Source: Enterobacter phage CC31 | Direction: 5' to 3' (one strand) | Sequence record: NC_014662.1 | Length of the DNA: 64,000 nucleotides | Shown here: piece by piece, positions 1-64,000 of the stretch | How positions within the stretch are numbered: the first letter of the stretch is position 1 | Layout: every line of letters begins with the position of its first letter | Translations under genes and position numbers: made by a program | The notes under the pieces: generated by a model | The model's input: only the letters and a program-made list of their open reading frames with translations | The model's database searches: none | Told to the model about the DNA's origin: nothing

Positions 1-1432
1 TGGTAAAATTGTAACTGATTCTGGTGTTCTGTTAACTGAACCAGAAACTGCTACCGAGCAAATGACTTCAGTTGCGTTCCAAACTGCGTTAAAAACTTAT
101 GGAATGCCAGGTGTCGCTGCTCTTTATCCAGGTGAGCTTGGTTCTCAGTTAGAACTTGAAATTGTCTCTAAAGCTGGATTTGAACAGGGCGCTGCTACAC
201 AGCTTCCAATTTATCCTGCTGGTGGTACTCGAGTATCAACTGCTCGTGCTGTATTCGGTTATGGACCACAATCTGACGACCAATATTGCATTATCGTTCG
301 CCGCGATGGAGCTATTGTAGAAAGCTTCGTTCTGTCTACTGAAAAAGGCTCTAAGGACGTTTACGGAAATAACATCTATATTGATGATTTCTTCTCTAAA
401 GGTTCAAGCAATTACATCTTTGCTACTGCTCAAGGCTGGCCTGCTGGATTCTCCGGTATTGTTCAGTTATCTGGCGGTGTATCAGCTAACGAATCTGTTA
501 CTGCTGGCGATGTAATGCAAGCATGGGATTTATTCGCTGACCGTGAAGCTCTGCATGTTAACCTCTTAATTGCTGGTGCATGTGCTGGTGAAGACCAAGA
601 ATTCGCATCTACCGTTCAGAAACACGTAGTATCAATTGCCGATGAACGTCAAGATTGTCTGGCTCTTATTTCTCCTCCACGTAGTGTGCTGGTTAATATT
701 CCACTGACTCGTGCGATTGATAATCTGGTCGATTGGCGTACAGGTCAAGGTACCTACACTGATGCAAACATGAATATTAGTTCAACTTATGCATCTATTG
801 ATGGTAACTACAAATATCAGTATGACAAATATAACGATGTTAACCGTTGGGTTCCGTTAGCTGCTGATATGGCTGGTCTGTGTGCTCGTACTGATAATAT
901 CAGTCAGCCTTGGATGTCTCCAGCTGGTTATAACCGTGGACAGATTCTGAACGTCATTAAATTGGCAATCGAACCTCGTCAGAGCCAACGTGACCGTCTG
1001 TATCAGGAAGCAATTAACCCTGTTACTGGCACCGGTGGTGACGGATTCGTTCTGTTTGGCGATAAGACTGCAACCAAAGTTCCTACTCCGTTTGACCGCA
1101 TCAACGTACGTCGTCTGTTCAACATGCTGAAAACGAATATTGGAAACGCTTCTAAATATCGTCTGTTCGAGATGAACGATAACTTCACTCGTTCAAGCTT
1201 CCGTATGGAAACCTCTCAGTACTTGTCTGGAATTAAATCTCTGGGCGGTGTATATGAATTCCGTGTGGTATGTGATACTACGAACAACACGCCTGCTGTA
1301 ATCGACCGCAATGAGTTTGTTGCATCGTTCTACATCAAGCCAGCTCGTTCTATCAACTACATCACTCTGAACTTCGTTGCTACTGCTACGGGTGCTGATT
1401 TCGATGAACTGATTGGACCACAAGCTCAATAA
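1..1432 (+). CDS. 18: tail sheath protein, C-terminal ~476 codons; 5' end is upstream of the window
   Basis: Frame is open from the window edge to TAA at 1430-1432; sits directly upstream of the tail tube gene as in T4. Confidence 0.8.
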   Translation, partial: GKIVTDSGVLLTEPETATEQMTSVAFQTALKTYGMPGVAALYPGELGSQLELEIVSKAGFEQGAATQLPIYPAGGTRVSTARAVFGYGPQSDDQYCIIVRRDGAIVESFVLSTEKGSKDVYGNNIYIDDFFSKGSSNYIFATAQGWPAGFSGIVQLSGGVSANESVTAGDVMQAWDLFADREALHVNLLIAGACAGEDQEFASTVQKHVVSIADERQDCLALISPPRSVLVNIPLTRAIDNLVDWRTGQGTYTDANMNISSTYASIDGNYKYQYDKYNDVNRWVPLAADMAGLCARTDNISQPWMSPAGYNRGQILNVIKLAIEPRQSQRDRLYQEAINPVTGTGGDGFVLFGDKTATKVPTPFDRINVRRLFNMLKTNIGNASKYRLFEMNDNFTRSSFRMETSQYLSGIKSLGGVYEFRVVCDTTNNTPAVIDRNEFVASFYIKPARSINYITLNFVATATGADFDELIGPQAQ

Positions 1433-1527
1433 TTCTAAGACATTTAGGGACCTTCGAGAGGAGGTCCATAAATACAATCATCTTAGGAAAACTAATTCAT
1501 CTCGGCCGCTCTGGCGAATCAGAGCGG

Positions 1528-1535
1528 TATAAATA
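1528..1535 (+). promoter_or_regulatory. late promoter core TATAAATA upstream of gene 19
   Basis: Exact T4 late consensus ~15 nt upstream of the start codon. Confidence 0.65.
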
Positions 1536-1549
1536 TAACAGGAACTCAC

Positions 1550-2041
1550 ATGGAACTTACAGATTTAACTCGTGCATTTGAATCCGGTGATTTCGCGCGT
1601 CCTAACCTGTTTGAGGTAGAAATTCCTTATCTCGGTAAGAACTTCAGCTTCAAATGTAAAGCAGCTCCACTGCCTGCTGGTATTGTTGAAAAAATTCCGG
1701 TCGGTTATATGAACCGTAAGCTTAACGTTGCCGGTGACCGTACATTCGACGATTGGACCGTGACTATCTACAATGACGATGCTCATAATACTCGTCAAGC
1801 TATTGTTGAATGGCAGGGTATCGCAGCAGGTCAAGGTAATGAAATTACTGGTGGCTCACCTGCAGAGTATAAGAAAAAAGCAATTGTCCGTCAATTCGCA
1901 CGTGATAGTAAAACAATCACTCGTGAAATTGAAATTACGGGCGTTTGGCCAACTAACGTTGGTGAAGTCCAGCTCGACTGGGATTCAAACAACGAAGTTG
2001 AGACCTTTGAAGTAACATTCTGTCTCGACTGGTGGTTGTAA
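1550..2041 (+). CDS. 19: tail tube protein
   Basis: 163 aa, same length and close match to recalled T4 gp19; TATAAATA late promoter just upstream. Confidence 0.9.
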   Translation: MELTDLTRAFESGDFARPNLFEVEIPYLGKNFSFKCKAAPLPAGIVEKIPVGYMNRKLNVAGDRTFDDWTVTIYNDDAHNTRQAIVEWQGIAAGQGNEITGGSPAEYKKKAIVRQFARDSKTITREIEITGVWPTNVGEVQLDWDSNNEVETFEVTFCLDWWL

Positions 2042-2046
2042 AATGT

Positions 2047-2060
2047 GGGCCTTCGGGCCC
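2047..2060 (+). terminator. GC hairpin GGGCCTTCGGGCCC after gene 19
   Basis: 5-bp GC stem with UUCG-type loop; no U-run, so termination is uncertain. Confidence 0.45.
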
Positions 2061-2061
2061 A

Positions 2062-2069
2062 TATAAATA
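2062..2069 (+). promoter_or_regulatory. late promoter core TATAAATA upstream of gene 20
   Basis: Exact consensus between the gene 19 hairpin and gene 20 start. Confidence 0.6.
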
Positions 2070-2101
2070 TTAGTATGCTTTAACCCTTATTGGAGACTCT
2101 A

Positions 2102-3670
2102 ATGAAATTTGACGTCTTAAGTTTGTTCGCGCCGTGGGCCAAAGTCGACGAACAGGAATACGACCAGCAGCTAAATAATAATTTAGAGTCTATCACGGCC
2201 CCTAAATTTGATGACGGCGCGACAGAGATTGAATCGGAACGTGGAGACATTGCAGGCGCTGGATTATTCCAGAGAATGTACGGTCAAAATGAACCGGGAA
2301 TGAAAAACACCAGGGAGCTTATCGATACTTACCGTCAGTTAATGAATAACTACGAAGTAGATAATGCTGTCCAAGAAATCGTCTTAGATGCAATCGTATA
2401 TGAAGACGAACATCCAGTAGTTGCACTGGATTTAGATAAAACAAATTTTAGCCCAGCGATTAAAGACCGACTGCAAGAAGAATTTAATGAAGTTCTTACT
2501 TGTCTGAATTTCGAAAGAAAAGGTCTCGACCATTTCCGTCGCTGGTACGTCGATTCTCGTATCTTCTTCCATAAAATTATTAACCCTAAAAACCCGAAAG
2601 AAGGTATTCAAGAGCTTCGTCGTTTAGACCCTCGCAATATTCAGTTCGTTCGTGAAGTTATCACTGACACTGAAGCGGGCGTGAAAATCGTTAAAGGCTA
2701 CAAAGAATATTTCGTTTATAACACCGGTCACGAATCTTATCAATGTGACGGTCGAATTTACGACGCTGGAACAAAAATTAAAATTCCAAAGGCTGCAGTT
2801 GTTTATGCACACTCTGGATTAGTTGATTGCTCAGGAAGAAACATCATCGGTTATTTGCACCGAGCTGTTAAACCTGCAAACCAGCTTAAACTGCTTGAAG
2901 ACGCAATGGTGATTTATCGTATTACACGTGCACCAGACCGTCGAGTATTTTACATTGACACAGGGAATATGCCTTCCCGTAAAGCTGCTGCTCATATGCA
3001 ACACATCATGAACACCATGAAAAACCGTGTGGTATATGATGCATCTACTGGTAAGATTAAAAACCAGCAGCATAATATGTCAATGACAGAAGATTATTGG
3101 TTACAGCGTCGTGACGGTAAAGCTGTTACTGAAATCGATAATATGCCTGGTGCTACTGGTATGAACGAAATGGACGATGTCCGTTGGTTCAAGAACAACC
3201 TTTACCAAGCATTACGTGTTCCACTGTCTCGTATTCCGAACGACCAGCAAGGCGGAGTTCAATTCGATGCGGGTACAGGTATTACGCGTGACGAGTTACA
3301 GTTTGCTAAATTCATTCGTGAATTGCAGCATAAGTTCGAAGAAATTTTCCTCGACCCTCTTAGAACGAATCTTGTTTTAAAAGGCGTAATGAGCGAAGAT
3401 GATTGGAAAGATGAAATAAATAACATTAAGATAGTATTTCATCGTGACAGTTACTTCACTGAACTTAAAGATGCTGAAGTTACCGAACGCAGATTCAATA
3501 TGCTTCAAATGGCCGAACCGTTTATCGGTAAGTATATTTCTCACCAGACAGCTATGAAGACTATTCTTCAAATGACTGATGAACAAATTGAACAAGAGGC
3601 TAAGCAAATTGAGCTAGAGTCTAAAGAGGCTCGTTTCCAAGACCCAGACCAAGAACAAGAGGATTTCTAA
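2102..3670 (+). CDS. 20: portal vertex protein
   Basis: N-terminus [14 protein letters not shown] and long blocks match recalled T4 gp20; ORF track start at 2090 is a TTG, ATG at 2102 preferred. Confidence 0.9.
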
Positions 3671-3912
3671 TGGAAGATTTCATCTCCGCACTCAAATCCA
3701 ACGACCTCGTTAAAGCAAAGAAAGCCTTTGGTGCTATTATGCTTGAACAGACCGCTGATTTGATTAGCCAACGTCGTGTTGAGATTGCCCAATCTATTAT
3801 GATTGAAGGCGAAGAAAAAGAAGACGACGAAGACGAGAATGATGATTCTGAAGATGAAGGTAAAGAAAAACCTGAATCTAAAGATGAAAAAGATTCTGAA
3901 GACGAAGACTAA
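3670..3912 (+). CDS. 67: prohead core protein gp67
   Basis: 80 aa with acidic C-terminal tail; ATGA overlap with gene 20 stop; T4 position. Confidence 0.8.
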   Translation: MEDFISALKSNDLVKAKKAFGAIMLEQTADLISQRRVEIAQSIMIEGEEKEDDEDENDDSEDEGKEKPESKDEKDSEDED

Positions 3913-3927
3913 GAATAAGGAGTCGCA

Positions 3928-4353
3928 ATGCTGATTGTTCCTGATGAGTACGAAGTCGTACTTGAAAACATCGAAGCAGCTATTCCTGAAGCCGAATCTC
4001 GTTTTAAGCAGTTGTCAGAAGCTCTCGATAAAGCAGACATAAATACAATTGTAGAAAACATGTTGCCAATTGAACCTGAAGTAGCAATTGCTATGGGTTC
4101 ACTGAATGAAGAAATGCAGCTCAATGAATTTATCGTTAAGCATGTTTCTTCTCGTGGAGAAATTACGCGTACTAAAGACCGTAAAACCCGCGAGCGTCAA
4201 GCATTCCAAACAACTGGTTTATCTAAAGCTAAACGTCGCGCTATCGCTCGAAAAGTCGTTAAGTCCAAACGCGCTAATCCGTCTGGTACTGTACGAGGCA
4301 ACCGCAAACGTAAGAAAGCTATGAAACGTCGTCAGGCGTTAGGATTAAGCTAA
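3928..4353 (+). CDS. 68: prohead core protein gp68
   Basis: 141 aa, basic C-terminus, T4 position between 67 and 21. Confidence 0.75.
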
Positions 4354-4994
4354 TGAATGAACCCCAATTACTCATTGAGCATTGGGGTCAACCCGGCGAA
4401 ATTTTGAATGGCGTACCGATGCTTGAGTCATACGATGGCTCAGATGCTGGGCTAAAACCTGGATTATACATCGAAGGCGTGTTCATGCAAGCCGAAGTAG
4501 TTAACCGAAATAAGCGTCTTTATCCAAAGAGAGTGTTGGAAAAAGCCGTAGCTAATTATATTAAAGAGCAGGTTTCTACTAAACAAGCACTTGGAGAATT
4601 AAATCACCCACCACGTGCTAACGTTGACCCGATGCAAGCCGCAATCATCATCGAAGATATGTGGTGGAAAGGAAACGATGTTTATGGACGAGCTCGTATT
4701 ATTGAAGGTGACCACGGTCCTGGAGATAAACTCGCTGCAAACATTCGTGCTGGCTGGATTCCTGGAGTATCTAGTCGTGGACTAGGCTCATTAACGGAAA
4801 CCAATAAAGGCTACCGTATCGTAAACGAAGGATTTAAACTCACCGTTGGCGTTGATGCTGTGTGGGGACCTTCTGCACCAGATGCTTGGGTAACTCCGAA
4901 GCAGATTTCGGAATCCGCTGAGGCGCAAGTCGCCAAAAAGAATGACGATGAGTCATTTAAAGCTCTCGTAGAGAGTCTCGAAAAAGCATTATAA
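4353..4994 (+). CDS. 21: prohead core scaffold protein and protease
   Basis: 213 aa, T4 gp21 length and position. Confidence 0.85.
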   Translation: MNEPQLLIEHWGQPGEILNGVPMLESYDGSDAGLKPGLYIEGVFMQAEVVNRNKRLYPKRVLEKAVANYIKEQVSTKQALGELNHPPRANVDPMQAAIIIEDMWWKGNDVYGRARIIEGDHGPGDKLAANIRAGWIPGVSSRGLGSLTETNKGYRIVNEGFKLTVGVDAVWGPSAPDAWVTPKQISESAEAQVAKKNDDESFKALVESLEKAL

Positions 4995-4997
4995 ATA
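4990..4997 (+). promoter_or_regulatory. late promoter core TATAAATA upstream of gene 22
   Basis: Exact consensus overlapping the gene 21 stop codon. Confidence 0.6.
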
Positions 4998-5027
4998 ATA
5001 ATGTAACTTAACAACAGGACTAACAAA

Positions 5028-5843
5028 ATGCTGAAAGACATCCTGCTCCAGGAAGCTCAGAATATTGAAGCTACCGTAGCTGTGGACAGTATTTTCGAAT
5101 CGGTCGAGCTTTCTCCGGAAGTAAAAGCGAAGTTCGAAACTGTATTCGAAGCAACTGTAAAGAAACATGCCGTTGAACTGGCTGAATCCCACATTACCAA
5201 AATTGCTGAAATGGCTGACGAAAAGCTGAAAGATGCTAAAGACGAAGCCGAAGAAAAAGCTGAAAAGAAACTGACTGAACATGCTTCTCGTTTCTTCAAT
5301 CACATCGCTCAAGAATGGATGAATGAAAACAAACTGGCTGTTGATAAAGGCATCAAAGCTGAACTGTTTGAATCCATGTTCGCTGGTATGAAAGAACTGT
5401 TCGTTGAACACAACGTTGTTCTGCCAGAAGAATCAGTTGATGTAGTTGCTGAAATGGAAGAAGAACTGGCTGAAGCTCGTGAAGAAATCAGCAATCTGTT
5501 CGAAGGTATTTCTGCTCGCGACGAAAAAATTAATACCATGCTGCGTGAAAGCGCTGTAATGGAATCAACTAAAGACTTGACCGACGTTCAGAAAGAGAAA
5601 GTAGCTTCTCTGACCGAAGGTATGGAATATTCCGACGAATTCTCAAGTAAGCTGTCTGCCATCGTCGAAATGGTTAAAGGCTCCGTCGAGAAAGAGGTAG
5701 TAAATGAAAGCATAAATACTACCGACAATGATGCTGACGGTCTCAACTTCATTACTGAAGAACATATTGAGCCAGAAGAAAAAGTATCAAAACAGCCATC
5801 GATGATGGACGCATACGTAGCCTCTGCGGCACGTCTTTCTTAA
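5028..5843 (+). CDS. 22: prohead scaffolding protein
   Basis: 271 aa, highly acidic and helical, T4 gp22-like; late promoter upstream. Confidence 0.85.
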   Translation: MLKDILLQEAQNIEATVAVDSIFESVELSPEVKAKFETVFEATVKKHAVELAESHITKIAEMADEKLKDAKDEAEEKAEKKLTEHASRFFNHIAQEWMNENKLAVDKGIKAELFESMFAGMKELFVEHNVVLPEESVDVVAEMEEELAEAREEISNLFEGISARDEKINTMLRESAVMESTKDLTDVQKEKVASLTEGMEYSDEFSSKLSAIVEMVKGSVEKEVVNESINTTDNDADGLNFITEEHIEPEEKVSKQPSMMDAYVASAARLS

Positions 5844-5865
5844 TTTTTAAAAGGTTATAAAACAC

Positions 5866-7428
5866 ATGAAAAAGATTAATCCGTTAGTAGAAAAATGGAC
5901 TCCGCTGCTTGAGAACGAAGCACTGCCTGAAATCGTTGGTGCTGGTAAAAAAGCTCTGATTGCAAAAATCATGGAAAACCAGGAATCAGCTATTAAAACT
6001 GAACCTGCATTCCGTGATGAAAAAATCGCTGAAGCATTTGGTTCGTTCCTGACTGAAGCAGAAATTGGTGGTGACCACGGTTATGATGCTCAGAACATCG
6101 CTGCTGGCCAAACCTCTGGTGCAGTAACTCAGATTGGACCAGCTGTTATGGGCATGGTACGTCGTGCAATTCCTAACCTGATTGCTTTCGACATCTGTGG
6201 TGTTCAGCCAATGAGTTCTCCTACCGGTCAGGTATTCGCTCTGCGTGCCGTTTACGGTAAAGACCCTCTGGCTGCTGGTGCTAAAGAAGCATTCCACCCA
6301 ATGTACGCTCCAGATGCAATGTTCTCTGGTCAGGGTGCTGCTGAGAAATTCGCTGCTGTAAAAGCTGCTGACGTTCTGACTGTTGGTACTATCGTAGTTC
6401 ACGATTTCGCTGATGTTGGTCGCGCTTACTTCCAGGTTGCTGAAGGTTTCACAGTAGATGCTGGTGCTACCGATGCTGAAAAACTGGATAAAGCAGTTAA
6501 AGCTGCTGAAGAAGCTGGTCAGCTGGTAGAAATCGCTGAAGGTATGGCTACCTCCGTAGCTGAACTGCAGGAAAACTTCAACGGTTCTACTGATAACCCA
6601 TGGAATGAAATGGGCTTCCGTATCGATAAACAAGTTATCGAAGCTAAATCCCGTCAGCTGAAAGCTCAGTACTCTATTGAACTGGCTCAAGATTTACGTG
6701 CTGTTCACGGTATGGACGCGGATGCTGAACTGTCTGGTATCCTGGCTACCGAAATCATGCTGGAAATCAACCGCGAAGTTGTAGATTGGATTAACTACTC
6801 TGCTCAACTGGGTAAAACCGGTATGACTCAGACTGTTGGTTCTAAAGCTGGTGTATTTGACTTCCAGGACCCAGTAGATATTCGTGGCGCTCGTTGGGCA
6901 GGTGAAAGCTTCAAAGCTCTGCTGTTCCAAATCGACAAAGAAGCTGCTGAAATCGCACGTCAGACTGGTCGTGGTGCTGGTAACTTCATCATCGCTTCTC
7001 GTAACGTAGTTAACGCTCTGGCAGCTGTTGATACTGGCGTTACTCCTGCTGCTCAGGGTCTGGGTCAAGGCTTCAATGCTGATACCACTAAGACTGTGTT
7101 CGCAGGTATTCTGGGCGGTCGTTATAAAGTATACATCGACCAGTACGCTCGTCAGGACTACTTCACCATTGGTTACAAAGGTGCTAACGAGATGGATGCT
7201 GGTATCTACTACGCTCCATACGTTGCTCTGACTCCACTGCGTGGTTCCGACCCTAAAAACTTCCAGCCAGTCATGGGCTTCAAAACCCGTTACGGTATTG
7301 GTATCAACCCGTTTGCTGATAGTGCATCACAGCAGCCGAATGCTCGCATTCAGTCTGGTATGCCTTCTATCGTCAACTCTGTTGGTAAGAACGCGTACTT
7401 CCGTCGCATCTGGGTTAAAGGTCTGTAA
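5866..7428 (+). CDS. 23: major capsid protein
   Basis: 520 aa, close match to recalled T4 gp23; followed by GNRA-loop terminator. Confidence 0.95.
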   Translation: MKKINPLVEKWTPLLENEALPEIVGAGKKALIAKIMENQESAIKTEPAFRDEKIAEAFGSFLTEAEIGGDHGYDAQNIAAGQTSGAVTQIGPAVMGMVRRAIPNLIAFDICGVQPMSSPTGQVFALRAVYGKDPLAAGAKEAFHPMYAPDAMFSGQGAAEKFAAVKAADVLTVGTIVVHDFADVGRAYFQVAEGFTVDAGATDAEKLDKAVKAAEEAGQLVEIAEGMATSVAELQENFNGSTDNPWNEMGFRIDKQVIEAKSRQLKAQYSIELAQDLRAVHGMDADAELSGILATEIMLEINREVVDWINYSAQLGKTGMTQTVGSKAGVFDFQDPVDIRGARWAGESFKALLFQIDKEAAEIARQTGRGAGNFIIASRNVVNALAAVDTGVTPAAQGLGQGFNADTTKTVFAGILGGRYKVYIDQYARQDYFTIGYKGANEMDAGIYYAPYVALTPLRGSDPKNFQPVMGFKTRYGIGINPFADSASQQPNARIQSGMPSIVNSVGKNAYFRRIWVKGL

Positions 7429-7439
7429 TCCAATTAAAT

Positions 7440-7469
7440 GGGAGCCGCAAGGCTCCCATTGTTGTTTCT
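7440..7469 (+). terminator. intrinsic terminator after gene 23
   Basis: GGGAGCC-GCAA-GGCTCCC stem-loop followed by ATTGTTGTTTCT. Confidence 0.7.
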
Positions 7470-7513
7470 ACGGATGATAAATAAAAGTATAATCCACTAG
7501 AGGAAAAGCGACG

Positions 7514-8797
7514 ATGGCTAACATCCATGACCTTCTGCGCGAATCAACTACAACGACGAGTTCAATTTCTGCCCGTCCTAGCCTCGTTGCATTGACTCGC
7601 GCTACTACTAAATTAATTTACTCTGATATTGTAGCTACTCAGCGTACTACTCAACCTACTGCTGCTTTCTACGGTATCAAATATTTGAACCCTAACAAAG
7701 AATTAACGTTCCTTACTGGTGCTACCTACGCAGGTCAAACTGGTACTGAGGACCGTAAATCTATTGAAACATTAACTGCTTCAAATAAAGATTCATTTGG
7801 CAAGGGTGATTTGTTCAAATACGATGACATTGTTTACAAAGTACTTGTAGATAATCCATTTGACCAGATTACTGAAACTGATTTAGAAGTTGTAATTCAG
7901 ATTTCTCTGGTTAAACTCACTACTCGTTTAATGTCTGACGCTGCTATCACTTCCAAGTTTGAAACTGCTGGAGCTGATATCGCTGAAGCTAAATTCCAAA
8001 TTGATAAATGGCAGACTCAAGTTAAATCTCGTAAACTTAAAACGAGCTTGACTGTTGAATTGGCCCAGGACCTTGAAGCTAATGGCTTTGATGCTTCCAA
8101 TTTTATCGATGATTTACTGGCTACTGAAATGGCCGATGAAATTAACAAAGACATTTTACAAAGTCTTGTGACAGTTTCAAAACGATATAAAGTTGAAGGT
8201 ATCACAGATACTGGATTCATCGATTTATCTTATGCATCTGCTCCAGAAGCTGGTCGTTCTCTGTATCGCATGGTATGCGAAATGGTTTCTCATATTCAGC
8301 GCTCAACATCCTTTACGGCAACATTCGCTGTAGCATCTACTCGTGCTGCTGCTGTTCTTGCTGCATCAGGTTGGTTGAAGCATAAACCTGAAGATGATGA
8401 TTATCTGTCACAGAACGCTTATGGTTTCCTGGCAAACGGTTTGCCTCTGTATTGCGATACTAACACTCCACTCGATTATGTAATCGTCGGTGTAGTAGAA
8501 GATATTGGTGATAAAGAAGTTGTATCGAGTATTTTCTATGCTCCATACACTGAAGGTATCGACCTTGATGACCCGGAACACGTTGGTGCATTTAAAGTAA
8601 TTGTTGACCCAGAAAGCTTACAGCCTTCTGTAGCTTTATTCGTTCGTTATGCATTGTCTGCTAACCCGTATACTGTAGCTAAAGATGAAAAGGAAGCTCG
8701 AATCATTGATGGCGGGGATATGGATAAGATGGCAGGACGTTCTGATTTATCAGTTCTTCTTGGTGTTAAGTTACCAAAAATCATCATTGAAGACTAA
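7514..8797 (+). CDS. 24: capsid vertex protein
   Basis: 427 aa, gp23 paralog at the T4 gene 24 position. Confidence 0.9.
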   Translation: MANIHDLLRESTTTTSSISARPSLVALTRATTKLIYSDIVATQRTTQPTAAFYGIKYLNPNKELTFLTGATYAGQTGTEDRKSIETLTASNKDSFGKGDLFKYDDIVYKVLVDNPFDQITETDLEVVIQISLVKLTTRLMSDAAITSKFETAGADIAEAKFQIDKWQTQVKSRKLKTSLTVELAQDLEANGFDASNFIDDLLATEMADEINKDILQSLVTVSKRYKVEGITDTGFIDLSYASAPEAGRSLYRMVCEMVSHIQRSTSFTATFAVASTRAAAVLAASGWLKHKPEDDDYLSQNAYGFLANGLPLYCDTNTPLDYVIVGVVEDIGDKEVVSSIFYAPYTEGIDLDDPEHVGAFKVIVDPESLQPSVALFVRYALSANPYTVAKDEKEARIIDGGDMDKMAGRSDLSVLLGVKLPKIIIED

Positions 8798-8803
8798 AAG
8801 AAA

Positions 8804-8826
8804 GGGAACCTCACGGTTCCCTTTTG
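8804..8826 (+). terminator. intrinsic terminator after gene 24
   Basis: GGGAACC-TCAC-GGTTCCC followed by TTTTG. Confidence 0.7.
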
Positions 8827-8829
8827 TAG

Positions 8830-9375
8830 TTATAAAGCAAATATATCGAATGTTGGTGCGTATTTTTCTTTAAATCTCTGATAGATTTCTTTCTCGTACA
8901 GATTGTAGCAAGGTATACCATGACGCTTGGCTATATCAACGGCCACTCGTGTCCCTCCAGTAACGCTAGAGAGTTTTATTGGAGCATAGAATAGTACCAT
9001 ATCCACAGGTGACTGGCAATCCTCTCCGAGCACCTGAAGTGCATTGCGGGCAAATAGAGTCTTCACTATATCCCGGCACTCATCCCAGTAGCTTGTCACT
9101 TCTCTTGCTTTAATTACACTCCTGATTCTCACTTCATTTGGAAAGTCTTTCCACACCTTTACTCCAACTCCAGTTTTAAGACCATTGAAGCCTTCGTATG
9201 GTATGATACGTAATGAACGTTCACGGTCGTATCTACTGAGCCATGATTCATCTGCACCAGGAGCACCTCCCGAATACGAAAAATGGCCTGACTCCGAAAG
9301 AGCCTGACCAGTTAATGACATGACATCTAAAACACGACGTGGCGTCTCTCGAGAACCGATTAACGCCAAACGCAT
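8830..9375 (-). CDS. conserved protein with DprA/Smf-like Rossmann (SLOG-type) motifs
   Basis: 181 aa; motifs IGSRETP ... SGGAPGADESW ... SSVTGGTRVAVDIA resemble the DprA/Smf nucleotide-binding fold; convergent with gene 24. Confidence 0.6.
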   Translation of the reverse strand: MRLALIGSRETPRRVLDVMSLTGQALSESGHFSYSGGAPGADESWLSRYDRERSLRIIPYEGFNGLKTGVGVKVWKDFPNEVRIRSVIKAREVTSYWDECRDIVKTLFARNALQVLGEDCQSPVDMVLFYAPIKLSSVTGGTRVAVDIAKRHGIPCYNLYEKEIYQRFKEKYAPTFDIFAL

Positions 9376-10379
9376 TAGTTACTTACCAGTTCAATCCAAA
9401 CTGGACGAATTACGCCTTGCACGTAATTGACAAGTTCTTTCTTGACTACATCAGGATTATCAGCGTCAGTAATGAAGATTTCTTCACGGCCAGCTTCTTC
9501 CAGAATATCCTGGACAGTAAGACCCATAACTTTACCAAAGTCCTTTGGACCAACTTGGCCAATCTTACTGATAACGTTATTGACTCGGTTCAGAGTAGCA
9601 TAAGCTGCCAGCGTAGAGAAAGCAACCTTATCAACATCAGTTAATTCAACCTTAGCTTTAATAGGCTTATCGGATTTAGCTTTCTCAGAGAACTTGGAGT
9701 TCTTGCATTTAATAGCTACGCGAGAACCATTAGGGAAAAATTTAGGGTAGCATGGTTTCAGAACGTAGCCTTCGGCGATATTACTTTCTGATACAACCGC
9801 TTGGAATGGCATAGTATTAGCTTCTTCAAGACCATGAGCTTCAATAGCTTGATTATAGCGATTAACTACAACATCCAGCATATTAGGAATTTGAATCAGG
9901 TCATCGAATTTACCACGGCCCAGAAGTGGAGCCATTTTAAACCCAAAGACGTTACACATACGTTCCATCATAAAATCATCAACGTAAGACGATTCACCTG
10001 ATTCGGTAGTCACTTTAATATCAAAGACGTAGAAGTCTTTTTCACCGTAATCAACACCCTTCTGAATTCCGCCGCCAGCAAATTCACCAAAGATTTGATA
10101 AGCTACTGTAGCACCAGTCAGTGCAGCTTGAACAGCTTTAAAGGACTCGTTATAACGACCCATGATAACCATATAGCCAAAGAAGTCTTCTGCTGGCAGA
10201 ATAGGACCAGTACGCTTGGCAGGTTGGATGCTATCTTTAGTTACGATAACAGAGAAGTTAGTGCCGTGAATTTTCTCACGCGCTACCCAAGTTTCAGAGA
10301 CATCAAAACCAGCATTACGAATACGCTCAATGAATTTACCGTTGTAGTGGTTCTCGAGCGTTGAATATTTCTCAAACAT
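9375..10379 (-). CDS. rnlB: RNA ligase 2
   Basis: 334 aa; [10 protein letters not shown] lysine-nucleotidyltransferase motif and overall match to recalled T4 Rnl2. Confidence 0.9.
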
Positions 10380-10387
10380 ATTTCACC

Positions 10388-10636
10388 TTAGAATTTAATT
10401 TTGAAAGATTTGCCCTGGTAGTCAGAATTGAACTCATAAGAGAACTTTTCTTTATTCAGGAATCCTTTTATAGCGGTTTCATGAGAATACCACTCACTTG
10501 GAATAATATAAAGGGCTTCAAACTTGCCGCGGGCGGCAGCGTCGCGAAGATGGTCTTCAATATGGGTTTGAACTTCTTTTGGTAAATTTGTATTAGCTGA
10601 CTCAGCCATATTCCTGTAGAAATTAGCAAGACTCAT
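10388..10636 (-). CDS. hypothetical protein
   Basis: ORF-track ORF trimmed to the ATG (MSLANF) that has a GGTGA ribosome-binding site. Confidence 0.55.
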   Translation of the reverse strand: MSLANFYRNMAESANTNLPKEVQTHIEDHLRDAAARGKFEALYIIPSEWYSHETAIKGFLNKEKFSYEFNSDYQGKSFKIKF

Positions 10637-10750
10637 TATAATCACCATATAAATATCAATAATTAGGGAGGGTTCTATCCTTCTATCGTCAAGCGTATGT
10701 ACTAGAAAGAATCCGTGAAACCATTATACCACGCGGATTCTTTAAGCATA

Positions 10751-11332
10751 TTATAGAGGGATTACTTTATACTTCTTATTGCCACGAGCATCACGCTTAC
10801 AAACTAATTTGCACTTCATGCCGCTTGTGATAGTGTAATCTTCATCAACCTTCATCCGCATCCAGTCTAATACCATTCCAGATGGGTTCAAAGATTTTTC
10901 AACTTCAACCATAATTTTAGTGCCAGACTTATAAAACTTAGATTCTTGTTGCTCATAGTCAGATAGTGCGCGAGCAAACGCAGATGGGCTTAAGAATTTA
11001 TTATAACCGTGAGCAGCAGCCACAAATGTATTATCTAAAGCATGTTTGATATTTTTGATTACGACTGTTGCGTAACCGATGTGTTTTTCTGGATAGTGAG
11101 TCATTACAAAGTCCTCATGAACTGCGAAAGTTTTTTGATGACGAGATTTTACATCAACATTTGATAAGCGTTTACGATAAACCACTTTCTCTTTTCGTTT
11201 AGATTTAGCTTTTGCCGATTCAACTTTAGCATAATATAAAGCTGCTTCTTCGGGTTTAATACCCGCTTCTCTCGCAATTTCAATAAAACTCAATCCGCAC
11301 TCATGCTTAAAATGAATCTCAATCGGTGTCAT
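10751..11332 (-). CDS. hypothetical protein with N-terminal helix-turn-helix-like segment
   Basis: 193 aa; GLSFIEIAREAGIKPEEA resembles an HTH; lysine-rich linker. Confidence 0.65.
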   Translation of the reverse strand: MTPIEIHFKHECGLSFIEIAREAGIKPEEAALYYAKVESAKAKSKRKEKVVYRKRLSNVDVKSRHQKTFAVHEDFVMTHYPEKHIGYATVVIKNIKHALDNTFVAAAHGYNKFLSPSAFARALSDYEQQESKFYKSGTKIMVEVEKSLNPSGMVLDWMRMKVDEDYTITSGMKCKLVCKRDARGNKKYKVIPL

Positions 11333-11377
11333 GGTAATATCCTACAGTAAAAGATGTTGATATAATACCACTCTCCA

Positions 11378-11404
11378 GAAAAAGCAAAAGGAGCCTTCGG
11401 GCTC
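11378..11404 (-). terminator. intrinsic terminator after hoc (minus strand)
   Basis: GGAGCC-CGAA-GGCTCC on minus strand followed by TTTTGCTTTTT. Confidence 0.7.
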
Positions 11405-11407
11405 CTT

Positions 11408-12106
11408 TTAATAGATGATACCAGCTTCTAAAGCTGAACGATGAACAATACGTCCATTACGTGATTCTTGAACATCAACTTCAGGGTAGTCTTCAATCAT
11501 TTTAGCTAACGTAGCCAAATGACAGTAATAAGGAGTATCAGAAGCGGTTGCAGTTTTCCAGTCTTTACCTTCTTCAGTAAGTTTCTGAATTGCATCCATA
11601 ACCCACCAACCAGCCCAGATATAAGCACTAGAGCGATGCGGAAGTGGATGAACATAGAGAATTGGGCATTCGTCTGGAACAACTGGCTCGGCAGCTTCAA
11701 CTGTAATATTCAGCACATTTGAAGTTTTAACAGTGTCTTCGTATCCAGTTGCTTTAGCAGTTACTTCACATGTTAAAGCAACATTTCCTTCCGTTTGAGC
11801 TACTGCACTAATATCAGCCGTAGTTTCTCCGGTTGACCATTTGTAAGCAAGAGTTGCTCCTGATGGTTGACCTGTTACTCCACAGGTTGCACTATAGCTT
11901 TCACCAACTTTAACAGTTTGAGACTGAGCTGAAATAGTAACAGTAAGATTCATAACGTCATTTACTGTTAAGTTAGTAGTTGCGGTTTGAATATCGTCTG
12001 GGTCTTCACCAGCTTTAGTGGTTGAAGTAACTTTAACTACTTTAGTTCCAGCCGAGTCAGCGGTGTAATCCAAAGTATCAGTCACAGATGATTGTACTAC
12101 AACCAT
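11408..12106 (-). CDS. hoc: outer capsid decoration protein Hoc, main reading frame (232 codons)
   Basis: Ig-like repeats plus C-terminal capsid-binding block PLPHRSSAYIW.GWWVMD...YPEVDVQESRNG matching recalled T4 Hoc; the true N-terminus lies in another frame (next feature). Confidence 0.8.
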   Translation of the reverse strand: MVVVQSSVTDTLDYTADSAGTKVVKVTSTTKAGEDPDDIQTATTNLTVNDVMNLTVTISAQSQTVKVGESYSATCGVTGQPSGATLAYKWSTGETTADISAVAQTEGNVALTCEVTAKATGYEDTVKTSNVLNITVEAAEPVVPDECPILYVHPLPHRSSAYIWAGWWVMDAIQKLTEEGKDWKTATASDTPYYCHLATLAKMIEDYPEVDVQESRNGRIVHRSALEAGIIY

Positions 12107-12219
12107 TCATAAGTTATAGTTGCTCCTTCTGGCGCTCCGTTAACAGTTGCTGTAAACTGTTGTGAATCTCCAACTTTGATAGTGGGATTTAGAGGAGTTA
12201 AATCTACTGTAGTAGCCAT
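12097..12219 (-). pseudogene. hoc: hoc N-terminal fragment, 40 codons in a different frame from the main hoc ORF
   Basis: MATTVDLTPLNPTIKVGDSQQFTATVNGAPEGATITYEWL then TAG; resembles the start of Hoc Ig domain 1; frames differ by one nucleotide. Confidence 0.6.
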
Positions 12220-12252
12220 ATAATTTCCATTATTTAAGAGGGACAAGCCCTC

Positions 12253-13008
12253 TTATGATAAAGTTACAAATGAAGAGTTTCGGGTTTCTCTTACTTGAAC
12301 TGAACCATTACGTTTGATGTAATAAATCAAGCTCAAAAGAGTTTGATGAGCAGTAGGATGCTCAAATGACAGTGGTCTAGATTTCCAATCTGGATTTTCA
12401 AGAATCCACTGATAAATCCACCAAGGAAGAGTAGCATAACCTGGATTACGCCCAATTAAATGCAGAGATGGACTGAAATCAGCCGGAAGCTCGAATGTGT
12501 CAGTTTCAATAACTTTGACAACTTTATCCATAGCTTCATTAAATTCATCTTGGGTCATATTCCCTACTGGAATTTTATGAACTTCGCCGTCATCTGAAAC
12601 TGCAATAACAGAATCACCAATCGGAGCTTCAAGGATTACACCTTTAACTGAGTCCATTGGCTTACCAAAATGAGGGTCGATATCAGTTACTTTCACTTGT
12701 GGTGCGTCAGCAGATACAGAATCAATCAATAGACGAGCTTCTTCTTTAGCTTCATCTTTAAAAATAGCAGTGCCTTTGGCTTCATCATCAGCTTGAATGA
12801 GGTCATAAATTGAAAGACCGTCATTATCTTCTGGCATAGGTTCTTCTGCTAGTTTAGCCAATTCGACTTCAAGGTCAGCGACCATATTGTCGAAGGCTTT
12901 AGTTTTCTTCAGCTTAATACCGAAGGTTTCAGCGTACTCGGCAAGCTTCTCTTTGGCTTCTTTTTTCTCAAGTGCACCGATTTCAGCAATATAATCTTTA
13001 TCTAACAT
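12253..13008 (-). CDS. inh: inhibitor of prohead protease
   Basis: N-terminus MLDKDYIAEIGALEKKEAKEKLAEYAETFGIKLKK matches recalled T4 Inh; start taken at the internal ATG 13008 behind a late promoter. Confidence 0.8.
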   Translation of the reverse strand: MLDKDYIAEIGALEKKEAKEKLAEYAETFGIKLKKTKAFDNMVADLEVELAKLAEEPMPEDNDGLSIYDLIQADDEAKGTAIFKDEAKEEARLLIDSVSADAPQVKVTDIDPHFGKPMDSVKGVILEAPIGDSVIAVSDDGEVHKIPVGNMTQDEFNEAMDKVVKVIETDTFELPADFSPSLHLIGRNPGYATLPWWIYQWILENPDWKSRPLSFEHPTAHQTLLSLIYYIKRNGSVQVRETRNSSFVTLS

Positions 13009-13023
13009 AGTAGCCTCGTTGTG

Positions 13024-13031
13024 TATAAATA
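13024..13031 (+). promoter_or_regulatory. late promoter core TATAAATA upstream of uvsW
   Basis: Exact consensus 30 nt upstream of the uvsW ATG. Confidence 0.6.
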
Positions 13032-13037
13032 TAAATG

Positions 13038-13045
13038 TATTTATA
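13038..13045 (-). promoter_or_regulatory. late promoter core TATAAATA (minus strand) upstream of inh
   Basis: Exact consensus on minus strand, divergent from the uvsW promoter. Confidence 0.55.
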
Positions 13046-13060
13046 ACTAAGGAATCGGCA

Positions 13061-14563
13061 ATGCACGATATCAATGTAAAATTTCATGATTTTAGTCATG
13101 TGTTTATTGAATGTGATGAATCCACATTTCATGAACTAAGAGACTATTTTAGTTTTGAAGCTGATGGCTACAAATTCAATCCAAAATACCGTTATGGGCA
13201 TTGGGATGGACGTATTCGTCTTCTGAACTACGATCGTCTGCTTCCGTTTGGCCTCGTCGGACAAATCCGCAAATTCGCTAATAGTATGGGTTATTCAGTT
13301 TACTTCGAACCGAAGATTTTTGAGACTGAAGAAATTACTCGTGAAGCGTTTGATGATTGGCTGGGCAATCTCAATATTTACTCTGGGAGTAAAAAGATTG
13401 AGCCTCACTGGTATCAGAAAGATGCAGTGTTTGAAGGATTAGTTAATCGCCGTCGAATTTTGAACCTTCCAACGTCTGCTGGTAAATCTTTAATTCAATG
13501 CTTACTTGCTCGTTATTATGTTGAGAATTATGAAGGTAAAATTTTAATCATCGTTCCAACAACAGCATTAGTAGACCAGATGATTAACGACTTCTGTGAT
13601 TATCGTCTATTTGGTAAACAACATTGTCTTGGTATTCGTTCAGGTACAAAGCGTGATTCTGATGCAATGATTTATGTTGCCACCTGGCAAACAGCAGTAA
13701 AACAGCCAAAAGAGTGGTTCCATCAATTCGGCATGATGATGAACGATGAATGCCACCTGGCTACCGGTAAGTCTATTTCTACTATCGTTGCTGGTCTAAA
13801 TAACTGCATGTTTAAGTTCGGCTTATCCGGTTCATTAAAAGACGGAAAAGCTAATATCATGCAATATGTTGGAATGTTTGGTGAAATTTTCAAACCAGTT
13901 TCAACATCACAGCTTATGGAAGATGGACAAGTAACTGACTTAAAAATTAACTCTATTTTCCTTCGGTACCCGGATGAGTTTACCGTCAAAATGAAAGGTA
14001 AAACTTATCAAGAAGAAATTAAAGTTATTACAAATGCAAAACGTCGCAATAAATGGATAGCTAATCTTGCAGTAAAATTGGCTAAGCGAGACGAAAATGC
14101 ATTTCTGATGTTTAAACACGTGGCTCACGGTAAAGAGCTATTTGAAATGATTAAAGAACTTGGGTATGAGAAAGTGTATTATGTTTCAGGGGAAGTTTCT
14201 ACTGAAGTTCGTAATGCTCTGAAGGTGATGGCTGAAAATGGAACAGGAATTATCGTAGTTGCGTCTTATGGCGTTTTTTCTACTGGCATTTCTGTAAAGA
14301 ATCTCCATCATGTTATTTTAGCTCACCCAGTTAAATCAAAAATTATCGTTCTGCAAACAATCGGTCGCGTACTTCGTAAACATGATTCTAAATCAGTTGC
14401 TACAGTATGGGATATCATCGATGATATGGGTGTTAAACCAAAATCAGCAAATGCTAAGAAAAAATATGTTCATTTGAACTATGCTTTAAAGCACGCGCTG
14501 GAGCGCATTCAAAGATATGCAGACGAAAAATTCAATTACGTAATGAAACAAATCGATATTTGA
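13061..14563 (+). CDS. uvsW: UvsW DNA/RNA helicase
   Basis: SF2 helicase motifs (PTSAGKS, DECH, QTIGRVLR) and close match to recalled T4 UvsW; start at MHDINVKF. Confidence 0.9.
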   Translation: MHDINVKFHDFSHVFIECDESTFHELRDYFSFEADGYKFNPKYRYGHWDGRIRLLNYDRLLPFGLVGQIRKFANSMGYSVYFEPKIFETEEITREAFDDWLGNLNIYSGSKKIEPHWYQKDAVFEGLVNRRRILNLPTSAGKSLIQCLLARYYVENYEGKILIIVPTTALVDQMINDFCDYRLFGKQHCLGIRSGTKRDSDAMIYVATWQTAVKQPKEWFHQFGMMMNDECHLATGKSISTIVAGLNNCMFKFGLSGSLKDGKANIMQYVGMFGEIFKPVSTSQLMEDGQVTDLKINSIFLRYPDEFTVKMKGKTYQEEIKVITNAKRRNKWIANLAVKLAKRDENAFLMFKHVAHGKELFEMIKELGYEKVYYVSGEVSTEVRNALKVMAENGTGIIVVASYGVFSTGISVKNLHHVILAHPVKSKIIVLQTIGRVLRKHDSKSVATVWDIIDDMGVKPKSANAKKKYVHLNYALKHALERIQRYADEKFNYVMKQIDI

Positions 14564-14570
14564 GGAAGTT

Positions 14571-14801
14571 ATGAAAACATTCGAAGAAGTCATTTACGAA
14601 GCTACTATCGACACGTTTATGAGTAAGATTGCTCAGTGCCAAACTTTAGAAGGTTTAGAAGAACTGGAAGCTTATTACAAAAAGCGTGTTAAAGAAGCTG
14701 ACCTGAAAGATACTGATGATATCTCTATTCGAGATGCATTGGCAGGAAAAAGAATGGAATTTGAATCTGAAGATGAGTCAGAATCAGAAGAAGAATTCTA
14801 A
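14571..14801 (+). CDS. uvsW.1: UvsW.1 small acidic protein
   Basis: 76 aa directly after uvsW as in T4. Confidence 0.75.
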   Translation: MKTFEEVIYEATIDTFMSKIAQCQTLEGLEELEAYYKKRVKEADLKDTDDISIRDALAGKRMEFESEDESESEEEF

Positions 14802-14802
14802 T

Positions 14803-14827
14803 AAAAAAGGCCCCTCAAAAGAGGGGC
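14803..14827 (-). terminator. intrinsic terminator after uvsY.-2, between convergent transcription units
   Basis: GCCCCTC-TTTT-GAGGGGC on minus strand followed by CTTTTTTATT. Confidence 0.65.
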
Positions 14828-14854
14828 AAACCACAAGTGGCATAAAACACTAGG

Positions 14855-15022
14855 CTACATTAAAAGTTGCGTTTCGTTTAATTGCTCTTCTGCGCTTTCG
14901 CTTACCGGCAATTCAATCGCATAATTATAACAAGCACCTGGATGAACAGGGCCTTTATCTGTTTCAACAACCAACGCCGAATCAATCGGTTGCTTACAGA
15001 CAGCACAAATCTTTTCAGACAT
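14855..15022 (-). CDS. hypothetical protein (T4 uvsY.-2 position)
   Basis: Small ORF with CxxC pair, start taken at MSEKICAV. Confidence 0.5.
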   Translation of the reverse strand: MSEKICAVCKQPIDSALVVETDKGPVHPGACYNYAIELPVSESAEEQLNETQLLM

Positions 15023-15055
15023 GATTGTCTCCTCAGTTATTAACAATTCTATTTA

Positions 15056-15469
15056 TTAGTCGCCTGCTTCAAACCTACGCATATCAATAATGTGCTTGAT
15101 TGAAAATCCGCGAGACTTAATAGCATCCATCGCATCGCGACAGAACTCTAACAAAATTCCCCAGTATTGCAAACTTGTATCAATACGAAGAACTTCTTTA
15201 TCGGCAGACAGAACAGTCTTCATCTCAGACTTTTCATAACGGTCCATGCTGAACTCGTCACCATCACCTCTACCTGTATAGTAATCCAACTTCTGCTTTA
15301 ACGCGGACTTCTTCGAAGCCTCGATGCGAAGCATTTCTTTACGAATAGCAGACAATTTTGTCAACCACTTACCATAAAGAACTGGATTATTAGCTGCTTC
15401 ATACTGCAATTTAGTTGAATCAATAATCAAATCTTGTTTCAACTCTTCCTGTAAATCTTCAAGCTTCAT
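15056..15469 (-). CDS. uvsY: UvsY recombination mediator
   Basis: ~137 aa; LEDLQEELK...STKLQYEAANN...SLQYWGILL match recalled T4 UvsY. Confidence 0.9.
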   Translation of the reverse strand: MKLEDLQEELKQDLIIDSTKLQYEAANNPVLYGKWLTKLSAIRKEMLRIEASKKSALKQKLDYYTGRGDGDEFSMDRYEKSEMKTVLSADKEVLRIDTSLQYWGILLEFCRDAMDAIKSRGFSIKHIIDMRRFEAGD

Positions 15470-15518
15470 AATCACCTTTCTTTGTTCAATTTGTTACTCT
15501 AGCAAGGAACTCAAAACC

Positions 15519-15548
15519 ATTATAACCATCTTGAAATAAAAGCGATTA
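15519..15548 (-). promoter_or_regulatory. candidate MotA-dependent middle promoter of uvsY (oriF-like region)
   Basis: Minus strand reads AATCGCTTTTA (MotA-box-like) about 12 nt upstream of TATAAT, ~45 nt before the uvsY ATG. Confidence 0.4.
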
Positions 15549-15944
15549 GTTACGGCTTGAGCTTGCCAATTGAAGCTTAATCTGTTCAAGGTCGTCCGGG
15601 TTGTCAATGACGGAGAACTGAACTTCAACGATAAGCGTGTAATCATCGTAAACCGGAGTGACGTTCACCTGAAGACGACGAATGCGTGGTTCATAGTTTC
15701 TTATAGCAGATGTGATGTTTCGTTCTACTGTGTCAGCCGTAAGAGGAGTCATGTTCTCGAAAAGCTGGTCTTGTAAATCACACCCAAAGTTAGGGTCAAA
15801 TGGACGGCTTCCCTTTCTTGTTGTTATAATACCTAAAAGAGAGTTTTTAATTGCTCGTAACCCACGAGCACGTGCAACGTCTTTGGACCAGTTCATTTTA
15901 AGTTCAGGGTCCAAATCCGAATAAAGGTCGTTTATATTTGCCAT
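15546..15944 (-). CDS. 25: baseplate wedge subunit gp25
   Basis: 132 aa, near-identical in length and sequence to recalled T4 gp25. Confidence 0.9.
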   Translation of the reverse strand: MANINDLYSDLDPELKMNWSKDVARARGLRAIKNSLLGIITTRKGSRPFDPNFGCDLQDQLFENMTPLTADTVERNITSAIRNYEPRIRRLQVNVTPVYDDYTLIVEVQFSVIDNPDDLEQIKLQLASSSRN

Positions 15945-16573
15945 TACAGATACCTGAAGAATTCTTTAAGGCCTTTAATCACTTCAACGTGAGTTGCTCC
16001 GCATTTCTGACATTTCACAGGAACTGCTAGATAAACGGTAGGCTTTAAAAGCATATTTTTGATGCGGATAATATCCTCTTCAGTGATAGCTGAGTAAAGG
16101 TCATCGATTTCTTTGTCATTCAAATCTTCGATTGAAATGGTTTCACCATTCACATAGATGTACTCGATACACGTAGCAATCATCTGTGCGATGTTTTTAT
16201 CATCGAATAATTTTGGATAACGAAGCTTAAGTTTAAAATTCGCTAGAGGATACCAGAGTTCCTCTGGTTCATCGATTTGTGCAGATGTAAAGTTAATCGG
16301 CGTTAATGTTTCGTGACCTTCTGGACATATCCAGATGTTCTCATGATTAACCTCACCTAATGAGTGAGACCATAACTGAATCAGCAGAAGTTCTGACTCT
16401 TGCTTGTTAAGGTTTCGTGCTGATGTACAATTATTAATCAGCCGTTTTACTACTTCACCAATGTTTCCATTGATTTTGCCATCGATGAGCTCTTTGTATT
16501 CTTCTAACGTAAAAGCTCTGCATTGGATATCAGAGCCATTAATCTGGACTTCAAATTTGTAATCGTAGTTCAT
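15944..16573 (-). CDS. 26: baseplate hub subunit gp26
   Basis: 209 aa, T4 position; divergent late promoter with gene 51. Confidence 0.8.
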   Translation of the reverse strand: MNYDYKFEVQINGSDIQCRAFTLEEYKELIDGKINGNIGEVVKRLINNCTSARNLNKQESELLLIQLWSHSLGEVNHENIWICPEGHETLTPINFTSAQIDEPEELWYPLANFKLKLRYPKLFDDKNIAQMIATCIEYIYVNGETISIEDLNDKEIDDLYSAITEEDIIRIKNMLLKPTVYLAVPVKCQKCGATHVEVIKGLKEFFRYL

Positions 16574-16590
16574 ATTAGCTCCTTACGGAC

Positions 16591-16598
16591 TATTTATA
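16591..16598 (-). promoter_or_regulatory. late promoter core TATAAATA (minus strand) upstream of gene 26
   Basis: Minus-strand consensus overlapping the plus-strand one. Confidence 0.55.
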
Positions 16599-16602
16599 AA
16601 TA
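16595..16602 (+). promoter_or_regulatory. late promoter core TATAAATA upstream of gene 51
   Basis: Exact consensus 20 nt upstream of gene 51. Confidence 0.6.
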
Positions 16603-16622
16603 TTTCAATAAAGGAGACCTCT

Positions 16623-17375
16623 ATGGCCAATATAATTCGTTGTGTACTACCGGACGGGGTCCATCGTTTTAAACCCTTCACGGTAGCTGATTACAGAGAT
16701 TTCCTTCTGGTTCGTAATGATATGCAACATAAAACTTACGAAGAGCAGAAGGTGATTATAAAAGAACTTTTAGCTGATTACTTTGGTGAATATCCTGAGA
16801 CTTTACGTCCATACATGTTCATGAAGGTATTCACTGGCTCAATCGGTAAAACAAAAATTCCAGTAGCTTTCACCTGTCCGACTTGCGAAAAACAAAAGCA
16901 AGTTCTGTTTGACATCAGCCAAGAAGATTTGGTTGAGCCTACTATTGAAGTTGCCGGAATCACAATAGCTTTTAAATTCCCTGAGAAGGAATACGAAGAT
17001 AAAGCTGCAATGATTTACGATTGCATTAAAGCAATTAAATACAACAATCAATGGTATCCTTGGAAAGAGATGTCAGAAGACAACCAAATCCAAGTGATAG
17101 AAGCAATTGACTTTACAACGTTTGAAAAGATTTACACTCAACTAACTCCAATGAGATTTGAACTTAAAATGAAATGTTGCGAGTTAAGAACAAACGTGTA
17201 TGAAGACATTTTATCAGTCTTTAAGCTTCTTATAAACCCAGATGAAATTTTTAGCTTCTATCAAATCAATCACACTCTGGTTAAAAGTTCATATGATTTG
17301 AACAGCATAATGGGTATGATTCCAATCGAGCGAAGCATCGCCCTTTCGTTAGTAGAGAAGGACAATAAGAAATGA
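16623..17375 (+). CDS. 51: baseplate hub assembly catalyst gp51
   Basis: 250 aa, T4 position. Confidence 0.8.
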
Positions 17376-18556
17376 CAGTACTACAACGTCCAGGTTTTCC
17401 TAACTTAAGCATAAAGCTCTATGAAAATTACGATGCTTGGTTAGATAACCGTTTCCTTGAATTAGCAGCAACTGTAACGACACTCACTATGCGTGATGGT
17501 CTTTATGGCAGAAATGAAGGGATGCTGCAATTTTATGATAACAAAAATATGCATACCAGAATGAATGGTGACCAAATCATTCAGATTTCTGTGGCCAATG
17601 CAAACAGTAAAAGAACATTGAACCGCATTTACGGTTGTAAGCATTTTTCAGTTTCAGTTGACTCTAAAGGCGATAACATCATCGCAATTCAACTTGGATT
17701 GGTGCACGAGATTATCAACCTCAAGTTTAGTCGTTGTTTCTTCAACGATGCTGGTGAGTCAATTAAAGAGATGATTGGTGTAATTTACCAAGAAACTCCT
17801 CATATTGCTCCAGCTATAAACTCGATTAACACCTACGTTCCACGGGTTCCATGGACGAGTACGTTAAAGGACTATTTAGCTTGGGTTAGAGAAATTTCAC
17901 TTGCCGTTGAAAGTGACCAATTCGTATTTGTGTGGGAAGACATCTATGGCATTAACATGATGGACTATGCATTTATGATTGCACAAGAGCCTATCCCGGT
18001 TGTGGTCGGTGAACCAAGACAAATCGGTCAAATGGTTAATGAGTTGAATACGGACTTGGCATATGACTTTGAATGGCTCACTAAAGCTAACCAATTTACC
18101 CGAAACCCAATGGCTAACGCTACATTTTATGCTCACAGCTTCTTGGATAATCAATTCCCTCGAATTGTTACGGGCGATGGTTATAACTCGGTGTTAGTGT
18201 CTCGTTCAGGTTCATATTCTGAAATGACTTATCGTAACGCATACGAAGAAGCTCTGCGATTAGGAACGATGGCACAATATGATGGTTATGCTAAGTGCAC
18301 GATGGTTGGTAATTTTGAATATACTCCAGGTCAAAAGATAAACTTCTTTGACCCTAAAAACCAATTCCGCACAAACTTTTACGTAGATGAAGTTATTCAT
18401 GAAGTTTCTAATAACGAATCAATAACTACATTGTATATGTTTACTAACGGACAGAACTTAAGTCCAGTAGAACCAATTAAGGTGAAAAATGAATTTAAAC
18501 CTAATACTTCCAATGAAAACAATTCAAGTGAACCAGAAGGAAATAAAAATTCCTAA
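17372..18556 (+). CDS. 27: baseplate hub subunit gp27
   Basis: 394 aa, T4 position and length. Confidence 0.85.
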
Positions 18557-19016
18557 GCTTGGATTGAAGCATCACAACATGCTGAAAGAAGTTAAATCTC
18601 CGGAAGAGAATTTATCTCTGCTGATTAATTCAATTCATCCGGGTTTAACACCAGCCGAAATCGATTACGTTTCAATTCATTTACTTGAGTTCAACGGTAA
18701 GATTAAAAGTAAGGTAGTCAAAGACGATTTTGAATATGACCTTTCAACTTTAAGAATTGTTCAACGATTAGAATTTCAATTCGCTGGTCATACTTTCAAA
18801 TTCAGAGCTCCTGAGCAGTTTGAAGGATTTGGCGGTGTTGATAAGATGCTTTCAAAATGCCTTGAAACGGTAGACGGTAAAAAAGAAGATGTCGACTTCA
18901 TGAAGATGCCAGCATTTGTGACCAAATGGGCAGATGACATTTCAAGTACCGTAGCAGTAAGCGGCCCTAATGGCGACATCAGAGGAGTTGCCAAAATCAT
19001 AGGAATTTTTGAATGA
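18489..19016 (+). CDS. 28: baseplate hub distal subunit gp28
   Basis: 175 aa overlapping the gene 27 3' end; start codon uncertain. Confidence 0.75.
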
Positions 19017-20773
19017 AAACCGAAAACATGAAGACTATGCGTCGGAAGGTTATTGAAGAGGGTCGTAGTGAAAGAGATGCAGCGAAAGCTGCATCAACTC
19101 AAGCCGAATCTTTATCAGTTCTTTCTTCACAGCTTGATGATTTACAAACTCAAGCTGAGCTTACGTCTGAAGTAATTGAGGATAAAGGTAATCAAGTTAT
19201 TGATGCCTTGAATCGAGTTGACCAAAGCATAATTGATACTACTGCCGGGGCTGAATTAACTGCCGAAGCATCTGAAAGAACCACGGAAGCTGTTAAGCAA
19301 CAGACCGAAGTGTCAAACAAGATTTCAGATAAGCTCAGTAAGCTGACTGAACTTTTAAATGAACGTCTTTCAGCTATCACTCCGAATCTTCCGCAGATAT
19401 CTGTTCCCGATACATCTCTGTCTGTAGTTGAAGATGCAGTACCTGTTGATATAGTGACACCAGGGTTACCAGAGTTACTTCAGGAGTTAATTCCTGACCC
19501 TGTCAATAATACCAATAACCCTAACGATGCGTTCTTCCCTACCGTTCCAGAGAACCCAGAGAGTGATTCTAAAAAGGGAGCTGACGAGGAACGTAAGAAG
19601 AAAGACTCTGACACTCTGAGTAATCTGCTTAAAGCTACAAAAAGTGGATTTAAGGCTTCAATGAGTATCACGGATAGAATAGCTGGAATGCTTTTCAAGT
19701 ACACGGTAACTGCTGTGATTGAAGCTGCTAAAACAGCCGCATTGCTGTTCTCTATTGTGCTCGGTATCGATGTCATAATGAAGCACTTCAAATATTGGTC
19801 AGACAAATTCACTTCAGACTTTGATAAGTTCTCTGCTGAAGCTGGCGAATGGGGAAGCACATTATCATCTATATTCGGAACACTTGAAAACATTCAGAAG
19901 TTCTGGGAAGCTGGAGACTGGTCTGGATTGACTGTTGCTATTGTAAAAGGCGTAACTGAAATCATTTACAACCTCAGTGAACTCATTTCTTTAGGAATGT
20001 CAAAAGTAGCTGCCGCTATTCTTTCACTTATTCCTGGCTTAGGAGATGCTGCATTATCTGTTGAAGGAGCTGCATTAGAAGGTTTCCAAGAAAGAACCGG
20101 TAACTCTCTTTCTAAAGAAGACCAAGATACATTAGCTAAGTATCAATCATCTAAGATTGAAAAAGGCGAAAACTTCTTCGATAAAGTATCTCAAGGTAAA
20201 ACTTGGATTGTTAACAAAATAACTGGAGATGCTAACATTTCTGATTTTGTTACAGACGAAGAAAGAACAGCTCAGAACGAAAAACTCCGTCAGATGAAAC
20301 CTGAAGAAAGGGAACAAGTTCTGAAGAAAGGTAATGAAGCTCGTGCTGCTATTGTCAGATTTGAAAAATACATGGAACAAATCAATCCTGACGATAAACG
20401 TTCAGTTCAATCAGCTGATAAAGCATACGCTAATCTTCAGACACAGTTAAATGACACTGACCTGAATAATTCTCCTATTACCAAAAAAGAATTAAATGCT
20501 CGTATGAATATTGTTACTGCTAAGTATGATAAGCTCAAAGGCAAAGAACCACAGCCTGCTCCATCATCTCAATCTGAAGATGTTAAAAAAGTCGAAAGTA
20601 TCGAGAAGAATAAAGCAGCTGAAAAAGCTTCATTAGGAACTGGCGCAGGAGCTGCAGCAGCTAACTTGTTCAATACAAACAACGTCATTAACAACAGTAG
20701 AACTATAAATACTGTTAGTCCTGTAACGAGCACTAATGCTCCAGGCGTATTTGGTGCAACTGGTGTTAACTAA
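19013..20773 (+). CDS. 29: baseplate hub subunit / tail length determinator gp29
   Basis: 586 aa, T4 position and length. Confidence 0.85.
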   Translation: MKTENMKTMRRKVIEEGRSERDAAKAASTQAESLSVLSSQLDDLQTQAELTSEVIEDKGNQVIDALNRVDQSIIDTTAGAELTAEASERTTEAVKQQTEVSNKISDKLSKLTELLNERLSAITPNLPQISVPDTSLSVVEDAVPVDIVTPGLPELLQELIPDPVNNTNNPNDAFFPTVPENPESDSKKGADEERKKKDSDTLSNLLKATKSGFKASMSITDRIAGMLFKYTVTAVIEAAKTAALLFSIVLGIDVIMKHFKYWSDKFTSDFDKFSAEAGEWGSTLSSIFGTLENIQKFWEAGDWSGLTVAIVKGVTEIIYNLSELISLGMSKVAAAILSLIPGLGDAALSVEGAALEGFQERTGNSLSKEDQDTLAKYQSSKIEKGENFFDKVSQGKTWIVNKITGDANISDFVTDEERTAQNEKLRQMKPEEREQVLKKGNEARAAIVRFEKYMEQINPDDKRSVQSADKAYANLQTQLNDTDLNNSPITKKELNARMNIVTAKYDKLKGKEPQPAPSSQSEDVKKVESIEKNKAAEKASLGTGAGAAAANLFNTNNVINNSRTINTVSPVTSTNAPGVFGATGVN

Positions 20774-20782
20774 GGAATAATC

Positions 20783-21832
20783 ATGGCTATAAGAGCTACA
20801 GAAATTCTAGATAAAGCTTTCGGCAGTGGAGAAAAGACCTCTGCCGGCCAAAGCTCTATTTCATCAACTCGAAGAAGTACTGTAACAGCTCAATATCCGG
20901 CAGAACGTTCTGCCGGTAACGACGCTGCAGGAGACCTTCGTGTTCATGACCTTTATAAGAACGGATTGCTGTTTACTGCATACGATATGAGTTCAAGAAC
21001 GACTCCCGACCTTCGTAGTATGCGTCAATCACAATTGAGTAAATCAGCAAGTTCTATTCTCAATAGTCTTGGAATTAAAAACAACGGACAAGTCGATAAA
21101 TCTCCGATTGCGAATATTTTACTTCCACGTTCTAAATCAGACGTTGAATCAATATCACACAAGTTCAATGATGTTGGTGATTCATTAATGACTCGTGGTA
21201 ATAACTCAGCTACTGGAGTATTGAGTAACGTTGCATCTACAGCAGTATTTGGTGCATTAGATTCAATCACTCAAGGTCTGATGGCTGACAATAACGAGCA
21301 AATCTATAACACTGCACGAAGCATGTATGCGGGCGCAGATAACAGAACGAAAGTATTCACTTGGGATTTGACTCCTCGTTCAGTGGCGGATTTGGTTTCA
21401 ATTATTCAAATATACGAGTACTTTAACTATTTCAGCTACGGTGAAACCGGTAATTCAACTTATGCTAAAGAGTTGAAAGGACAATTAGATGAGTGGTACA
21501 AAACAACTCTGTTATCTCCATTGACTCCAGATGGAGCTGATTTGAATAACACAATGTTTGAAAATATCACTTCATTCTTAAGTAATGTTATTGTTGTGAC
21601 TAACCCAACGGTATGGTTCATCAGAAACTTTGGTAAGACATCTAAATTCGATGGAAGAGCTGAAGTGTTTGGCCCATGCCAGATTCAGAGTATTCGCTTC
21701 GATAAAACTCCGAATGGTCAATTCAATGGTTTAGCAATTGCTCCTAATATGCCAAGCACATTCACTCTGGAAATTACTTTCCGTGAAATCTTGACACTGA
21801 ACAGAGCATCACTTTATGCAGAAGGTTTCTAA
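20783..21832 (+). CDS. 48: baseplate tail tube cap gp48
   Basis: 349 aa, T4 position. Confidence 0.8.
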   Translation: MAIRATEILDKAFGSGEKTSAGQSSISSTRRSTVTAQYPAERSAGNDAAGDLRVHDLYKNGLLFTAYDMSSRTTPDLRSMRQSQLSKSASSILNSLGIKNNGQVDKSPIANILLPRSKSDVESISHKFNDVGDSLMTRGNNSATGVLSNVASTAVFGALDSITQGLMADNNEQIYNTARSMYAGADNRTKVFTWDLTPRSVADLVSIIQIYEYFNYFSYGETGNSTYAKELKGQLDEWYKTTLLSPLTPDGADLNNTMFENITSFLSNVIVVTNPTVWFIRNFGKTSKFDGRAEVFGPCQIQSIRFDKTPNGQFNGLAIAPNMPSTFTLEITFREILTLNRASLYAEGF

Positions 21833-22794
21833 TGCTTAATTTAGATGAATTCAACAACCAAGTAATGAACGTTGATTTCCAACGTACAAATATGTTTAGT
21901 TGTGTATTCGCAACGTCTCCATCTGCAAAGTCTCAATTACTGTTGGACCAATTCGGTGGAATGCTTTATAATAACTTGCCAGTCTCAGGAGACTGGCTTG
22001 GATTATCTCAAGGCGAATTTACACAAGGACTTACATCAATTATCACCGCAGGTACTCAGGAACTTGTTCGTAAATCGGGCGTATCTAAGTACCTTATTGG
22101 AGCAATGACTAATCGTGTTGTTCAGTCTTTATTGGGAGAATTTGAAGTCGGTACTTATTTACTTGACTTCTTCAATATGGCTTTCCCAACATCAGGATTG
22201 ATGATTTATTCAGCTAAAATTCCTGATAATAGACTGTCTCATGAAACAGACTGGCTTCATAACTCTCCGAATATTCGTATCACCGGAAGAGAATTAGAGC
22301 CGCTTACTTTAAGTTTCCGAATGGATTCTGAAGCAAGTAACTGGAGAGCAATGCAAGACTGGGTTAACTCTGTACAAGACCCTGTCACTGGATTAAGAGC
22401 TCTTCCTGTTGACGTTGAAGCTGATATTCAAGTTAACTTGCATGCACGCAATGGACTACCTCATACAGTGTGTATGTTCACAGGTTGTGTTCCAGTTTCA
22501 TGTGGTTCACCTGAATTTACTTGGGATGGTGACAACCAAATTGCTGTATTTGACGTTCAGTTTGCTTATCGTGTTATGCAGGTAGGTGCTGTTGGTCGTC
22601 AAGCTGCTGCTGACTGGGTTGAAGATAGACTTGTTCATGCTATTGGAAATATTTCTGATGACATGGGTCTGGACTCATCACTGTCAAGACTTAGTAGATT
22701 AGGAGGCGCTGCTGGAGGTATTACTCAGATGGGTAATGCGATAGGGCGTAAGACTGGAATGTGGAATAGTACTTCCAAGATACTTGGACTATAG
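21832..22794 (+). CDS. 54: baseplate tail tube initiator gp54
   Basis: 320 aa, gp19-like, T4 position; followed by strong terminator. Confidence 0.85.
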   Translation: MLNLDEFNNQVMNVDFQRTNMFSCVFATSPSAKSQLLLDQFGGMLYNNLPVSGDWLGLSQGEFTQGLTSIITAGTQELVRKSGVSKYLIGAMTNRVVQSLLGEFEVGTYLLDFFNMAFPTSGLMIYSAKIPDNRLSHETDWLHNSPNIRITGRELEPLTLSFRMDSEASNWRAMQDWVNSVQDPVTGLRALPVDVEADIQVNLHARNGLPHTVCMFTGCVPVSCGSPEFTWDGDNQIAVFDVQFAYRVMQVGAVGRQAAADWVEDRLVHAIGNISDDMGLDSSLSRLSRLGGAAGGITQMGNAIGRKTGMWNSTSKILGL

Positions 22795-22799
22795 AAAAA

Positions 22800-22829
22800 G
22801 GGAGCCGCAAGGCTCCCTTTGTTTTATTT
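22800..22829 (+). terminator. intrinsic terminator after gene 54
   Basis: GGGAGCC-GCAA-GGCTCCC followed by TTTGTTTTATTT; hairpin identical to the one after gene 23. Confidence 0.75.
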
Positions 22830-23114
22830 GCGGAACACCACGAAAGCATTCAGAACAACTTCCGAAGATTGCTCAATGTTAGTTACAGTGATTTTAAACG
22901 GAACTTCACCATTGAACTTACCGTTCAGAGTGTAAGCGATATACCCCTCACATTTGTCTTCTGGAATTCCGAAAGGTGCCAGTGGAACCATTTCAACCAT
23001 TCCTTTAGCAATCTTTTGAATCTCGTTAAAGACCATGTTATTGAATTCGTCAGATACTGGAACTACACCTTCAACAACAGTTTCTTGGCCATTCATACGC
23101 AGAATCGATTTCAT
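22824..23114 (-). CDS. hypothetical protein (T4 alt.-1 position)
   Basis: ORF trimmed to MKSILRMNGQ because an early promoter -10 lies over the longer N-terminus. Confidence 0.55.
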   Translation of the reverse strand: MKSILRMNGQETVVEGVVPVSDEFNNMVFNEIQKIAKGMVEMVPLAPFGIPEDKCEGYIAYTLNGKFNGEVPFKITVTNIEQSSEVVLNAFVVFRK

Positions 23115-23140
23115 GATGTTCTCCTCAGTTAGTGTAAGTC

Positions 23141-23171
23141 TATAGTAACACACTTCCATGTGCGTGTAAAC
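23141..23171 (-). promoter_or_regulatory. early promoter (GTTTAC -35, TGTGT-TACTAT -10)
   Basis: Member of an eight-copy family; -35 abuts the alt stop codon. Confidence 0.6.
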
Positions 23172-23173
23172 GG

Positions 23174-25309
23174 TTAAAGAACGAACTTCTCTGGAGTGTC
23201 TTCAACATCAATCATTGAAGCCAACAGAGCAAGAATCTTGTTGCTTTCTGATGCCTTTGTGGACTTAACAAATCCTTCAAAATCATATGGACTTGGTTCA
23301 GGCTGAGGCTCGTCACTGTATTCTACTACTTCACCGGTTTCCATAAGAACGTCACCATCATAAACAACAGCTTCGTCTAACTGGTCAGCTGTCATTACTT
23401 CGCCTTGGATGAATTTCTGATTGTCATACACTAGACCATCACTATAAGAAGCATCTACAATGCTGTTGACTTTCAGCATAGTACCGCGAGGCAGAATAAC
23501 TTCCATTTCACCAGACATGTTGCTCAGGTCACCAGGATAAACAACGTTAACTTTCTCACCACCAGTAATAGCCCAACCAATCATGACTCTCGTGCTTTCC
23601 GCCTGCTGAACGTCTTTAGCTGCATGAACCTCATCAGTAAGACCTAATTCAGCATAAGTCATAGAAGCTAACTTGACAGTTTCTGCACTGTTATCTGGCT
23701 GATTCAATACTGCACGAGTATTATCAGAAGCCATTGCAACCGCTTGGTTACCTTTCCAACCACCAAAAATAATTGGAGACAGAGAAGTTGAAACATAGTT
23801 TCTGAAATAGAATACTCTGTTCTTAACCATTGCTTCAAAAATTGGTTTACGGACTGACTGCGAACGCCATAAGGTAAGTCCTTCTGGAATTCTGTCACCG
23901 CGTTTAAAAGCATCATCCAGATTTTTGATAGCAGTAGTAACTTCTTTATAAGACAGCGTATCGTAATTGTCAGCTCTATAACGGCCTAAAAGCATATTGT
24001 TGATGTCTGAATAGCCGGAACCAACATACTCTTTGATGCCGCGTTTTTCTGCATTTGTATATTGAAGAGGTGTACGAGTACGAGTAATATCTTCGATAGT
24101 AGCAGAAACGTTTTTAGCATAACCTTGAAGAGCAGCTTTAATCATTTTGGTACGTTCAATGTTCCAAAGATTGTTAGCCATTTGCTCTTTATCTTTTGGT
24201 TCAAGGTATTGTGGAACTTTAGTCATGATATGTTCCATTGCTTCATATTTACGCTCTTCTAATGTGTCTAAAAGAGTTTGAGTATATGCTTGCATACTCT
24301 GAACTGAAGTTAATGGAGCATTACCAATTCTTGATTCAAGTTCTTTTACGAATCTCTGCTCAAATTTTTCTGACTGACTTAATTTAATTGTAGTCAGTGA
24401 TTTCAAATGGAATATAGCTCCAGTGGCTGCCAATTGAGCAGAACGAGCTTTAGCCGCTTTAGATTCTACCGCGTCCTTTAACTGCTGAGCTTCCGGAATA
24501 GGATTTGCTGTAGCTGGTTTACTGAATTCAGCAGCAGTGGCTTCATACTTTTCAAATTCTTCCGGGTCATGAATGATATCAGAAGTTAATGATTGACTTG
24601 CCGCAACTTGACGACGAGATACCTTAGCACGAGCAATAACAGATTGGTCAGTACGTTTGTCATTCTCTTGAGCAATAGTAGCTGCTAACGCTTCCGATTT
24701 AGAAACTTGCTTACCTGACTTATTGTTGATGTAAACATCACCGACCGCAGTGTCAACCTTAGTGAACTCTTCTGTTGATATCTCTGGGATGCCAGGGATG
24801 GTCGAGAGGTCAACATTCTTACGATGAATAAGAACATATACGTACTTCTTATCGTAATCATAGAGTTCTTTCAGGATAACAAAACGACCACCCAGACGAC
24901 TCATCACCAAACGGTTGATAATCATCTGCACTGCTCGAGCTTGTCCACCCATCTTAGACTTATTGATGCGGAACATTACAGCATCCATTTTGTATTTCTT
25001 CACAGTTTGAGATACTAAGTCAAACATGGTAGAAATAACACCCAATGGATTGCCACCAAGATTTTTCAGCTTAACCAAAGTACCTTTTTCAGATACACCG
25101 AGCACAATAGCATGCATCATTTTATCACCAGGCTTAACGTTCTTGTTAACGTCTCCGCCGCCAGTGTAAGAACACATACGAAGAGCTACTGAACCTTCTG
25201 GAGCAGCAATAGCAAAAATCTGTGGAATTTTAGTTTTCGGATAAAGATTAGTGACCGGAAGCATTTCTGAATCCGCGTCAAAAATCTCATTTAATTGAAA
25301 TTCGGTCAT
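23174..25309 (-). CDS. alt: Alt ADP-ribosyltransferase
   Basis: ~711 aa; N-terminal TNLYPKTKIPQIF and YVLIHRKNV blocks match recalled T4 Alt; late promoter upstream. Confidence 0.85.
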   Translation of the reverse strand: MTEFQLNEIFDADSEMLPVTNLYPKTKIPQIFAIAAPEGSVALRMCSYTGGGDVNKNVKPGDKMMHAIVLGVSEKGTLVKLKNLGGNPLGVISTMFDLVSQTVKKYKMDAVMFRINKSKMGGQARAVQMIINRLVMSRLGGRFVILKELYDYDKKYVYVLIHRKNVDLSTIPGIPEISTEEFTKVDTAVGDVYINNKSGKQVSKSEALAATIAQENDKRTDQSVIARAKVSRRQVAASQSLTSDIIHDPEEFEKYEATAAEFSKPATANPIPEAQQLKDAVESKAAKARSAQLAATGAIFHLKSLTTIKLSQSEKFEQRFVKELESRIGNAPLTSVQSMQAYTQTLLDTLEERKYEAMEHIMTKVPQYLEPKDKEQMANNLWNIERTKMIKAALQGYAKNVSATIEDITRTRTPLQYTNAEKRGIKEYVGSGYSDINNMLLGRYRADNYDTLSYKEVTTAIKNLDDAFKRGDRIPEGLTLWRSQSVRKPIFEAMVKNRVFYFRNYVSTSLSPIIFGGWKGNQAVAMASDNTRAVLNQPDNSAETVKLASMTYAELGLTDEVHAAKDVQQAESTRVMIGWAITGGEKVNVVYPGDLSNMSGEMEVILPRGTMLKVNSIVDASYSDGLVYDNQKFIQGEVMTADQLDEAVVYDGDVLMETGEVVEYSDEPQPEPSPYDFEGFVKSTKASESNKILALLASMIDVEDTPEKFVL

Positions 25310-25332
25310 GACAAGTCCTCTATTGTTTCTTA

Positions 25333-25340
25333 TATTTATA
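25333..25340 (-). promoter_or_regulatory. late promoter core TATAAATA (minus strand) upstream of alt
   Basis: Exact consensus 24 nt upstream of the alt ATG at 25309. Confidence 0.55.
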
Positions 25341-25363
25341 GACAACAAAAGCCCCGAAGGGCT

Positions 25364-25582
25364 TTAGACTGCAATAATATTCCTGAAGATTTCAACCTTT
25401 CCACCGCCACGGGTAGCAATGACCTCATGCTTGTTAATTCCGGAAACTCGACCATCTGTAAATGATTCCACTTCACCCTGTGGACGGAATGGTAATTCGA
25501 CCAAACTCTGTGTTACATTAGCGGCTCGTCCTGAGCCTTCACCTGGATGAGCAATTGTGATAATTTCTAAATAGAATTTCAT
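25364..25582 (-). CDS. hypothetical protein
   Basis: 72 aa, ATGA overlap with gene 30 stop. Confidence 0.55.
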   Translation of the reverse strand: MKFYLEIITIAHPGEGSGRAANVTQSLVELPFRPQGEVESFTDGRVSGINKHEVIATRGGGKVEIFRNIIAV

Positions 25583-27027
25583 AGACCAGTTACCTCATGG
25601 AAATCACCCCAGATATCAGCAAACGTATTTGCTACATCTTTATCACGACGCATTTTAATCGCAATAGGCAAGAACAGCTTGACATAATCAGTTCGCCCTT
25701 CAGCAGCTAACCAACCATTACATTCGGATTCAAGAACACCACCGATGTAGTCATTCTTGTTTTCCCAAATTCGAGTTCGGTCTAACTCATGAGCATCTTT
25801 ACCTGGTTTGTCTTTAAGACCTGAACCAGCTTTAACTTTAATCAGACCACATTCGGATTCAAGATAAAAACCACCGGCTTTACCTGGCTGCTTGCTATGC
25901 TCATAGATATCAACAATACGAAGGTCAATCGTAATAACTTCTTTGAACTTATAAAGGTTTTTAGAACGGGTGTTTTCCCAGAAAGCCCCAATGTTCTTCA
26001 GGATAATACCTTCAAGACCTTCATCAACGTATTTGCGATAAATGACCTTAGCTTCATCAAGATTATGAACGATGTGGTTCTCAATCAGAATCATCTGAGA
26101 GTAACCTTGAACCATCAGTTCTAATGCACGGAAGCGAACATCATAAGCAAATCCAGATTGCTTACCTTCGGAATAAACAACATCCAACGGAACGTAATCC
26201 CATACTTGGAATTTCATACCAGCAGCTTCTTTAGCTGAGATAGTTCCTTTCAGAGATTTGTTAGCCAACCCGTTTGACATTGTACGGGATTCTTCTTTGA
26301 ATTCCTTAGCTTTACTCAGCTCGGGTAAATCACCGAAGATATCGTCCAATGGACCAGCTGGGAGAGTGCTTGCATGATAGACGAGTTCACCATCAATCAT
26401 TACACCGCCAGGATGACGTTCACGAGCTTCTTTGGTCATTTCAATGAGTTGTTGTTTTAACAAATCAAGACCAAGATACTCGTTACCCGCTCGGGACAGA
26501 ATTTTTACATCATCTAATTCATCACCACGAACTTCAGCAAATGCTCTGGCACCATCGGCTTTAAGCTGTGCAAATGCAGGGAACTTGATGTTCTTTTCAA
26601 TACCTTTTTCATCATAAGATGAAGCAAGCATCTGTGGCTGTTCGGGAATTAGATTTTTCCATACTTTATTCGCAATACTACGGGATGCGCCACAGCGCAA
26701 ATCACGAAGCAGAACTTTCTTAACAACTTCTGCATCTGCATCAGATGTTTGAGATAAAGCAATTTCAAGTTTTTCCTTTGCGGCATTACCGGTCACAACT
26801 CGCTTAGCTAATTTTTCTTCTAACAAATAAAGCATGTCTTCAAGAGTAAGATGAATATCACCTTTAGGTCTCGTATCCCACTTCTTGATGTAATACTGGA
26901 GCTTGCCATCATAAGTCATTCTGAATACTCGCTTCAGAAGCTCATTATCTTTATGACGACGGATGATAGCTTCTTTTTCTTTGGTAGAGCCAATTGAAGC
27001 AATTTCATTGATAATATCTAAAATCAT
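25579..27027 (-). CDS. 30: ATP-dependent DNA ligase
   Basis: KFPAFAQLKADGAR adenylation motif and long blocks match recalled T4 ligase; start at MILDIINEIASIGSTKEK. Confidence 0.9.
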   Translation of the reverse strand: MILDIINEIASIGSTKEKEAIIRRHKDNELLKRVFRMTYDGKLQYYIKKWDTRPKGDIHLTLEDMLYLLEEKLAKRVVTGNAAKEKLEIALSQTSDADAEVVKKVLLRDLRCGASRSIANKVWKNLIPEQPQMLASSYDEKGIEKNIKFPAFAQLKADGARAFAEVRGDELDDVKILSRAGNEYLGLDLLKQQLIEMTKEARERHPGGVMIDGELVYHASTLPAGPLDDIFGDLPELSKAKEFKEESRTMSNGLANKSLKGTISAKEAAGMKFQVWDYVPLDVVYSEGKQSGFAYDVRFRALELMVQGYSQMILIENHIVHNLDEAKVIYRKYVDEGLEGIILKNIGAFWENTRSKNLYKFKEVITIDLRIVDIYEHSKQPGKAGGFYLESECGLIKVKAGSGLKDKPGKDAHELDRTRIWENKNDYIGGVLESECNGWLAAEGRTDYVKLFLPIAIKMRRDKDVANTFADIWGDFHEVTGL

Positions 27028-27085
27028 ATTCACCTCGTTTATTGTCCCGAGCGGGTATGACAATTATATCATACCCTTTATAAAG

Positions 27086-27316
27086 CTATTGCCCGCGATA
27101 CTCACGAATGAGTTCAGCCAGAGTTCGGTGGTAAAGTACTCCACCATTTTTACGAGTAATGTAGATTGCGCCATTGAACATCGCATCAATCATTTCACGT
27201 TGTTTTTGATTATCAGCATGAATGTTACGCGCCTTGAAGAACTCTTCTTTGTTTGCGAAACTTTCTAAACGCTTAGTTTTGTCAGTTTGCGGGAACCATT
27301 CAATTACGTTAATCAT
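27086..27316 (-). CDS. hypothetical protein (T4 30.1 position)
   Basis: 76 aa ORF. Confidence 0.55.
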   Translation of the reverse strand: MINVIEWFPQTDKTKRLESFANKEEFFKARNIHADNQKQREMIDAMFNGAIYITRKNGGVLYHRTLAELIREYRGQ

Positions 27317-28182
27317 GCTTTACCTATAGTAGTTTTAGCTGTAGGCTGACGATTCAGATATTCGATACCTGTCCCAATTCCGTATCCTACACCTGGATTG
27401 TAAACAGGAAGATTACCTGGATGCTCATACCACGGCTTATAATCAGAAGGACCTGGATTTACCCATTTCTTTGGAAATTCTGGAAACTTATCAAATGGCC
27501 AATTCGGAGTAGTCTTTTCAACCTTTTTGAATAAGTCGCTCAGCTTATCACCGAGGCTTTCCTGGAATTCGCGCTGATTCATCAGACGCTGAACATGTTC
27601 CCAGTTATGCACCTTTTCTCCATATTTAGAGGAGGTGTCTCGCTGACCACGAGGCATAAACATGCAATTGACTTCACCGCCAAAGACTTCATAAGCTGAA
27701 TCTACATGATGAGGAAGGTCATCAATATAAGCAACAACTCTGTCGCCATATTTTTCTTTGATTTTCTCAAAGAGTTTAGTCTTTGGCTCAGCATGGTCAC
27801 AGATGAAAGTTTCAAGGAAAGCACCTGGGAACAAAGCATTCAAGTTGAATTGACGATTCAGTTTAGCATCTACAGAAGTACCAAGTGCCGTTACTGCAAC
27901 GAAGTCATACTTATCTTTCAGAGCATTGACAACCTTCAAAGCATCGTCATACGCAGCCAGATAGCGAATGAAATCTGAGCAATTATATTTGACCATCAGT
28001 TGTTGAGCAAATTCTTCGTCTACACCAAACAAATCTTTTGGAGCAACGAATTGGTCGTCAATAATCATTTCAAGAATGTGATGAACAGGCAGATTGTACT
28101 TCTGAGCGAAGTAAGGCAAGCCTGATTGCCACTTTACTAATACACCGTCTACATCAGTAGAGATAATTGGTTTATTTGACAT
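27313..28182 (-). CDS. HAD-superfamily phosphatase-like protein (T4 30.2 position)
   Basis: 289 aa; N-terminal ISTDVDGVL is a HAD motif I (DxDGV). Confidence 0.65.
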   Translation of the reverse strand: MSNKPIISTDVDGVLVKWQSGLPYFAQKYNLPVHHILEMIIDDQFVAPKDLFGVDEEFAQQLMVKYNCSDFIRYLAAYDDALKVVNALKDKYDFVAVTALGTSVDAKLNRQFNLNALFPGAFLETFICDHAEPKTKLFEKIKEKYGDRVVAYIDDLPHHVDSAYEVFGGEVNCMFMPRGQRDTSSKYGEKVHNWEHVQRLMNQREFQESLGDKLSDLFKKVEKTTPNWPFDKFPEFPKKWVNPGPSDYKPWYEHPGNLPVYNPGVGYGIGTGIEYLNRQPTAKTTIGKA

Positions 28183-28348
28183 TTTTAGCCTTCATTTTAG
28201 CAATCATGTAAGCCGCGATACAAGATTTACCCGGCAGCGATGGTTGTCCAACTCCACTTAATAGAGTAGTTAACTCTCCTACTTTAATACCGCCTTGATT
28301 TAAGCGTTTTAAAACATCAAGACCTTTCATATCATATTTGACTTGCAT
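28172..28348 (-). CDS. hypothetical small protein (58 aa), not in ORF track
   Basis: Hand-translated MQVKYDMKGLDVLKRLNQGG...AKMKAKNVK; stop overlaps the start of the downstream gene; conflicts with ORF-track ORF 28327..28548. Confidence 0.35.
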   Translation of the reverse strand: MQVKYDMKGLDVLKRLNQGGIKVGELTTLLSGVGQPSLPGKSCIAAYMIAKMKAKNVK

Positions 28349-28495
28349 AACATTTTCTCAAAGGTTGCGATACTGTTAGCTGGGCCACTTAGAGTTATCT
28401 CTATGAACCCAGGCTGACTTGAAGGACCAATTCTGTATATACATATGGCTAATGTTCTTGCGTATTCCAGAAGGTCCTTCGTTAACCCTCTTACA

Positions 28496-28699
28496 TTAAA
28501 CTGTTTCATAAATTTCGTCATTAGCAGCTTTAAGAGGTTCGATTTCACATTCTAAACGAATATCAGTATTCCCATCAACCCATTGTACTTCATAAGCAGG
28601 TTGAACACCATATTCTGGGATTGCTTCAGCAGTATCACAGATGACTCCCGGAATACCGCCTTTTCGCAGCTGTACGGCTTGTAAAATGTGGTATTTCAT
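28496..28699 (-). CDS. hypothetical protein
   Basis: 67 aa, ATGA overlap with the upstream small ORF. Confidence 0.5.
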   Translation of the reverse strand: MKYHILQAVQLRKGGIPGVICDTAEAIPEYGVQPAYEVQWVDGNTDIRLECEIEPLKAANDEIYETV

Positions 28700-28863
28700 T
28701 CTGCCACCGCATAAGTTGGAATTTGACGAAAGAAATCAGGGCATTCAAGCTGATACTTAACTTCTGTATCAGAGACAGTTACACCCAGCACTTCAATCAT
28801 TGGATTGCTCAACATGCCGCGTTCAAATTCAGGTGCTTTATTACGAGGAATAGTGATAATCAT
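28696..28863 (-). CDS. hypothetical small protein (55 aa), not in ORF track
   Basis: Hand-translated MIITIPRNKAPEFERGMLSN...; TAATG overlap upstream and ATGA overlap downstream, typical T4 packing. Confidence 0.45.
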   Translation of the reverse strand: MIITIPRNKAPEFERGMLSNPMIEVLGVTVSDTEVKYQLECPDFFRQIPTYAVAE

Positions 28864-29330
28864 TACAGAGTCTCCAATACAGTTTTTACTTTAGCTTCAG
28901 CAACTTGTTTAACAATCAGAACACGAACACCTTCAATCGCGTTGCGAATTTGCTTTTGAGCTTTTTCTGTAGCTTCATCTTCAGTGTAAGGACCAACACA
29001 GAAGGGCGATTGAGAACGACTGGCCGGGATGGTCATCATCCAGAAATCTTTATCTACAGAAGCTTGCTTAACTTCTTCAAGATACTTATGAATATCAGTA
29101 GCCAAGAAGAAGCACCATACTACATTGAATACACCAACATTAGCATGATGAAGTTTACCATCAACATCAATTGCAATAATGTTTCCACCGCCGTCTATCT
29201 TTTTGACTGTAAATGAAGTTAGTCCGTTATTCAACAGCTTAAGAAGTTCATCAGAATAAGAACTTCCACGATTCTTAAGACAAGTAACACCGGATTCAGT
29301 CAGTTTAAACTCTTTATCAATAATGCTCAT
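28863..29330 (-). CDS. hypothetical protein
   Basis: 155 aa with GAGGAA ribosome-binding site. Confidence 0.6.
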   Translation of the reverse strand: MSIIDKEFKLTESGVTCLKNRGSSYSDELLKLLNNGLTSFTVKKIDGGGNIIAIDVDGKLHHANVGVFNVVWCFFLATDIHKYLEEVKQASVDKDFWMMTIPASRSQSPFCVGPYTEDEATEKAQKQIRNAIEGVRVLIVKQVAEAKVKTVLETL

Positions 29331-29369
29331 AACTATTTCCTCAAGTAGAGGGGCCGAAGCCCCTAATTT

Positions 29370-29732
29370 TTAGATTACGAATTCGTTTGAAACGATATCC
29401 CAAATTGCTTCACGTTGTTCTTCAGTAGTTTTGAGGCTGAGAACATGACGCAGATAAAGTTTAACCAGAATTTTACGATTATCACCGTTCCAAGAAGGAT
29501 GAGTTCCTAAATCGCGAGTACGATGATCATCGTGGAAACCAATTGAAATGACTGAACCTTTGAGTTTGACGTCTAAGGTTGGGCCATTTTCAAAACTGAT
29601 GAAGACGTAGTTATCTTCCCAGTACATATCGATTTGAGCAACTGTGCCATTTTTATGTTCCCAGAGTAAAGTTGTTGAAACGTCCCATGCATTATCTTGA
29701 ACGTATTTTCTGTTAAAGTTTGTGAAGTTCAT
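29370..29732 (-). CDS. hypothetical protein
   Basis: 120 aa; preceded by early promoter and ACGGAG ribosome-binding site. Confidence 0.6.
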   Translation of the reverse strand: MNFTNFNRKYVQDNAWDVSTTLLWEHKNGTVAQIDMYWEDNYVFISFENGPTLDVKLKGSVISIGFHDDHRTRDLGTHPSWNGDNRKILVKLYLRHVLSLKTTEEQREAIWDIVSNEFVI

Positions 29733-29766
29733 TTTGTTCTCCGTTGTATCTGTTTGTTTTTGAGTT

Positions 29767-29799
29767 TATATACTAACACATACAACGGAGGATGTAAAC
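29767..29799 (-). promoter_or_regulatory. early promoter (GTTTAC -35, TGTGT-TAGTAT -10)
   Basis: Family member; 18-nt spacer. Confidence 0.6.
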
Positions 29800-29802
29800 G
29801 GT

Positions 29803-30324
29803 TTAGTTCACTTCTGTGAAAATTGTTTGAGGAACTTGCTCGGTTTTGGCAGTTGCAATCATCTTCATAATGGCAGCTTTTCCTTCAATGTTTTTACGCA
29901 AGAACGACTTGCATGCATCATGAGCTTCTTCGGACGTCATAAGCGTAGCTATTGAACGCGCTTCCCCTACTTGGTCCAGATTCAACCAAACGTTTTCTTT
30001 CTTAGTCTGGCCAAAAGCCGCATACATCACTTCAACGGTCTTTTCTTCAGTTTCAATCAGAAAATTTTTAATTTCATTTGAAGTAAACCAAGGACACGAA
30101 TCGCCATTCATACCATCAATATCAGCACCCTTTGGACTTATCCAGCCTTCATTTTCAAATCGGATAAGACCAATAGAACCTGAAGCAATTGCTTCACCCT
30201 TTGCAATGTAAAAAGGTCTGTCACCGATATAATCGGCAATCAATTGATTTACTCGCTGATTGCATCCTTCAGCGAACTTTAAAAAACCTTCTTTGTCTAA
30301 GCGGTACAGAACATCACTTTTCAT
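29803..30324 (-). CDS. hypothetical protein
   Basis: 173 aa ORF in the early gene run. Confidence 0.6.
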   Translation of the reverse strand: MKSDVLYRLDKEGFLKFAEGCNQRVNQLIADYIGDRPFYIAKGEAIASGSIGLIRFENEGWISPKGADIDGMNGDSCPWFTSNEIKNFLIETEEKTVEVMYAAFGQTKKENVWLNLDQVGEARSIATLMTSEEAHDACKSFLRKNIEGKAAIMKMIATAKTEQVPQTIFTEVN

Positions 30325-30348
30325 AGTTTCCTCATAAGGCCCGAAGGC

Positions 30349-30723
30349 CTAGAACATTTTACGTTCGGTCCAGTTATCAAGATTAACTGTGCCAGTTTTC
30401 TTCATTTTCTCAATCAAGTTATCTGCGCGAGTGCGTCCATTTTCATACCACACTACATCTTCAGAATAACCATCTTCGTCTTCATAAGTTTCTGAACGAA
30501 TGTGACCGTGAATGCTTGTTTTCAAAACGTATTCAGAGCCAGTGAACCAGTTAGTCAAAACGATGTACCAGCAGAAATCAGTAGATGGACCATCAGGAGT
30601 CATACAGTGAACTACATCTCCTTGCCATGAAGACAGATGCCACATTGGCTCTTCTACTTCAATTGCTTTATATCCGTCATGGTCTTTCGTTTTGATTTTA
30701 GCGTTCAGATTAATTGTGTTCAT
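30349..30723 (-). CDS. hypothetical protein
   Basis: Trimmed to MNTINLN behind early promoter and ACGGAG ribosome-binding site. Confidence 0.6.
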   Translation of the reverse strand: MNTINLNAKIKTKDHDGYKAIEVEEPMWHLSSWQGDVVHCMTPDGPSTDFCWYIVLTNWFTGSEYVLKTSIHGHIRSETYEDEDGYSEDVVWYENGRTRADNLIEKMKKTGTVNLDNWTERKMF

Positions 30724-30758
30724 TTTATTCTCCGTTACCATATTGGTTATTGAGATTC

Positions 30759-30789
30759 TATCATAACACAACTTTCAACAGATGTAAAC
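30759..30789 (-). promoter_or_regulatory. early promoter (GTTTAC -35, TGTGT-TATGAT -10)
   Basis: Family member. Confidence 0.55.
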
Positions 30790-30791
30790 GG

Positions 30792-30995
30792 TTAGAGTTT
30801 TTCGCAACTATGATATTCAGTATCTGTCCAAATACCAAATGACGGCAATGATTCTAGCATTGAGTTTCCGACTTTAACTGCGTCTTCCCATGGCCAAAGC
30901 GTAGCAACCTTTTCATAGAAAAAGATTGAATCCATGTGTGAATATTCTGCTGGGTATTCTGATGTAACTTTGAAAATAAATTTACGCTTAAACAT
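30792..30995 (-). CDS. hypothetical protein
   Basis: 67 aa ORF. Confidence 0.45.
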   Translation of the reverse strand: MFKRKFIFKVTSEYPAEYSHMDSIFFYEKVATLWPWEDAVKVGNSMLESLPSFGIWTDTEYHSCEKL

Positions 30996-31008
30996 ATGAA
31001 CCTCTTAA

Positions 31009-31036
31009 ACAAAAAAGGGACTCCCGAAGGAGTCCC
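31009..31036 (-). terminator. intrinsic terminator (minus strand)
   Basis: GGGACTCC-TTCG-GGAGTCCC on minus strand followed by TTTTTTGTTT. Confidence 0.65.
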
Positions 31037-31047
31037 GAACTTATGCT

Positions 31048-31227
31048 TTATGCTTTCTTACGTGGATTACCAAAAGCCGTGTCGTGAGCAATAACTTTAC
31101 GAGCACGAGATGCTAACTTATCTGTTAGCTGATTGATACGCTTGTTCGAACCACGCTTGTAGCCAGCGCGTTTAGAGGTACCAACAACTTCTTTTACTGC
31201 AGTTTTTGCTTTAGCTTGTTTAGCCAT
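31048..31227 (-). CDS. small basic protein (59 aa), not in ORF track
   Basis: Hand-translated MAKQAKAKTAVKEVVGTSKRAGYKRGSNKRINQLTDKLASRARKVIAHDTAFGNPRKKA; followed by a hairpin plus U-run terminator; weak ribosome-binding site. Confidence 0.4.
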   Translation of the reverse strand: MAKQAKAKTAVKEVVGTSKRAGYKRGSNKRINQLTDKLASRARKVIAHDTAFGNPRKKA

Positions 31228-31375
31228 TTTTAGTCTTCCATATAAGGAGGTAATAAAAGAGCTCTAAGTCTTAGACAGCTAACCTTTTGCTGACGCATAG
31301 AGCCGTTGTTAATGGAAGTTTTGGATATTTAACGTCTGGATAACTACCAACCACGACCAAGTCCTCGAAGGGTAC

Positions 31376-31630
31376 TTATTTCAAAGTCACTACGAAGTGA
31401 CGAACCGCTTTACGAGCTGCTGAACACAGAGGTTTAGCAAACTTCAACTCATCTTTCAGAGCAAGTGCATCGCGGAGGTCTGCCTGAACAGGATTCAGAT
31501 GTTTGAAACCTTTCAGAACTTCCAGTGCTTCGGCGTAAACGTCGATAGATGCACCGTAGTTTTCGTGACCTGCGTTCCAGGAGTTGCGCTGCAGATGCAG
31601 AGCGTGTTCAAGTTGTTTGTTCATTGACAT
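31376..31630 (-). CDS. rIII: rIII lysis-inhibition accessory protein
   Basis: ~84 aa directly downstream of gene 31 as in T4; late promoter upstream. Confidence 0.6.
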   Translation of the reverse strand: MSMNKQLEHALHLQRNSWNAGHENYGASIDVYAEALEVLKGFKHLNPVQADLRDALALKDELKFAKPLCSAARKAVRHFVVTLK

Positions 31631-31747
31631 TATGTCATTCCTCAATACGAGGTTAATAAAAGGTAGACGGTATCAGAGTTTAATCTATGCGTCTACCACC
31701 TTGTAATTTCTCCGGGTAACTTTTGTCCGGCAGCCAAATTACAATAA

Positions 31748-31755
31748 TATTTATA
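31748..31755 (-). promoter_or_regulatory. late promoter core TATAAATA (minus strand) upstream of rIII
   Basis: Exact consensus immediately after the gene 31 stop. Confidence 0.5.
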
Positions 31756-32079
31756 TCACCCGTAGATACACGGAATTGATTTCCAATGACAAGTCACAAA
31801 TTTTTGTGCAATTTCTTTTGGTTTTTTCATACCAGCAGCGACAAGCGGATGAGGTACATTACGAATCTGACCAGTTGGCAGCGGCACTAACATACCGACT
31901 TCGAAAATACCTTCAGGAACATCCGCGCCGATTGAATATATTTCACACATATCGGGGATTTGTCCGGTTTCTTGTTTGCCGATAACAATACCGCCAGAAG
32001 AAACGATTTCATCACCTTGCTGAGGCGGTTCAGAAACCAAGATAACATGTTCGCCGATAGCTTTAATTGGTAAATCCAT
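31756..32079 (-). CDS. 31: co-chaperonin for GroEL (gp31)
   Basis: [16 protein letters not shown]...GQIRNVPHP...[12 protein letters not shown] match recalled T4 gp31; start at MDLPIK with AAGGTG ribosome-binding site. Confidence 0.85.
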
Positions 32080-32135
32080 TGTTACACCTTGTTGTTTGAG
32101 CATGAAATAATATTATCATGCTCATATTTAAGCAA

Positions 32136-32465
32136 TTAACCTTTGACCTGAACCAGTTTCAGCAGATGCTCTACTTTAACACCATTCACTGAAACGATAG
32201 AATCCAGTTTGAATGAACGCCATGCGTGTTTTTCAGTGTCCCACACAGGAATAGCTTCTGTAGATTCTTTACGAGACACCTGAGAACCAGTGCTTTCAAC
32301 CAGGTCACTTGGAATGATGTCATGGTCGCGAGTACAACGCAGAGAGCGGATAGTACCGTCTACTTTCTCAAATACTACCTGAGATTCGCCACGAGCCAGA
32401 ATTGGTTTCAGAGTATCACGGATTTGTACTTTTTCAGCTTCAGTCAGTTTAGTTTTCTTAGTCAT
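32136..32465 (-). CDS. hypothetical protein (T4 31.1 position)
   Basis: ORF, start codon uncertain. Confidence 0.55.
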   Translation of the reverse strand: MTKKTKLTEAEKVQIRDTLKPILARGESQVVFEKVDGTIRSLRCTRDHDIIPSDLVESTGSQVSRKESTEAIPVWDTEKHAWRSFKLDSIVSVNGVKVEHLLKLVQVKG

Positions 32466-32772
32466 TAGTTTGGCCTTTATATTCAGCAAGATATTGGAAG
32501 CGGAATTTATACTTACCGCTCGGTTCTTTTGTTACTTCTCGTAAAAATACAACAATTGGATTGTACTCGTTGATTGCTGCGATAGCATAATCCAAATCAT
32601 CGGCAATCTTAGATACAACCTCGAAGCAAGAAGCTCCGTTGGCTTGTTCCAGTTGGAACGTTGGGCCAGGAATTTCAACGGTGTAGATTTCCAAGTCACG
32701 CAGACGTTGTGCTACATATCCAGTGATATCTTCCGGTTCAGCAGTAATCTTGGTTTTATTCAAATCAAGCAT
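32458..32772 (-). CDS. hypothetical protein (T4 31.2 position)
   Basis: ORF, start codon uncertain. Confidence 0.55.
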   Translation of the reverse strand: MLDLNKTKITAEPEDITGYVAQRLRDLEIYTVEIPGPTFQLEQANGASCFEVVSKIADDLDYAIAAINEYNPIVVFLREVTKEPSGKYKFRFQYLAEYKGQTND

Positions 32773-33331
32773 TTTCAACACCACAGTAGTTTTCAACATT
32801 ATACCAATTGAGTTTATTCAGGTTCGTCTTAGGAACATGATGAATCTCAATACCAGCATCGCGGAGTATGTTATCCCAACCATCGATGTTTTTATCGTAT
32901 GTTTCACAATATACGAGTTTCTTAATTCCAGATTGAGCAATAGCTTTAGCACAGTCTGGGCATGGTGAAAGTGTAACGTACATCGTAGCGCCTTCAATTG
33001 AAGAACCATTACGTGCTGCGAACAGAATAGCATTCAATTCAGCATGTATTTCGTTAATTTTCGACCACTCAGAGTGTTCAGCTCGGAATTTAGTGTCTAA
33101 TCCATATTTTGGAATTGGTCCATCTTGACGAAGACCACTTCCAGGTTTCTTAACTAACCACCCTTTATCTTCAGCGTGGTCGCAACAGTTAACTCCACCG
33201 GCAGGAGAACCATTATAGCCGGTAGAAATGATACGACCATTTTTCTCAATAACTGCACCGACTTTCCAGGAGCAGCATTTCGATTCTTGGGAAATCAGAT
33301 AAGCGATTTGTAAGACGGTGCTAGCTTTCAT
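32765..33331 (-). CDS. cd: dCMP deaminase
   Basis: 188 aa with CDHAE and SPCPDCAKAI zinc-binding deaminase motifs. Confidence 0.85.
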   Translation of the reverse strand: MKASTVLQIAYLISQESKCCSWKVGAVIEKNGRIISTGYNGSPAGGVNCCDHAEDKGWLVKKPGSGLRQDGPIPKYGLDTKFRAEHSEWSKINEIHAELNAILFAARNGSSIEGATMYVTLSPCPDCAKAIAQSGIKKLVYCETYDKNIDGWDNILRDAGIEIHHVPKTNLNKLNWYNVENYCGVENA

Positions 33332-33678
33332 TATTGAATCACCAAATAGTTTGAACGGTCAGTTTTAATCAGCGTGATTTCAGTATGAAGAGGAATAATC
33401 TCTTGTACCGTACTAGTGATTATAAACACCCCGTCTTTAAAGCGTTTCTTTTTGTCAAAGAAAACATCGCCATAAAAACGTTCACCTACGACAGGAGAAG
33501 TCTGGTCTTTTGAAGTGATAAGGATTCCATCATACCCCACGCAAGAATTCACCAGACGGTCACACGCTAACACAGAACGAATGAATCCAACACCATCTTC
33601 AGTGAATTGAGATTTATCACCACACGCGTTGTAATGTTCTTTTCGGACACCATCGAAGATGTCAGTTAAATTCATCAA
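33331..33678 (-). CDS. hypothetical protein
   Basis: 115 aa ORF. Confidence 0.55.
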   Translation of the reverse strand: MMNLTDIFDGVRKEHYNACGDKSQFTEDGVGFIRSVLACDRLVNSCVGYDGILITSKDQTSPVVGERFYGDVFFDKKKRFKDGVFIITSTVQEIIPLHTEITLIKTDRSNYLVIQ

Positions 33679-33905
33679 ATTATATCACCTAAAACGTTAG
33701 TCATTGTAACATGCCCATGACGGTCAAGAGTTAACAAAGCTGTCTGGTCCTTTCCGTTATGAGTGATTGTAATCAAAGCTCCATTAGAAACGCGGTCAGG
33801 ACGGAGCTGAACCTCAGCTCCTGGTACTTTATTTGCTAAAGCCTGCGCGAATTCTTTGAGCTTTTCCAGAAATTCAATCCGGGTAAAAGTTTTATCAGAA
33901 GTCAC
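33675..33905 (-). CDS. hypothetical protein
   Basis: 76 aa ORF. Confidence 0.5.
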   Translation of the reverse strand: MTSDKTFTRIEFLEKLKEFAQALANKVPGAEVQLRPDRVSNGALITITHNGKDQTALLTLDRHGHVTMTNVLGDII

Positions 33906-34188
33906 TGTTGTCCCAGCTATAAATTACGGAGAAGAAAATAGGGTCATCTTTATCAATATCTAAACGGAAATCAAAAGTCATTGAATAGCTATTGAAAGAT
34001 GGTGTAACTTTAAATTTAATGCCTTTCCACAGAATTTGTAAAGCACCTACAATATCCGCATGAATTTGCGCATGAGTCGGTGCTGTTGCTGGAACAAATA
34101 GAAAGTTATCTGCAACCTGAGCTACAACAACTTCAGCCACTTTACGAAAACTTGAAAGACCTGGACGTACTTCAGTATGAATTCCCAT
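33895..34188 (-). CDS. hypothetical protein
   Basis: 97 aa ORF. Confidence 0.5.
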   Translation of the reverse strand: MGIHTEVRPGLSSFRKVAEVVVAQVADNFLFVPATAPTHAQIHADIVGALQILWKGIKFKVTPSFNSYSMTFDFRLDIDKDDPIFFSVIYSWDNSDF

Positions 34189-34406
34189 TAGTGCACCGTG
34201 TGTACTTTAACGTTAACGACAAAGTGAGTAATAACCTCACCAATTGGAACGAACTCTACATAATACTCATCTTTGTATCGAGAGTTCATATCGGTGCGAA
34301 TTTGAGCAAGCTTATTAATGAGCTCAGGTGTCATATTCATACCGACTATTTCACGAAGAAGCTTGTAAGCTTCCTCTTTAACCTGTTCGTGTTTATTATA
34401 CATCAT
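34188..34406 (-). CDS. hypothetical protein
   Basis: 72 aa ORF. Confidence 0.5.
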   Translation of the reverse strand: MMYNKHEQVKEEAYKLLREIVGMNMTPELINKLAQIRTDMNSRYKDEYYVEFVPIGEVITHFVVNVKVHTVH

Positions 34407-34419
34407 TTCACCTTATGCA

Positions 34420-34611
34420 TTATCGACGATGCCACGGGAGCATGAGCTTAGTTTTCTTGACAGTATAACTTCTTTCAGGATTAGCTGCTCGAACTTTTAA
34501 GCATGTTTCCCAAGCAGCACCTTCTTCGCCATATACGCAATAATGATTATCAAATATAACTACGCAACCGGTGCTGCTATTAATGATAGCCCAACATTCA
34601 TGATAACCCAT
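34420..34611 (-). CDS. hypothetical cysteine-rich small protein
   Basis: Trimmed to the internal ATG that overlaps the pseT stop. Confidence 0.45.
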   Translation of the reverse strand: MGYHECWAIINSSTGCVVIFDNHYCVYGEEGAAWETCLKVRAANPERSYTVKKTKLMLPWHRR

Positions 34612-35498
34612 CAGAAATCTCCATGAGCAACTTGCCAGCATTCAACACCGATACGACGCCACATTTCAACTACTTGTGCTCGGTCATCTACTGCAAGCTT
34701 AATGTTATAATGAGGAGCAATATCGCGCCAGAAGATTTCTTCTTTTACGATATCATCTTTACGAGAATCGCCCTGCTTACGCTGCCAATGCCCATGAGTT
34801 TCACCGACATGGTCTAATACCCATTTCTGAGTCATGCGACGATAAACAGTTTCATCTTCTTTTGTACCAGATTCGCGCCCAGATACAGTAAGAATTTTAA
34901 ACCCTTTCTGCCGAAGCATTTTCAGGAGTTCAATAACCATTTCTTTTGGAGCATCTTCAGCACATTTATCAAGGTCAAATGGTGAACGATGATGGTTATC
35001 TGCAAGAGTTCCATCAAGGTCAAAGATAACCGCTTTTGGCTTAGACAAATCAGGAACGTAAACTTTCTCAACTTCCATCAGTGTATAAAAATGGCGCAGA
35101 ACATCAATCGGGACTGCTTTATCGCCACGATATTGGTTGCGCTTAACCAGTTCAGTCCAAGGAACATGGAAGTCCTGGAAAGACATTTCATACAGACCTT
35201 TGAAACGAAGTTCCCATTTCTCGACGGTTTTAGGGTTCAAGTTAGTGTCGCAGACTATAACACCTTTGGTGTGTTCAAGGTCAAGCAGAGACACTGCAGC
35301 AGAAATTTGAGCAGCTGTTACTGCACGCTCTTTATGCTTAGAATATTTGTAAGCATTGCGAGCATCAAGGCCAAACAGCTTTTCACGGAAATCATCACGA
35401 GACAGAATGTACCAACCAGGATTTTTAGCGACATATTCATTTGCCCAAGTTGACTTTCCACAACCTGGAGCACCGCGAGTCAAAATAATCTTTTTCAT
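34611..35498 (-). CDS. pseT: polynucleotide 5'-kinase / 3'-phosphatase
   Basis: Walker A GAPGCGKST, HAD motif DLDGTLA, C-terminus RRIGVECWQVAHGDF match recalled T4 Pnk. Confidence 0.9.
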   Translation of the reverse strand: MKKIILTRGAPGCGKSTWANEYVAKNPGWYILSRDDFREKLFGLDARNAYKYSKHKERAVTAAQISAAVSLLDLEHTKGVIVCDTNLNPKTVEKWELRFKGLYEMSFQDFHVPWTELVKRNQYRGDKAVPIDVLRHFYTLMEVEKVYVPDLSKPKAVIFDLDGTLADNHHRSPFDLDKCAEDAPKEMVIELLKMLRQKGFKILTVSGRESGTKEDETVYRRMTQKWVLDHVGETHGHWQRKQGDSRKDDIVKEEIFWRDIAPHYNIKLAVDDRAQVVEMWRRIGVECWQVAHGDF

Positions 35499-35833
35499 TC
35501 AAGTTCCTTTACGAAGTTATCAACATCAGCCTTAGCTTTATTATAATCAGCTAGAGTTTTAGCTAACCATTCTTCTTTGCGGCCTTTAAGCAAAGCAGAC
35601 AAATATGAACCCTGAGCAAATAGCTGTGTAGTCATTAAATTTGACATAACATTTGCTAGTTCTGGCGCTTTAGCTTTTACGGCGCGTCGTAAATTTGCTC
35701 CAGCTTCGTCTAAGTCTCTGGCGATGTTTTCAAGTTCTTGTTCTGCGCGAACTGAACCATCATCTACACGAAGTCCATACGAATAAGCATATGAAGCTTT
35801 GCGGTATTTTTCGAGTAGAATTTTAATGGACAT
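35495..35833 (-). CDS. hypothetical protein
   Basis: ORF, start uncertain. Confidence 0.5.
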   Translation of the reverse strand: MSIKILLEKYRKASYAYSYGLRVDDGSVRAEQELENIARDLDEAGANLRRAVKAKAPELANVMSNLMTTQLFAQGSYLSALLKGRKEEWLAKTLADYNKAKADVDNFVKELE

Positions 35834-36038
35834 TAGCAATTTCCTCAATAATGACGTTTACACGCGCAGTAGCTTCATCGTATCGAGCTTTAGCTTGCAT
35901 TGTTTCTACAACAAGGTCTTCGTAAGTCAAATAACCGTCTTCCATTTGCATACGAGTTTTAGCTGAACCATAGTCAATTGCGCGAGCCTTAAGTTCAGAG
36001 ATAGCGCCTTCAAGAGCCATTTTAGCAAATTTGTTCAT
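35823..36038 (-). CDS. hypothetical protein
   Basis: 71 aa ORF. Confidence 0.5.
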   Translation of the reverse strand: MNKFAKMALEGAISELKARAIDYGSAKTRMQMEDGYLTYEDLVVETMQAKARYDEATARVNVIIEEIANVH

Positions 36039-36514
36039 AGTCCAAGTGCCTCATATAATGATTTACGAATATCACGAACATCTTTACCTGCTGGTCGCAT
36101 TGAACCCTCGACATCCGAAATAAATCCGTTTGCACAATTGGATTTAATTTGCCCGTAAATTGAAGCTGCTTCAATAAGCTTGTCAATCAAATCACGTTTA
36201 TAGTCTTCTTCCATGCGAATGCCATACCATTCATCGTAATCTTCAACAGGAGCAAATATTTTGAACCAAGTTTCTTCTGAAATATAAGTTTGTTCTTTGA
36301 GCTTAAAGACATGAGATGGAATAGTTTCAGTTCCAGGAGCGAATACTCTCACAGAAACTACAGTAGGCTTTCCACCAATAATTTCAAACCAGGGACTCAC
36401 AGTAGCTTTACGCATCAATGGAGTTTTGTGACGGGCACCCTGCATACACAATTTGCGTAGCTGGGTCTTTTTAATTGCAGATAAGAATGAGCCATCTTTT
36501 ACAAAATAACGCAT
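36035..36514 (-). CDS. hypothetical protein
   Basis: Trimmed to MRYFVK; the longer ORF-track N-terminus would read through an intergenic UUCG hairpin. Confidence 0.55.
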   Translation of the reverse strand: MRYFVKDGSFLSAIKKTQLRKLCMQGARHKTPLMRKATVSPWFEIIGGKPTVVSVRVFAPGTETIPSHVFKLKEQTYISEETWFKIFAPVEDYDEWYGIRMEEDYKRDLIDKLIEAASIYGQIKSNCANGFISDVEGSMRPAGKDVRDIRKSLYEALGL

Positions 36515-36565
36515 ATTATTTTCCTCAAAGTTTATTATCCCGATGAGGCCCGAAGGCCTCAATTA

Positions 36566-36661
36566 AAACGTAACTACCATTGCAAGAGCTACGGAACATG
36601 CAACTGCAGCGATGAACAGACCGAAACAAAACAGCTTTGCACCTAACGTGAATTTACGCAT
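36566..36661 (-). CDS. small hydrophobic peptide (31 aa), not in ORF track
   Basis: MRKFTLGAKLFCFGLFIAAVACSVALAMVVTF with AAAGGA ribosome-binding site 8 nt upstream. Confidence 0.4.
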
Positions 36662-36945
36662 TTTGGTTCCTTTAATTCGTAGCGATAGTAACATATCATA
36701 CCATTAGCATCTTTGGTATAACGAAGAACATCATTTAACCAAATTCTAAACTCCTGAGAATCAGAATAAGGCATTCCCACGAATGGACGACCATCAACTT
36801 CAACGATAGTCCAATGCCCGTTCCAAGGCTTGATTTGGTCAGGCCAAGATGGATGCACTACCGTTGGCTGGGGTAACTCTGGTGTCTTCTGGGAACATCC
36901 AGCCAATAGTCCAATTGATAATACAGTGGCTACTAAGAGTTTCAC
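36643..36945 (-). CDS. outer-membrane spanin lipoprotein (Rz1-like; T4 pseT.2 position)
   Basis: Signal peptide with LLAGC lipobox, proline-rich mature part; ATGA overlap with the i-spanin gene. Confidence 0.7.
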   Translation of the reverse strand: MKLLVATVLSIGLLAGCSQKTPELPQPTVVHPSWPDQIKPWNGHWTIVEVDGRPFVGMPYSDSQEFRIWLNDVLRYTKDANGMICYYRYELKEPKCVNSR

Positions 36946-37298
36946 TTGGTGGCCTCCTGAAACTCTAGAGTCAATTTGTTGAAAGACTCATTTAACTGCT
37001 TTTCAACCAGCTTAGGCTTAGCTTTGACCACATGCTCACGCTTGGCATCTTTAGCCATTTTAGCGTCAGACTTATCAGCCTCTGCTCTGTTTTCTTTACG
37101 AGTCTCATCATACTTATTGAGATTCACAAAGTCTGTTTTTAACTTTTCAATAGCTTTGCCATTAGCTTCAGCTATTTGTTGCATTTGCTTAAGGTCTTCT
37201 TTTAAGCCATCAATCCGTGAAGATTGATATTGAATGAACCCATAAGCTGTTAATCCGAGCGCCACTAAAATGACGTGGATGTTTGTTATTTTGAACAT
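36942..37298 (-). CDS. inner-membrane spanin (Rz-like; T4 pseT.3 position)
   Basis: N-terminal TM helix (ITNIHVILVALGLTAYGFI) followed by charged coiled-coil region. Confidence 0.7.
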   Translation of the reverse strand: MFKITNIHVILVALGLTAYGFIQYQSSRIDGLKEDLKQMQQIAEANGKAIEKLKTDFVNLNKYDETRKENRAEADKSDAKMAKDAKREHVVKAKPKLVEKQLNESFNKLTLEFQEATK

Positions 37299-37792
37299 AA
37301 TTTGATGATTGCCTGTACAATATCGTCCTGAGAAAGACCATTGATAAGAATATGATGTTCAGCAGGAGAGTTTTGAATTTTGAAGCAAGGGTCCACCATC
37401 TCTGCCATTTCTGAAGCAGAAAGACGAGGATTTGAAACACCCAGACGATGCTTTCCATAGATTGGGTCTACGATGATGTAGCACTTACAACCATTTACAT
37501 GAACGTTTGGTTGGGAAATGTTAATCATCACTTCTGCGCCGTACTTGGTCAGATGATTATCTAAGAAGCTGCGCATTTCTTCTACTGCTTCAGGCATCTT
37601 CTCAGCACGTTCTTCATTTACCCGATTGCTGTATTCTTTACGAGCCTTTTGACGCTTTTGGTCGCGAGAGTAAGCTACACGTAAATCAGTGATGTAACCC
37701 AGAGGACGAGAATTTTTGAAAATACGAATCCCGTCATGGTGTGTACCTTCGTAAATTTCTACTAGCTCTTCGGCAGTGATTAAGTTCAGCAT
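37286..37792 (-). CDS. alc: Alc-like protein (transcription termination on dC-DNA), by position
   Basis: 168 aa at the T4 alc position between spanins and rnlA; early promoter upstream; sequence identity not verified. Confidence 0.55.
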   Translation of the reverse strand: MLNLITAEELVEIYEGTHHDGIRIFKNSRPLGYITDLRVAYSRDQKRQKARKEYSNRVNEERAEKMPEAVEEMRSFLDNHLTKYGAEVMINISQPNVHVNGCKCYIIVDPIYGKHRLGVSNPRLSASEMAEMVDPCFKIQNSPAEHHILINGLSQDDIVQAIIKLCSK

Positions 37793-37822
37793 TTCGTTTT
37801 CTCCATTTGGTTAGTGTAGAGA

Positions 37823-37853
37823 CATAGTAACACAATCAAATGGAGATGTAAAC
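37823..37853 (-). promoter_or_regulatory. early promoter upstream of alc
   Basis: Family member. Confidence 0.6.
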
Positions 37854-37855
37854 GG

Positions 37856-38986
37856 TTAGATGTACTCAGCCGGAGTGAATGGCTTTGTGTTCTTCAAGAA
37901 TGCACAGTTGAGCTTGGTGATGAGCTGGTCGTCATCAAGGTCTCCTGCATACATTTTCATGATGATACCGAAAACTTGAGGTAGACCGGCCAATGCGGTT
38001 TCAGCTTGAGCGTTTGCTGCGTAAGACTTACGGTCTTTACCACGATGAGTAGCATAGAAGTCCTGGCACAGCTTAAGAGAAGAACGCAGATAGTTCAAGT
38101 ACTGAGTTTCGAAAGCATTGATTTTACCCAACGCAAACTCGTCAGAATCGAACATACCACGAAGGTCATCTGCCGCGTTATTCACGATGCACTCAAACAG
38201 ACGCTCGTTGTTGATAATGGAGTCTTTGGTGTGGTGCAGAGCCGTGTACCATTCGGTTTTCAGCTTAAAGCGTAAACCATCTTCCATAACCATCACGTAA
38301 CCTTCGATTTGCTCTTCAGCTCGAAGCTTGGAAACAAAATCACCTTTAGGAACTTCAAAGGCTTCTACCAGATACTTACGAAAAACTGGATGAGCCAGAA
38401 GGTCTTCGTAGTCAACATACTCACCAGTATCGTTTTCACGAACGTTCAGAAGAACAAGCATCTTTTTAGGATAGCTCAGAACAATTCGGTTCTGCGGAGA
38501 GCAGTATTCGAAGTTAGCGGTGAAGCCATCTTTTGCTAAATCAATCAGAGCTTCAGCCAAATCCAAATGCTCAATACTTGCCAGCATTGCAGAAGCTTCA
38601 ACAGCCTGCTCAGATTTGATAGAAGTCTTAGACTTAAAGCGAATACGATTTTCGCCGTCTAGATAAGTAGAAACCAAAGAACCATCTTCTTTAGCCAGCA
38701 TGTACTTAACTTTGGAAAGGTCTAGATTCATTGTGAACGGAGTTTCATTCAGGTTGAAGAACTTTTCCATTGGACGAGATGCAATACGCACTGGGATGTC
38801 ATCAACATCAAGTTCAAACATGATGCCACGGCACTCTAATGCAGACGGCAGAAGCCAGTCAGAGTAAGATGCGTAATGGTAAGAAAACGTGCGGTATTTG
38901 TACCCCATTGGAGATACATCATCACGGTAGAAGAAACGAGTTTCATCGTTACATAGAGTCATGAGCTCATTGAATAATTTTTTCAC
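37856..38986 (-). CDS. rnlA: RNA ligase 1
   Basis: 376 aa; blocks RIASRPMEKFFNLNE, KEDGSLVSTYLDG, GFTANFE match recalled T4 Rnl1. Confidence 0.9.
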   Translation of the reverse strand: MKKLFNELMTLCNDETRFFYRDDVSPMGYKYRTFSYHYASYSDWLLPSALECRGIMFELDVDDIPVRIASRPMEKFFNLNETPFTMNLDLSKVKYMLAKEDGSLVSTYLDGENRIRFKSKTSIKSEQAVEASAMLASIEHLDLAEALIDLAKDGFTANFEYCSPQNRIVLSYPKKMLVLLNVRENDTGEYVDYEDLLAHPVFRKYLVEAFEVPKGDFVSKLRAEEQIEGYVMVMEDGLRFKLKTEWYTALHHTKDSIINNERLFECIVNNAADDLRGMFDSDEFALGKINAFETQYLNYLRSSLKLCQDFYATHRGKDRKSYAANAQAETALAGLPQVFGIIMKMYAGDLDDDQLITKLNCAFLKNTKPFTPAEYI

Positions 38987-39396
38987 TTTTTACCCTTATG
39001 TTGAGTATTCCACGGAGGATTGAATTTTTTGATGAACATCGGTTCTTCAAGGTCCATCGTTGAGATTGACATTTCACCGAGTTCGTTGTTTATCAGGAGA
39101 TTAAAGCACTGTCGAGCATAAAAGCTAACAGTCTTTCCTGACATCAGAGCATCGTAAATCTTAGCTGACTTAGTTGAGTCTGACGTCTGGTCTTTGCGAT
39201 TAATCGCTGTCCTGTAATAATTTATTCTCTTTCTGAGATTCTTGGTCTTACCGATGTAGACCAACTCATCATCAACTGCAATTGCATATACCACGTTCAA
39301 CTTGTTTGGAACTTGGACTTGGTCTATAGTGCAATCAGGTAGCAGCTTCAGTTGAGTGTATTCTATAAAAGAAAACTCGTTAGCAATATCTTTCAT
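38983..39396 (-). CDS. denA: endonuclease II (GIY-YIG family)
   Basis: 137 aa; VVYAIAVDDELVYIGKTKNLRKRINYYR GIY-YIG motif and near-identity to recalled T4 DenA. Confidence 0.85.
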   Translation of the reverse strand: MKDIANEFSFIEYTQLKLLPDCTIDQVQVPNKLNVVYAIAVDDELVYIGKTKNLRKRINYYRTAINRKDQTSDSTKSAKIYDALMSGKTVSFYARQCFNLLINNELGEMSISTMDLEEPMFIKKFNPPWNTQHKGKK

Positions 39397-39422
39397 AACA
39401 GAAGGGCCCGAAGGCCCTCTCC

Positions 39423-40598
39423 TTACAAATACTTTCTGAATTTCAACAGCACATCAGCATCGACATCGTTGTCAATCTGAGCTACAAGGTAACTTGAGAT
39501 TTCAACTTCTTGTGGAGCAGATTGTACCGCATCTGAGTTTAAGTATTCACGAATCCATGGGATTGGGTGACGAACAGGAGCGTCAGTAATCGGGCATGGA
39601 AGACCACAGCTACGCATACGTGAAACTGTCAGATAGTCAATGAAGTCATGAAGGATTTTCACAGATAGACCAGGAACCCCGCCATCGCGCCACAGATGAA
39701 CTGCCCATTCTTTTTCTTGGCGGTTGATTTCCATGAAGATATCAACTGCTTCTTGTTCGCATTCACGAGCAATCTGAACCCATTCTTCGCCATCAGTACC
39801 AAGCTGAAGCTGACGAATAATGTACTGTGTACCCTTAAGATGGAGCTGTTCATCACGTGCGATGAACTTCATAATCTTGGAGTTACCTTCCATGATTTCC
39901 ATGTTCTTATGGAAATTGAAGGTACATGCGAAAGATACGTAAAAACGAATTGCTTCAAGACCATTGATGACATGCAGACACAGATAAAGTGCTTTCATTA
40001 GTTCACGTTTAGCATCAATGACATATCCTTCATACATTTCAATGTCATTTTGTTGGCATGAACCAAGAGATTCTTCATACCGCTCTTTAGCGTTTTCCCA
40101 CAGACGAGTCTTCAGAATTACATCGTCATAATAATGACCAATTGTCTCAGCTCGTTTCATAATTGCTTCATCGAGAACAATCTCATCAAACACCTTTGCC
40201 GGGTCATTCAGCAGGTTACGCATGATGTGAGTATATGAACGAGAGTGAATCGTTTCAGAGAACGTCCAGGTCTGGTTCCATGTATCGAGTGATGGGTCAG
40301 AAATCAGAGCAGAAAGAACAGCAGCTGGAGCTCGGCCTTGGATTGAATCCAGAAGGCTTTGATATTTCAGATTATCAAGGAATACGTTTTGCTGGCCAAC
40401 TGGAAGCTTTTCAAATTGAGCTCGGTCAGTCATCAGGTTAACTTCTTCAGGACGCCAGAAGAACGAGAGTTGTTTCTCAATCAGTTCTTCAAATGTACGG
40501 TGGCGCTGAATATCATATCGTGCAATACCAAGCCCACTTCCGAAGAACATCGGCTCGGTCATCAAATCTACTTGTTGCGTATTAAAAACTGTGCTCAT
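39423..40598 (-). CDS. nrdB: ribonucleotide reductase small subunit (intron-free)
   Basis: 391 aa continuous ORF at the T4 nrdB position. Confidence 0.9.
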   Translation of the reverse strand: MSTVFNTQQVDLMTEPMFFGSGLGIARYDIQRHRTFEELIEKQLSFFWRPEEVNLMTDRAQFEKLPVGQQNVFLDNLKYQSLLDSIQGRAPAAVLSALISDPSLDTWNQTWTFSETIHSRSYTHIMRNLLNDPAKVFDEIVLDEAIMKRAETIGHYYDDVILKTRLWENAKERYEESLGSCQQNDIEMYEGYVIDAKRELMKALYLCLHVINGLEAIRFYVSFACTFNFHKNMEIMEGNSKIMKFIARDEQLHLKGTQYIIRQLQLGTDGEEWVQIARECEQEAVDIFMEINRQEKEWAVHLWRDGGVPGLSVKILHDFIDYLTVSRMRSCGLPCPITDAPVRHPIPWIREYLNSDAVQSAPQEVEISSYLVAQIDNDVDADVLLKFRKYL

Positions 40599-40645
40599 TA
40601 TTTACCTCTTAAGACCATCCGTGGTCCAATTATAAACTGAAAGAA

Positions 40646-42901
40646 TTAAAGCTTACATGCAGAACAATCTTCGGCTTTTGGTTTTTCGATTTCAAAATCG
40701 TCGTTACCAGAACCATCACGAGTGTTATGATAGTACAACGTCTTACCGCCAAAGTACCAGAAGTAAAGCAAGTCGTCCATCATAACAGACATTGGCACTT
40801 TACCTTTCTCATAGTTCTGAGGGTCATAGTAAGTATTAGCTGATGCAGATTGGCATACCCACTTCAACATAATAGCTACTTGAGTCAGATAAGGTTTGTT
40901 ACCCTGTTTAGCAAGTTTCCATGCATAATCATAGAGGTCAGCATTCAGTTCAACATTCGGAACTACTTGGTTGAAGCTTCCTTCTTTAGACTCTTTAATA
41001 GAGACTGGACCTCGTGGCGGCTCAATACCGTTTGTGCTGTTGGAAACCTGGGAGGAGGACTCACATGGCATGAGTGCGGACAATGTACTGTTACGGATGC
41101 CATATTGCTTGAGTTCTGCACGGAGTGCTTCCCAGTCACAAACGTAATTCGGCGCCGCGAGCTGGTCAATTCTCTTATTGTACCAGTCGATAGGTAATTC
41201 GCCTCGAGACCAACGAGTGTCTTTATAATACTCGCAAGGTCCTTTTTCTTTTGCAAGTTTAATTGATGCTTTAATGAGTGCATATTGCAGCCTTTCAAAC
41301 AGTTCATGAGTCAGGTCGTTTGCATCAGCGTATGTAGCAAAGTTATCTGCCAACCAAGCAGCATAGTTCGTTACACCAACACCCAATGCTCGGCGTTTAA
41401 GAGCTTTCAAAGCTTCTTTAACTGGATAACCTTGATAACTCAAGAGGTTGTCGAGTGCTCGGACTTGGACTTCTGCGAGTTCGTTAATAGTTTCTTGGTC
41501 TTGCCAATCGAAGTTGCCGAGCACGAACGCAGACAACGTACACAGCGCAATTTCTGCGTCTTCTGAGTAGACGTCTTTAGTAGGTAACGCAATTTCTGCG
41601 CAGAGGTTCGATTGCTTAATCGTAGCCACATCACGAATAAAAGGACCATAATCACCAACGTTATCTACGAAGTAAGGATAGATACGAGCAGTACCCGAAC
41701 GCTCAGTCAAGAACAGTTCAATTAATTCACGAGCTTTAACACGTTTCTTACGAACATCTGGGTTCTTTTCAAGAGCTTCATATTGTTCACGGAACGCAGC
41801 AGCATCTTTGAAATAGTTCTCATACAAACGACCCGCATCAATATCCGGAGAGAACAGAGTGATGTAGTCGTCTTTAATCAGACGTTCAAACATCAGGTCG
41901 TTGATTTGAACACCATAATCCAAGTGACGAATTCGGTTTTCATCTACGCCTTTGTTGTTCTTAAGTACGAGGAGGTTCTCAACTTCAAGGTGCCAGATTG
42001 GATAGTACAATGTCGCCGCGCCACCACGGACTCCGCCTTGGGAACAAGACTTAACTGCTGTTTGGATGTGTTTCCAGAAAGGAATAACTCCAGTATGCTT
42101 GACTTCTCCGAAGCCGATTTTTGAACCTTCTGCACGAATCATACCTGCGTTAATGCCGATACCAGCACGTTTAGAGATGTACTCTACAATTGATTCAGCT
42201 GATTTGTTAATTGACTTCAGTGAATCACCAGCTTCAATAACAACGCAAGAACTGAATTGACGAGTAGGAGTACGAGCACCTGCCATGATTGGAGTTGGCA
42301 GAGAAATTTTCTTAGTTGACACAGCATCATAAAAACGAATAGTGTTAACCAAGCGATTTTCACCATCATCCTGGTGCAGAGTCATACCGATGAGCATGAA
42401 TGCAAACTGAGGAGTTTCGATGATTTGACCCGTGCTGCGGTCTTTAACCAGGTATTTTTCAATGAGCTGCATTGTACCAGCATACGTCATTTCAAAATCA
42501 CGGTCATGAACAATTTTACTTTCAAGCAGAGCAATTTCTTCAGCAGACCATTTGGCAAGAACTTCTTTGTCATATTTGTTGTGATTAACACCAAATGAAA
42601 TCTGGTCAATAAATGAACGAGGCTCAAACTGCCCATAAACTTGCTTACGGAGATTGAACATCGCCAGATTACTTGCGACGTACTGATAATCTGGTTCTTC
42701 AATTGAAATCATTGAAGCTGCAACCTTAGTAGCTGCGCGTTGAATGTCATACGTCGTCATTCCATCTTGCAGATGTGGAACGATAGCTTGATATAGCTCA
42801 TATGGGTCAACTCGGGTGTTTTCACAACCCCATTCCAGAACCTTAATAAGTTTTTCTGGAGTAAATTCCTGAGAGGTACCACTGGACTTAATTACTTTCA
42901 T
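40646..42901 (-). CDS. nrdA: ribonucleotide reductase large subunit
   Basis: 751 aa class Ia RNR alpha chain at the T4 nrdA position. Confidence 0.9.
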   Translation of the reverse strand: MKVIKSSGTSQEFTPEKLIKVLEWGCENTRVDPYELYQAIVPHLQDGMTTYDIQRAATKVAASMISIEEPDYQYVASNLAMFNLRKQVYGQFEPRSFIDQISFGVNHNKYDKEVLAKWSAEEIALLESKIVHDRDFEMTYAGTMQLIEKYLVKDRSTGQIIETPQFAFMLIGMTLHQDDGENRLVNTIRFYDAVSTKKISLPTPIMAGARTPTRQFSSCVVIEAGDSLKSINKSAESIVEYISKRAGIGINAGMIRAEGSKIGFGEVKHTGVIPFWKHIQTAVKSCSQGGVRGGAATLYYPIWHLEVENLLVLKNNKGVDENRIRHLDYGVQINDLMFERLIKDDYITLFSPDIDAGRLYENYFKDAAAFREQYEALEKNPDVRKKRVKARELIELFLTERSGTARIYPYFVDNVGDYGPFIRDVATIKQSNLCAEIALPTKDVYSEDAEIALCTLSAFVLGNFDWQDQETINELAEVQVRALDNLLSYQGYPVKEALKALKRRALGVGVTNYAAWLADNFATYADANDLTHELFERLQYALIKASIKLAKEKGPCEYYKDTRWSRGELPIDWYNKRIDQLAAPNYVCDWEALRAELKQYGIRNSTLSALMPCESSSQVSNSTNGIEPPRGPVSIKESKEGSFNQVVPNVELNADLYDYAWKLAKQGNKPYLTQVAIMLKWVCQSASANTYYDPQNYEKGKVPMSVMMDDLLYFWYFGGKTLYYHNTRDGSGNDDFEIEKPKAEDCSACKL

Positions 42902-43199
42902 GCAAATCCTCTAGCGTAAATGTGTCTTTGAATAATCTGTTTACTATATGAGCTATTATATCACCATGGCAAGCTTTAGGTTTACAAGTGCATCCTAATC
43001 TCATTCCACGGAGAGTCTCCAGGTGCTCACGTTTTATTTCACCACTCCTAATACGCTTAATGAAGTCCTCTTTAAAGGCTTCAATGGCAGCCTCCCGGCT
43101 GCCAGCATTTTTACCAACGTCATTACCCCACATTGTACCTCGTTGGATATTAACGTCGAAATCGGAATGGTATTTATTAACCACTCGACAAGCTCTCAT
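42888..43199 (-). CDS. hypothetical protein with LGCTCKPKACHGD motif
   Basis: 103 aa; start overlaps nrdA by 14 nt. Confidence 0.6.
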   Translation of the reverse strand: MRACRVVNKYHSDFDVNIQRGTMWGNDVGKNAGSREAAIEAFKEDFIKRIRSGEIKREHLETLRGMRLGCTCKPKACHGDIIAHIVNRLFKDTFTLEDLHESN

Positions 43200-43429
43200 T
43201 TAACTTCCACAATAAACCATGTATCATGAATTAATTGATTAGATTCAAGTCCGAATTCTTCAAAACCGTGCGCTTTTTCGTATGCATGGACAACGTTACG
43301 AACATAGAGACGCGCTCCACGAACTTGAATAATTGAACCGACCTTTGGAATTTCAGAATCACGGATGTTATAAACTTCTGCGATAGGGTCTTCTTCATTA
43401 TTTTGAATTACAATTCTAAGATGTGGCAT
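43196..43429 (-). CDS. hypothetical protein
   Basis: 77 aa ORF. Confidence 0.55.
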   Translation of the reverse strand: MPHLRIVIQNNEEDPIAEVYNIRDSEIPKVGSIIQVRGARLYVRNVVHAYEKAHGFEEFGLESNQLIHDTWFIVEVK

Positions 43430-44475
43430 TATGCTTTACTCACAATAACAACGCGTTCAGTAGATTCACCAACAATTTCAATGTGATGAGCCAGAACTAT
43501 ATGAAAATAGCCATTAATCATAATAGAAGAGTTTAATTTGAAGTCAGCATCGCACAGTTGCTCATCAGTTTGAGCATAAACGATACTTCCCAAAGCATTT
43601 GTAAATTTAGTAATCATACAGCCATTTTTTCCTTTGATTGTTGGGTGACTTTCATAGTTAACTAACTTGAAGTCTTCGATAACAGCAAATCGGTTTATCC
43701 ACTTAAGCTGAGATGAAGTTTGCCAGCGCTCAAACTCAATTGGAAAATCAATTTCAAGATTGCAGAGTTCTTTTGGCTCTCGACGAAGAATTTCTTCGCA
43801 CTGCTCAATATGATTTGAATAAATGTGAGTGTTGCCGCCAGTAAATACCAAATGACCAGGTTTTAAGCCAGTCATTTTAGCTACGATATGAATCAAAGCA
43901 GCATACGACGCAATATTGAATGGTAGACCAAGGAATACATCTACCGACCTCTGGTACCACTGGAGGTCCAGAAGCCCATTGCGTACGTTGAACTGATATA
44001 TCATATGGCATGGTGGAAGCGCCATCTTAGGGATGTCTAGAGGGTTCCAGGCGGTCACAATTTGACGGCGGTCATTAGGTAGTTCTTTGATTCGGTTAAT
44101 AACCAAAGTCAATTGGTCAACACCCATAAAGTCTCGCCACTGCTTACCATAAACCGGACCAAGCTCGCCGTCGACATATCCCATTGAACGAGCTTGATTT
44201 TCGTAGTTGTCGTCCCAAACAGTTTTACCATTTGTCGGAGACCCATGCTGACGAAGACGCAAATCGTTTACATTCGTTGAACCGGACAAGAACCACAGAA
44301 GTTCTGCAATACATGCTTTCCAAGCAAGCTTCTTGGTAGTCACTGCTGGAAAACCTTCTTGCAAATCAAATCGTAATTGAGTACCAAACACAGCACAAGT
44401 GCCAGTTCCTGTGCGGTCGTCAGTTACATAGCCTTCATCAAAGATGTGTTGAATTAGTTGTTGATATTGTTTCAT
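43429..44475 (-). CDS. td: thymidylate synthase, intron-free; ORF as sequenced carries a 62-codon C-terminal extension
   Basis: TS motifs (ALPPCHMIYQF, DVFLGLPFNIASYA) complete through HPTIKGK at about residue 283; frame then continues to 43429, see finding. Confidence 0.85.
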   Translation of the reverse strand: MKQYQQLIQHIFDEGYVTDDRTGTGTCAVFGTQLRFDLQEGFPAVTTKKLAWKACIAELLWFLSGSTNVNDLRLRQHGSPTNGKTVWDDNYENQARSMGYVDGELGPVYGKQWRDFMGVDQLTLVINRIKELPNDRRQIVTAWNPLDIPKMALPPCHMIYQFNVRNGLLDLQWYQRSVDVFLGLPFNIASYAALIHIVAKMTGLKPGHLVFTGGNTHIYSNHIEQCEEILRREPKELCNLEIDFPIEFERWQTSSQLKWINRFAVIEDFKLVNYESHPTIKGKNGCMITKFTNALGSIVYAQTDEQLCDADFKLNSSIMINGYFHIVLAHHIEIVGESTERVVIVSKA

Positions 44476-44822
44476 TGGTTTCCTGGACGAAAGAAGATTT
44501 CACGGCCTTGTTTATCAAAACGACCAAAAACAGTCATCGTATTACCGGAGATAACAACGTTACCTTTAGCAATATGATGAATTGTTTGACGAGTGTTCAT
44601 CATAATTTTAACACCTAAACCATGAGCAATTCTGATGCCTTCATCAGCTGCCCAAGTGTCATTGATTTCAACGTCAATACGATAAAATCCATGAGGAATT
44701 GTTTTGTACAGCTCAGGTTTACGCTTATACTGTTCAATAGTAGGAGGATTACCCTCGATTACTAAAGCCCAATTCTTTTGGGCTTCTTCTTGTATCAACG
44801 TCAAATGATTATTGATTTTCAT
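44472..44822 (-). CDS. hypothetical protein, paralog B of a tandem pair
   Basis: Shares HG.Y and GNV..S.G..T..G.F.K.G...FF.P blocks with 44809..45129; start codon uncertain (ORF-track start 44879). Confidence 0.55.
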   Translation of the reverse strand: MKINNHLTLIQEEAQKNWALVIEGNPPTIEQYKRKPELYKTIPHGFYRIDVEINDTWAADEGIRIAHGLGVKIMMNTRQTIHHIAKGNVVISGNTMTVFGRFDKQGREIFFRPGNQ

Positions 44823-45129
44823 ATTGTTCTTCCAACGGATTGAAGAATACTTGACTTCCGCTTTTAAAGAAGTCTCCAATCATTGTAACACACCCATTTG
44901 AAAAGCTAACATTACCGTTCATTGAAGCAAGCAGTACTGATTTCATTGAACGACAAAGCTCAATTGGATTATTTCCGGTGCCGTCATATATAGTGTACTC
45001 ACCATTACGGTATTCTCTGATATCTCCAACCGCAAAGGATAACTCATACACGCCGTGTACTTTGTTCCAGTTCTTCCATTTCTTTTGAGTTTTGTAAGTC
45101 TCTAACAAACGAAGATTATATCCGTTCAT
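44809..45129 (-). CDS. hypothetical protein, paralog A of a tandem pair
   Basis: 106 aa; similarity to the downstream ORF visible by eye. Confidence 0.55.
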   Translation of the reverse strand: MNGYNLRLLETYKTQKKWKNWNKVHGVYELSFAVGDIREYRNGEYTIYDGTGNNPIELCRSMKSVLLASMNGNVSFSNGCVTMIGDFFKSGSQVFFNPLEEQYENQ

Positions 45130-45709
45130 AGACAGTCTCCGTTAATGAAGTTAGTTCATCACAACGTACCCAAGAAGTTTCTACCATTTGGAATGCGTTT
45201 TCCCATGCTGGATATGAAATGAAGCTCATGTCCAGAGTGACATCAGAGTTAACGCGATGCTTCTTCTGTATTGACGTTTGGACTATACGGTCTGCGTATG
45301 GCTGAGCCGTCTCTAGAATCCCCTTACCACCAATAACAGAATAGTTATCATTCGGAAGAAGACGAATACGAATGCCACCATGATTTGTGTAGTAGTTATT
45401 AGTTTTGTCAAGGAAAGCTTTAAATTCTTCTGGGCTCATGTAGCCATCAGGAAATAAACCATCTTTTGCTTGAGCAAATGGACGATTCATATCTTGGACA
45501 ACAATGCACTTGCGACCTTTAAGAGCAGTAGGCATGCTCATCCAAGTTTTTGCACCCATGATAACGACAGTGTCTTTAGTGCGTTTTGCAAAGTTTTGCA
45601 TATCACGCTTGATATGACCCCAAGGCAAGCCATCTTTAAGACCAAAAGCATATTCGTTTTGACCGTCAACGGTCTTGGTTCCGCAATAAGCATATACGAG
45701 TTGTAGCAT
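45116..45709 (-). CDS. frd: dihydrofolate reductase
   Basis: GLPWG, IMGAKT and VIGG motifs; start at MLQLVYAY overlapping the upstream stop. Confidence 0.85.
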   Translation of the reverse strand: MLQLVYAYCGTKTVDGQNEYAFGLKDGLPWGHIKRDMQNFAKRTKDTVVIMGAKTWMSMPTALKGRKCIVVQDMNRPFAQAKDGLFPDGYMSPEEFKAFLDKTNNYYTNHGGIRIRLLPNDNYSVIGGKGILETAQPYADRIVQTSIQKKHRVNSDVTLDMSFISYPAWENAFQMVETSWVRCDELTSLTETVYERI

Positions 45710-45921
45710 TATGATTTCCTGCATTTGATGAGTGCGTTGTAAAGGCGACGAGTAAATTCAATATTAGCTTCACGACCAATACGAGAGAAGAAGCCTTTAG
45801 TCATATCATCATATGATTGCTTTAAGCCAGTAGTGATTTCATCGACAGCCTTATTATATCCGGATTTATGAGCTTTGGCTTTAGCTTCTTCAAACTCTTC
45901 AAGAGTCATTGTGATTTGCAT
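45709..45921 (-). CDS. hypothetical protein
   Basis: 70 aa ORF. Confidence 0.5.
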   Translation of the reverse strand: MQITMTLEEFEEAKAKAHKSGYNKAVDEITTGLKQSYDDMTKGFFSRIGREANIEFTRRLYNALIKCRKS

Positions 45922-46160
45922 TATCGCACCTCAATATAAGCGACATACTTAGGAAGAATATAACCATCATCACCAGAACCAATAGCAAAGCGATAATTTT
46001 TATTGCGGCCCTGTTCCCAGACTAATTCAACCGTGTGAACTGTGCCATAAGTAGTTTCAACGATGAATGGCTTATCATATGCTTCATTTGCATAAAGTGT
46101 ATCAAGGCAAAAATCAGGACCAATTTTAACCAAACAGATGTCTTTGTATTCAAGTTCCAT
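45921..46160 (-). CDS. hypothetical protein
   Basis: 79 aa ORF. Confidence 0.5.
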   Translation of the reverse strand: MELEYKDICLVKIGPDFCLDTLYANEAYDKPFIVETTYGTVHTVELVWEQGRNKNYRFAIGSGDDGYILPKYVAYIEVR

Positions 46161-46402
46161 TACAATAATCCTTTTTCTTCAATGAATGCAATATCATCTG
46201 GGTCTATACCATAATCCATATCTTCACCAGGTTTCACAAAGCTAAAATGACCATCCTCCTTGCAAAGTTCTGCTTGGAAAATAGAACCCCATTTATCTTC
46301 AAGAACTAAAAGGCCACTGTAATGCTGGCTTTTCATCATTAGCCCGAGCTCATGAGGAGTTTTGTATTCAAATTCTTTTAATTCAATATTTTTACGTTTC
46401 AT
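46160..46402 (-). CDS. hypothetical protein
   Basis: Trimmed to the ATG in TAATG overlap with the upstream small ORF. Confidence 0.5.
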   Translation of the reverse strand: MKRKNIELKEFEYKTPHELGLMMKSQHYSGLLVLEDKWGSIFQAELCKEDGHFSFVKPGEDMDYGIDPDDIAFIEEKGLL

Positions 46403-46500
46403 TAACCTTGCCTCATTCCGCATTTAAAGCATTTACCGCCAAGTGACCACAAACCGGCACCACAATACTTGCATTCCCAATCAGAAAGAATTCGAATCAT
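46402..46500 (-). CDS. putative zinc-ribbon mini-protein (32 aa), not in ORF track
   Basis: MIRILSDWECKYCGAGLWSLGGKCFKCGMRQG with two CxxC pairs; overlaps upstream gene end by 20 nt. Confidence 0.3.
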   Translation of the reverse strand: MIRILSDWECKYCGAGLWSLGGKCFKCGMRQG

Positions 46501-46804
46501 AACCAGCAGCCCTTACAAGACGACGCATCAGTTCCATTCCGTCTTCAACAGCACAAGCAAGTTCTTCAAATGCTGCTTTAGTGAAGATGAAAGCCGCACC
46601 TACTTTCTGGCGTTGAAGATAACCGTTGATGATTTGGTCATCCAGCGGGAAGGTGCCATATCCAGTTTCAATTATGCCTGACACTCGGTTACCACGGGAG
46701 TGTGGGTCATACTCCATAGTAATCCAAGATACACCTGGAAAATTCTCAAACTGACAACGTACTTTAACTTTAGGATACGCAATTGAGTGAATATGGTTAG
46801 ACAT
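46481..46804 (-). CDS. hypothetical protein
   Basis: 107 aa ORF. Confidence 0.55.
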   Translation of the reverse strand: MSNHIHSIAYPKVKVRCQFENFPGVSWITMEYDPHSRGNRVSGIIETGYGTFPLDDQIINGYLQRQKVGAAFIFTKAAFEELACAVEDGMELMRRLVRAAGYDSNSF

Positions 46805-47088
46805 TATTTTGGTTCCTTTTTAGCAATTTTCCAGGCCGCTTTGAAAGCTTCGACTTCAGAAATTTCAATCCAAAAACCGCTGCCAAAGCCATCGTTATAG
46901 CAGGGACAGCCATCGCAGTAATTGTCCCAAGTAAGTACCAGACCATCACCACGAACAGCACCAGTTTCCATTTCGCGAAGGCGATCTTCAGCAGCTTCAA
47001 TAACTTCTGGGTCATTCCCTTCAATGATAAAGTACCACTTGCCATTGTATTCGCTTCCGAGTTTAATTGATTGACGTTGAAGTTTCAT
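46804..47088 (-). CDS. hypothetical protein
   Basis: Trimmed to MKLQRQ behind early promoter and GGAG ribosome-binding site; CDGCPC motif. Confidence 0.55.
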   Translation of the reverse strand: MKLQRQSIKLGSEYNGKWYFIIEGNDPEVIEAAEDRLREMETGAVRGDGLVLTWDNYCDGCPCYNDGFGSGFWIEISEVEAFKAAWKIAKKEPK

Positions 47089-47114
47089 TTTGTTCTCCTT
47101 TGTTTTGATAGGGC

Positions 47115-47145
47115 TATAGTAACACACCATAGCCCTGATGTAAAC
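47115..47145 (-). promoter_or_regulatory. early promoter
   Basis: Family member; -10 flanked by GGGCTAT/ATAGCCC inverted repeat. Confidence 0.6.
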
Positions 47146-47147
47146 GG

Positions 47148-47396
47148 TTAGTCGTCTACTTTTAGCAACTTTTTGAAAGCATCAAATGTTTTCATATGCT
47201 TAGCTTCAACATAAACATGCTTAACCATCTTGCCTTCAAGTGAGAAGACTTCAACTACCAAGTCATAGCACTCATCTTCAACGAGTTTCATGCATTTTGG
47301 AGTAGAAGCTTTGTCAAACAGCTGTACCAAGTTGTTGCCAGCCCAGATGTTTTTGCTGCCATCATAGCTATAATCTTCAGAAAGAACATAAAACAT
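47148..47396 (-). CDS. hypothetical protein
   Basis: Trimmed to MFYVLSEDY; longer N-terminus would read through an intergenic hairpin. Confidence 0.55.
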   Translation of the reverse strand: MFYVLSEDYSYDGSKNIWAGNNLVQLFDKASTPKCMKLVEDECYDLVVEVFSLEGKMVKHVYVEAKHMKTFDAFKKLLKVDD

Positions 47397-47428
47397 TTCA
47401 ATCTCCAAAGGGCCCGAAGGCCCCATTA

Positions 47429-47701
47429 TTAAGCGGTGTAATCTTCCATCATTTCCATGATGTATTCATAATCTTCTTCGTCTTGAGCATAAAAATTCTT
47501 AACCCAAAGACCGATGTCTACTTGATGACCAATTAATTTAATTTCTGGCCATCCGTCGCCTTGACCACTTTCATTTACAACTTCAAATTTCAAACCACTA
47601 AACGGGCTATTGAAACGAGAGCCATCGTCAAACTGCAAATCAACTACTTTACCATTTTCTTTAACGAGGTCGCATACGATGTCAATTACAAGTTGTTTCA
47701 T
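47429..47701 (-). CDS. hypothetical protein
   Basis: 90 aa behind early promoter. Confidence 0.55.
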   Translation of the reverse strand: MKQLVIDIVCDLVKENGKVVDLQFDDGSRFNSPFSGLKFEVVNESGQGDGWPEIKLIGHQVDIGLWVKNFYAQDEEDYEYIMEMMEDYTA

Positions 47702-47730
47702 TTTGATTTACTCTCTGTTGTTTTGATAGT

Positions 47731-47763
47731 GCTATAATACCACATCCATGTGGTGATGTAAAC
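47731..47763 (-). promoter_or_regulatory. early promoter (GTTTAC -35, TGG-TATTAT -10)
   Basis: Family member; palindrome CCACATCCATGTGG in the spacer. Confidence 0.6.
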
Positions 47764-47765
47764 GG

Positions 47766-47990
47766 TTAGTTGCAAATTTCAGAAATAGTGTCAGCCAAGA
47801 ATTCGCCAGTTTCGTCAGCGCCTACGCAGTAAGATTCAGTTAAGAATTTTACAATTTTCTCACGAGGACCGAATACTTTGTATTCATATCCCCATTCTAC
47901 ATCGCCTGCTAATTCGCAGTTAAGACCAAATTGTTCAACTTCAGCTTCGAAATGTTCTTCATCTGCAACGCCGAGATAGATATGTGCCAT
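47766..47990 (-). CDS. hypothetical protein
   Basis: 74 aa behind early promoter. Confidence 0.55.
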   Translation of the reverse strand: MAHIYLGVADEEHFEAEVEQFGLNCELAGDVEWGYEYKVFGPREKIVKFLTESYCVGADETGEFLADTISEICN

Positions 47991-48021
47991 TTTGTTTTAC
48001 TCCGTTTGGTTGGTGTAAGAG

Positions 48022-48052
48022 TATAGTAACACAGCTTAAAGCGGATGTAAAC
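48022..48052 (-). promoter_or_regulatory. early promoter
   Basis: Family member, just downstream of the palindromic repeat pair. Confidence 0.6.
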
Positions 48053-48059
48053 GGCAGAA

Positions 48060-48121
48060 TTAACGTAACGTATAAGTTACTTTAGGTGGGAATTGGGAGG
48101 TTAATGTAACGTATAAGTTAC
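48060..48121. repeat. two direct copies of a 21-bp element TTAAYGTAACGTATAAGTTAC, each holding the palindrome GTAAC-N6-GTTAC
   Basis: Copies at 48060-48080 and 48101-48121, centres 41 bp apart, between the gene 32 terminator and the next early promoter. Confidence 0.8.
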
Positions 48122-48127
48122 GATTCC

Positions 48128-48156
48128 AGAAACAACAAAAGGAGCCCGAAGGCTCC
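48128..48156 (-). terminator. intrinsic terminator after gene 32 (minus strand)
   Basis: GGAGCC-TTCG-GGCTCC on minus strand followed by TTTTGTTGTTT. Confidence 0.75.
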
Positions 48157-48164
48157 TTCTTTTA

Positions 48165-49085
48165 TTACAGACCGTTCAGCAGTTCGTCGAGGTCTTCATC
48201 ACCGCTGGAGGCAGAACCGCCAGTTTCCATGAAGTCTTCAGCTGGTGCTGATTTCTGAGAACCTGCGTTAAAGTTCGCGAGGTCATCTTCAAAGTTGTCC
48301 AGGTCTTCACCAACTTTATCAGCCTGAGCAGAAGCGCGAGACGCGGCAGTACCCATAGCAGCTGTACCCATAACCTGAAGGAATTTCTTCTGGTTATCTT
48401 CGAAAGATTTGAACTGGTCTTTCGCAGTCAGAGTGGTCAGGTCGACCATTTGTTCCTGCAGTTGTGCCTGATAAGCTTCATCTTCGATATTAGGAATCTC
48501 AGATTGACCAAGGAACTTGGATTCATCGTAGTTGCTGAAACCAGATACTTTCTTAACTTTCAGAACGAAGTTAGCACCTTCAAACGCACAAGTTACGTCG
48601 ATTGGAGTTTCGCCCATTTCAACGTCAACGGCAACCATTGCATTGATTTTGTCCCAAATTTTCTTACCGAAACGATATTTGAAGACTTTACCTTCGTTTT
48701 CTGGAGCAGCCGGGTCTTTAACAACCAGGATGTTCGCGTAGTAAGAAGTTTTGCGTTTCAACAGCTTGTATTCTTCGTTGTTGGTGTTATATGAATCATT
48801 CTTGGACAGATATTGACATACTGGGCAAGAATCATAATCACCGTGGGTAGAAGTACAGTTTTCAATGTACCATTTACCGCCTTTCTTGAAGCCGTGATTC
48901 ACCAGAACAGCGAATGGTACGCCTTCATCACCTTTACCTGGCAGGAAACGGATGACCGCTTGACCGTTACCAGCATTATCCAACTTCAGTTTCCATTCAC
49001 CTTTATCTTCGGAATTGAAACCTTTAGAACCAGACAGGGAAGCCAGTTGGGAAGCCAGGGCAGCAGGATTTTTACGCTTAAACAT
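48165..49085 (-). CDS. 32: single-stranded DNA-binding protein gp32
   Basis: 306 aa; N-terminus MFKRK, blocks [15 protein letters not shown] and acidic C-terminal tail match recalled T4 gp32; terminator downstream. Confidence 0.9.
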
Positions 49086-49095
49086 AGATTTTACC

Positions 49096-49749
49096 TTAAT
49101 ATTTACAGTTTTTGACAGTTTTTATGAACAGTTGTTTTGCTTCTTCGCGGTCAACATTAAGTATCTTTCGATACGCATGTAACTTTGTAGAGTAGTTTGA
49201 CCAGACCAGATTATCGGTTGCTTGGTCATGTTTATTTATAATGTCCAGAAACGAGTCCAGAATTATAAAAGTCTCGAAAGAGATGATATTACTTTGAAGT
49301 AATTTGAATATGTATGACGAGTTAACCTTATCATTATAATCAAATAACTCATTAAGCGATTTAACTTCAACTTTCTTGCTGAAATAGTAAATATTGCGAA
49401 CGTCTTCTTCGAAGTTCGACTTGATTAATTTCAGCTTACCGATATATTCACGATAAAACACTAACGCATCAGCATCGGAAATTTCACCAATCCAAGCGTC
49501 CTGGTTAGCTACCAGGTTACTGATGAATATCAAGGTCAATTCTTTTAATGTGTACTTCTCAGATAACTTCTTGAAGAAGTATTTGTCACGACGTTTATCG
49601 TAAGCCTTATCTGATACTCGCATGCACCAGTTGTACTTGACAACATCATATCGACCGTTGAAGTGATTCTTCAACATCAAGTACAACTTGTACACAGACT
49701 TACCGTCGATATATCGTCCACCATTTGGTGGCATGCGCAATTTAATCAT
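49096..49749 (-). CDS. 59: helicase loader gp59
   Basis: 217 aa, near-identical to recalled T4 gp59 (MIKLRMP...[10 protein letters not shown]...). Confidence 0.9.
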
Positions 49750-50087
49750 AACAGGAAATCGAGTGTATTTGTCTTTTGCTGTTTACTAAAGGATGGACGC
49801 AATAGATTATCGTCCAATGCTTCGCTCATAATCTTTTCAATTATATTACCAGGAATATATTTAGCGAATGCAGTTTCAGGGAAAGAATTTTCTTCTAACC
49901 AGTGTGTAGCAGCTTCAAGATAACTCATTCCATGTTCATTAACTAAAGCTTCGATAGCGAAGCCATTGTTCTGTTTATCTACTAATGTAGTAACAGAATC
50001 CGGCTTTTCAGCCGGAGTTTCATCATTTAGGGAAAACAGTGTCATACAGCTCAATCGCCTCTTCAGTTTCGGCTTCAAATTCATCAC
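49746..50087 (-). CDS. 33: late-transcription accessory protein gp33
   Basis: T4 position between 59 and dsbA; start codon uncertain since ORF-track start overlaps dsbA. Confidence 0.7.
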   Translation of the reverse strand: MMNLKPKLKRRLSCMTLFSLNDETPAEKPDSVTTLVDKQNNGFAIEALVNEHGMSYLEAATHWLEENSFPETAFAKYIPGNIIEKIMSEALDDNLLRPSFSKQQKTNTLDFLL

Positions 50088-50298
50088 GAGCAGATTTGAA
50101 GTATAGAGTCAGCAGTCGGTTAAACATCTTACCGTCAACGCCAAGTTCATCTTTAGCGCGAGTACGAATATCACCAATTAGGGTCTGGAAACCGGAGATT
50201 TTCAGTTTATGGTCGGCAGCTTCAACAATTAGTTTCTTGAGGTCAGCACCATGCACTGCTTCGTCAAATTCAACTGGTTCTTTCTTTTCTTTAGCCAT
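50023..50298 (-). CDS. dsbA: dsDNA-binding protein DsbA
   Basis: 91 aa at the T4 dsbA position. Confidence 0.8.
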   Translation of the reverse strand: MAKEKKEPVEFDEAVHGADLKKLIVEAADHKLKISGFQTLIGDIRTRAKDELGVDGKMFNRLLTLYFKSARDEFEAETEEAIELYDTVFPK

Positions 50299-50305
50299 AA
50301 TTTCC

Positions 50306-51229
50306 TCAGAAATCGTTAACGTTTTTGGTTAATTTTGAAAGTCCTGATTTCACGAAGTAAGGATAGATTTTACCACGTGGAGGTACTTTATAAGAGTTAT
50401 AATAATCCAGAATTTGATTAGCAATATCTTCTGGAATATAATCGAAGTCGATAAGCACTCGGTTTTCATAAAACCGTTTGAGCTGCTCACCTTCAAGAAT
50501 AGTTGTGATATCTTCTGCGTCACAACACTGTTCAACAAAAGCAGTTTTAGTTGGTGGAGTACGTTCACCATCTACGCGAGTATACCAGAAATCAGAACGC
50601 ACAGTAATTGCTGCCACGTTATCTTTCTTATCGCCTTTGACTACTTTCATCATACAATCAAGTGCAGGAGAACCTGTCTTCGCTTTAACGAATTTCTTCT
50701 GCATCGGAGACCATTGAGTTACATTCGGATATTTGTGCAACTGAGTAAAGTCACCATCTGATGAAACGATAAGTACTTTATTACCTTCTAGCGAAAGCTT
50801 TTTAGTGAGGACCGCAATATGGTCATCCGCTTCCATTTTATCAATATTCATCATATGATAAGGCATGTACTTTTCAAATTCTTCAATTACAGTACGAATA
50901 CCTTCGAAATAGCCTTCCCAGTCCCATTCAGACTCTTCGCGACCATCTGCACGGTTCTTTTTGTAGTAATAAGCTTTATCACGACGCCAATAGCCGGACT
51001 TAGCATTATCACAACAAATAATTACCTTGTTGTAACCGTCTTTGCGGAATTTGAATGCGTTAAATTTCAGAGTGCTCAATACCAGATGACGAAGCATCGG
51101 AGTAGTGATTTTCTCTTTATCTTTGAAAGTGTGCATCGCTGTCGCCAATGCGATTTGAGACAAGTCGACTAGAATGTAACCATCTTTTACTTGGTCTTCT
51201 TCGTCGAAGAGACAGTTTAAATTAGACAT
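50306..51229 (-). CDS. rnh: RNase H / 5'-3' exonuclease
   Basis: FEN-family blocks (CDNAKSGYWRRD, SSDGDFTQL, GDKKDNV) match recalled T4 RNase H. Confidence 0.9.
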   Translation of the reverse strand: MSNLNCLFDEEDQVKDGYILVDLSQIALATAMHTFKDKEKITTPMLRHLVLSTLKFNAFKFRKDGYNKVIICCDNAKSGYWRRDKAYYYKKNRADGREESEWDWEGYFEGIRTVIEEFEKYMPYHMMNIDKMEADDHIAVLTKKLSLEGNKVLIVSSDGDFTQLHKYPNVTQWSPMQKKFVKAKTGSPALDCMMKVVKGDKKDNVAAITVRSDFWYTRVDGERTPPTKTAFVEQCCDAEDITTILEGEQLKRFYENRVLIDFDYIPEDIANQILDYYNSYKVPPRGKIYPYFVKSGLSKLTKNVNDF

Positions 51230-51260
51230 TAGAACCTCGTTCATTTAGTAACAGAGTCAT

Positions 51261-51268
51261 TATAAATA
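51261..51268 (+). promoter_or_regulatory. late promoter core TATAAATA upstream of gene 34
   Basis: Exact consensus 30 nt upstream of the gene 34 ATG. Confidence 0.65.
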
Positions 51269-51298
51269 AGTTCTATAATAGCAAATAGGAGCACCATT

Positions 51299-54200
51299 AT
51301 GGCAGATTCAATCAAACGCAAGTTTCGTGGCGCTGAAGGCTTCGATGCTGCGGGTGAAAAAATAGTCAACGTTGCTACTGCTGACCGCACGGTGTTATCC
51401 GATGGCGTCAACGTTGAATTCCTTATACAAGAAAACACATTACAACAATATGATGAAACACGTGGCTACACTTCTGGCTTCGCAGTAATTTACGACAACC
51501 GTATTTGGGTTTCAAATCGTGATATTGCAAAACCTGCCGGTGCATTCAACGAACTCTTCTGGAACTCAGTACGTACTGACGCCAAGTGGCGAGTAGTTTC
51601 AAGCGGAACCACTACTCTGAAATCAGGTGAATTCATTTCAGTCGACACCAATAAAGGTAACGACATGGTATTCACTCTGCCGAATAACCCACAAGACGGC
51701 GATACAATTATGCTGAAGGATATCGGGAACAAAACCGGTACTGTAGGCGTAGTTATTAACGCATCAGTACAAGATATCGTTCTGCGTGACCCTACGAATA
51801 AAGTTCGTTCTGTTCGTATGACTCATCCGTTGTCTCAGTACGTGTTTGTGTTCAGTAACAGATTGTGGAACCTTTACGTTTCAGATTACGCTCGTTATGC
51901 TCGCATTGTAACTCCAAGTGCAGTTGTACAAGCACAATCAAACGACTTTATCGTTCGTCGCTATACTTCTCCAGGTCCAATTCGTATCACTTTACCTAAG
52001 TTTGCGAATACCGGAGATATTATCAACTTTACTGACCTTGATGGAAAGAACCCTCAATTCCACATGATTGTTAGTACTTTTGATGATAACACTAACATCG
52101 GTACTGTTGGTCAAAAATCAGTAGAAGTTCGTACTTCAGGCGACGGATTCATCGTATATGATGCTTCAGAATCTATCTGGAGAATCTGGGAAGGTGATTT
52201 ACGCCCACGTATGCGTATCATCACTGATAACGTAACTTTAATTCCAAACGATGTTGTTACTGTTTTTGGTGTAAATAACACTACCCAGAAAACTATTGAC
52301 ATCACTTTGCCTACTGATATTGCTGTTGGTGATACCGTCACTATCGCAATGAATTATATGCGCAAAGGCCAAAAGGTAAATATCAGAGCAGCTACTGGAG
52401 ACAAAATTGCTTCAAGTCTTCAATTACTGCAATTCCCTAAACGCTCAGAGTATACGCCTGATGCAGCTTGGGTAATGAATGATGTTCTTACTTTCGACGG
52501 CACTACTTCTTATGTTCCAGTGCTTCAGTTATCTTATATTGAAAATGCTGGTTCAAAATACTGGATTGTAGCAGATAATGCTCCGACGGTAGAACGTGTT
52601 GATTCAAAAGATAATGAAACTCGTAAGCGTCTTGGTGTTATTGCTCTTGCTTCTCAAGCTCAAGCTAACGTTGATTATGAAAATAGTCCAGAAAAAGAAT
52701 TAGCAATTACTCCAGAGACTTTAGCAAACCGTATTGCTACCAAGATTCGTCGTGGTATTGCTCGTCTGGTCACATTAACTGAAATTCAGGCTCCAACTTC
52801 TGGTCCGCATCTGGATGATGTTATTGTTACTCCAGCTATGCTGAATGAAAAAACAGCTACTGAAGAAAGACGCGGTGTTGCTGAAACCGCTACTCAGGCT
52901 GAAGCAAATGGTTCAACTGATGATGAAAGAATTGTTACTCCGAAGAAGCTGCATAACCGTATTGCTTCTGAGACGTTGACTGGTATTCTTAAATTAGTAA
53001 GAACTGTTGGAACTGCGGCGGGTATTGGACGAGATACGAAAGGTACTAACATTTATGACTATGATAACAACATTGATGCGGTAACTCCAAAATCACTGTT
53101 CCAATTCAAGTCTACTGAGCAAGCTCAGGGCGCTGTTTATCTGGCTACTCAAAACGAAGTAATTGCTGGTGGTCCAGCTCAACCTGGTTTCCCAGTCGTT
53201 GTTACTCCACAAACGCTTCACGGTAAAACTTCAACTGATTCAAGAATCGGTTTGATTCAAATTGCTAAACAAGCTGAAGTAGATGCTGGCACAGATTACA
53301 CAAAAGCAGTTACTCCTAAAACTCTGAATGACCGTAAGGCTCGTGAAGATTTAAGTGGTATTGCTGAAATTGCAACTCAAGCTGAATTTGATACTGGAAC
53401 AGACGATACTCGTATCGTAACTCCATTAAAGGTTAAAACTCGTTTCAATTCAACCGATAGAACATCTGTTGTTGCTCTGTCTGGATTAGTTGAGCAAGGA
53501 ACCTTGTGGGACCATTATACATTAGATATCAAAGAAGCATCTGAGACCCAGCGTGGTACCGCTGCTCTGGCTACTCAAGTACAAGTTGATGCTGGCACTG
53601 ATGATAAGACGATTGTTACGCCTAAGAAATTACAGGCTAAGAAAGCGACTGAGACTACCGAAGGTATTATCCAAGTTGCTAACCAAACTGAAACTGTAGC
53701 CGGCACCATCGCTATTAAAGCAGTTTCTCCGAAGAACTTGAAGTATATTGCTCAGGAAGAAAAAACTTGGGAATCTACTATAGCTCGTCGTGGTTTTGTT
53801 AAATTGTCAGAAAAAGCACTTACCTTTAAAGGGGATGCTACTAATGGTTCTGGCCGTCTGCTTCCAGGTGACTTAATCAACGAACCTGCTTTGACAGATT
53901 TGCCTAAAGAAGGATATGCAGTATCTCCATATGAGATGAACCGTGCGCTGCAATACTTCTTACCGGCTAAAGCGAAAGCTGTTGATTCTGATTTGCTTGA
54001 TGGACTTGATTCAACTCAGTTTGTACGCCGTGATATCGACCAAGTAGTTAATGGTAAAATTACGTTCAAAAAGGATGTTACTCTAGAAGCTCCTCTGGTG
54101 TCCTCTAGTACGGCCAAGTTCACTACCGTGAATGCTACTATATCTGTTGATATTGGTGACACCCTGGGTAATTCTAGAATCAATTTGAATACTCTGGCGA

Positions 54201-55093
54201 ATGGTTGGAACATCGAGACGCTGGCGAATGGTTCAACTCTTGATTTTACTGCCGTAGATAAAGTTCTGACACTTAATCGTAATGGAAACGTAACGGTTGC
54301 TCAGACTCTGACTGCAATGAACAAAGTTGATGCTAGTAAGGGCTTTTCAGTCGAAGGTGGTACAATGGTTATCAATCCTTCCTCTACTGAAATTGTCATT
54401 GGTACTCAATCTAAGCAAGTAACACTGCAGAACAAAGATGCTAAGACATTCTCAGTTGTAGACCCTTCTGGTACTTACACCATTCTGAATACCAAGAATG
54501 CTTTTGAAATAACGGCTCAAGGGTTCGTTAAGAAAGCTGGTGATTCAATGACTGGACCACTTCAAATTCAAGCTCCATTAACTGTTCAGATTCCTGAAGG
54601 ACGAGTTGCTCCTGATGTTAAACCATCAGATGATAACCCAGCTTCATGGTCTGCATCAATTACCACAGCAACGATTTACAATAAGTTGCCTGGTTATGGT
54701 GTTCCAGTTATGGAAAAAGATTCTGAAGGACAAGATACTGGTTTCGTAGACCATTACGAATATGTTAAAGGTCCTGGTGTATTAACTCAACATGGTATTG
54801 GTAAGACTGCGGTCTATCAAATTTGGGCACCTCGCCCAACAGTTCAAGAGTTAAACCACAATGCTCAGACTTTCTGGATTCGTAACTTCAACATTGTAAC
54901 TAATGATTGGGACGAATGGGGTAAGATGTACACCTCAGTTCAGAGACCTACTGCAGGCGAAATTGGTGCTGTATCAACTTCTGGTTCGGCTTTCAATAAC
55001 TTAACAATTCGCGACTGGTTACAAATTAAGAACGTTCGTATTGTTCCTAATGAAACCACTCGTACTGTTGACTTCATTTGGGTTGATGAATAA
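51299..55093 (+). CDS. 34: long tail fibre proximal subunit
   Basis: 1264 aa; N-terminal region and repeated TPKKL/TPKTL motifs match recalled T4 gp34; late promoter upstream. Confidence 0.9.
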   Translation: MADSIKRKFRGAEGFDAAGEKIVNVATADRTVLSDGVNVEFLIQENTLQQYDETRGYTSGFAVIYDNRIWVSNRDIAKPAGAFNELFWNSVRTDAKWRVVSSGTTTLKSGEFISVDTNKGNDMVFTLPNNPQDGDTIMLKDIGNKTGTVGVVINASVQDIVLRDPTNKVRSVRMTHPLSQYVFVFSNRLWNLYVSDYARYARIVTPSAVVQAQSNDFIVRRYTSPGPIRITLPKFANTGDIINFTDLDGKNPQFHMIVSTFDDNTNIGTVGQKSVEVRTSGDGFIVYDASESIWRIWEGDLRPRMRIITDNVTLIPNDVVTVFGVNNTTQKTIDITLPTDIAVGDTVTIAMNYMRKGQKVNIRAATGDKIASSLQLLQFPKRSEYTPDAAWVMNDVLTFDGTTSYVPVLQLSYIENAGSKYWIVADNAPTVERVDSKDNETRKRLGVIALASQAQANVDYENSPEKELAITPETLANRIATKIRRGIARLVTLTEIQAPTSGPHLDDVIVTPAMLNEKTATEERRGVAETATQAEANGSTDDERIVTPKKLHNRIASETLTGILKLVRTVGTAAGIGRDTKGTNIYDYDNNIDAVTPKSLFQFKSTEQAQGAVYLATQNEVIAGGPAQPGFPVVVTPQTLHGKTSTDSRIGLIQIAKQAEVDAGTDYTKAVTPKTLNDRKAREDLSGIAEIATQAEFDTGTDDTRIVTPLKVKTRFNSTDRTSVVALSGLVEQGTLWDHYTLDIKEASETQRGTAALATQVQVDAGTDDKTIVTPKKLQAKKATETTEGIIQVANQTETVAGTIAIKAVSPKNLKYIAQEEKTWESTIARRGFVKLSEKALTFKGDATNGSGRLLPGDLINEPALTDLPKEGYAVSPYEMNRALQYFLPAKAKAVDSDLLDGLDSTQFVRRDIDQVVNGKITFKKDVTLEAPLVSSSTAKFTTVNATISVDIGDTLGNSRINLNTLANGWNIETLANGSTLDFTAVDKVLTLNRNGNVTVAQTLTAMNKVDASKGFSVEGGTMVINPSSTEIVIGTQSKQVTLQNKDAKTFSVVDPSGTYTILNTKNAFEITAQGFVKKAGDSMTGPLQIQAPLTVQIPEGRVAPDVKPSDDNPASWSASITTATIYNKLPGYGVPVMEKDSEGQDTGFVDHYEYVKGPGVLTQHGIGKTAVYQIWAPRPTVQELNHNAQTFWIRNFNIVTNDWDEWGKMYTSVQRPTAGEIGAVSTSGSAFNNLTIRDWLQIKNVRIVPNETTRTVDFIWVDE

Positions 55094-56241
55094 TGGCTAA
55101 AATGATGGCGAGTTTTGGACAAGGATTTGTCCAAACTCAAGTTCTTTCTGAGAACAATTCCGTCAAGTATAAGCTAGCATTTGCGGCAGGGGTAGCTCAG
55201 TCTACCCCTTCTGAAGCTTATTATACTTTCCAGGATGAACCTGCTGGGGTTCAATATGACGGCCCAGGTATAAACCTGAGAGAATTTAATCCAGCAACTA
55301 ATCAAATGCTTAACTTCAAAACTTTTAATTTAAATCCTGAAGACGCAAACGCGGCTACTAAAGCATTTGTGCAACATATGCAAACCCTCCCGGCTTCTGA
55401 TAATTTGCTTATCATTACATCATATGAGAGGCTTTATTCAAGCCCTTCTGTAGATGCTTTGATGAAATCTCTTGGTTCAGTTATGTGGCCAAGTATATTT
55501 CTTACTACAAATTATGGATGCAATTACTGTGCTTTGTACTCTATTAGAAGAAAGAAAATAATTGCTGAAAACACAACATATTCAGATTTCAAAAAAGAGA
55601 ATAGAGACATACGTCCAGCTTTAGAATTCATTTATGATAAAGCAAATGATATCGGAGCTACTGGATATTCACAAAAAGCTATTGATGATTCAAACACATA
55701 TATCATTGATAAAGATAATCCAAGTAAAAGATTTCCGCAGCAGCTTGAGCAAATATCTCCAATAAATCAATACGGAATTGCTCCTGGAGATAAAATGCAG
55801 TGGAACTTTGAAGTAAAAGGAGATTCTTCTTTAACAGCTCCAGGACAAAACATTAGAGTAAATCTTCGTTGGTTCCAAGGCACTTCATATCTTTCTGGAG
55901 CAGTAGTTGAAACACAACCGACTGACGCAGATAAATGGATGTGGCACCAGAGATATGTAACCGTTCCTGATAATGCTGATGGATTTACAATAATTGCTTC
56001 TCGTTATCCAGAAGTAGCTGGTTCTGAAGGAAGCGGTGCTATTCGTGAAATGATGCTCACTCAAGTATCGAGAGCTGTAGAACCTCTTATGGACCCGGCT
56101 GGATTTGGTGTAAACGGAATCAGAATGAACAATATGATTTCTGATGGTGTAGATGAAAATACACTGTTAGTTCTTCCTGATACAGAAGACGATAAATCTG
56201 GTAATATCTACTCGGCTGACTTCAGAGAGTATAATGACTAA
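55093..56241 (+). CDS. 35: long tail fibre hinge connector gp35
   Basis: 382 aa, ATGA overlap with gene 34, T4 position. Confidence 0.8.
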   Translation: MAKMMASFGQGFVQTQVLSENNSVKYKLAFAAGVAQSTPSEAYYTFQDEPAGVQYDGPGINLREFNPATNQMLNFKTFNLNPEDANAATKAFVQHMQTLPASDNLLIITSYERLYSSPSVDALMKSLGSVMWPSIFLTTNYGCNYCALYSIRRKKIIAENTTYSDFKKENRDIRPALEFIYDKANDIGATGYSQKAIDDSNTYIIDKDNPSKRFPQQLEQISPINQYGIAPGDKMQWNFEVKGDSSLTAPGQNIRVNLRWFQGTSYLSGAVVETQPTDADKWMWHQRYVTVPDNADGFTIIASRYPEVAGSEGSGAIREMMLTQVSRAVEPLMDPAGFGVNGIRMNNMISDGVDENTLLVLPDTEDDKSGNIYSADFREYND

Positions 56242-56300
56242 AGCCCTTCGGGGCTTTTGTTGTTTCTGAATAAATACAACAAACATATAAGGGGAAGGCC

Positions 56301-56954
56301 ATGGCTGATTTAAAAGCTAACAGTACAATTGGCGGATTACCGATTTGGCACCAGGGGAGTTTCCCTCTTTTTCCAATAAACGATACTCTGCTTTACAAGA
56401 CTTATAAAGTCTACACAGAATATGATAAGCCACAAGCTGCAGATAACGACTTCGTTTCTAAAGCTAATGGCGGCATTTATGCAAAACCAGTTCAATTCAG
56501 TCAGGGATTAACTTTCCTGGATGATAAAGGAGCGACTGTTACAATAGGCAAAGCCACTGGAACAGCTGGAGCAACTTATACTGCTTCAATCAAAGTTCCT
56601 GCTCAATTTGCTTTTGAGACTGGCGAAGGCAAACCATTTGTAATTTTTGACCCAGTAACTGACATGACTAAGCCTCGTCTTGTTGTAATGGGAGATGTCT
56701 TAGGCAAGTTTTTATACGACGAAGCTGGTCGAGTTTATTCACCTGGAAATAAGCCAAATAACGTTGACGTTGGTTTAGGAAATGTAAGTAATGACGCCCA
56801 GGTGAAAATAAATACAACTACGTTACAAACAATGGCTGGTCCATTGGCTGCACCGAACTTAAGTTCTTTAAACGCAGCTTCTGCACCACAACACGTTCCA
56901 CGTTTTGACCAGATTGTCGTAAGAGACTCTATTCAAGATTTCGGAACCTATTGA
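56301..56954 (+). CDS. 36: long tail fibre distal connector gp36
   Basis: 217 aa, T4 position. Confidence 0.8.
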   Translation: MADLKANSTIGGLPIWHQGSFPLFPINDTLLYKTYKVYTEYDKPQAADNDFVSKANGGIYAKPVQFSQGLTFLDDKGATVTIGKATGTAGATYTASIKVPAQFAFETGEGKPFVIFDPVTDMTKPRLVVMGDVLGKFLYDEAGRVYSPGNKPNNVDVGLGNVSNDAQVKINTTTLQTMAGPLAAPNLSSLNAASAPQHVPRFDQIVVRDSIQDFGTY

Positions 56955-56961
56955 GGAATTT

Positions 56962-59574
56962 ATGGCAACTATCAAACAAATTCAATTTAAGCGTTCTAAC
57001 GTTGCTGGTAAAAGACCGCTTCCAGCTGATATCGCTGAAGGCGAATTAGCAATTAATATCAAGGATTCGACTTTATTCACTAAGAACGCTGATGGGCAAA
57101 TCATTGACCTCGGTTTTGCAAAAGGCGGCAGAATCGACGGTGACGTTGTACAAGTAGGTAATTATACTCAGACCGGTAATTACATTACTTCTGGTGATGT
57201 CAGTGCTAAAACTATTTTAGCCTCAGCAGGTGTTTCATCAAATGGTGATATTGTTGCTGAAAGAGGCGTAATTCGAACTCGTGCTGCTTCTTCAGGCAAC
57301 GCTCATTTGTGGTTTGAAGGCGAAGAAATTACAGGTGAAAACCGTAATAAAGAACGTGGTGTTTTATATGCTACCCAACAAACAGATACAGATGGGCGAG
57401 TAAACCTTCGAGTTTACAATGGTAAAGCCCACGCGGCTAATACAAACAACGCGCTGTTCGTGTTTAACGGTGCCGGGGATTTCGCGGCTCCTAAAGATTT
57501 GTATGGCCAGCGCTCTCGTTTAAGTATTGAGTCTATAGCCCCAGTAATGAATACAAATCGCCTTTTAACGGCGAATAAACCATTCGCAAACCAAGTGTAT
57601 AGCTTTGATGATATAGTCAATTATAAAGCCGGCGAGAATGGCGCTCTTGCGTTAAACTATGTGTACAAAGGCCGGGCGCATCAGACCGGCACGATTTGGC
57701 ATCATTTAATCGACGAACGCGAAGCTCCTGAATGGGCTCTTTATACTGGTTCGGGTCCAGCAAATAAAATGTTCGCGATTCGTTCAGTTGGTACATTAGG
57801 ACATGCTCAATTCACTGGTAGCTTATTCTTAGGTTCTGGTAGCAGTGGAACTGGTTTTGTATCTGGAATGGGTGAAGGTTCTTTAGCATTGGGTGATAAT
57901 GATACTGGTTTCCGTAACGATGGCGACGGGATGTTTAGTGTAATGGCTAACTCTCGGGCTCTTGTTAATTATAATGCTTCAGCCCCGAAGTTCCAAATTG
58001 AGCACAGAAAAGCTACTAGAATCACCCACACTGATAATACAAACACAACTATTCTTCCAAGTAACAACAATTCTTTATTGGAAATTGACACTTCGTTAGA
58101 TGGAAATAATGCTGGTGGAAACGGGTTAACTCTTTTAGGTTATATTTCAAGCGGAAAATATTATCATTATTTCAGAGGTTCTGGATATGTAGCTTATGAT
58201 ATGGATGAAGGCGTTAAAATTAATAAAGGTGGCTTGAATGTAGGCGGTAATACATCTATAACAGGAAATACTTATGTAACTGGCGCTGTTACATCAAATG
58301 GACAGTTTAAAACTTCCGCAAATGATGGTTTAAAAATTTGGAATGGCGATTATGGTATGATACTGCGTCGTTCTGAAAATAACTTTTATCTTATCCCAAC
58401 TGCGCAAGGTCAAGCCGAAAATGGTGGTATTAGTAATTTGCGCCCGTTTTATATTGATTGTGCTACCGGCAACGCTACTTTAGGACATAACGTAACAATT
58501 AATGGCCAATCTACGTTAAATGGCAACGTTACTTTAGGTTCGGGTCAAATTAACTTGCTTGGGGGTTCAGGTAATATTGGATTTGCAAAAGCAGGTACAA
58601 GCCCTTATTCAATGCGAATTTTCTATGCTGGGAATACTGAACGTGGCAACAGACTAGAAATAGCTGATGATTCGTCTTATTTGATGTATATTGAACGTCA
58701 TCCATCTATAGGTATTCAATTAGTTACTAATGGTGGTCACATAAAAACTAATGCTGGTAGCGTTTATACTGAAGCTATAGCGTTAAATAGCGGTGCAAGA
58801 TTTGTGGCTGATGGAAACATTTATTTACCAAATGCTACTAACGGATTTTCTGCTGGTTGGGTATTAGGTCAAATTAACAGCCGTCTTAACGCTGCTGTTC
58901 AAAAATCTGGCGATACCATGACTGGTACCTTGACTATTAACAACGGTGCAAACACTGGTGTAATGGTTTCTGGTATTACATCTGGTAGTGATAAAGGATT
59001 AATACGAGGTAACGTCGACGGTGGCGCTCATGATCAATGGGAAAACCGTTCTTCTGGTCTTCAATTAGATTGCCCGAGTTCCGATGATAGCGCATATAAC
59101 GTATGGAAAGCAACTAAATGGGGAGCTTATCATATTGCTGCAATGGACGTTTATGCTCCAAGTGGTAATGGTTATGTTCGCTTAGTTATTCGTAACGGCG
59201 GAGCCCACATTTGGAATAACAGCAGTTATACTTCTCCAGTGCAGATTAATGCTCCAGAATTTTATCTGACTTCAGATATTTCGTTGAAGAAAGATATTCG
59301 TTCAATCGAAGATTCTCGTTCTAACTTGCATAAAGTTGAAATTAAACGATATGCAATGAAAGATGGTTCTAACGATAATGCAATCGGTGTTATTGCACAA
59401 GAAGTTCAAGAAGTTTATCCAGAACTTGTTAATGAAAATAAAGACACTGGCAAATTATCTGTTAACTATCGTGGACTTTCTTCTGTTCTTTGGAAAATTG
59501 TTCAAGAGCAAGATAAAGAATTGGAAGATGTTAAATCTCGTTTAGCTCGCATTGAAGAACTTTTGTCTAAATAA
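56962..59574 (+). CDS. 37: long tail fibre distal subunit gp37 with C-terminal intramolecular-chaperone-like domain
   Basis: 870 aa; C-terminal ~100 aa (SDISLKKDI...VIAQEVQEVYPELV...RLARIEELL) resembles self-cleaving chaperone domains of other fibres. Confidence 0.8.
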   Translation: MATIKQIQFKRSNVAGKRPLPADIAEGELAINIKDSTLFTKNADGQIIDLGFAKGGRIDGDVVQVGNYTQTGNYITSGDVSAKTILASAGVSSNGDIVAERGVIRTRAASSGNAHLWFEGEEITGENRNKERGVLYATQQTDTDGRVNLRVYNGKAHAANTNNALFVFNGAGDFAAPKDLYGQRSRLSIESIAPVMNTNRLLTANKPFANQVYSFDDIVNYKAGENGALALNYVYKGRAHQTGTIWHHLIDEREAPEWALYTGSGPANKMFAIRSVGTLGHAQFTGSLFLGSGSSGTGFVSGMGEGSLALGDNDTGFRNDGDGMFSVMANSRALVNYNASAPKFQIEHRKATRITHTDNTNTTILPSNNNSLLEIDTSLDGNNAGGNGLTLLGYISSGKYYHYFRGSGYVAYDMDEGVKINKGGLNVGGNTSITGNTYVTGAVTSNGQFKTSANDGLKIWNGDYGMILRRSENNFYLIPTAQGQAENGGISNLRPFYIDCATGNATLGHNVTINGQSTLNGNVTLGSGQINLLGGSGNIGFAKAGTSPYSMRIFYAGNTERGNRLEIADDSSYLMYIERHPSIGIQLVTNGGHIKTNAGSVYTEAIALNSGARFVADGNIYLPNATNGFSAGWVLGQINSRLNAAVQKSGDTMTGTLTINNGANTGVMVSGITSGSDKGLIRGNVDGGAHDQWENRSSGLQLDCPSSDDSAYNVWKATKWGAYHIAAMDVYAPSGNGYVRLVIRNGGAHIWNNSSYTSPVQINAPEFYLTSDISLKKDIRSIEDSRSNLHKVEIKRYAMKDGSNDNAIGVIAQEVQEVYPELVNENKDTGKLSVNYRGLSSVLWKIVQEQDKELEDVKSRLARIEELLSK

Positions 59575-59579
59575 TTTAA

Positions 59580-59593
59580 GGGCCTTCGGGCCC
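59580..59593 (+). terminator. GC hairpin GGGCCTTCGGGCCC after gene 37
   Basis: Identical to the hairpin after gene 19; no clean U-run. Confidence 0.4.
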
Positions 59594-59607
59594 TAGAGGA
59601 TTTTTAT

Positions 59608-60393
59608 ATGGCTATAGCTGGTCCTAATATTGGGACATCATGGTTTAGAGAAACCGGTCAAAGACCGATGTCTGCCGCTCGAGTGGCAGTAAGACTTCCG
59701 GCAAGACCTGGAGGCGCTCGACAAATGGTTGGCTTATCTAAAGAAGTAAATTATAACATCGGCGCAAATAACTCTTACAATAAAGACACATTAATTAACT
59801 ACTTACGCTCTCAAGGCTCAACACCTGTAGTTGTTACTATCACTGGTAATTTAGTAAGTTATAGTTCTGGTGTAGCATGTCTTGAATTTCCGGCTAATTT
59901 ACCAAATGCTTATGTACATCTCATTATAAATGGCGGTGTTACTCTTTATGGAAGAGGAGGTAACGGTGGCGTTAAAGGGAATGGAGCTGCAGGCGGTCAT
60001 GCTATTAACAACCAATTTGGTACTCGTCTTCGTATTACAAATAACGGTGCAATAGCAGGCGGTGGTGGTGGAGGTGGAGGAAACTCTGCTAATGGTGGTA
60101 TGGGTGGTGGTGGTAGACCATTTGGTTATGCCGATAAAACACATCCGCCTGCTGCAGCTACTTCACGTGCTGCTACTGATGGTACTTTAACATCTCCAGG
60201 TATTGGTGCTGAATATAAAATTGGTACTGCAGTTCAATATACTTGTGGTTCTGGTGGTAATGTTGGAGCAAATGGTGGTGCATCTACAGGAAGGTTAGGA
60301 ACAAACTATGGAGGCGGATCTGCCGGTAGAGCTGTTATAGGTAATGCTCCTACATGGAATAAAGTTGGTACCATTTATGGGTCACGAGTTTAA
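59608..60393 (+). CDS. 38: T2-type receptor-binding adhesin gp38 with glycine-rich motifs
   Basis: 261 aa; several poly-Gly/GxG segments separated by variable segments. Confidence 0.75.
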   Translation: MAIAGPNIGTSWFRETGQRPMSAARVAVRLPARPGGARQMVGLSKEVNYNIGANNSYNKDTLINYLRSQGSTPVVVTITGNLVSYSSGVACLEFPANLPNAYVHLIINGGVTLYGRGGNGGVKGNGAAGGHAINNQFGTRLRITNNGAIAGGGGGGGGNSANGGMGGGGRPFGYADKTHPPAAATSRAATDGTLTSPGIGAEYKIGTAVQYTCGSGGNVGANGGASTGRLGTNYGGGSAGRAVIGNAPTWNKVGTIYGSRV

Positions 60394-60421
60394 ACATAAA
60401 TACCCTTGAAAAGGAGGGTAT

Positions 60422-61078
60422 ATGACCCAGAGAACACCACTACCAGGAATATCTGACATTTTATTTGGTGTTCTAGACAGACTCTTCAAAGATAACGCAA
60501 CCGGGAGGGTACTTGCTTCCCGGATTGTTGCTCTGATAGTTGTTTTCATTCTTTCGCTTACATGGTATCGCTTGGATGCTATAATGCAAGTATGGAAAGA
60601 GTCTCGTTATGAGACTTACACTAAAGTTTTGCAACAAGATAAAGAGGCTAAATTTGAAGCATCAGCTCTAGAACAACTACAGATAGCTCACGTTTCGAGC
60701 AATGCAGATTTTTCCGCAATTTACTCATTTAGACCACGCAACTTAAACTACTTTGTGGATTTAATTGCATATGAAGGGCGACTGCCTAGCACAGTCAACG
60801 AAAAAAATTTGGGAGGATTTCCAGTTGATAAGACTTCGAACGAATATTCTGCTCATTTGAGAGGTGCATATTTCTCTTCTGAGGATGAATTTGTTTTCTT
60901 ACCGACTAAGAAAAAGGATGGGGAGTTGAAGTACATGTACTCGTGCCCGTATTTCAACCTGGACAACGTTTATGCCGGGACAGTTTCCATGTACTGGTAT
61001 AGCAAACCACTCTTAAATGAAAATAGATTGGCCGCAATTTGTAGTCAAGCTGCTAGAACTTTAGGAAGAGCCAAGTAA
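60422..61078 (+). CDS. t: holin
   Basis: 218 aa; SDILFGVLDRLFKDNATG..VLASR and C-terminal YMYSCPYFNLDN match recalled T4 holin. Confidence 0.9.
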   Translation: MTQRTPLPGISDILFGVLDRLFKDNATGRVLASRIVALIVVFILSLTWYRLDAIMQVWKESRYETYTKVLQQDKEAKFEASALEQLQIAHVSSNADFSAIYSFRPRNLNYFVDLIAYEGRLPSTVNEKNLGGFPVDKTSNEYSAHLRGAYFSSEDEFVFLPTKKKDGELKYMYSCPYFNLDNVYAGTVSMYWYSKPLLNENRLAAICSQAARTLGRAK

Positions 61079-61086
61079 CAAGGATG

Positions 61087-61359
61087 TTACGGCTTGCTGT
61101 ACATCATCATATAGCGATATACTGATTCAAAACCTTCATTAAACTCTTCAACTAGCTGCTGTTTTTCTTCAGCTGTCATTTCTTCAATCATTTTACGGAA
61201 GTTACTCTGATTCAGAGGACGACCCAAATCATTCTTAATTCCAATTTCATTCAAAAATGCAATAAAATGTTCGCGTTTTTCAAGAATGTGTTCAGAACCA
61301 AATTTAATCAATACAGAAGCCACAGTAACAATTTCACGAACAATTTCAAGTTTAGACAT
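61087..61359 (-). CDS. asiA: anti-sigma70 factor AsiA
   Basis: 90 aa, close match to recalled T4 AsiA (VREIITVASILIKF, IAFLNEIG, NEGFE.VYRY); early promoter upstream. Confidence 0.9.
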   Translation of the reverse strand: MSKLEIVREIVTVASVLIKFGSEHILEKREHFIAFLNEIGIKNDLGRPLNQSNFRKMIEEMTAEEKQQLVEEFNEGFESVYRYMMMYSKP

Positions 61360-61392
61360 ATCAAGTATTTCCTACGACTTAATGGATTGAGA

Positions 61393-61424
61393 TTATAATA
61401 ACACAGTCTACTGCGAATGTAAAC
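61393..61424 (-). promoter_or_regulatory. early promoter upstream of asiA
   Basis: GTTTAC ... TGTGT-TATTAT, family member. Confidence 0.6.
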
Positions 61425-61426
61425 GG

Positions 61427-61684
61427 TTAGTTCACTACTTCCCAGCGTTGAAGTACATGGCCTGGTAGAGTCACATATTCGTCACCAGAGTCATAGCGAA
61501 TGGCGTAGCGACCATCAATCAACTCAGCTGATATATACCATTCGGCTCCTACTACACGAACCCTACGTTTCATCCAGTGACAAATCTCCATGGCCTCTTG
61601 ATAGCTGTAGTCCACCATGTCACCGAGCGCAAGCTTGTTCATCATTCCTTCAAGATAGCGTTGAATCTCTACTGTCTGGTTCAT
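61427..61684 (-). CDS. hypothetical protein
   Basis: 85 aa ORF. Confidence 0.55.
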   Translation of the reverse strand: MNQTVEIQRYLEGMMNKLALGDMVDYSYQEAMEICHWMKRRVRVVGAEWYISAELIDGRYAIRYDSGDEYVTLPGHVLQRWEVVN

Positions 61685-62034
61685 TAAATTTTCTCGTAGT
61701 TTATTTTCAATTCAAATTCGTCAGCAACACCTTTGAGGAATTGATAACCTTGCATGACGTCAGAAACACTACGCTTAGAGCTTACGGTGAAATAACAAAA
61801 TGTTTCTTCACTTGCTTTTATTTCGCAGTGAGTGAGTAGAGATTCTGGATGATTAATAGCGTTGACAAATTTTTGAAAAGTTGTATCTTCAAAATATTTC
61901 CAAGAGCAATCTTGCTCCTCTTGGCTCAAAGAGAACCATACCACGAGATGATACACTGGAGTTATTGCATCTACAACACTGGTGTGTTCATCCCATGCTT
62001 TCCGTTCGGCTTCGATATGAGAAATCTTATTCAT
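61684..62034 (-). CDS. hypothetical protein
   Basis: 116 aa ORF. Confidence 0.55.
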   Translation of the reverse strand: MNKISHIEAERKAWDEHTSVVDAITPVYHLVVWFSLSQEEQDCSWKYFEDTTFQKFVNAINHPESLLTHCEIKASEETFCYFTVSSKRSVSDVMQGYQFLKGVADEFELKINYEKI

Positions 62035-62305
62035 AATATCCTTCTGTCATTTCGTCAATAATATTGTCAATATGAGCAATAGCATCTTCAATTCGCTTAT
62101 CGGAAATTGCTACAATTTCAAACGTACCATTCAAAAACATACGAATGATGAAATCATTGTCATTAATATCCGATTTGACATCATTTTCAATTTCACTTAG
62201 AGTATCATAGAAAATGCCAGTGCCATTAAATTGGTCCTGGAACTCACGGAGTCTCTCGCTGGTATAAGTGACGTAAGGTACCATTTTAATTTCAGATGTG
62301 CTCAT
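62027..62305 (-). CDS. hypothetical strongly acidic protein (possible DNA mimic, Arn-like by size and charge only)
   Basis: 92 aa with ~23 Asp/Glu versus ~7 Lys/Arg. Confidence 0.5.
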   Translation of the reverse strand: MSTSEIKMVPYVTYTSERLREFQDQFNGTGIFYDTLSEIENDVKSDINDNDFIIRMFLNGTFEIVAISDKRIEDAIAHIDNIIDEMTEGYYE

Positions 62306-62388
62306 AACCTTTTCCTTTATGCTTTTGCTTACGACGAGATTCTTTTTCCTGGCGCTTCATATCTTTATGAGCGCCGCCTTTATTGAAA

Positions 62389-62604
62389 TCATGCTTTGCT
62401 ACTGGATTGTTCATAATGCTCTATAACCTCTCTTAGACAATATGACTCTAAGTTAAATCTTTTAGCAATCCCACACTCTATAATGTGGGACTTCAATTCG
62501 TTTGGAACAATATAACCTAATTCAACTATAAAGCGTTTAATCTGAGCCTTCTCTGAACGATTAAGGCTATTGAAATAATCACTCTTTCTGTGTATTGTTC
62601 TCAT
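62389..62604 (-). CDS. hypothetical protein
   Basis: 71 aa ORF. Confidence 0.45.
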   Translation of the reverse strand: MRTIHRKSDYFNSLNRSEKAQIKRFIVELGYIVPNELKSHIIECGIAKRFNLESYCLREVIEHYEQSSSKA

Positions 62605-62890
62605 TTAATTGTTCCAAACGTCGTTCGAGTTCTTTAATCATTTCGTTGTTCATTGCTTTGTATATATCAAGCAAGAATGGCTTAACACCGCCGTTATAAG
62701 GAGTTTCAAACGGACAGATATAATCTTTACCAAGAAGCTTCTTCATGAAAGGATGCTCTGCCATTCTGAATCCAGGGTCATTTGCATAAGTTCCCCAGTT
62801 TTCATCCATCATTTCATTAGCACGTTGCAGAGAAGCAATTTGAGTTTTGATTAAAATGATGTTGTGACGCAGACATGATAAATCAGACAT
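62579..62890 (-). CDS. hypothetical protein
   Basis: 103 aa ORF. Confidence 0.5.
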   Translation of the reverse strand: MSDLSCLRHNIILIKTQIASLQRANEMMDENWGTYANDPGFRMAEHPFMKKLLGKDYICPFETPYNGGVKPFLLDIYKAMNNEMIKELERRLEQLNENNTQKE

Positions 62891-63273
62891 TAGTATAAAT
62901 CCTCGGAAAATAATGTATCAGCAGGGCCGCCTTTCTGGCGGCGAGTATTAATTTGACCAGCATGAGTTGCAATGATTAATGCTTCTTTGCGAGTAAGATA
63001 ATTTCCCCATTGGTCCAGGAAACCTTGGTCATCACCATAAACTTGTTCAGAAACTACCTTATCACGCATTTGGTCTAATACTAGAGCCATGTCTTTTGAA
63101 TAATGACGAGTCCCTGGAATAACTAACTCTCCGCCATCTTTCAATTTAAAACGATTAGCTGCACAGACGATAACTCGTTGAAGTAAACGGCCATCCCACC
63201 AGTCAGCTTTAATGAAACAGATTTCAGGAATTCGTTCGCCGATATTCTGAGTTTCGATTAAATCACCATTCAT
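62890..63273 (-). CDS. hypothetical protein
   Basis: 127 aa with conserved-looking blocks VIVCAANR, GTRHYS, IATHAGQ. Confidence 0.55.
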   Translation of the reverse strand: MNGDLIETQNIGERIPEICFIKADWWDGRLLQRVIVCAANRFKLKDGGELVIPGTRHYSKDMALVLDQMRDKVVSEQVYGDDQGFLDQWGNYLTRKEALIIATHAGQINTRRQKGGPADTLFSEDLY

Positions 63274-63680
63274 TTGAAGAATCCTTTAATTTTCTGCCAC
63301 AGAGTTTTTGGTTCACGAATTCCCCAAACACGAAGTTCAGGTTCTTTAACTACTTCGTTAATCCACTCTTCAACTTCTTCAAGCTCTTTCTTTGCGATGA
63401 CGACAGAACATGAATCAATGAAGCGAGCCAATGCCTGCATGTAAGTTGCACAATCACCACAGTGACGACCTAAAGAACTGTGAACTGCATAACAACCTTT
63501 GTATTTACGTTCAATGCTACCAAGATGTGTTCCACGGAACCAGACTTCCCATGCTTCGGTTGGTAAGTAGTGTTCATCTGTTACTCGTTCAGCACAACGC
63601 TGAAGTTCATTCAAAATCGCTGGACGGTTCATTGACTTTTTGACGCGGTCGATTTGAGCATTCAGGTTTTTCATGTTCAT
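63270..63680 (-). CDS. hypothetical protein with Cys/His cluster
   Basis: 136 aa; C..H....HCGDC arrangement. Confidence 0.55.
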   Translation of the reverse strand: MNMKNLNAQIDRVKKSMNRPAILNELQRCAERVTDEHYLPTEAWEVWFRGTHLGSIERKYKGCYAVHSSLGRHCGDCATYMQALARFIDSCSVVIAKKELEEVEEWINEVVKEPELRVWGIREPKTLWQKIKGFFK

Positions 63681-63694
63681 CTTTAATTTCCTTA

Positions 63695-64000
63695 TTACAG
63701 AGTGTCAACAGCGTGGATGATGTTTTCAATGTTTTCCTGAGTACGTGGAATGTCCAGGTATACATTGCCATTTTTGGAATGTTTAGCAACCATTCCGAGG
63801 TCTTCGAAGTGTTTAACTTGTTCTTCAGTCATTTTGTAACCAGAGATACGGAAGTTACCTTTGTTTGATACCTCGAAGCTGCGAATACCGAAAGTACGTT
63901 TTTCAAGTACCGCGATGAAGTTGCTACGATAAACATCCAGTTTTTTGATTGTGAACAGATTATCTTTAGTAGCCAGAATTTCCATCATCAGATTTTTGTC
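63695..64000 (-). CDS. motA: middle-transcription activator MotA, C-terminal DNA-binding part; 5' end beyond window
   Basis: VYRSNFIAVLEKRT.GIR.FEV...GN.RI.GYKM...KNGNVYLDI matches recalled T4 MotA C-terminal domain; frame open to window edge. Confidence 0.8.
   Translation of the reverse strand, partial: DKNLMMEILATKDNLFTIKKLDVYRSNFIAVLEKRTFGIRSFEVSNKGNFRISGYKMTEEQVKHFEDLGMVAKHSKNGNVYLDIPRTQENIENIIHAVDTL

What the first reader, a model, noticed from the sequence alone, without database searches (positions are those of the whole stretch)
2047..2060. Identical GC hairpins reused after different late genes
GGGCCTTCGGGCCC occurs after gene 19 (2047-2060) and after gene 37 (59580-59593); GGGAGCCGCAAGGCTCCC occurs after gene 23 (7440-7457) and after gene 54 (22800-22817). 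Exact reuse suggests a selected RNA 3'-end or stability element, or spread by recombination.
Basis: seen in the sequence. Interest (0 to 1): 0.3.

Follow-up and report, generated by a model that had tools for sequence, protein, structure and literature searches.

The report
Stable tetraloop hairpins between T4-like genes
The repeated GC hairpins are real, but they are the well-known extra-stable UUCG and GNRA tetraloop RNA hairpins that T4-type phages place between genes, so the finding is ordinary.

Summary
GGGCCTTCGGGCCC occurs four times, not two: 2047+, 59580+, 39404-, 47410-. GGGAGCCGCAAGGCTCCC occurs twice. No shuffle gave any copy. The window is a T4-like Karamvirus, apparently Enterobacter phage CC31.

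These sequences belong to a set of about 18 intergenic GC hairpins. Twelve are C(UUCG)G hairpins, and 11 of those have UUCG on the mRNA strand. In 2.1 Mb of related phages, intergenic UUCG hairpins are 205 sense to 1 antisense. Orthologous junctions keep a hairpin but change its stem. So an RNA structure is selected. This is the phenomenon first described in T4 by Tuerk et al. in 1988.

The two repeated sequences differ in kind:
- **GCAA copies (after gp23 and gp54):** canonical intrinsic terminators with a U-tract.
- **GGGCC-UUCG copies:** none has a canonical U-tract, and each sits inside an operon. One abuts a late promoter. Two lie just 5' of a Shine-Dalgarno sequence. One lies between the Shine-Dalgarno sequence and the AUG of denA, 22 nt apart, as in T4 gene 38.

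Exact reuse mostly reflects a small shared vocabulary of optimal stems. Four identical copies among 12 has P about 0.12. A modest within-genome excess and loop swaps hint at some gene conversion. Novelty is low.

The parts
2043..2064 (+). UUCG hairpin after gene 19 (tail tube). The core is GGGCC-UUCG-GGCCC at 2047-2060 and extends to 9 bp. It has no U-tract, and its 3' arm runs into the late-promoter core TATAAATA at 2062-2069 upstream of gene 20.
   Evidence: Fold energy is -15.7 kcal/mol, z = -2.8. Promoter core. Not listed as terminator-like. A hairpin is present at the 19/20 junction in nearly all of 79 related loci, with other stems.
59579..59594 (+). UUCG hairpin after gene 37. The stop codon lies 5 nt upstream. 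It is followed by TA-GAGG (Shine-Dalgarno) and then, 8 nt on, the ATG of gene 38. It has no U-tract.
   Evidence: Not terminator-like on the sense strand. Conserved in Karamvirus relatives, including one with a 53%-identical gp37 C-terminus.
39402..39419 (-). UUCG hairpin between nrdB and denA: TAA-GGAGA-[GGGCC UUCG GGCCC]-UUCUGUU-AUG. The Shine-Dalgarno sequence lies 5' of the hairpin and the AUG 3' of it, 22 nt apart. This is a candidate split ribosome-binding site.
   Evidence: Fold energy is -17.6 kcal/mol, z = -3.2. The same layout occurs in 10 lineages at 58-100% identity plus T4, with stems GGGCC, AGGGC or GGGGC and no Shine-Dalgarno sequence between hairpin and ATG. The T4 gene 37/38 junction is near-identical.
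47409..47424 (-). UUCG hairpin between two small ORFs of unknown function, downstream of gene 32. The stop codon lies 5 nt upstream. It is followed by UUU-GGAG (Shine-Dalgarno) and then, 7 nt on, the ATG.
   Evidence: Fold z is only -0.9 in a 46-nt context. Not terminator-like.
7437..7469 (+). Intrinsic terminator after gene 23 (major head protein): a 10-bp stem, GCAA (GNRA) loop and the tail UUGUUGUUUCU.
   Evidence: Fold energy is -21 kcal/mol, z = -4.5. First-ranked terminator-like site in 1-20000. A terminator hairpin follows gp23 in nearly all of 72 related loci.
22797..22830 (+). Intrinsic terminator after gene 54 at a convergent gene junction: a 10-bp stem, GCAA loop, A-run upstream and U-run downstream, so it has a bidirectional shape.
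   Evidence: Fold energy is -21.1 kcal/mol, z = -4.0. First-ranked terminator-like site in 20001-40000. The loop is inverted to TTGC in a 99%-identical relative.
56238..56267 (+). UUCG terminator after gene 35: AAAGCCC-UUCG-GGGCUUU plus the tail UGUUGUUUCU. A 25-nt stretch is identical to the site at 25343-25367 (-).
25343..25367 (-). UUCG terminator-like hairpin identical to the one after gene 35, followed by the late-promoter core TATAAATA.
48128..48160 (-). UUCG terminator after gene 32: AGAAGGAGCC-UUCG-GGCUCCUUUU plus the tail GUUGUUUCU.
31017..31036 (-). UUCG terminator: GGGACUCC-UUCG-GGAGUCCC followed by UUUUUUGUUU.
29349..29364 (-). UUCG hairpin (AGGGGC-UUCG-GCCCCU) with no U-tract, between small early-region ORFs.
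30337..30350 (-). UUCG hairpin (AGGCC-UUCG-GGCCU) with no U-tract, followed directly by a Shine-Dalgarno sequence and ATG.
36544..36561 (-). UUCG hairpin (UGAGGCC-UUCG-GGCCUCA) with no U-tract.
11385..11410 (.). Terminator of bidirectional shape after the hoc-like gene: AAAAGGAGCC-loop-GGCUCCUUUU. It is the only UUCG hairpin whose loop is antisense to the flanking genes. Three sister genomes carry the inverted loop.
8800..8825 (.). Terminator at the convergent junction after gene 24. The loop reads UCAC on the plus strand and GUGA (GNRA) on the minus strand.
14810..14827 (.). Terminator at a convergent junction: GCCCCUC-loop-GAGGGGC, with a U-run on the minus strand.
1448..1528 (+). Two hairpins after gene 18: 1448-1467 with a GAGA (GNRA) loop, and 1505-1528 with a 6-nt loop. 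The second abuts the late-promoter core TATAAATA at 1528, upstream of gene 19.
   Evidence: The T4 18/19 junction has the same hairpin-plus-promoter layout.

Best explanation
The repeated strings are small GC-clamped RNA hairpins capped by the two classes of unusually stable tetraloop, C(UUCG)G and GNRA. T4-type phages place these on the mRNA strand in the short gaps between genes. They act in the transcript, not in the DNA.

**1. GGGAGCC-GCAA-GGCUCCC after gp23 and gp54.** Each is a canonical factor-independent terminator with a 7-10 bp stem followed by a U-rich tract. They end the heavily used late transcripts. The one after gp54 sits where two genes converge and can work in both directions.

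**2. The four GGGCC-UUCG-GGCCC copies.** These are 5-7 bp hairpins without a canonical U-tract, inside operons, starting 5-6 nt after a stop codon. Inferred role: they form as soon as the terminating ribosome leaves. They would then act as barriers to 3'-to-5' exonucleases, or as weak attenuators that define stable cistron ends and insulate the next gene's start region. What each one does would depend on what follows it:
- The 19/20 copy abuts a late promoter.
- The 37/38 copy and the 47410 copy lie just 5' of a Shine-Dalgarno sequence.
- The nrdB/denA copy lies between the Shine-Dalgarno sequence and the AUG. It would shorten a 22-nt spacing to about 8 nt, as shown experimentally for T4 gene 38.

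**Why copies are identical.** Very few stems are in use: a G-rich 5' arm, a C-G closing pair and a UUCG loop. Independent sites therefore often converge on the same 14-mer. Occasional gene conversion between hairpins may add to this.
For: **Shown directly**
- The copies exist and none is expected by chance.
- The hairpins are the predicted minimum-energy structures, with z from -2.1 to -4.5 for five of six.
- All 12 intergenic CTTCGG/CCGAAG hexamers in the window form hairpins. None of the 27 in coding sequence does.
- 11 of 18 sense hexamers are hairpins, against 1 of 21 antisense.
- In 2.1 Mb from 77 T4-like contigs, intergenic hairpins are strongly sense-biased: UUCG 205:1, GAAA 61:2, GCAA 38:1, UACG 20:1, GUAA 19:0.
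- Orthologous junctions keep a hairpin while stems differ. After gp19 the stems include GGGCC, GGAGC, GAGGC, GGGUC, GGGGC and GGCGGA, with a G-U intermediate in L031. After gp23 they include GGGAGCC, GGGAACC, GGGAGAC, GGGACC and GGGAGAGC. The nrdB/denA junction behaves the same way.
- Both GCAA copies rank first as terminator-like sites. None of the four GGGCC copies qualifies on the sense strand.
- Family-wide, 83 of 188 stable-tetraloop hairpins have a U-tract and 105 do not. So both classes are general.
- T4 itself has the same features at the same junctions.
- The CC31 denA junction, TAAGGAGA-GGGCCUUCGGGCCC-UUCUGUU-AUG, matches the T4 gene 38 junction, TAAGGAGAG-GGGCUUCGGCCC-UUCUAAAU-AUG, with the same 22-nt spacing.
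- 115 UUCG hairpins in 32 dereplicated genomes use only 39 distinct 14-mers. Drawing 12 at random gives at least four identical with P=0.12.

**From the literature**
- CUUCGG hairpins were discovered in T4 intercistronic mRNA and are extraordinarily stable. This is Tuerk et al. 1988, as described in PMC4371310 and PMC8948821.
- In T4, sense-strand CTTCGG is flanked by complementary arms more than half the time, and antisense never (PMC7165471).
- The gene 38 and gene 25 hairpins that bridge a split Shine-Dalgarno/AUG pair enhance translation (PMC3014915).
Against: - No transcript 3'-end, RNA half-life or translation data exist for this phage. I found no 3'-end mapping study of T4 in the held library. 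Every functional role is therefore inferred from sequence.
- The 47410 copy does not fold better than shuffled sequence in its 46-nt context (z = -0.9).
- The role of the copies without a U-tract is the weakest step. They could be weak terminators, nuclease barriers, start-region insulators or simply tolerated.
- In several relatives the denA hairpin is followed by a U-run (GCCCCUUUUUUAAU). An attenuator role there is as plausible as a split ribosome-binding site.
- A test of G-U against A-C mismatches in stems was inconclusive (7 against 4).
- Within-genome identity exceeds the vocabulary expectation about two-fold. Convergence alone is therefore not the whole story.
Confidence: 0.8

Rival explanations
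1. The identical copies arose mainly at the DNA level. Hairpin cassettes would spread or homogenise by recombination or gene conversion between the palindromes, in the manner of the PeSL promoter/stem-loop cassettes of T4-like phages. Identity would then reflect common descent rather than convergent selection.
For: - Within-genome identical 14-mers number 22 of 591 pairs, against 11.3 +/- 3.3 expected from the family vocabulary (P=0.004).
- GGGCC makes up 4 of 12 UUCG hairpins here, against 6 of 105 elsewhere (Fisher P=0.01).
- Identities often extend beyond the stem. Examples are the 25-mer at 56238/25343, the tail TTGTTGTTTCT after three different stems, and 22-28 nt identities between the gp23 and gp32 terminators in other genera.
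- At the gp23 terminator the nearest outgroup has GGGAGCC-TTCG-GGCTCCC. Karamvirus has GCAA, a change at all four loop bases, which makes it identical to the gp54 terminator.
- Loop inversions between near-identical genomes show that the palindromes are recombinationally active.
- Recombination at stem-loop/promoter cassettes is documented, and T4 deletions at GGGC...GCCC repeats are cited there (PMC2839356, PMC4122927).
Against: - The flanks of the four GGGCC copies share nothing.
- Three of the four reader-flagged junctions (19/20, gp23 and gp54) and the nrdB/denA junction already carry a hairpin in distant relatives with other stems. So the sites are old and were not created by insertion. 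The 37/38 hairpin was seen only in the Karamvirus group and in T4.
- Vocabulary alone gives at least four identical copies with P=0.12 and at least nine identical pairs with P=0.04. For UUCG hairpins alone the within-genome excess is marginal (P=0.053).
- None of the copies has the PeSL layout, in which a sigma-70-type promoter follows the stem-loop.
Confidence: 0.25
2. All six copies are simply rho-independent terminators, so each marks a transcript 3' end.
For: - All follow a stop codon closely: by 5-6 nt for five of the six, and by 11 nt at the gp23 copy.
- The GCAA copies pass the terminator rule.
- Stem-loops of PeSL cassettes in RB49 terminate transcription in reporter assays (PMC2839356).
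- Orthologues of the denA hairpin in relatives carry U-runs.
Against: - The four GGGCC copies lack a tract of at least 5 U in 8 on the sense strand.
- Three of them lie 7-16 nt from the next start codon, with the Shine-Dalgarno sequence beside or across them. A full stop would silence denA, gene 38 and the small ORF unless each had its own promoter, and none fits in the gap.
- 105 of 188 such hairpins family-wide lack a U-tract.
Confidence: 0.15
3. The palindromes act in double-stranded or cruciform DNA. They might be a protein-binding site, a recombination or packaging signal, or a restriction-related motif, since GGGCCC is an ApaI-type site.
For: - The stems are perfect palindromes.
- Loop inversions imply that they sometimes behave as inverted repeats in DNA.
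- The PeSL authors speculated about a DNA-binding protein for GGGG...CCCC stems (PMC2839356).
Against: - A DNA palindrome has no reason to keep its loop in one orientation relative to transcription, yet the bias is 205:1.
- The loops are exactly those that stabilise RNA (UNCG, GNRA).
- The stem sequence is not conserved at orthologous sites. This argues against a sequence-specific DNA site.
Confidence: 0.05
4. The repeats are chance coincidences of short GC-rich strings.
For: The strings are short (14 and 18 nt).
Against: - No copy appeared in any of 100 dinucleotide-preserving shuffles for either string.
- All copies are intergenic, although intergenic DNA is only about 6% of the window.
Confidence: 0.01

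Closest known systems
C(UUCG)G extra-stable tetraloop hairpins of phage T4 intercistronic mRNA (Tuerk et al. 1988, PNAS 85:1364)
   Same: The loop (UUCG), the C-G closing pair, the short GC stem, the intercistronic position, the restriction to the sense strand and the phage family all match. T4 has such hairpins at several of the same junctions: after gene 23, after hoc and at 37/38.
   Different: Nothing essential differs. This genome favours the GGGCC stem (4 of 12), and none of its sites has been studied experimentally.
Rho-independent (intrinsic) transcription terminators
   Same: The GCAA copies, and the sites at 56240, 48137, 31017 and 25348, have a GC stem, a tetraloop and a U-rich tract right after a stop codon.
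   Different: The four GGGCC-UUCG copies lack the U-tract and sit 7-16 nt from the next start codon or against a promoter.
Split Shine-Dalgarno/AUG initiation regions of T4 genes 38 and 25 (Nivinskas et al. 1999; Malys and Nivinskas 2009; reviewed in PMC3014915)
   Same: In the nrdB/denA copy, GGAG and the AUG are 22 nt apart with the hairpin between them. That is the same spacing as the T4 gene 38 region, and the sequence is almost the same. The layout is conserved across genera and in T4.
   Different: The gene is different (denA). I did not find it described in the held library. No translation assay exists. In relatives the hairpin is followed by a U-run, so it could also attenuate transcription.
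PeSL cassettes (early promoter plus stem-loop) of T4-like phages (Arbiol et al. 2010, PMC2839356; Comeau et al. 2014, PMC4122927)
   Same: Both are repeated intergenic GC stem-loops joined to a promoter and a Shine-Dalgarno sequence, with recombination between copies. Here, hairpins abut late promoters at 1528, 2062 and 25340.
   Different: PeSLs carry a sigma-70-type early promoter and cluster in hyperplastic regions. The 19/20 hairpin precedes a late promoter (TATAAATA) in the conserved structural module. The other three GGGCC copies have no promoter.
Small loop inversions at hairpins in plastid non-coding DNA (from my own knowledge, for example Kelchner and Wendel 1996)
   Same: The loop is reverse-complemented between otherwise identical stems and flanks in close relatives.
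   Different: The system is different (phage terminators), and here the flip changes which strand receives the stable tetraloop.

Membership tests
C(UUCG)G stable tetraloop hairpin (Tuerk 1988) | Loop sequence UUCG closed by a C-G pair | tested here: met
   All four copies read GGGC-C(UUCG)G-GCCC. Twelve such hairpins occur in the window.
C(UUCG)G stable tetraloop hairpin (Tuerk 1988) | Flanking self-complementary arms that form a stem | tested here: met
   Stems are 5-9 bp. The hairpin is the predicted minimum-energy structure.
C(UUCG)G stable tetraloop hairpin (Tuerk 1988) | Located on the mRNA (sense) strand, mostly between cistrons | tested here: met
   Eleven of 12 hairpins are sense and all are intergenic. 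The family-wide ratio is 205:1. The single exception is a recent loop inversion.
C(UUCG)G stable tetraloop hairpin (Tuerk 1988) | Unusually high thermal stability of the RNA; blocks reverse transcriptase | not testable with these tools
   Only nearest-neighbour energies could be computed. Melting and primer-extension experiments are needed.
GNRA tetraloop hairpin | Loop of the form G-N-R-A on a Watson-Crick stem | tested here: met
   GCAA on a 7-10 bp stem at 7440 and 22800.
Intrinsic (rho-independent) terminator | GC-rich stem-loop followed within 0-2 nt by a U-rich tract (at least 5 U in 8) | tested here: met
   This row covers the GCAA copies at 7437-7460 and 22797-22820. Each is the first-ranked site in its region.
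Intrinsic (rho-independent) terminator | GC-rich stem-loop followed within 0-2 nt by a U-rich tract (at least 5 U in 8) | tested here: not met
   This row covers the four GGGCC-UUCG copies. None is listed on the sense strand. The tails are AUAUAAAU, UAGAGGAU, UUCUGUUA (borderline) and UUUGGAGA.
Intrinsic (rho-independent) terminator | Transcripts end at the U-tract in vivo or in vitro | not testable with these tools
   No RNA data exist for this phage. No T4 3'-end mapping was found in the library.
Split Shine-Dalgarno/AUG initiation region (T4 genes 38 and 25) | Shine-Dalgarno sequence and start codon too far apart (over 15 nt), with a stable hairpin filling the gap and no other Shine-Dalgarno sequence near the AUG | tested here: met
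   This row covers the 39404 copy only. GGAG is followed by 22 nt and then the AUG. The 14-18 nt hairpin lies between them, and the spacer UUCUGUU has no Shine-Dalgarno sequence. The layout is conserved in 10 lineages and in T4.
Split Shine-Dalgarno/AUG initiation region (T4 genes 38 and 25) | Stem-disrupting mutations lower translation and compensatory mutations restore it | not testable with these tools
   A reporter assay is needed.
PeSL cassette (Arbiol 2010) | Stem-loop immediately followed by a sigma-70-type early promoter, then a Shine-Dalgarno sequence and ATG | tested here: not met
   The 2047 copy is followed by the late-promoter core TATAAATA. The other three have only 7-16 nt before the ATG, and no sigma-70-like hit lies there.
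Rfam RNA families | Match at the gathering score to any curated family | tested here: not met
   No matches in the whole window.

The most novel reading that the evidence does not exclude
The hairpins may not be static convergent solutions. They could form a slowly homogenising population whose palindromic DNA undergoes gene conversion and loop inversion. That would explain the two-fold within-genome excess of identical copies, the wholesale loop replacement at the gp23 terminator and the flipped loops in sister genomes.

Separately, the same 14-mer has been taken up as the bridge of a previously undescribed split ribosome-binding site for denA. This site is conserved from T4 to Karamvirus. 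It implies that the GTG start annotated for denA in the T4 reference record is 8 codons too far upstream.
Probability: 0.3. Interest if true: 0.4.

Novelty: already known. Interest (0 to 1): 0.18.

Why it matters
As a class, these hairpins matter because they shape where phage messages end, how long each cistron's RNA survives and how some genes start translation. They are also useful compact parts for synthetic biology. But the class has been known in T4 since 1988, so the finding adds no new kind of element.

This analysis adds three things:
- Quantitative support, from 77 related contigs, that reuse comes mostly from a tiny vocabulary of optimal stems.
- Three small leads: loop inversions, possible conversion between terminators, and a conserved split ribosome-binding site at denA. 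These could be tested cheaply in T4.

Tried and rejected
- **Rfam scan of the whole window:** no family matched at the gathering score.
- **CC31 GenBank record:** neither NC_014662 nor GU323318 is in the phage collection. I therefore could not make a genome-wide count in the source genome. I used IMG/VR loci of the same contig and its relatives instead.
- **Key papers:** Tuerk 1988 (PMC279771) and the T4 genome review (PMC150520) are not held. I cite them through papers that describe them.
- **3'-end mapping of T4 RNA:** a literature search found nothing usable. A search for a described denA split ribosome-binding site also found nothing.
- **G-U against A-C mismatch test for strand-specific pairing:** too few cases to decide (7 against 4).
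- **Scan with gp36 for the tail-fibre junctions:** it returned only 5 loci. The 37/38 and 35/36 sites are therefore compared only within Karamvirus and with T4.
- **Chance:** rejected by the shuffles.
- **Duplicated segment or mobile insertion as the source of the four GGGCC copies:** rejected because the flanks are unrelated and the junctions that could be compared across genera (19/20 and nrdB/denA) are old.
- **First hairpin script:** it overwrote tetraloop calls with 8-nt-loop calls. This was corrected.

Full report
**What the window is.** The window is a T4-like myovirus of the genus Karamvirus. The best GenBank match is Enterobacter phage vB_EclM-UFV01, at 99.5% identity over the gene 19/20 region. 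An IMG/VR contig of 165,540 bp is 100% identical for every protein query used. That length matches Enterobacter phage CC31 (from my own knowledge), and the window would be about positions 96,001-160,000 of it. The CC31 record itself is not in the phage collection. It also identifies NrdB and a DenA-like endonuclease.

**Checking the observation.**
- GGGCCTTCGGGCCC occurs four times, not two: 2047 and 59580 on the plus strand, and 39404 and 47410 on the minus strand.
- GGGAGCCGCAAGGCTCCC occurs twice.
- No shuffle produced a single copy of either.
- The two extra copies lie among minus-strand nucleotide-metabolism genes, so 'late genes' is too narrow.
- The flanks of the four copies share nothing beyond the 14-mer.

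**The wider set.** A hairpin catalogue of the window (after correcting a bug) lists about 18 strong intergenic GC hairpins. Intergenic DNA is only about 6% of the window.
- Twelve are C(UUCG)G hairpins. All 12 intergenic CTTCGG/CCGAAG hexamers form a hairpin, and none of the 27 in coding sequence does.
- Relative to local gene direction, 11 of 18 sense hexamers are hairpins, against 1 of 21 antisense.
- The other loops are mostly GNRA: GCAA twice, GAGA, and GUGA on the minus strand at 8800.
- There is more exact reuse. A 25-mer is shared by the terminator after gene 35 and a minus-strand site at 25343. The tail TTGTTGTTTCT follows three terminators with different stems, after gp23, gp35 and gp32 (3 found, 0.08 expected).

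**Evidence that the RNA structure is selected.** I fetched about 2.1 Mb from 77 T4-like contigs around gp19, gp23, gp54, NrdA and gp36.
- Intergenic tetraloop hairpins are strongly strand-biased: UUCG 205 sense to 1 antisense, GAAA 61:2, GCAA 38:1, UACG 20:1, GUAA 19:0.
- At the gene 19/20 junction almost every lineage has a GC hairpin, but with a different stem (GGGCC, GGAGC, GAGGC, GGGUC, GGGGC, GGCGGA and others). The loop is UUCG, GNRA or UACG. One relative has a G-U intermediate.
- After gp23 nearly every lineage has a terminator hairpin with a varying stem.
- The nrdB/denA junction keeps TAA, a purine-rich Shine-Dalgarno-like run, a UUCG hairpin, 7-9 U-rich nt and then ATG, across lineages down to 58% protein identity.
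- T4 itself shows the same features at the same junctions.
- This reproduces a published result. CUUCGG hairpins were discovered in T4 intercistronic mRNA (Tuerk et al. 1988, as described in PMC4371310 and PMC8948821). A later count in the T4 genome found hairpin-forming flanks for more than half of sense-strand CTTCGG and for none on the antisense strand (PMC7165471).

**Two classes, not one.**
- *Terminators.* A consensus scan ranks 7437-7460 and 22797-22820 (the GCAA copies) first among terminator-like sites in their regions. It also lists 56240, 48137, 31017 and 25348. They fold at about -21 kcal/mol with z near -4.
- *Hairpins without a U-tract.* None of the four GGGCC-UUCG copies passes the U-tract rule on the sense strand. 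Their contexts differ:
  - At 2047 the stem runs into the late-promoter core TATAAATA of gene 20. The same layout occurs at 1528 and 25340, and in T4 between genes 18 and 19.
  - At 59580 and 47410 the hairpin ends 2-3 nt before a Shine-Dalgarno sequence.
  - At 39404 it lies between the Shine-Dalgarno sequence and the AUG.
- Family-wide, 83 of 188 stable-tetraloop hairpins have a U-tract and 105 do not. Of all 188, 25 have a late promoter within 30 nt. Of the 105 without a U-tract, 45 have a Shine-Dalgarno sequence and ATG within 30 nt.

**The denA junction.**
- The CC31 sequence TAAGGAGA-GGGCCTTCGGGCCC-TTCTGTT-ATG is almost the same as the T4 gene 37/38 junction, TAAGGAGAG-GGGCTTCGGCCC-TTCTAAAT-ATG. 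Both have 22 nt between GGAG and the ATG.
- For T4 gene 38 the hairpin is reported to cut that spacing to 5 nt and to enhance initiation (PMC3014915).
- T4's own nrdB/denA junction has the same layout, with a GCAA loop on the same GGGCC stem. The T4 record starts denA at a GTG inside the hairpin, adding 8 residues that relatives lack.
- I did not find this site described in the held library.
- The predicted fold also pairs the nrdB stop region with the denA start region. In relatives a U-run follows the hairpin. So coupling or attenuation remain alternatives.

**Why the copies are identical.**
- T4-like phages share a small vocabulary. The 115 UUCG hairpins in 32 dereplicated genomes use 39 distinct 14-mers. 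Six of those account for more than half, and the 5' arms are G-rich.
- Drawing 12 hairpins from the vocabulary of other genera gives at least four identical copies with P=0.12, and at least nine identical pairs with P=0.04. Reuse is therefore largely expected.
- Identical pairs are still commoner within genomes than the pooled vocabulary predicts. For UUCG hairpins alone the figures are 7.8% against 5.1% (P=0.053). For all stable tetraloops they are 22 pairs against 11.3 +/- 3.3 (P=0.004).
- Identities often run past the stem.
- The Karamvirus gp23 terminator differs from its nearest outgroup at all four loop bases. The change makes it identical to the gp54 terminator.
- These points fit occasional gene conversion, in line with the recombination reported at PeSL stem-loop cassettes (PMC2839356, PMC4122927). 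They do not prove it.

**Loop inversions.** Between genomes with near-identical flanks the loop alone is reverse-complemented at several sites:
- the hoc terminator (TTCG here, CGAA in three sister genomes);
- the gp54 terminator (GCAA against TTGC);
- the 14810 site (GAAA against TTTC);
- three sites in other genera.

The first case explains the window's only antisense UUCG hairpin, at 11395.

**Verdict.** Its explanation is the textbook one for T4-type phages: stable-tetraloop RNA hairpins serving as terminators and intercistronic structures.
- A selected RNA element: supported.
- A 3'-end role: plausible for the GCAA pair, unsupported for the GGGCC copies.
- Recombination: at most a minor contributor.

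No function was tested, because no RNA data are available.

Noticed in passing
window 11386-11409; 22800-22817; 14810-14827 (relatives L081, L082, L105, L190): Only the 4-nt loop is reverse-complemented between genomes whose stems and flanks are nearly identical. Examples are TTCG/CGAA after the hoc-like gene, GCAA/TTGC after gp54 and GAAA/TTTC at 14810. Three more cases occur in other genera. The palindromic terminators seem prone to small inversions.
   Followed up: partly
window 39397-39425 (-); T4 locus L201 12900-12975 (-): The nrdB/denA junction has the same split Shine-Dalgarno/hairpin/AUG layout and 22-nt spacing as the T4 gene 38 initiation region. It is conserved across genera. The T4 reference record starts denA at a GTG inside the hairpin, which is probably 8 codons too far upstream.
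   Followed up: partly
window 7459-7469 (+), 56257-56267 (+), 48128-48138 (-): The same 11-nt tail, TTGTTGTTTCT, follows three terminators with different stems: after gp23, gp35 and gp32. Three copies were found against 0.08 expected. TTGTTTCT also follows the gp23 terminator in many other genera, so the tail is more conserved than the stem.
   Followed up: partly
window 56238-56262 (+) and 25343-25367 (-): A 25-nt exact repeat, CTAAAGCCCTTCGGGGCTTTTGTTG, covers the hairpin and part of its tail at two unrelated junctions on opposite strands.
   Followed up: yes
window 1505-1535, 2043-2069, 25333-25365 (-); T4 locus L200 4517-4560: GC hairpins sit directly against the late-promoter core TATAAATA, 0-10 nt apart. 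This forms a composite unit that ends one message and starts the next, like a late-gene counterpart of the PeSL cassettes. In some genera the order at the 19/20 junction is reversed, with the promoter first. That would put the hairpin at the 5' end of the gene 20 message.
   Followed up: partly
window 47110-47144 (-): A 12-bp hairpin, AGGGCTATGGTG-TGT-TACTATAGCCCT, overlaps the -10 region of a T4-early-like promoter match (TTTACA, 17 nt, TACTAT with an upstream TG). Similar promoter matches recur on the minus strand at about 48051, 47762, 37852, 29798 and 23170.
   Followed up: no
L172 10987-11020 (relative, after gp54): In one Karamvirus relative the U-tract of the gp54 terminator is expanded into a tandem run of (TTTTA)n.
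   Followed up: no

What the first reader, a model, noticed from the sequence alone, without database searches (positions are those of the whole stretch)
8830..9375. DprA/Smf-like (SLOG-type) Rossmann protein convergent with the capsid gene block
The 181-aa ORF has the motif pattern of the DprA/Smf nucleotide-binding domain (GSRETP..., SGGAPGADESW, SSVTGGTRVAVDIA) but is only about half the size of bacterial DprA and lacks any extra domain. It could act in recombination-mediator or nucleotide-sensing roles, and sits beside rnlB in a region that also carries RNA repair functions.
Basis: inference. Interest (0 to 1): 0.45.

Follow-up and report, generated by a model that had tools for sequence, protein, structure and literature searches.

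The report
Small phage DprA-like nucleotide-binding protein
A real 181-residue phage gene encodes a stand-alone Rossmann-type (SLOG) nucleotide-binding domain most like the core of bacterial DprA; it belongs to a widespread, already catalogued but never tested phage family whose fusion partners and neighbours point to NAD/ADP-ribose counter-defence more than to recombination.

Summary
The window is an Aeromonas phage PS49-like T4 relative. The gene lies between capsid vertex gene 24 and RNA ligase 2 (rnlB). Its ATG overlaps the rnlB stop by one base. T4 has no gene at this spot.

It is not a bona fide DprA. It scores below the Pfam threshold, has no SAM or C-terminal domain, and lacks the region that follows the core in DprA. 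The phage already encodes UvsY.

Across the family, fusion partners are Macro, NADAR, DUF4326, other SLOG domains and one SF1 helicase. Neighbours recurrently include NAMPT/NARP1, Macro, NADAR and DUF4326. The same window carries a stand-alone DUF4326 gene.

Best reading (about 0.45): a ligand-binding module of the phage NAD/ADP-ribose network. The main rival is a single-stranded nucleic-acid binder (about 0.25). This is a new member of a known, uncharacterised kind.

The parts
8830..9375 (-). 181-aa stand-alone SLOG (DprA-like clade) Rossmann protein; PHROG 768
9375..10379 (-). rnlB (RNA ligase 2), directly upstream on the same strand; its stop overlaps the SLOG ATG by 1 nt (TAATG)
   Evidence: Pfam RNA_ligase plus T4_Rnl2_C; phmmer against T4 RnlB gives 4.7e-147; the junction was read.
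8801..8824 (.). G+C-rich hairpin between the convergent gene 24 and the SLOG gene; terminator-like on both strands
   Evidence: The terminator scan found a 10-bp stem followed by a T run on the minus strand. On the plus strand the same hairpin is followed by TTTTGT. Function is inferred.
7514..8797 (+). gene 24 (capsid vertex protein), the convergent neighbour that marks the conserved insertion site of this gene in T4-like phages
   Evidence: phmmer against T4 gp24 gives 3.7e-229. The same arrangement is seen in PM2, phiAS5 and G2494. T4 has only 29 bp between gene 24 and rnlB.
42888..43199 (-). stand-alone DUF4326 protein (103 aa) in the td-nrdA gene string; candidate functional partner, because DUF4326 is the commonest fusion partner of this SLOG family
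   Evidence: Pfam DUF4326 at E 1.5e-20, 74 bits against a cut-off of 25; ORF layout; fusions P0138, P0177 and P0185 and 5 of 147 representatives. The partnership is inferred.

Best explanation
The ORF encodes a stand-alone viral SLOG domain of the DprA-like branch (PHROG 768). It is a single Rossmann-type domain that keeps the family's conserved polar residues: the G-S-R loop after strand 1, GGAPGAD after strand 2, the R110-N111-x-x-Q114 helix, and G-G-T142 after strand 4. It most likely binds, and possibly processes, a ribose-phosphate ligand of the ADP-ribose/NAD type. That ligand could be a free ADPR derivative or an ADP-ribose adduct on nucleic acid. On this reading it works as one module of the phage's NAD/ADP-ribose counter-defence and salvage network, together with DUF4326 (encoded separately in this genome) and, in other phages, with Macro, NADAR and NAMPT/NARP1 enzymes. 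It is not a RecA/UvsX-loading DprA. Shown: the fold, the homology, the conserved residues, the fusions and the neighbourhoods. Inferred: the ligand class, binding versus catalysis, and the counter-defence role. In this phage it is probably co-transcribed and translationally coupled with RNA ligase 2.
For: Fusions: among 147 family representatives, the fused domains are DUF4326 (5), NADAR (3), YAcAr SLOG (3), Macro (1) and SF1 helicase (1). Example architectures are Macro-SLOG (P0122), NADAR-SLOG (P0137), SLOG-DUF4326 (P0138, P0185) and SLOG+YAcAr+LDcluster4+NADAR (P0065, P0070). Two plasmid homologues are annotated as macro-domain proteins.

Neighbourhoods: a Prs-like gene, a 128-aa ORF and a NAMPT-like gene (the NARP1 gene pair) are followed by the SLOG gene with a 4-nt overlap (NARP1 definition from 10.1101/2024.02.11.579819). 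In Pseudomonas phage TIETA a NAMPT gene and a Macro 'phosphatase' lie upstream. In Slopekvirus a NAMPT gene lies 1.3 kb downstream. In a T5-like Vibrio phage the gene sits between the two NAD-ligase subunits. A cREC and a PnuC gene are nearby in another contig.

Statistics: in 76 IMG/VR loci forming 19 identity groups, 7 groups have a Macro, NADAR, DUF4326 or NAMPT gene within 3 kb. Tallying each of the 19 groups once per 1-kb distance bin gives 9 hits at 0-3 kb against 1 at 3-6 kb.

This genome: the window encodes a stand-alone DUF4326.

Conserved residues: D42, R110 and G141 are invariant, and R9, N111, T142 and Q114 nearly so, in 147 sequences with about 35% identity to the query.

Literature: Iyer et al. 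2022 (PMC9503650) predicted from the same kinds of fusion that viral SLOG domains act on ADPr derivatives. NARP1 operons are known to recruit accessory enzymes that funnel ADPR-1''P or cADPR into ADPR. The phage already has UvsY.
Confidence: 0.45

Rival explanations
1. It is a minimal DprA-type single-stranded nucleic-acid binder. The conserved residues would grip ssDNA (or ssRNA) as in H. pylori DprA and ShosA. The protein would protect or hand over single strands during phage recombination, replication or repair, or would target fused Macro/NADAR hydrolases and helicases to damaged or ADP-ribosylated single strands.
Against: Pfam DprA is below threshold. There is no SAM or C-terminal domain. 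The alignment to DprA ends at the last core strand, and only about 20 residues (one helix) follow, so the stretch after the core in the solved DprAs has no counterpart. That this stretch carries the dimerisation and RecA-binding determinants of pneumococcal DprA is from my recollection. The third DprA arginine is Asp147 here. The phage encodes UvsY. The commonest partners are ADPr-handling domains and NAD salvage genes.
Confidence: 0.25
2. It is a dedicated partner of RNA ligase 2 in RNA (tRNA) repair. It would recognise or prepare an RNA end, or deal with a nucleotide by-product of ligation.
For: The ORF is translationally coupled to rnlB in this phage. rnlB lies within 3 kb in 30 of 76 IMG/VR loci, in 4 of 19 groups. 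It is adjacent or nearly so in Karamvirus (this window), Bragavirus and Slopekvirus and underlies the match in the Klebsiella phages. A Thg1-like tRNA repair enzyme lies 1 kb upstream in an unrelated contig.
Against: All rnlB cases are T4-like phages, which share gene order, and in T4 rnlB sits at the same place without this gene. In Krischvirus and phiAS5 the gene stays next to gene 24 and no rnlB lies within 3 kb. Outside the T4-like phages its neighbours are PhoH, RNR, ThyA, NAMPT and ligase genes. The one 'Rnl2-SLOG fusion' (P0024) is an in-frame deletion that removes the first two SLOG motifs.
Confidence: 0.1
3. It is a LOG-type nucleotide N-glycosidase (phosphoribohydrolase) that cleaves AMP or a modified nucleotide as part of phage nucleotide metabolism.
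Against: By my motif register (G-G-T142-x-x-A145 set against LOG P-G-G-x-G-T-x-x-E, a motif I recall rather than tested), the position of the LOG catalytic Glu is Ala in 137/147 family members and never Asp or Glu. No structural superposition was inspected. Pfam and NCBIfam give no LOG hit. DprA is the closer relative.
Confidence: 0.08

Closest known systems
DprA/Smf Rossmann core (R. palustris 3MAJ, H. pylori 4LJK/4LJR, S. pneumoniae 3UQZ; Pfam PF02481)
   Different: About half the size. No N-terminal SAM domain and no C-terminal domain. The stretch that follows the core in DprA is absent. The Pfam score is below threshold. The third arginine is Asp here. The partner domains are Macro, NADAR and DUF4326. 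The family is essentially confined to phages (1359 phage records against 25 plasmids).
ShosA/PsyrA, the DprA-like antitoxin of the ShosTA defence system (8ZVA, 9VZO)
   Different: ShosA has a SAM domain and an extra C-terminal helix, forms a dimer, binds RecA and is paired with a PRTase toxin (PMC12961424). None of these features is present here.
Viral SLOG domains described by Iyer, Burroughs, Anantharaman and Aravind 2022 (PMC9503650) and the jumbo-phage 'DprA/Smf' of Iyer et al. 2021 (PMC7824862)
   Same: Stand-alone phage SLOG proteins whose relatives are fused to Macro, NADAR, DUF4326 and SF1 helicase domains. This is the same pattern found here.
   Different: Those papers give predictions only (degradation or sensing of ADPr derivatives, or an extra ssDNA binder). 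They place most viral SLOG domains in the YpsA-like clade, whereas this family scores closest to DprA.
ORF83 of coliphage DruSM1 (YAcAr/YspA SLOG, PF10686), whose deletion lowers plating on an Avs type III host
   Same: A small stand-alone phage SLOG protein with G-x-R, GDxxGxD, R-N and GGxGT motifs. It is the only phage SLOG protein with a genetic phenotype that I found.
   Different: It belongs to a different family. ORF83 is PF10686 (E 1.6e-18) and PHROG 289. It gives no significant profile match to this family (hhalign probability 0.2%) and no hit with the family HMM.
LOG / PpnN phosphoribohydrolases and the ThsA SLOG 3'cADPR sensor
Accessory enzymes of phage NARP1 operons (Macro-domain Adpp; RyDEP)
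   Same: These are genes recruited next to Adps/Namat to feed ADPR derivatives into NAD+ resynthesis. This SLOG gene occupies such a position in at least one NARP1-type operon and lies near NAMPT-like genes in three other lineages.
   Different: Their folds are unrelated. Their activities are demonstrated, whereas this family's activity is not. PS49 shows no NARP genes in the window.

Membership tests
SLOG superfamily (Smf/DprA-LOG Rossmannoid domains) | Three-layer alpha/beta Rossmann-like fold with a parallel sheet | tested here: met
SLOG superfamily (Smf/DprA-LOG Rossmannoid domains) | Conserved Gly-rich or polar loops after strand 1, after strand 2 (GGxxGxD/E) and after strand 4 (GG[ST]) | tested here: met
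   G7-S8-R9, S35-G-G-A-P-G-A-D42 and G140-G141-T142 are invariant or nearly so in 38 and in 147 sequences.
PHROG 768 ('DprA-like DNA recombination-mediator protein') | Full-length match to the family profile | tested here: met
   E 1.7e-57, 195 bits, residues 2-174 on profile positions 5-181 of 191. The name is an annotation, not a tested function.
DprA/Smf (Pfam PF02481 DNA_processg_A) | Score at or above the curated Pfam gathering threshold | tested here: not met
   13.8 bits against a cut-off of 29.6, covering residues 3-43 only. Of 147 representatives, 93 match at E <= 0.01. In the individual scans only one of 17 reached the cut-off (P0152, 32.8 bits).
DprA/Smf (Pfam PF02481 DNA_processg_A) | Homologous Rossmann core with the G-S/T-R, SGxAxGID, RNR and SGS motifs | tested here: met
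   hhalign of the family alignment against a five-sequence DprA/ShosA alignment gives probability 88%, E 2.9e-6 and 143 aligned columns, with the motifs in register.
DprA/Smf (Pfam PF02481 DNA_processg_A) | Arginines required for ssDNA binding (HpDprA R52, R143, R170; ShosA R139, R234, R261) | tested here: inconclusive
   R9 and R110, which sit in the aligned G-S/T-R and R-N motifs, are conserved (144/147 and 147/147). The third position is Asp147 here and Arg in 42/147. ShosA R261E kept its function. The residue correspondence is by motif, not by a checked numbering map.
DprA/Smf (Pfam PF02481 DNA_processg_A) | Multidomain architecture: N-terminal SAM domain, with or without a C-terminal winged-helix (DML1-like) domain | tested here: not met
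   At 181 aa, strand 1 starts at residue 2 and the model is a single domain. E. coli Smf is 374 aa, with the core at about residues 100-290.
DprA/Smf (Pfam PF02481 DNA_processg_A) | C-terminal extension of the core, which carries the dimerisation and RecA-binding surface | tested here: not met
   The alignment to DprA ends at the strand equivalent to 'VFALPG'. Only about 20 residues follow (one helix, with lower pLDDT), whereas the solved DprAs continue beyond that strand. Identification of the surface residues rests on my recollection of the pneumococcal DprA study.
DprA/Smf (Pfam PF02481 DNA_processg_A) | Binds ssDNA and loads RecA during transformation | not testable with these tools
   This needs EMSA and RecA or UvsX filament assays.
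LOG phosphoribohydrolases | PGGxGTxxE motif with a catalytic Glu | tested here: not met
   With G-G-T142-x-x-A145 set against the LOG motif (my register, motif recalled), the Glu position is Ala145: Ala in 137/147, otherwise Gly, Ser or Thr, and never Asp or Glu. There is no Pfam or NCBIfam LOG hit.
YAcAr/YspA SLOG (Pfam PF10686; includes DruSM1 ORF83) | Match to PF10686, or a profile relationship to ORF83 | tested here: not met
   No PF10686 hit for the ORF. hhalign of the family against ORF83 gives probability 0.2%. The family HMM finds nothing in the DruSM1 locus.
ThsA-type SLOG sensors of cyclic ADPR | Ligand pocket that binds 3'cADPR | not tested

The most novel reading that the evidence does not exclude
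PHROG 768 would not be a recombination mediator at all. It would be a further accessory module of phage NAD+/ADP-ribose counter-defence, working with DUF4326. The pair would capture or convert a non-canonical ADPR-derived product of bacterial immunity, or an ADP-ribose adduct on nucleic acid, so that it can be neutralised or fed to NAD+ resynthesis. Macro-Adpp and RyDEP already do this for NARP1 operons. On this reading the widespread database label 'DprA-like DNA recombination-mediator protein' is wrong for more than a thousand phage genomes.
Probability: 0.35. Interest if true: 0.65.

Novelty: new member of a known kind. Interest (0 to 1): 0.38.

Why it matters
The gene itself is ordinary in one sense. 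It belongs to a family already catalogued in PHROGs and noted in comparative-genomics surveys. What matters is the label. The family is present in at least 1359 sequenced phages of many lineages, and is annotated as a recombination mediator purely by fold resemblance. The evidence assembled here shows that it lacks the DprA parts outside the core. It also shows that it keeps company with Macro, NADAR, DUF4326 and NAMPT/NARP1 genes. If it acts on ADP-ribose-type ligands, it would add a new fold to the known phage tools against NAD-based immunity, and it would give the uncharacterised DUF4326 domain a testable partner. If instead it binds single strands, it would be the smallest known DprA-type DNA binder. 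Either answer is reachable with simple binding assays.

Tried and rejected
1. I suspected that DruSM1 ORF83 (a 'Smf/DprA' protein with an anti-Avs3 deletion phenotype) was a homologue that would give this family an experimental phenotype. I located the gene in PP596835.1 (NGRRMQZB_95; its residues R89, N90, T112 and D114 match the EVADES description). It is a YAcAr (PF10686) protein with no significant profile relationship to this family. Phages 9g and Seurat carry no homologue either.

2. I considered the Silas et al. accessory-gene screen as the source of 'ORF83'. It is not. Gao et al. 2022 could not be retrieved.

3. I tested rnlB adjacency as a functional link. It is limited to T4-like synteny and is absent in Krischvirus, phiAS5 and Acj9. 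The apparent Rnl2-SLOG fusion P0024 is an in-frame deletion lacking the first two SLOG motifs.

4. LOG-type catalysis looks unlikely, because the position I align with the catalytic Glu is Ala.

5. Sequence searches of the PDB give only marginal N-terminal hits. NCBIfam gives nothing.

6. Two preprints on phage sponges and signal manipulators do not mention SLOG or DprA.

7. A search of the window for NAMPT, Prs-like, Macro and NADAR genes found none. An initial 'DUF4326' hit on the SLOG ORF itself was an artefact, because a fusion protein was included in my query alignment.

Full report
**Observation.** GSRETP is at residues 7-12, SGGAPGADESW at 35-45 and SSVTGGTRVAVDIA at 136-149. The protein is 100% identical to a 'hypothetical protein' of Aeromonas phage PS49 (Straboviridae, Tevenvirinae, Karamvirus), so the window is a T4-like phage.

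**Locus anatomy.** The gene is convergent with gene 23 (5866..7428) and gene 24 (7514..8797). A G+C-rich hairpin at 8801-8824, terminator-like in both directions, lies between them. Directly upstream on the same strand is rnlB (9375..10379; Pfam RNA_ligase plus T4_Rnl2_C; 4.7e-147 to T4 RnlB). The rnlB stop and the ORF's start share one base (TAATG), which suggests co-transcription and translational coupling. Base composition is like that of the neighbouring genes. In T4, gene 24 and rnlB are separated by only 29 bp, and the syntenic 18 kb holds no homologue. Relative to T4, this gene is therefore an insertion at the 24/rnlB junction.

**Fold and family.** Pfam gives only a sub-threshold N-terminal match to DNA_processg_A (13.8 bits against a cut-off of 29.6; residues 3-43). 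NCBIfam gives nothing, and PADLOC gives a weak PsyrA/ShosA hit. PHROGs gives a full-length match to phrog_768, 'DprA-like DNA recombination-mediator protein' (E 1.7e-57).

The family is large. tblastn finds it in 1359 of 50,697 phage records (Klebsiella, Pseudomonas, Escherichia, Vibrio, Aeromonas, Acinetobacter and others). An exhaustive HMMER scan finds 2889 clusters at 50% identity. Only 25 of 72,556 plasmids carry it.

A profile comparison of the family with a small DprA/ShosA alignment, which I assembled from E. coli Smf and the PDB alignments, gives 88% probability (E 2.9e-6) over 143 columns. The motif pairs are GSR/G[ST]R, SGGAPGAD/SGLARGID, RN/RRNR and GGT/SGS, all in register. In BFVD the closest predicted structures (TM 0.65-0.86) are uncharacterised phage proteins. 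The YAcAr/YspA proteins of phages and giant viruses are distinctly further away (TM about 0.45).

**Is it a DprA?** No, not in the family sense.
- It fails the Pfam threshold.
- It is a single domain with no SAM domain and no C-terminal winged helix.
- Its alignment to DprA stops at the last core strand. Only one helix follows, where the solved DprAs continue. From my recollection of the S. pneumoniae work, that continuation carries the dimerisation and RecA-binding surface.
- HpDprA R52, R143 and R170 (ShosA R139, R234, R261) are the arginines reported as required for ssDNA binding (PMC12961424). R9 and R110 sit in the aligned G-S/T-R and R-N motifs and are essentially invariant (144/147 and 147/147). 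The position aligned with the third arginine is Asp147 in this protein and Arg in only 42/147.
- The phage encodes its own mediator, UvsY (15059-15493), and UvsW nearby.

The position that I align by motif register with the LOG catalytic Glu (PGGxGTxxE) is Ala145. It is Ala in 137/147 members and never acidic. This argues against LOG-type N-glycosidase chemistry.

**What the family keeps company with.** Scanning 147 diverse representatives and the longer members against Pfam showed the fused domains: DUF4326 (5), NADAR (3), YAcAr SLOG (3), Macro (1) and an SF1 helicase (1). The architectures include:
- Macro-SLOG (P0122);
- NADAR-SLOG (P0137);
- SLOG-DUF4326 (P0138, P0185);
- DUF4326-SLOG (P0177);
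- giant proteins with this SLOG plus YAcAr, LDcluster4 and NADAR (P0065, P0070).

Two plasmid homologues are annotated as macro-domain proteins.

Gene neighbourhoods in annotated phages fall into two sets. In T4-like phages the gene sits beside gene 24 in Karamvirus, Bragavirus, Krischvirus and Chrysonvirus. rnlB is adjacent only in this window, PM2 and Slopekvirus. Elsewhere its neighbours are:
- PhoH and RNR genes (CR3, LAh_8);
- RNR or early genes in N4-like phages;
- ThyA and DNA polymerase;
- the two NAD-dependent ligase subunits on either side, in a T5-like Vibrio phage;
- NAMPT plus a Macro 'phosphatase' in a PAK_P1-like Pseudomonas phage;
- NAMPT 1.3 kb downstream in Slopekvirus.

In metagenomic contigs one homologue follows, with a 4-nt overlap, a Prs-like gene and a NAMPT-like gene. 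That gene pair defines NARP1 (Adps/Namat; 10.1101/2024.02.11.579819). Others lie next to a DUF4406 (deoxyribosyltransferase-like) gene and near Thg1, or near cREC and PnuC genes.

I then took 80 IMG/VR loci, called genes, grouped the loci by at least 50% SLOG identity (19 groups) and searched the flanks with iterated profiles. Seven of the 19 groups have a Macro, NADAR, DUF4326 or NAMPT gene within 3 kb. Tallying each group once per 1-kb distance bin gives 3, 4, 2, 0, 0 and 1 hits, that is 9 in the near half against 1 in the far half. The numbers are small, the sample favours relatives of the query, and there is no genome-wide background. The decay with distance and the spread over unrelated lineages nevertheless agree with the fusions.

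The window itself encodes a stand-alone DUF4326 protein (42888-43199, minus strand; E 1.5e-20) in the td-nrdA gene string. No NAMPT, Prs-like, Macro or NADAR gene was detected in the window.

**Literature.** Iyer et al. 2021 noted a 'DprA/Smf' SLOG protein in jumbo phages as a possible extra ssDNA binder. Iyer et al. 2022 described viral SLOG domains fused to Macro, NADAR and DUF4326. They predicted that these domains sense or degrade ADPr derivatives, and stated that they are experimentally uncharacterised. Recent work shows that NARP1 operons recruit accessory enzymes that convert ADPR-1''P (Macro Adpp) or 2'/3'cADPR (RyDEP) into ADPR. This gives a concrete precedent for what a NARP-associated ligand-binding module might do.

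The one phage 'Smf/DprA' protein with a phenotype is DruSM1 ORF83, whose deletion reduces plating on an Avs type III host. I traced it to PP596835.1. It is a YAcAr (PF10686) protein unrelated at profile level to this family, so its phenotype cannot be transferred.

**Mechanism.**
- *Shown:* a real, conserved, phage-restricted, single-domain SLOG protein of the DprA-like branch. Its conserved polar residues (S8, R9, D42, R110, N111, Q114, T142) are strictly kept. The catalytic acid of LOG appears to be absent, as is everything in DprA outside the core.
- *Inferred, best explanation (about 0.45):* it binds, and perhaps processes, a ribose-phosphate ligand of the ADP-ribose/NAD class, either free or as an adduct on nucleic acid. 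It would act as a module of the phage NAD/ADPr counter-defence network with DUF4326, and elsewhere with Macro, NADAR and NARP enzymes.
- *Main rival (about 0.25):* it is a minimal DprA-type single-strand binder. The conserved arginines, ligase, helicase and polymerase contexts and two plasmid neighbourhoods (RdgC, SRAP) support this. Macro and NADAR fusions are also compatible with targeting ADP-ribosylated ssDNA.
- *Lesser rivals:* an Rnl2 partner in RNA repair (about 0.1) and a LOG-like glycosidase (under 0.1).

**Novelty and verdict.** The gene is a new member of a known, catalogued but untested family. Interest is moderate, and comes from two points. First, the database label 'recombination mediator' is probably wrong for a family found in more than a thousand phages. 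Second, simple binding assays, ideally together with the co-encoded DUF4326 protein, would settle the question.

Noticed in passing
window 42888-43199 (-): A stand-alone DUF4326 protein (103 aa; Pfam E 1.5e-20) is wedged between a 77-aa ORF downstream of td and nrdA, with overlapping stops and starts. DUF4326 has no known function and is the commonest fusion partner of the SLOG family studied here.
   Followed up: partly
window 43429-44475 (-): The thymidylate synthase ORF is 348 aa. It appears to run about 60 residues beyond the usual ThyA C-terminus (after '...HPTIKG'). This could be an extension, a fusion or an intron-related read-through.
   Followed up: no
window 11408-12252 (-): The Hoc-like head decoration gene matches T4 Hoc in two adjacent ORFs (11411-12106 and 12100-12252). 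This suggests a frameshift, a split gene or programmed frameshifting.
   Followed up: no
window 10715-10755 (-): Upstream of the 86-aa ORF that precedes rnlB there is ATGCTTAA followed 14 nt later by TATAAT, which resembles a T4 middle (MotA-box) promoter. It is embedded in an imperfect hairpin (GAATCCGCG...CACGGATTC plus TTTCT) that could terminate the upstream 193-aa gene. No late-promoter TATAAATA lies on this strand nearby.
   Followed up: partly
P0024 (299 aa; NCBI-derived, 100-kb contig): In a relative of the Klebsiella T4-like phages, an in-frame deletion joins a truncated Rnl2 to residues 62-181 of the SLOG protein. The GSR and GGAPGAD motifs are lost. This indicates either that both genes are dispensable in that lineage or that there is an assembly artefact.
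   Followed up: partly
L028 1379-4540 (ENA contig_38776): A NARP1-type operon (Prs-like gene, unknown 128-aa ORF, NAMPT-like gene) is followed by a SLOG homologue with a 4-nt overlap. The 128-aa ORF has no Pfam match and could be another accessory factor.
   Followed up: no
L015 (Vibrio phage Cilsick) 1354-4473: In this T5-like phage the SLOG homologue and two small ORFs sit between the two subunits of the split NAD-dependent DNA ligase.
   Followed up: no
window 10751-11332 (-): This 193-aa protein has an N-terminal DUF2774 domain (E 1e-20, with weak similarity to T4 gp24.3) and a C-terminal phrog_7636 part. It looks like a fusion of two small T4-type ORFs of unknown function.
   Followed up: no

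What the first reader, a model, noticed from the sequence alone, without database searches (positions are those of the whole stretch)
12097..12225. hoc is split: a 40-codon N-terminal fragment sits in a different frame from the main ORF
The main hoc ORF starts at ATG 12106, but a typical Hoc N-terminus (MATTVDLTPLNPTIKVGDSQQFTATVNGAPEGATITYEWL) is encoded from ATG 12219 in another frame and hits TAG at 12097-12099. The frames differ by one nucleotide around GAATGGTTGTAG. Either hoc carries a 1-nt indel (pseudogene, or truncated Hoc restarted at the internal ATG) or the assembly has an error. Hoc is non-essential, so inactivation is plausible and would change the capsid surface.
Basis: partly seen in the sequence, partly recalled or inferred. 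Interest (0 to 1): 0.55.

Follow-up and report, generated by a model that had tools for sequence, protein, structure and literature searches.

The report
Ten-base deletion splits phage hoc
The capsid-decoration gene hoc of Enterobacter phage CC31 is broken by a 10-base deletion that no sequenced relative shares, an ordinary strain-specific knockout of a dispensable gene that GenBank already annotates as two pieces.

Summary
On the minus strand, ATG 12219 opens a 40-codon ORF ending at TAG 12099-12097. A 232-codon ORF (ATG 12106 to TAA 11410-11408) follows in the -1 frame.

The window is Enterobacter phage CC31. GenBank/RefSeq already list both pieces as Hoc CDSs (ADB81680.1, ADB81679.1).

Three relatives 96.6-98.4% identical in hoc all read TGGT-CAGTTGATGA-TGTAG, and CC31 lacks those 10 nt (codons 40-43). 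The flanks are identical and show no microhomology.

Of 25 Karamvirus/Kanagawavirus hoc loci, 23 are intact. Only CC31 (-10 bp) and PG7 (+1 C, at another site in another allele) are broken.

A model of the repaired protein puts the break at the end of the fourth beta-strand of Ig domain 1. Ig domain 2 and the capsid-binding C-domain are untouched.

There is no slippery site, and no relative shares the split, so programmed recoding is excluded.

Most likely this is a recent loss-of-function or hypomorphic lesion. A low-level 232-aa product could arise by restart at the ATG overlapping the stop (ATGGTTGTAG), but there is no well-spaced Shine-Dalgarno.

A sequencing artefact cannot be excluded: the record also has two CC31-atypical extra-A homopolymer differences.

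Low interest.

The parts
13038..13045 (-). T4-type late-promoter motif TATAAATA, about 30 nt upstream of the inh start codon. It is the likely promoter of an inh-hoc late transcript. No such motif lies directly upstream of hoc.
   Evidence: 13 exact matches in the window against 3.7 expected. Function is inferred from established knowledge of T4 late promoters.
12253..13008 (-). inh (inhibitor of prohead protease gp21), 251 codons, the gene immediately upstream of hoc.
   Evidence: ORF. Synteny and annotation in relatives.
12097..12219 (-). hoc 5' fragment: 40 codons plus TAG. It encodes the first four of the eight predicted strands of Ig domain 1. It is annotated in GenBank as ADB81680.1 'head outer capsid protein'.
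12101..12102 (-). Deletion junction. Ten nt (CAGTTGATGA, parts of codons 40-43, Ser-Val-Asp-Asp) that are present in all close relatives are missing between these two bases.
12097..12106 (-). 10-nt overlap ATGGTTGTAG. The start codon of the downstream ORF lies 7 nt upstream of the stop codon of the upstream ORF. This is the only stretch where both frames are open, and the only place where a restart or a frameshift could occur.
11408..12106 (-). hoc 3' fragment: 232 codons plus TAA. It encodes the second half of Ig domain 1, all of Ig domain 2 (about 11696-11944) and the capsid-binding C-terminal domain (about 11411-11677). It is annotated as ADB81679.1 / YP_004010041.1.
11385..11410 (-). Intrinsic terminator hairpin (11-bp stem, GGAGCC/GGCTCC core, followed by a T-run). 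Its 5' arm begins at the hoc stop codon.
   Evidence: The sequence is conserved in UMC02.

Best explanation
The window comes from Enterobacter phage CC31 (genus Karamvirus). Its hoc gene normally encodes a 273-aa capsid decoration protein made of two Ig-like domains and a C-terminal capsid-binding domain.

In CC31 the gene has lost 10 bp (CAGTTGATGA) inside codons 40-43, at the end of the fourth beta-strand of the distal Ig domain. The resulting -1 frame change terminates translation after 40 codons, so full-length Hoc cannot be made from this sequence.

The lesion is specific to this isolate and looks recent. It fits loss of a gene that is dispensable under laboratory propagation.

The expected phenotype is a capsid with no Hoc, or at most sparse occupancy by a 232-aa product. 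Such a product could arise when ribosomes terminating at TAG 12099-12097 reinitiate at the ATG 7 nt upstream (12106). It would keep Ig domain 2 and the capsid-binding domain behind an unfolded half-domain tail.

Shown: the deletion, its uniqueness, its position in the fold, and the absence of recoding signals. Inferred: that it is a real mutation rather than an assembly error, and every statement about protein output.
For: Identity of the window:
- The exact 40-aa and 232-aa sequences are ADB81680.1 and ADB81679.1 of phage CC31, each seen on a single 165,540-bp contig.

The deletion:
- Pairwise alignment to vB_VIPECLUMC02 shows a single 10-column gap.
- Three relatives (96.6, 97.3 and 98.4% nt identity) all carry TGGT-CAGTTGATGA-TGTAG, and the 36-nt flank shown on each side is identical to the window.
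- Seven further relatives with 185- or 273-aa Hoc read through TYEW-[SMK][VI]D[DN]-VVQSSVT.

Uniqueness:
- 23 of 25 hoc loci are intact. Only CC31 and PG7 are broken, at different sites in different alleles.

Sequence quality:
- Across about 50 kb colinear with UMC02, the hoc deletion is the only uncompensated frame break in the interior of a conserved CDS.

Recency:
- The 232-codon ORF has no stop codons.
- CC31-branch changes are 5 synonymous and 3 conservative non-synonymous, against 20 and 2 on the other branches (Fisher p=0.10).

Fold mapping:
- The AlphaFold2 model of the repaired protein has pLDDT 86.8. The strand at residues 34-41 is TITYEWSV. Ig domain 2 spans 96-178 and the C-domain 196-268.
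- Pfam Big_2 aligns the 40-aa fragment to profile positions 2-38 of 79.

Dispensability and binding:
- hoc null mutants are viable. N-terminal fusions do not affect capsid binding, while C-terminal fusions do (PMC3012670).
- The C-terminal domain is the capsid-binding domain (PMC10385173).
Against: - No independent sequence of CC31 exists in the collections searched.
- The record carries two other frame-altering differences of the homopolymer type (A6 vs A5 at 11131-11136 and at 43625-43630). Some sequence error in this 2010 record is therefore plausible.
- The slight excess of non-synonymous changes on the CC31 branch is not significant, so it does not help to date the lesion.
- Restart at ATG 12106 lacks a properly spaced Shine-Dalgarno. 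AAGGAG lies 16 nt upstream. The ATG also sits at the loop-stem junction of a predicted 9-bp hairpin whose 3' arm spans the deletion junction.
Confidence: 0.7

Rival explanations
1. Sequencing or assembly artefact. The real CC31 genome has an intact 273-codon hoc, and the 10 nt were lost in the deposited consensus.
For: - The junction is seen only in this one record.
- The same record has two extra-A homopolymer differences that fuse neighbouring genes: 24.3/24.2 at 11131-11136, and td with the downstream ORF at 43625-43630. This is a pattern typical of base-calling error.
- All 23 other loci are intact apart from PG7, whose break is a 1-nt insertion also compatible with error.
Against: - A clean 10-nt deletion in non-repetitive sequence is not a typical error of any common platform. 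It is not in a homopolymer or a tandem repeat.
- The depositors annotated two separate Hoc CDSs, so they saw the break and kept it.
- Over about 50 kb there is no other uncompensated frame break in the interior of a conserved CDS.
- The td A6 run is shared with an independently sequenced phage, PG7, so it may be a real allele rather than an error.
Confidence: 0.2
2. A functional truncated Hoc. The 232-codon ORF is translated at useful levels by termination-reinitiation at the overlapping ATG. The product decorates the capsid and behaves like the natural one-Ig 185-aa Hoc of related Karamviruses, plus a floppy tail of about 50 aa.
For: - The ATG lies 7 nt upstream of the stop of the upstream ORF, in a 10-nt overlap.
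- The ORF retains intact Ig domain 2 and the capsid-binding domain.
- Natural Hoc proteins with a single Ig domain exist in nine relatives.
- N-terminal alterations of T4 Hoc do not impair capsid binding (PMC3012670).
- The ORF is free of stop codons.
- From my own knowledge, not checked here: translational reinitiation after nonsense codons is classic in T4 rIIB.
Against: - There is no Shine-Dalgarno within 5-13 nt of the ATG; AAGGAG is 16 nt away.
- The ATG is in frame only by accident of the deletion, and no relative has this arrangement.
- A predicted local hairpin covers the site.
- The half Ig domain left at the N-terminus cannot fold by itself and may trigger degradation (inference).
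- The divergence is too small to show purifying selection after the deletion.
Confidence: 0.15
3. Programmed recoding (a -1 ribosomal frameshift, or a gene-60-like translational hop) restores a near-full-length Hoc from the split gene.
For: - The take-off codon TTG is followed directly by the TAG stop.
- A matching TTG lies in the downstream frame, with its first base 30 nt further on at 12073.
- A predicted hairpin spans the stop.
Against: - There is no X_XXY_YYZ heptamer. The two frames are co-open for only 10 nt, over the non-slippery codons TGG and TTG.
- The hairpin is not better than shuffled sequence (z=-1.29).
- The arrangement exists in one genome only and was created by a recent deletion. 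The other 23 loci encode an uninterrupted gene.
- A single codon match within about 11 codons is expected by chance.
Confidence: 0.01

Closest known systems
T4 Hoc (highly immunogenic outer capsid protein; PDB 5vf3 chain Z, 8t1x; PHROG 1149)
   Same: - The repaired protein matches T4 Hoc at E=7.5e-72.
[quoted passage not shown] - It has the same gene neighbourhood, inh-hoc-24.3-24.2-rnlB.
   Different: - It has two Ig domains rather than three (273 aa vs 376 aa).
- In CC31 the gene is interrupted by a 10-nt deletion, so full-length protein cannot be made.
Intact Hoc of Enterobacter phage vB_VIPECLUMC02 (WFG78914.1) and of two environmental contigs (Logan ERR11525548, ENA ERZ15610019)
   Same: 96.6-98.4% nucleotide identity over hoc. 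The N-terminal 39 residues and the C-domain are identical.
   Different: They carry the 10 nt CAGTTGATGA and encode one continuous 273-aa protein.
'Putative split head outer capsid protein' of Enterobacter phage PG7 (AHI61102.1 + AHI61101.1)
   Same: It is the other Karamvirus whose hoc is annotated as two CDSs. It is also an early-sequenced isolate.
   Different: - It is a different hoc allele (three Ig domains, 373 codons).
- The break is at a different position (Ig domain 2, about nt 433).
- The lesion is of a different kind: a single extra C relative to three relatives 99.2-99.6% identical.
- Fokine et al. 2023 (PMC10385173, section 3.6) treated its 233-aa piece as a natural short Hoc.
Laboratory hoc null (amber or deletion) mutants of T4
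   Same: Both involve loss of a dispensable decoration protein with no effect on phage production, viability or infectivity (PMC3012670).
   Different: Those mutants were engineered or selected. The CC31 lesion is spontaneous, and its phenotype has not been examined.

Membership tests
Hoc (T4-type head outer capsid decoration protein) | C-terminal capsid-binding domain homologous to T4 Hoc residues 281-376 | tested here: met
   One search aligns residues ~190-273 of the repaired protein to T4 Hoc ~291-373, with long identical runs (YVHPLPHRSSAYIW, YPEVDVQESRNG). PHROG 1149 matches at E=7.3e-86 for the 232-aa piece. The AF2 model shows a strand-plus-helix C-domain.
Hoc (T4-type head outer capsid decoration protein) | N-terminal string of Ig-like domains | tested here: met
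   Pfam Big_2 matches at E=1e-5, above the gathering score, for the repaired protein, with weaker Ig_3 and I-set matches. The model shows two beta-sandwich domains, at residues 4-91 and 96-178.
Hoc (T4-type head outer capsid decoration protein) | Conserved genomic position between inh and the 24.x/rnlB genes, on a late transcript | tested here: met
   The gene order is the same in every relative where it was inspected. There is a TATAAATA motif upstream of inh and a terminator after hoc.
Hoc (T4-type head outer capsid decoration protein) | A single uninterrupted ORF encoding the whole protein | tested here: not met
   The gene is split into 40 + 232 codons by a 10-nt deletion. It is a disrupted member of the family, i.e. 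a pseudogene or hypomorph as sequenced.
Hoc (T4-type head outer capsid decoration protein) | Protein present at the centres of capsid hexamers | not testable with these tools
   Needs virion proteomics or cryo-EM of CC31.
Programmed -1 ribosomal frameshift | Slippery heptamer X_XXY_YYZ in the overlap, and conservation of the two-frame arrangement in relatives | tested here: not met
   No heptamer is present, and the overlap is only ATGGTTGTAG. 23 of 25 loci have a single-frame gene.
Translational bypass (T4 gene 60 type) | Matched take-off and landing codons, a stop after take-off within a stable hairpin, and conservation | tested here: not met
   A TTG/TTG pair exists, with first bases 30 nt apart. 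However, the hairpin is not significant (z=-1.29) and the arrangement is unique to one genome.
Termination-reinitiation (translational coupling) | Start codon overlapping or within a few nt of the upstream stop | tested here: met
   ATG 12106 lies 7 nt upstream of TAG 12099.
Termination-reinitiation (translational coupling) | Shine-Dalgarno about 5-10 nt upstream of the restart codon, and demonstrated downstream product | tested here: not met
   The only SD-like motif, AAGGAG, ends 16 nt upstream of the ATG. Whether product is made cannot be tested here.

The most novel reading that the evidence does not exclude
The 232-codon ORF is translated by termination-reinitiation at the overlapping ATG. 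CC31 capsids would then carry, at reduced occupancy, an N-terminally truncated Hoc with one intact Ig domain and a disordered half-domain tail. This would be a spontaneous step along the one-, two- and three-Ig length series seen among Karamvirus Hoc proteins. Vacant hexamer centres might also become available to the second protein with a Hoc-type capsid-binding domain (the GDSL-lipase fusion described for PG7), if CC31 encodes one outside this window.
Probability: 0.12. Interest if true: 0.3.

Novelty: already known. Interest (0 to 1): 0.13.

Why it matters
The practical value is mainly for annotation and for reference strains.

- CC31 is the exemplar of its Karamvirus species. As sequenced, it cannot make full-length Hoc. 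Any work using CC31 for capsid structure, mucus or cell adherence, immunogenicity or Hoc-display should first check its Hoc status.
- PG7, exemplar of the species Karamvirus pg7, is also broken, by a single extra C. A published structural survey has taken its 233-residue fragment for a natural short Hoc. Hoc length catalogues built from database proteins therefore contain frameshift fragments.
- Biologically, the finding is one more example of a dispensable decoration gene being lost or damaged in a propagated isolate. That is expected and opens no new question.

Tried and rejected
- **Independent confirmation of the deletion.** The exact junction occurs in IMG/VR only in the CC31 contig itself, which is identical to window 11904-13836. 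It is absent from JGI metagenomes. The control search for the intact allele was also negative in metagenomes and in IMG/VR, so these negatives say nothing.
- **Fetching the CC31 GenBank record.** It is not in the phage collection. Identity was established instead by exact protein look-up.
- **Literature on CC31 Hoc.** Petrov et al. 2010 never mention Hoc. The other hits were "post hoc" noise or irrelevant.
- **Microhomology or direct repeats at the deletion ends.** None was found. An alternative reading as two deletions (4 + 6 nt) is possible but less parsimonious. No deletion mechanism is proposed.
- **Relaxed selection as evidence of an old pseudogene.** Not significant (p=0.10).
- **Recoding signals.** There is no slippery heptamer. 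The matching TTG landing codon is judged to be chance. The junction hairpin is not better than shuffles.
- **NCBIfam.** It has no Hoc model, so the scan gave no hits.
- **A second Hoc-like gene.** None lies in the window or in the 50 kb of the closest relative that I fetched, which covers roughly the first 50 kb of the window. Whether CC31 has one elsewhere was not pursued.
- **Structure prediction.** No fold search was run, because sequence homology to T4 Hoc is already decisive.

Full report
**What is in the sequence**

- ATG 12219 opens a 40-codon ORF, MATTVDLTPLNPTIKVGDSQQFTATVNGAPEGATITYEWL, closed by TAG 12099-12097.
- ATG 12106 opens a 232-codon ORF closed by TAA 11410-11408, in the -1 frame relative to the first.
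- The two ORFs overlap by ten bases, ATGGTTGTAG. This is the only stretch where both frames are open.

**Where the window comes from**

An exact-sequence look-up identifies the 40-aa and 232-aa products as ADB81680.1/YP_004010042.1 and ADB81679.1/YP_004010041.1 of Enterobacter phage CC31. One is named "head outer capsid protein" and the other "Hoc-like head decoration". Each is seen on a single 165,540-bp contig. Size and accession agree with Petrov et al. 2010 (PMC2993671), a paper that never mentions Hoc.

The split has therefore sat in the public annotation since 2010, but it has not been discussed in the papers I could search. The only other database hit to the junction (IMG/VR) is identical to window 11904-13836. 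It is the same genome and gives no independent confirmation.

**What the lesion is**

That is not what relatives show.

- The closest phage in the collection, vB_VIPECLUMC02 (Karamvirus), has one continuous 822-nt hoc. The pairwise alignment shows a single 10-column gap in the window.
- The 90%-identity protein cluster holds four other members, all intact at 273 aa and all reading EW-SVDD-VVQ.
- At the DNA level, three relatives at 96.6, 97.3 and 98.4% identity all carry TGGT-CAGTTGATGA-TGTAG. The 36-nt flank shown on each side is identical to the window.
- Seven more distant relatives with 185- or 273-aa Hoc also read straight through this point.

The ancestral state is therefore an intact gene. 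CC31 has lost 10 nt between window positions 12102 and 12101, a net -1 frame change. No microhomology or direct repeat flanks the deletion, so I cannot name a mechanism for it.

**Where it falls in the protein**

- The repaired protein matches T4 Hoc at E=7.5e-72. Its C-terminal ~85 residues align to the T4 capsid-binding domain.
- PHROG 1149 (Hoc-like head decoration) matches the 40-aa piece at 3.7e-10 and the 232-aa piece at 7.3e-86.
- Pfam Big_2 aligns the 40-aa piece to profile positions 2-38 of 79, the first half of a domain.
- An AlphaFold2 model of the repaired protein (mean pLDDT 86.8) gives Ig domain 1 as eight strands (residues 4-8, 13-15, 19-27, 34-41, 44-47, 52-56, 61-72, 79-91). 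Ig domain 2 spans about 96-178, and the strand-plus-helix C-domain about 196-268.

The deleted codons 40-43 are the end of the fourth strand (TITYEWSV) and the following turn. The 40-aa peptide carries four strands of Ig domain 1. The 232-aa ORF carries the other four, plus intact Ig domain 2 and the intact capsid-binding domain.

**How unusual it is among relatives**

I examined 25 hoc loci: 23 Karamvirus (including two environmental contigs) and 2 Kanagawavirus.

- Hoc comes in modular length classes: 185 aa (9 genomes), 273 aa (6, plus CC31), 373 aa (7, plus PG7) and 487 aa (1).
- 23 loci are intact.
- The only other broken one is PG7, annotated "putative split head outer capsid protein". 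Its break is a single extra C in Ig domain 2 of the three-Ig allele, relative to three relatives 99.2-99.6% identical.

The two lesions are independent and different in kind.

**Real mutation or artefact?**

This cannot be settled without reads, but several points bear on it.

For a real mutation:
- A clean 10-nt loss in non-repetitive sequence is not a typical platform error.
- The depositors annotated two Hoc CDSs, so they evidently accepted the break.
- Across about 50 kb colinear with UMC02 at ~94% identity, it is the only uncompensated frame break in the interior of a conserved gene. Most of the other non-triplet indels are intergenic, lie at gene ends, or form compensating clusters. One more lies inside a small non-core ORF (window ~35635-35672, net -3 as aligned; not followed up).

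For caution:
- The record has two frame-altering differences of the extra-A type.
- A6 instead of A5 at 11131-11136 fuses the 75-aa DUF2774 gene (24.3) to the 117-aa gene downstream, giving a 193-aa ORF.
- A6 instead of A5 at 43625-43630 fuses td to the next small gene.
- PG7 shares the td A6, but VPA32 and UMC02 do not. Nine or so other genomes appear not to, judging from 350-nt rather than 351-nt spans.

I put a real mutation at about 0.7-0.8 and an artefact at about 0.2.

**Age of the lesion**

The 232-codon ORF has no stop codons. Changes on the CC31 branch are 5 synonymous and 3 conservative non-synonymous (I150V, A161T, A166T), against 20 and 2 on the other branches. This is not significant (Fisher p=0.10). 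The lesion looks recent, or else there are too few changes to tell.

**Consequences, and how it most likely works**

The inh-hoc pair lies behind a T4-type late-promoter motif (TATAAATA, 13045-13038) and ahead of a strong terminator (11410-11385). The mRNA should therefore be made normally. Translation from ATG 12219 ends after 40 codons.

Established T4 knowledge bears on what follows:
- Hoc null mutants are fully viable.
- N-terminal fusions leave capsid binding unchanged, whereas C-terminal fusions weaken it (PMC3012670).
- The C-domain is the capsid-binding module (PMC10385173).

A Hoc-less virion is thus the default expectation, at no cost in the laboratory.

A 232-aa product could arise if terminating ribosomes reinitiate at the ATG 7 nt upstream of the stop, and if made it should still bind the capsid. 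Against this:
- The only Shine-Dalgarno-like motif (AAGGAG) ends 16 nt from that ATG.
- The ATG is in frame only by accident of the deletion.
- The ATG sits at the loop-stem junction of a predicted 9-bp hairpin whose 3' arm spans the deletion junction. The region as a whole folds no better than shuffles (z=-1.29).

Any such product is probably scarce.

Programmed frameshifting or hopping is excluded for practical purposes. There is no slippery heptamer. A single matching TTG landing codon is what chance would give. No relative shares the arrangement.

**Comparison with what is known, and verdict**

This is a disrupted member of the Hoc family. Every family feature that can be tested is met except the uninterrupted ORF. 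The phenomenon, spontaneous damage to a dispensable decoration gene in a propagated isolate, is ordinary, and the split itself is already in GenBank.

What this analysis adds:
- the exact nature of the lesion (10-nt deletion, not a 1-nt indel);
- its uniqueness among 25 loci;
- its position in the fold;
- the caution that two Karamvirus species exemplars, CC31 and PG7, both carry broken hoc genes. The PG7 fragment has been read in the literature as a natural short Hoc (PMC10385173, section 3.6).

Interest is low.

Noticed in passing
window 10751-11332 (-); A-run at 11131-11136: The 193-aa ORF CC31p182 ('protein 24.3', ADB81678.1) is a fusion of two genes that are separate in all 7 relatives checked: a 75- or 80-aa DUF2774 gene and a 117-aa gene. 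The cause is one extra A (A6 vs A5) relative to the two nearest relatives. This could be a homopolymer slippage mutation or a base-calling error.
   Followed up: partly
window 43625-43630 (-), 3' end of td: GGAAAAAATGG (A6) replaces A5 as seen in UMC02 and VPA32. This shifts the last residues of thymidylate synthase and fuses it to the downstream small gene, giving a 348-aa ORF instead of 286 aa. PG7 shares the A6. About nine other, more recently deposited Karamvirus genomes appear to have A5, judging from 350-nt rather than 351-nt spans. It is either a real allele shared by the two older isolates or a recurrent homopolymer error.
   Followed up: partly
L002 (PG7, KJ101592) 1091-2213: PG7's 'putative split' hoc is a 373-codon three-Ig hoc broken by a single extra C (CAAAC to CAAACC, about nt 433) relative to KaAlpha, fGh-Ecl01 and OM01 (99.2-99.6% identical). 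Fokine et al. 2023 (PMC10385173, section 3.6) describe its 233-residue piece as a natural shorter Hoc with one Ig domain. PG7 also has a frameshift near the 5' end of its 24.3 homologue.
   Followed up: yes
hoc loci L001-L026: Within one genus, Hoc varies in whole Ig-domain modules: 185 aa (one Ig), 273 aa (two), 373 aa (three), and 487 aa in a Kanagawavirus. The C-terminal domain stays 80-100% identical. Only this 3' portion of hoc is conserved at the DNA level between classes, which suggests domain gain and loss or allele replacement by recombination.
   Followed up: partly
Karamvirus records outside the window (second tblastn 'place'): Many Karamvirus genomes have a second match to the Hoc capsid-binding domain. 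According to PMC10385173, in PG7 this is a 511-aa protein with the capsid-binding domain at its N-terminus fused to a GDSL lipase/acylhydrolase. No such copy lies in this 64-kb window or in the 50 kb of UMC02 I fetched. Whether CC31 has one elsewhere was not checked.
   Followed up: no
window 13024-13031 (+) and 13038-13045 (-): Two TATAAATA late-promoter motifs sit back to back in the inh/uvsW intergenic region and point in opposite directions. The window holds 13 exact copies of the motif against 3.7 expected by chance.
   Followed up: no
window about 25363: There is one extra base relative to UMC02 in the run TCTAAAGCCC vs TCTAAGCCC, just before a GC-rich terminator-like hairpin (GCCCTTCGGGGC) at the end of a small minus-strand gene. 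It is at or beyond the stop codon and probably without consequence.
   Followed up: partly
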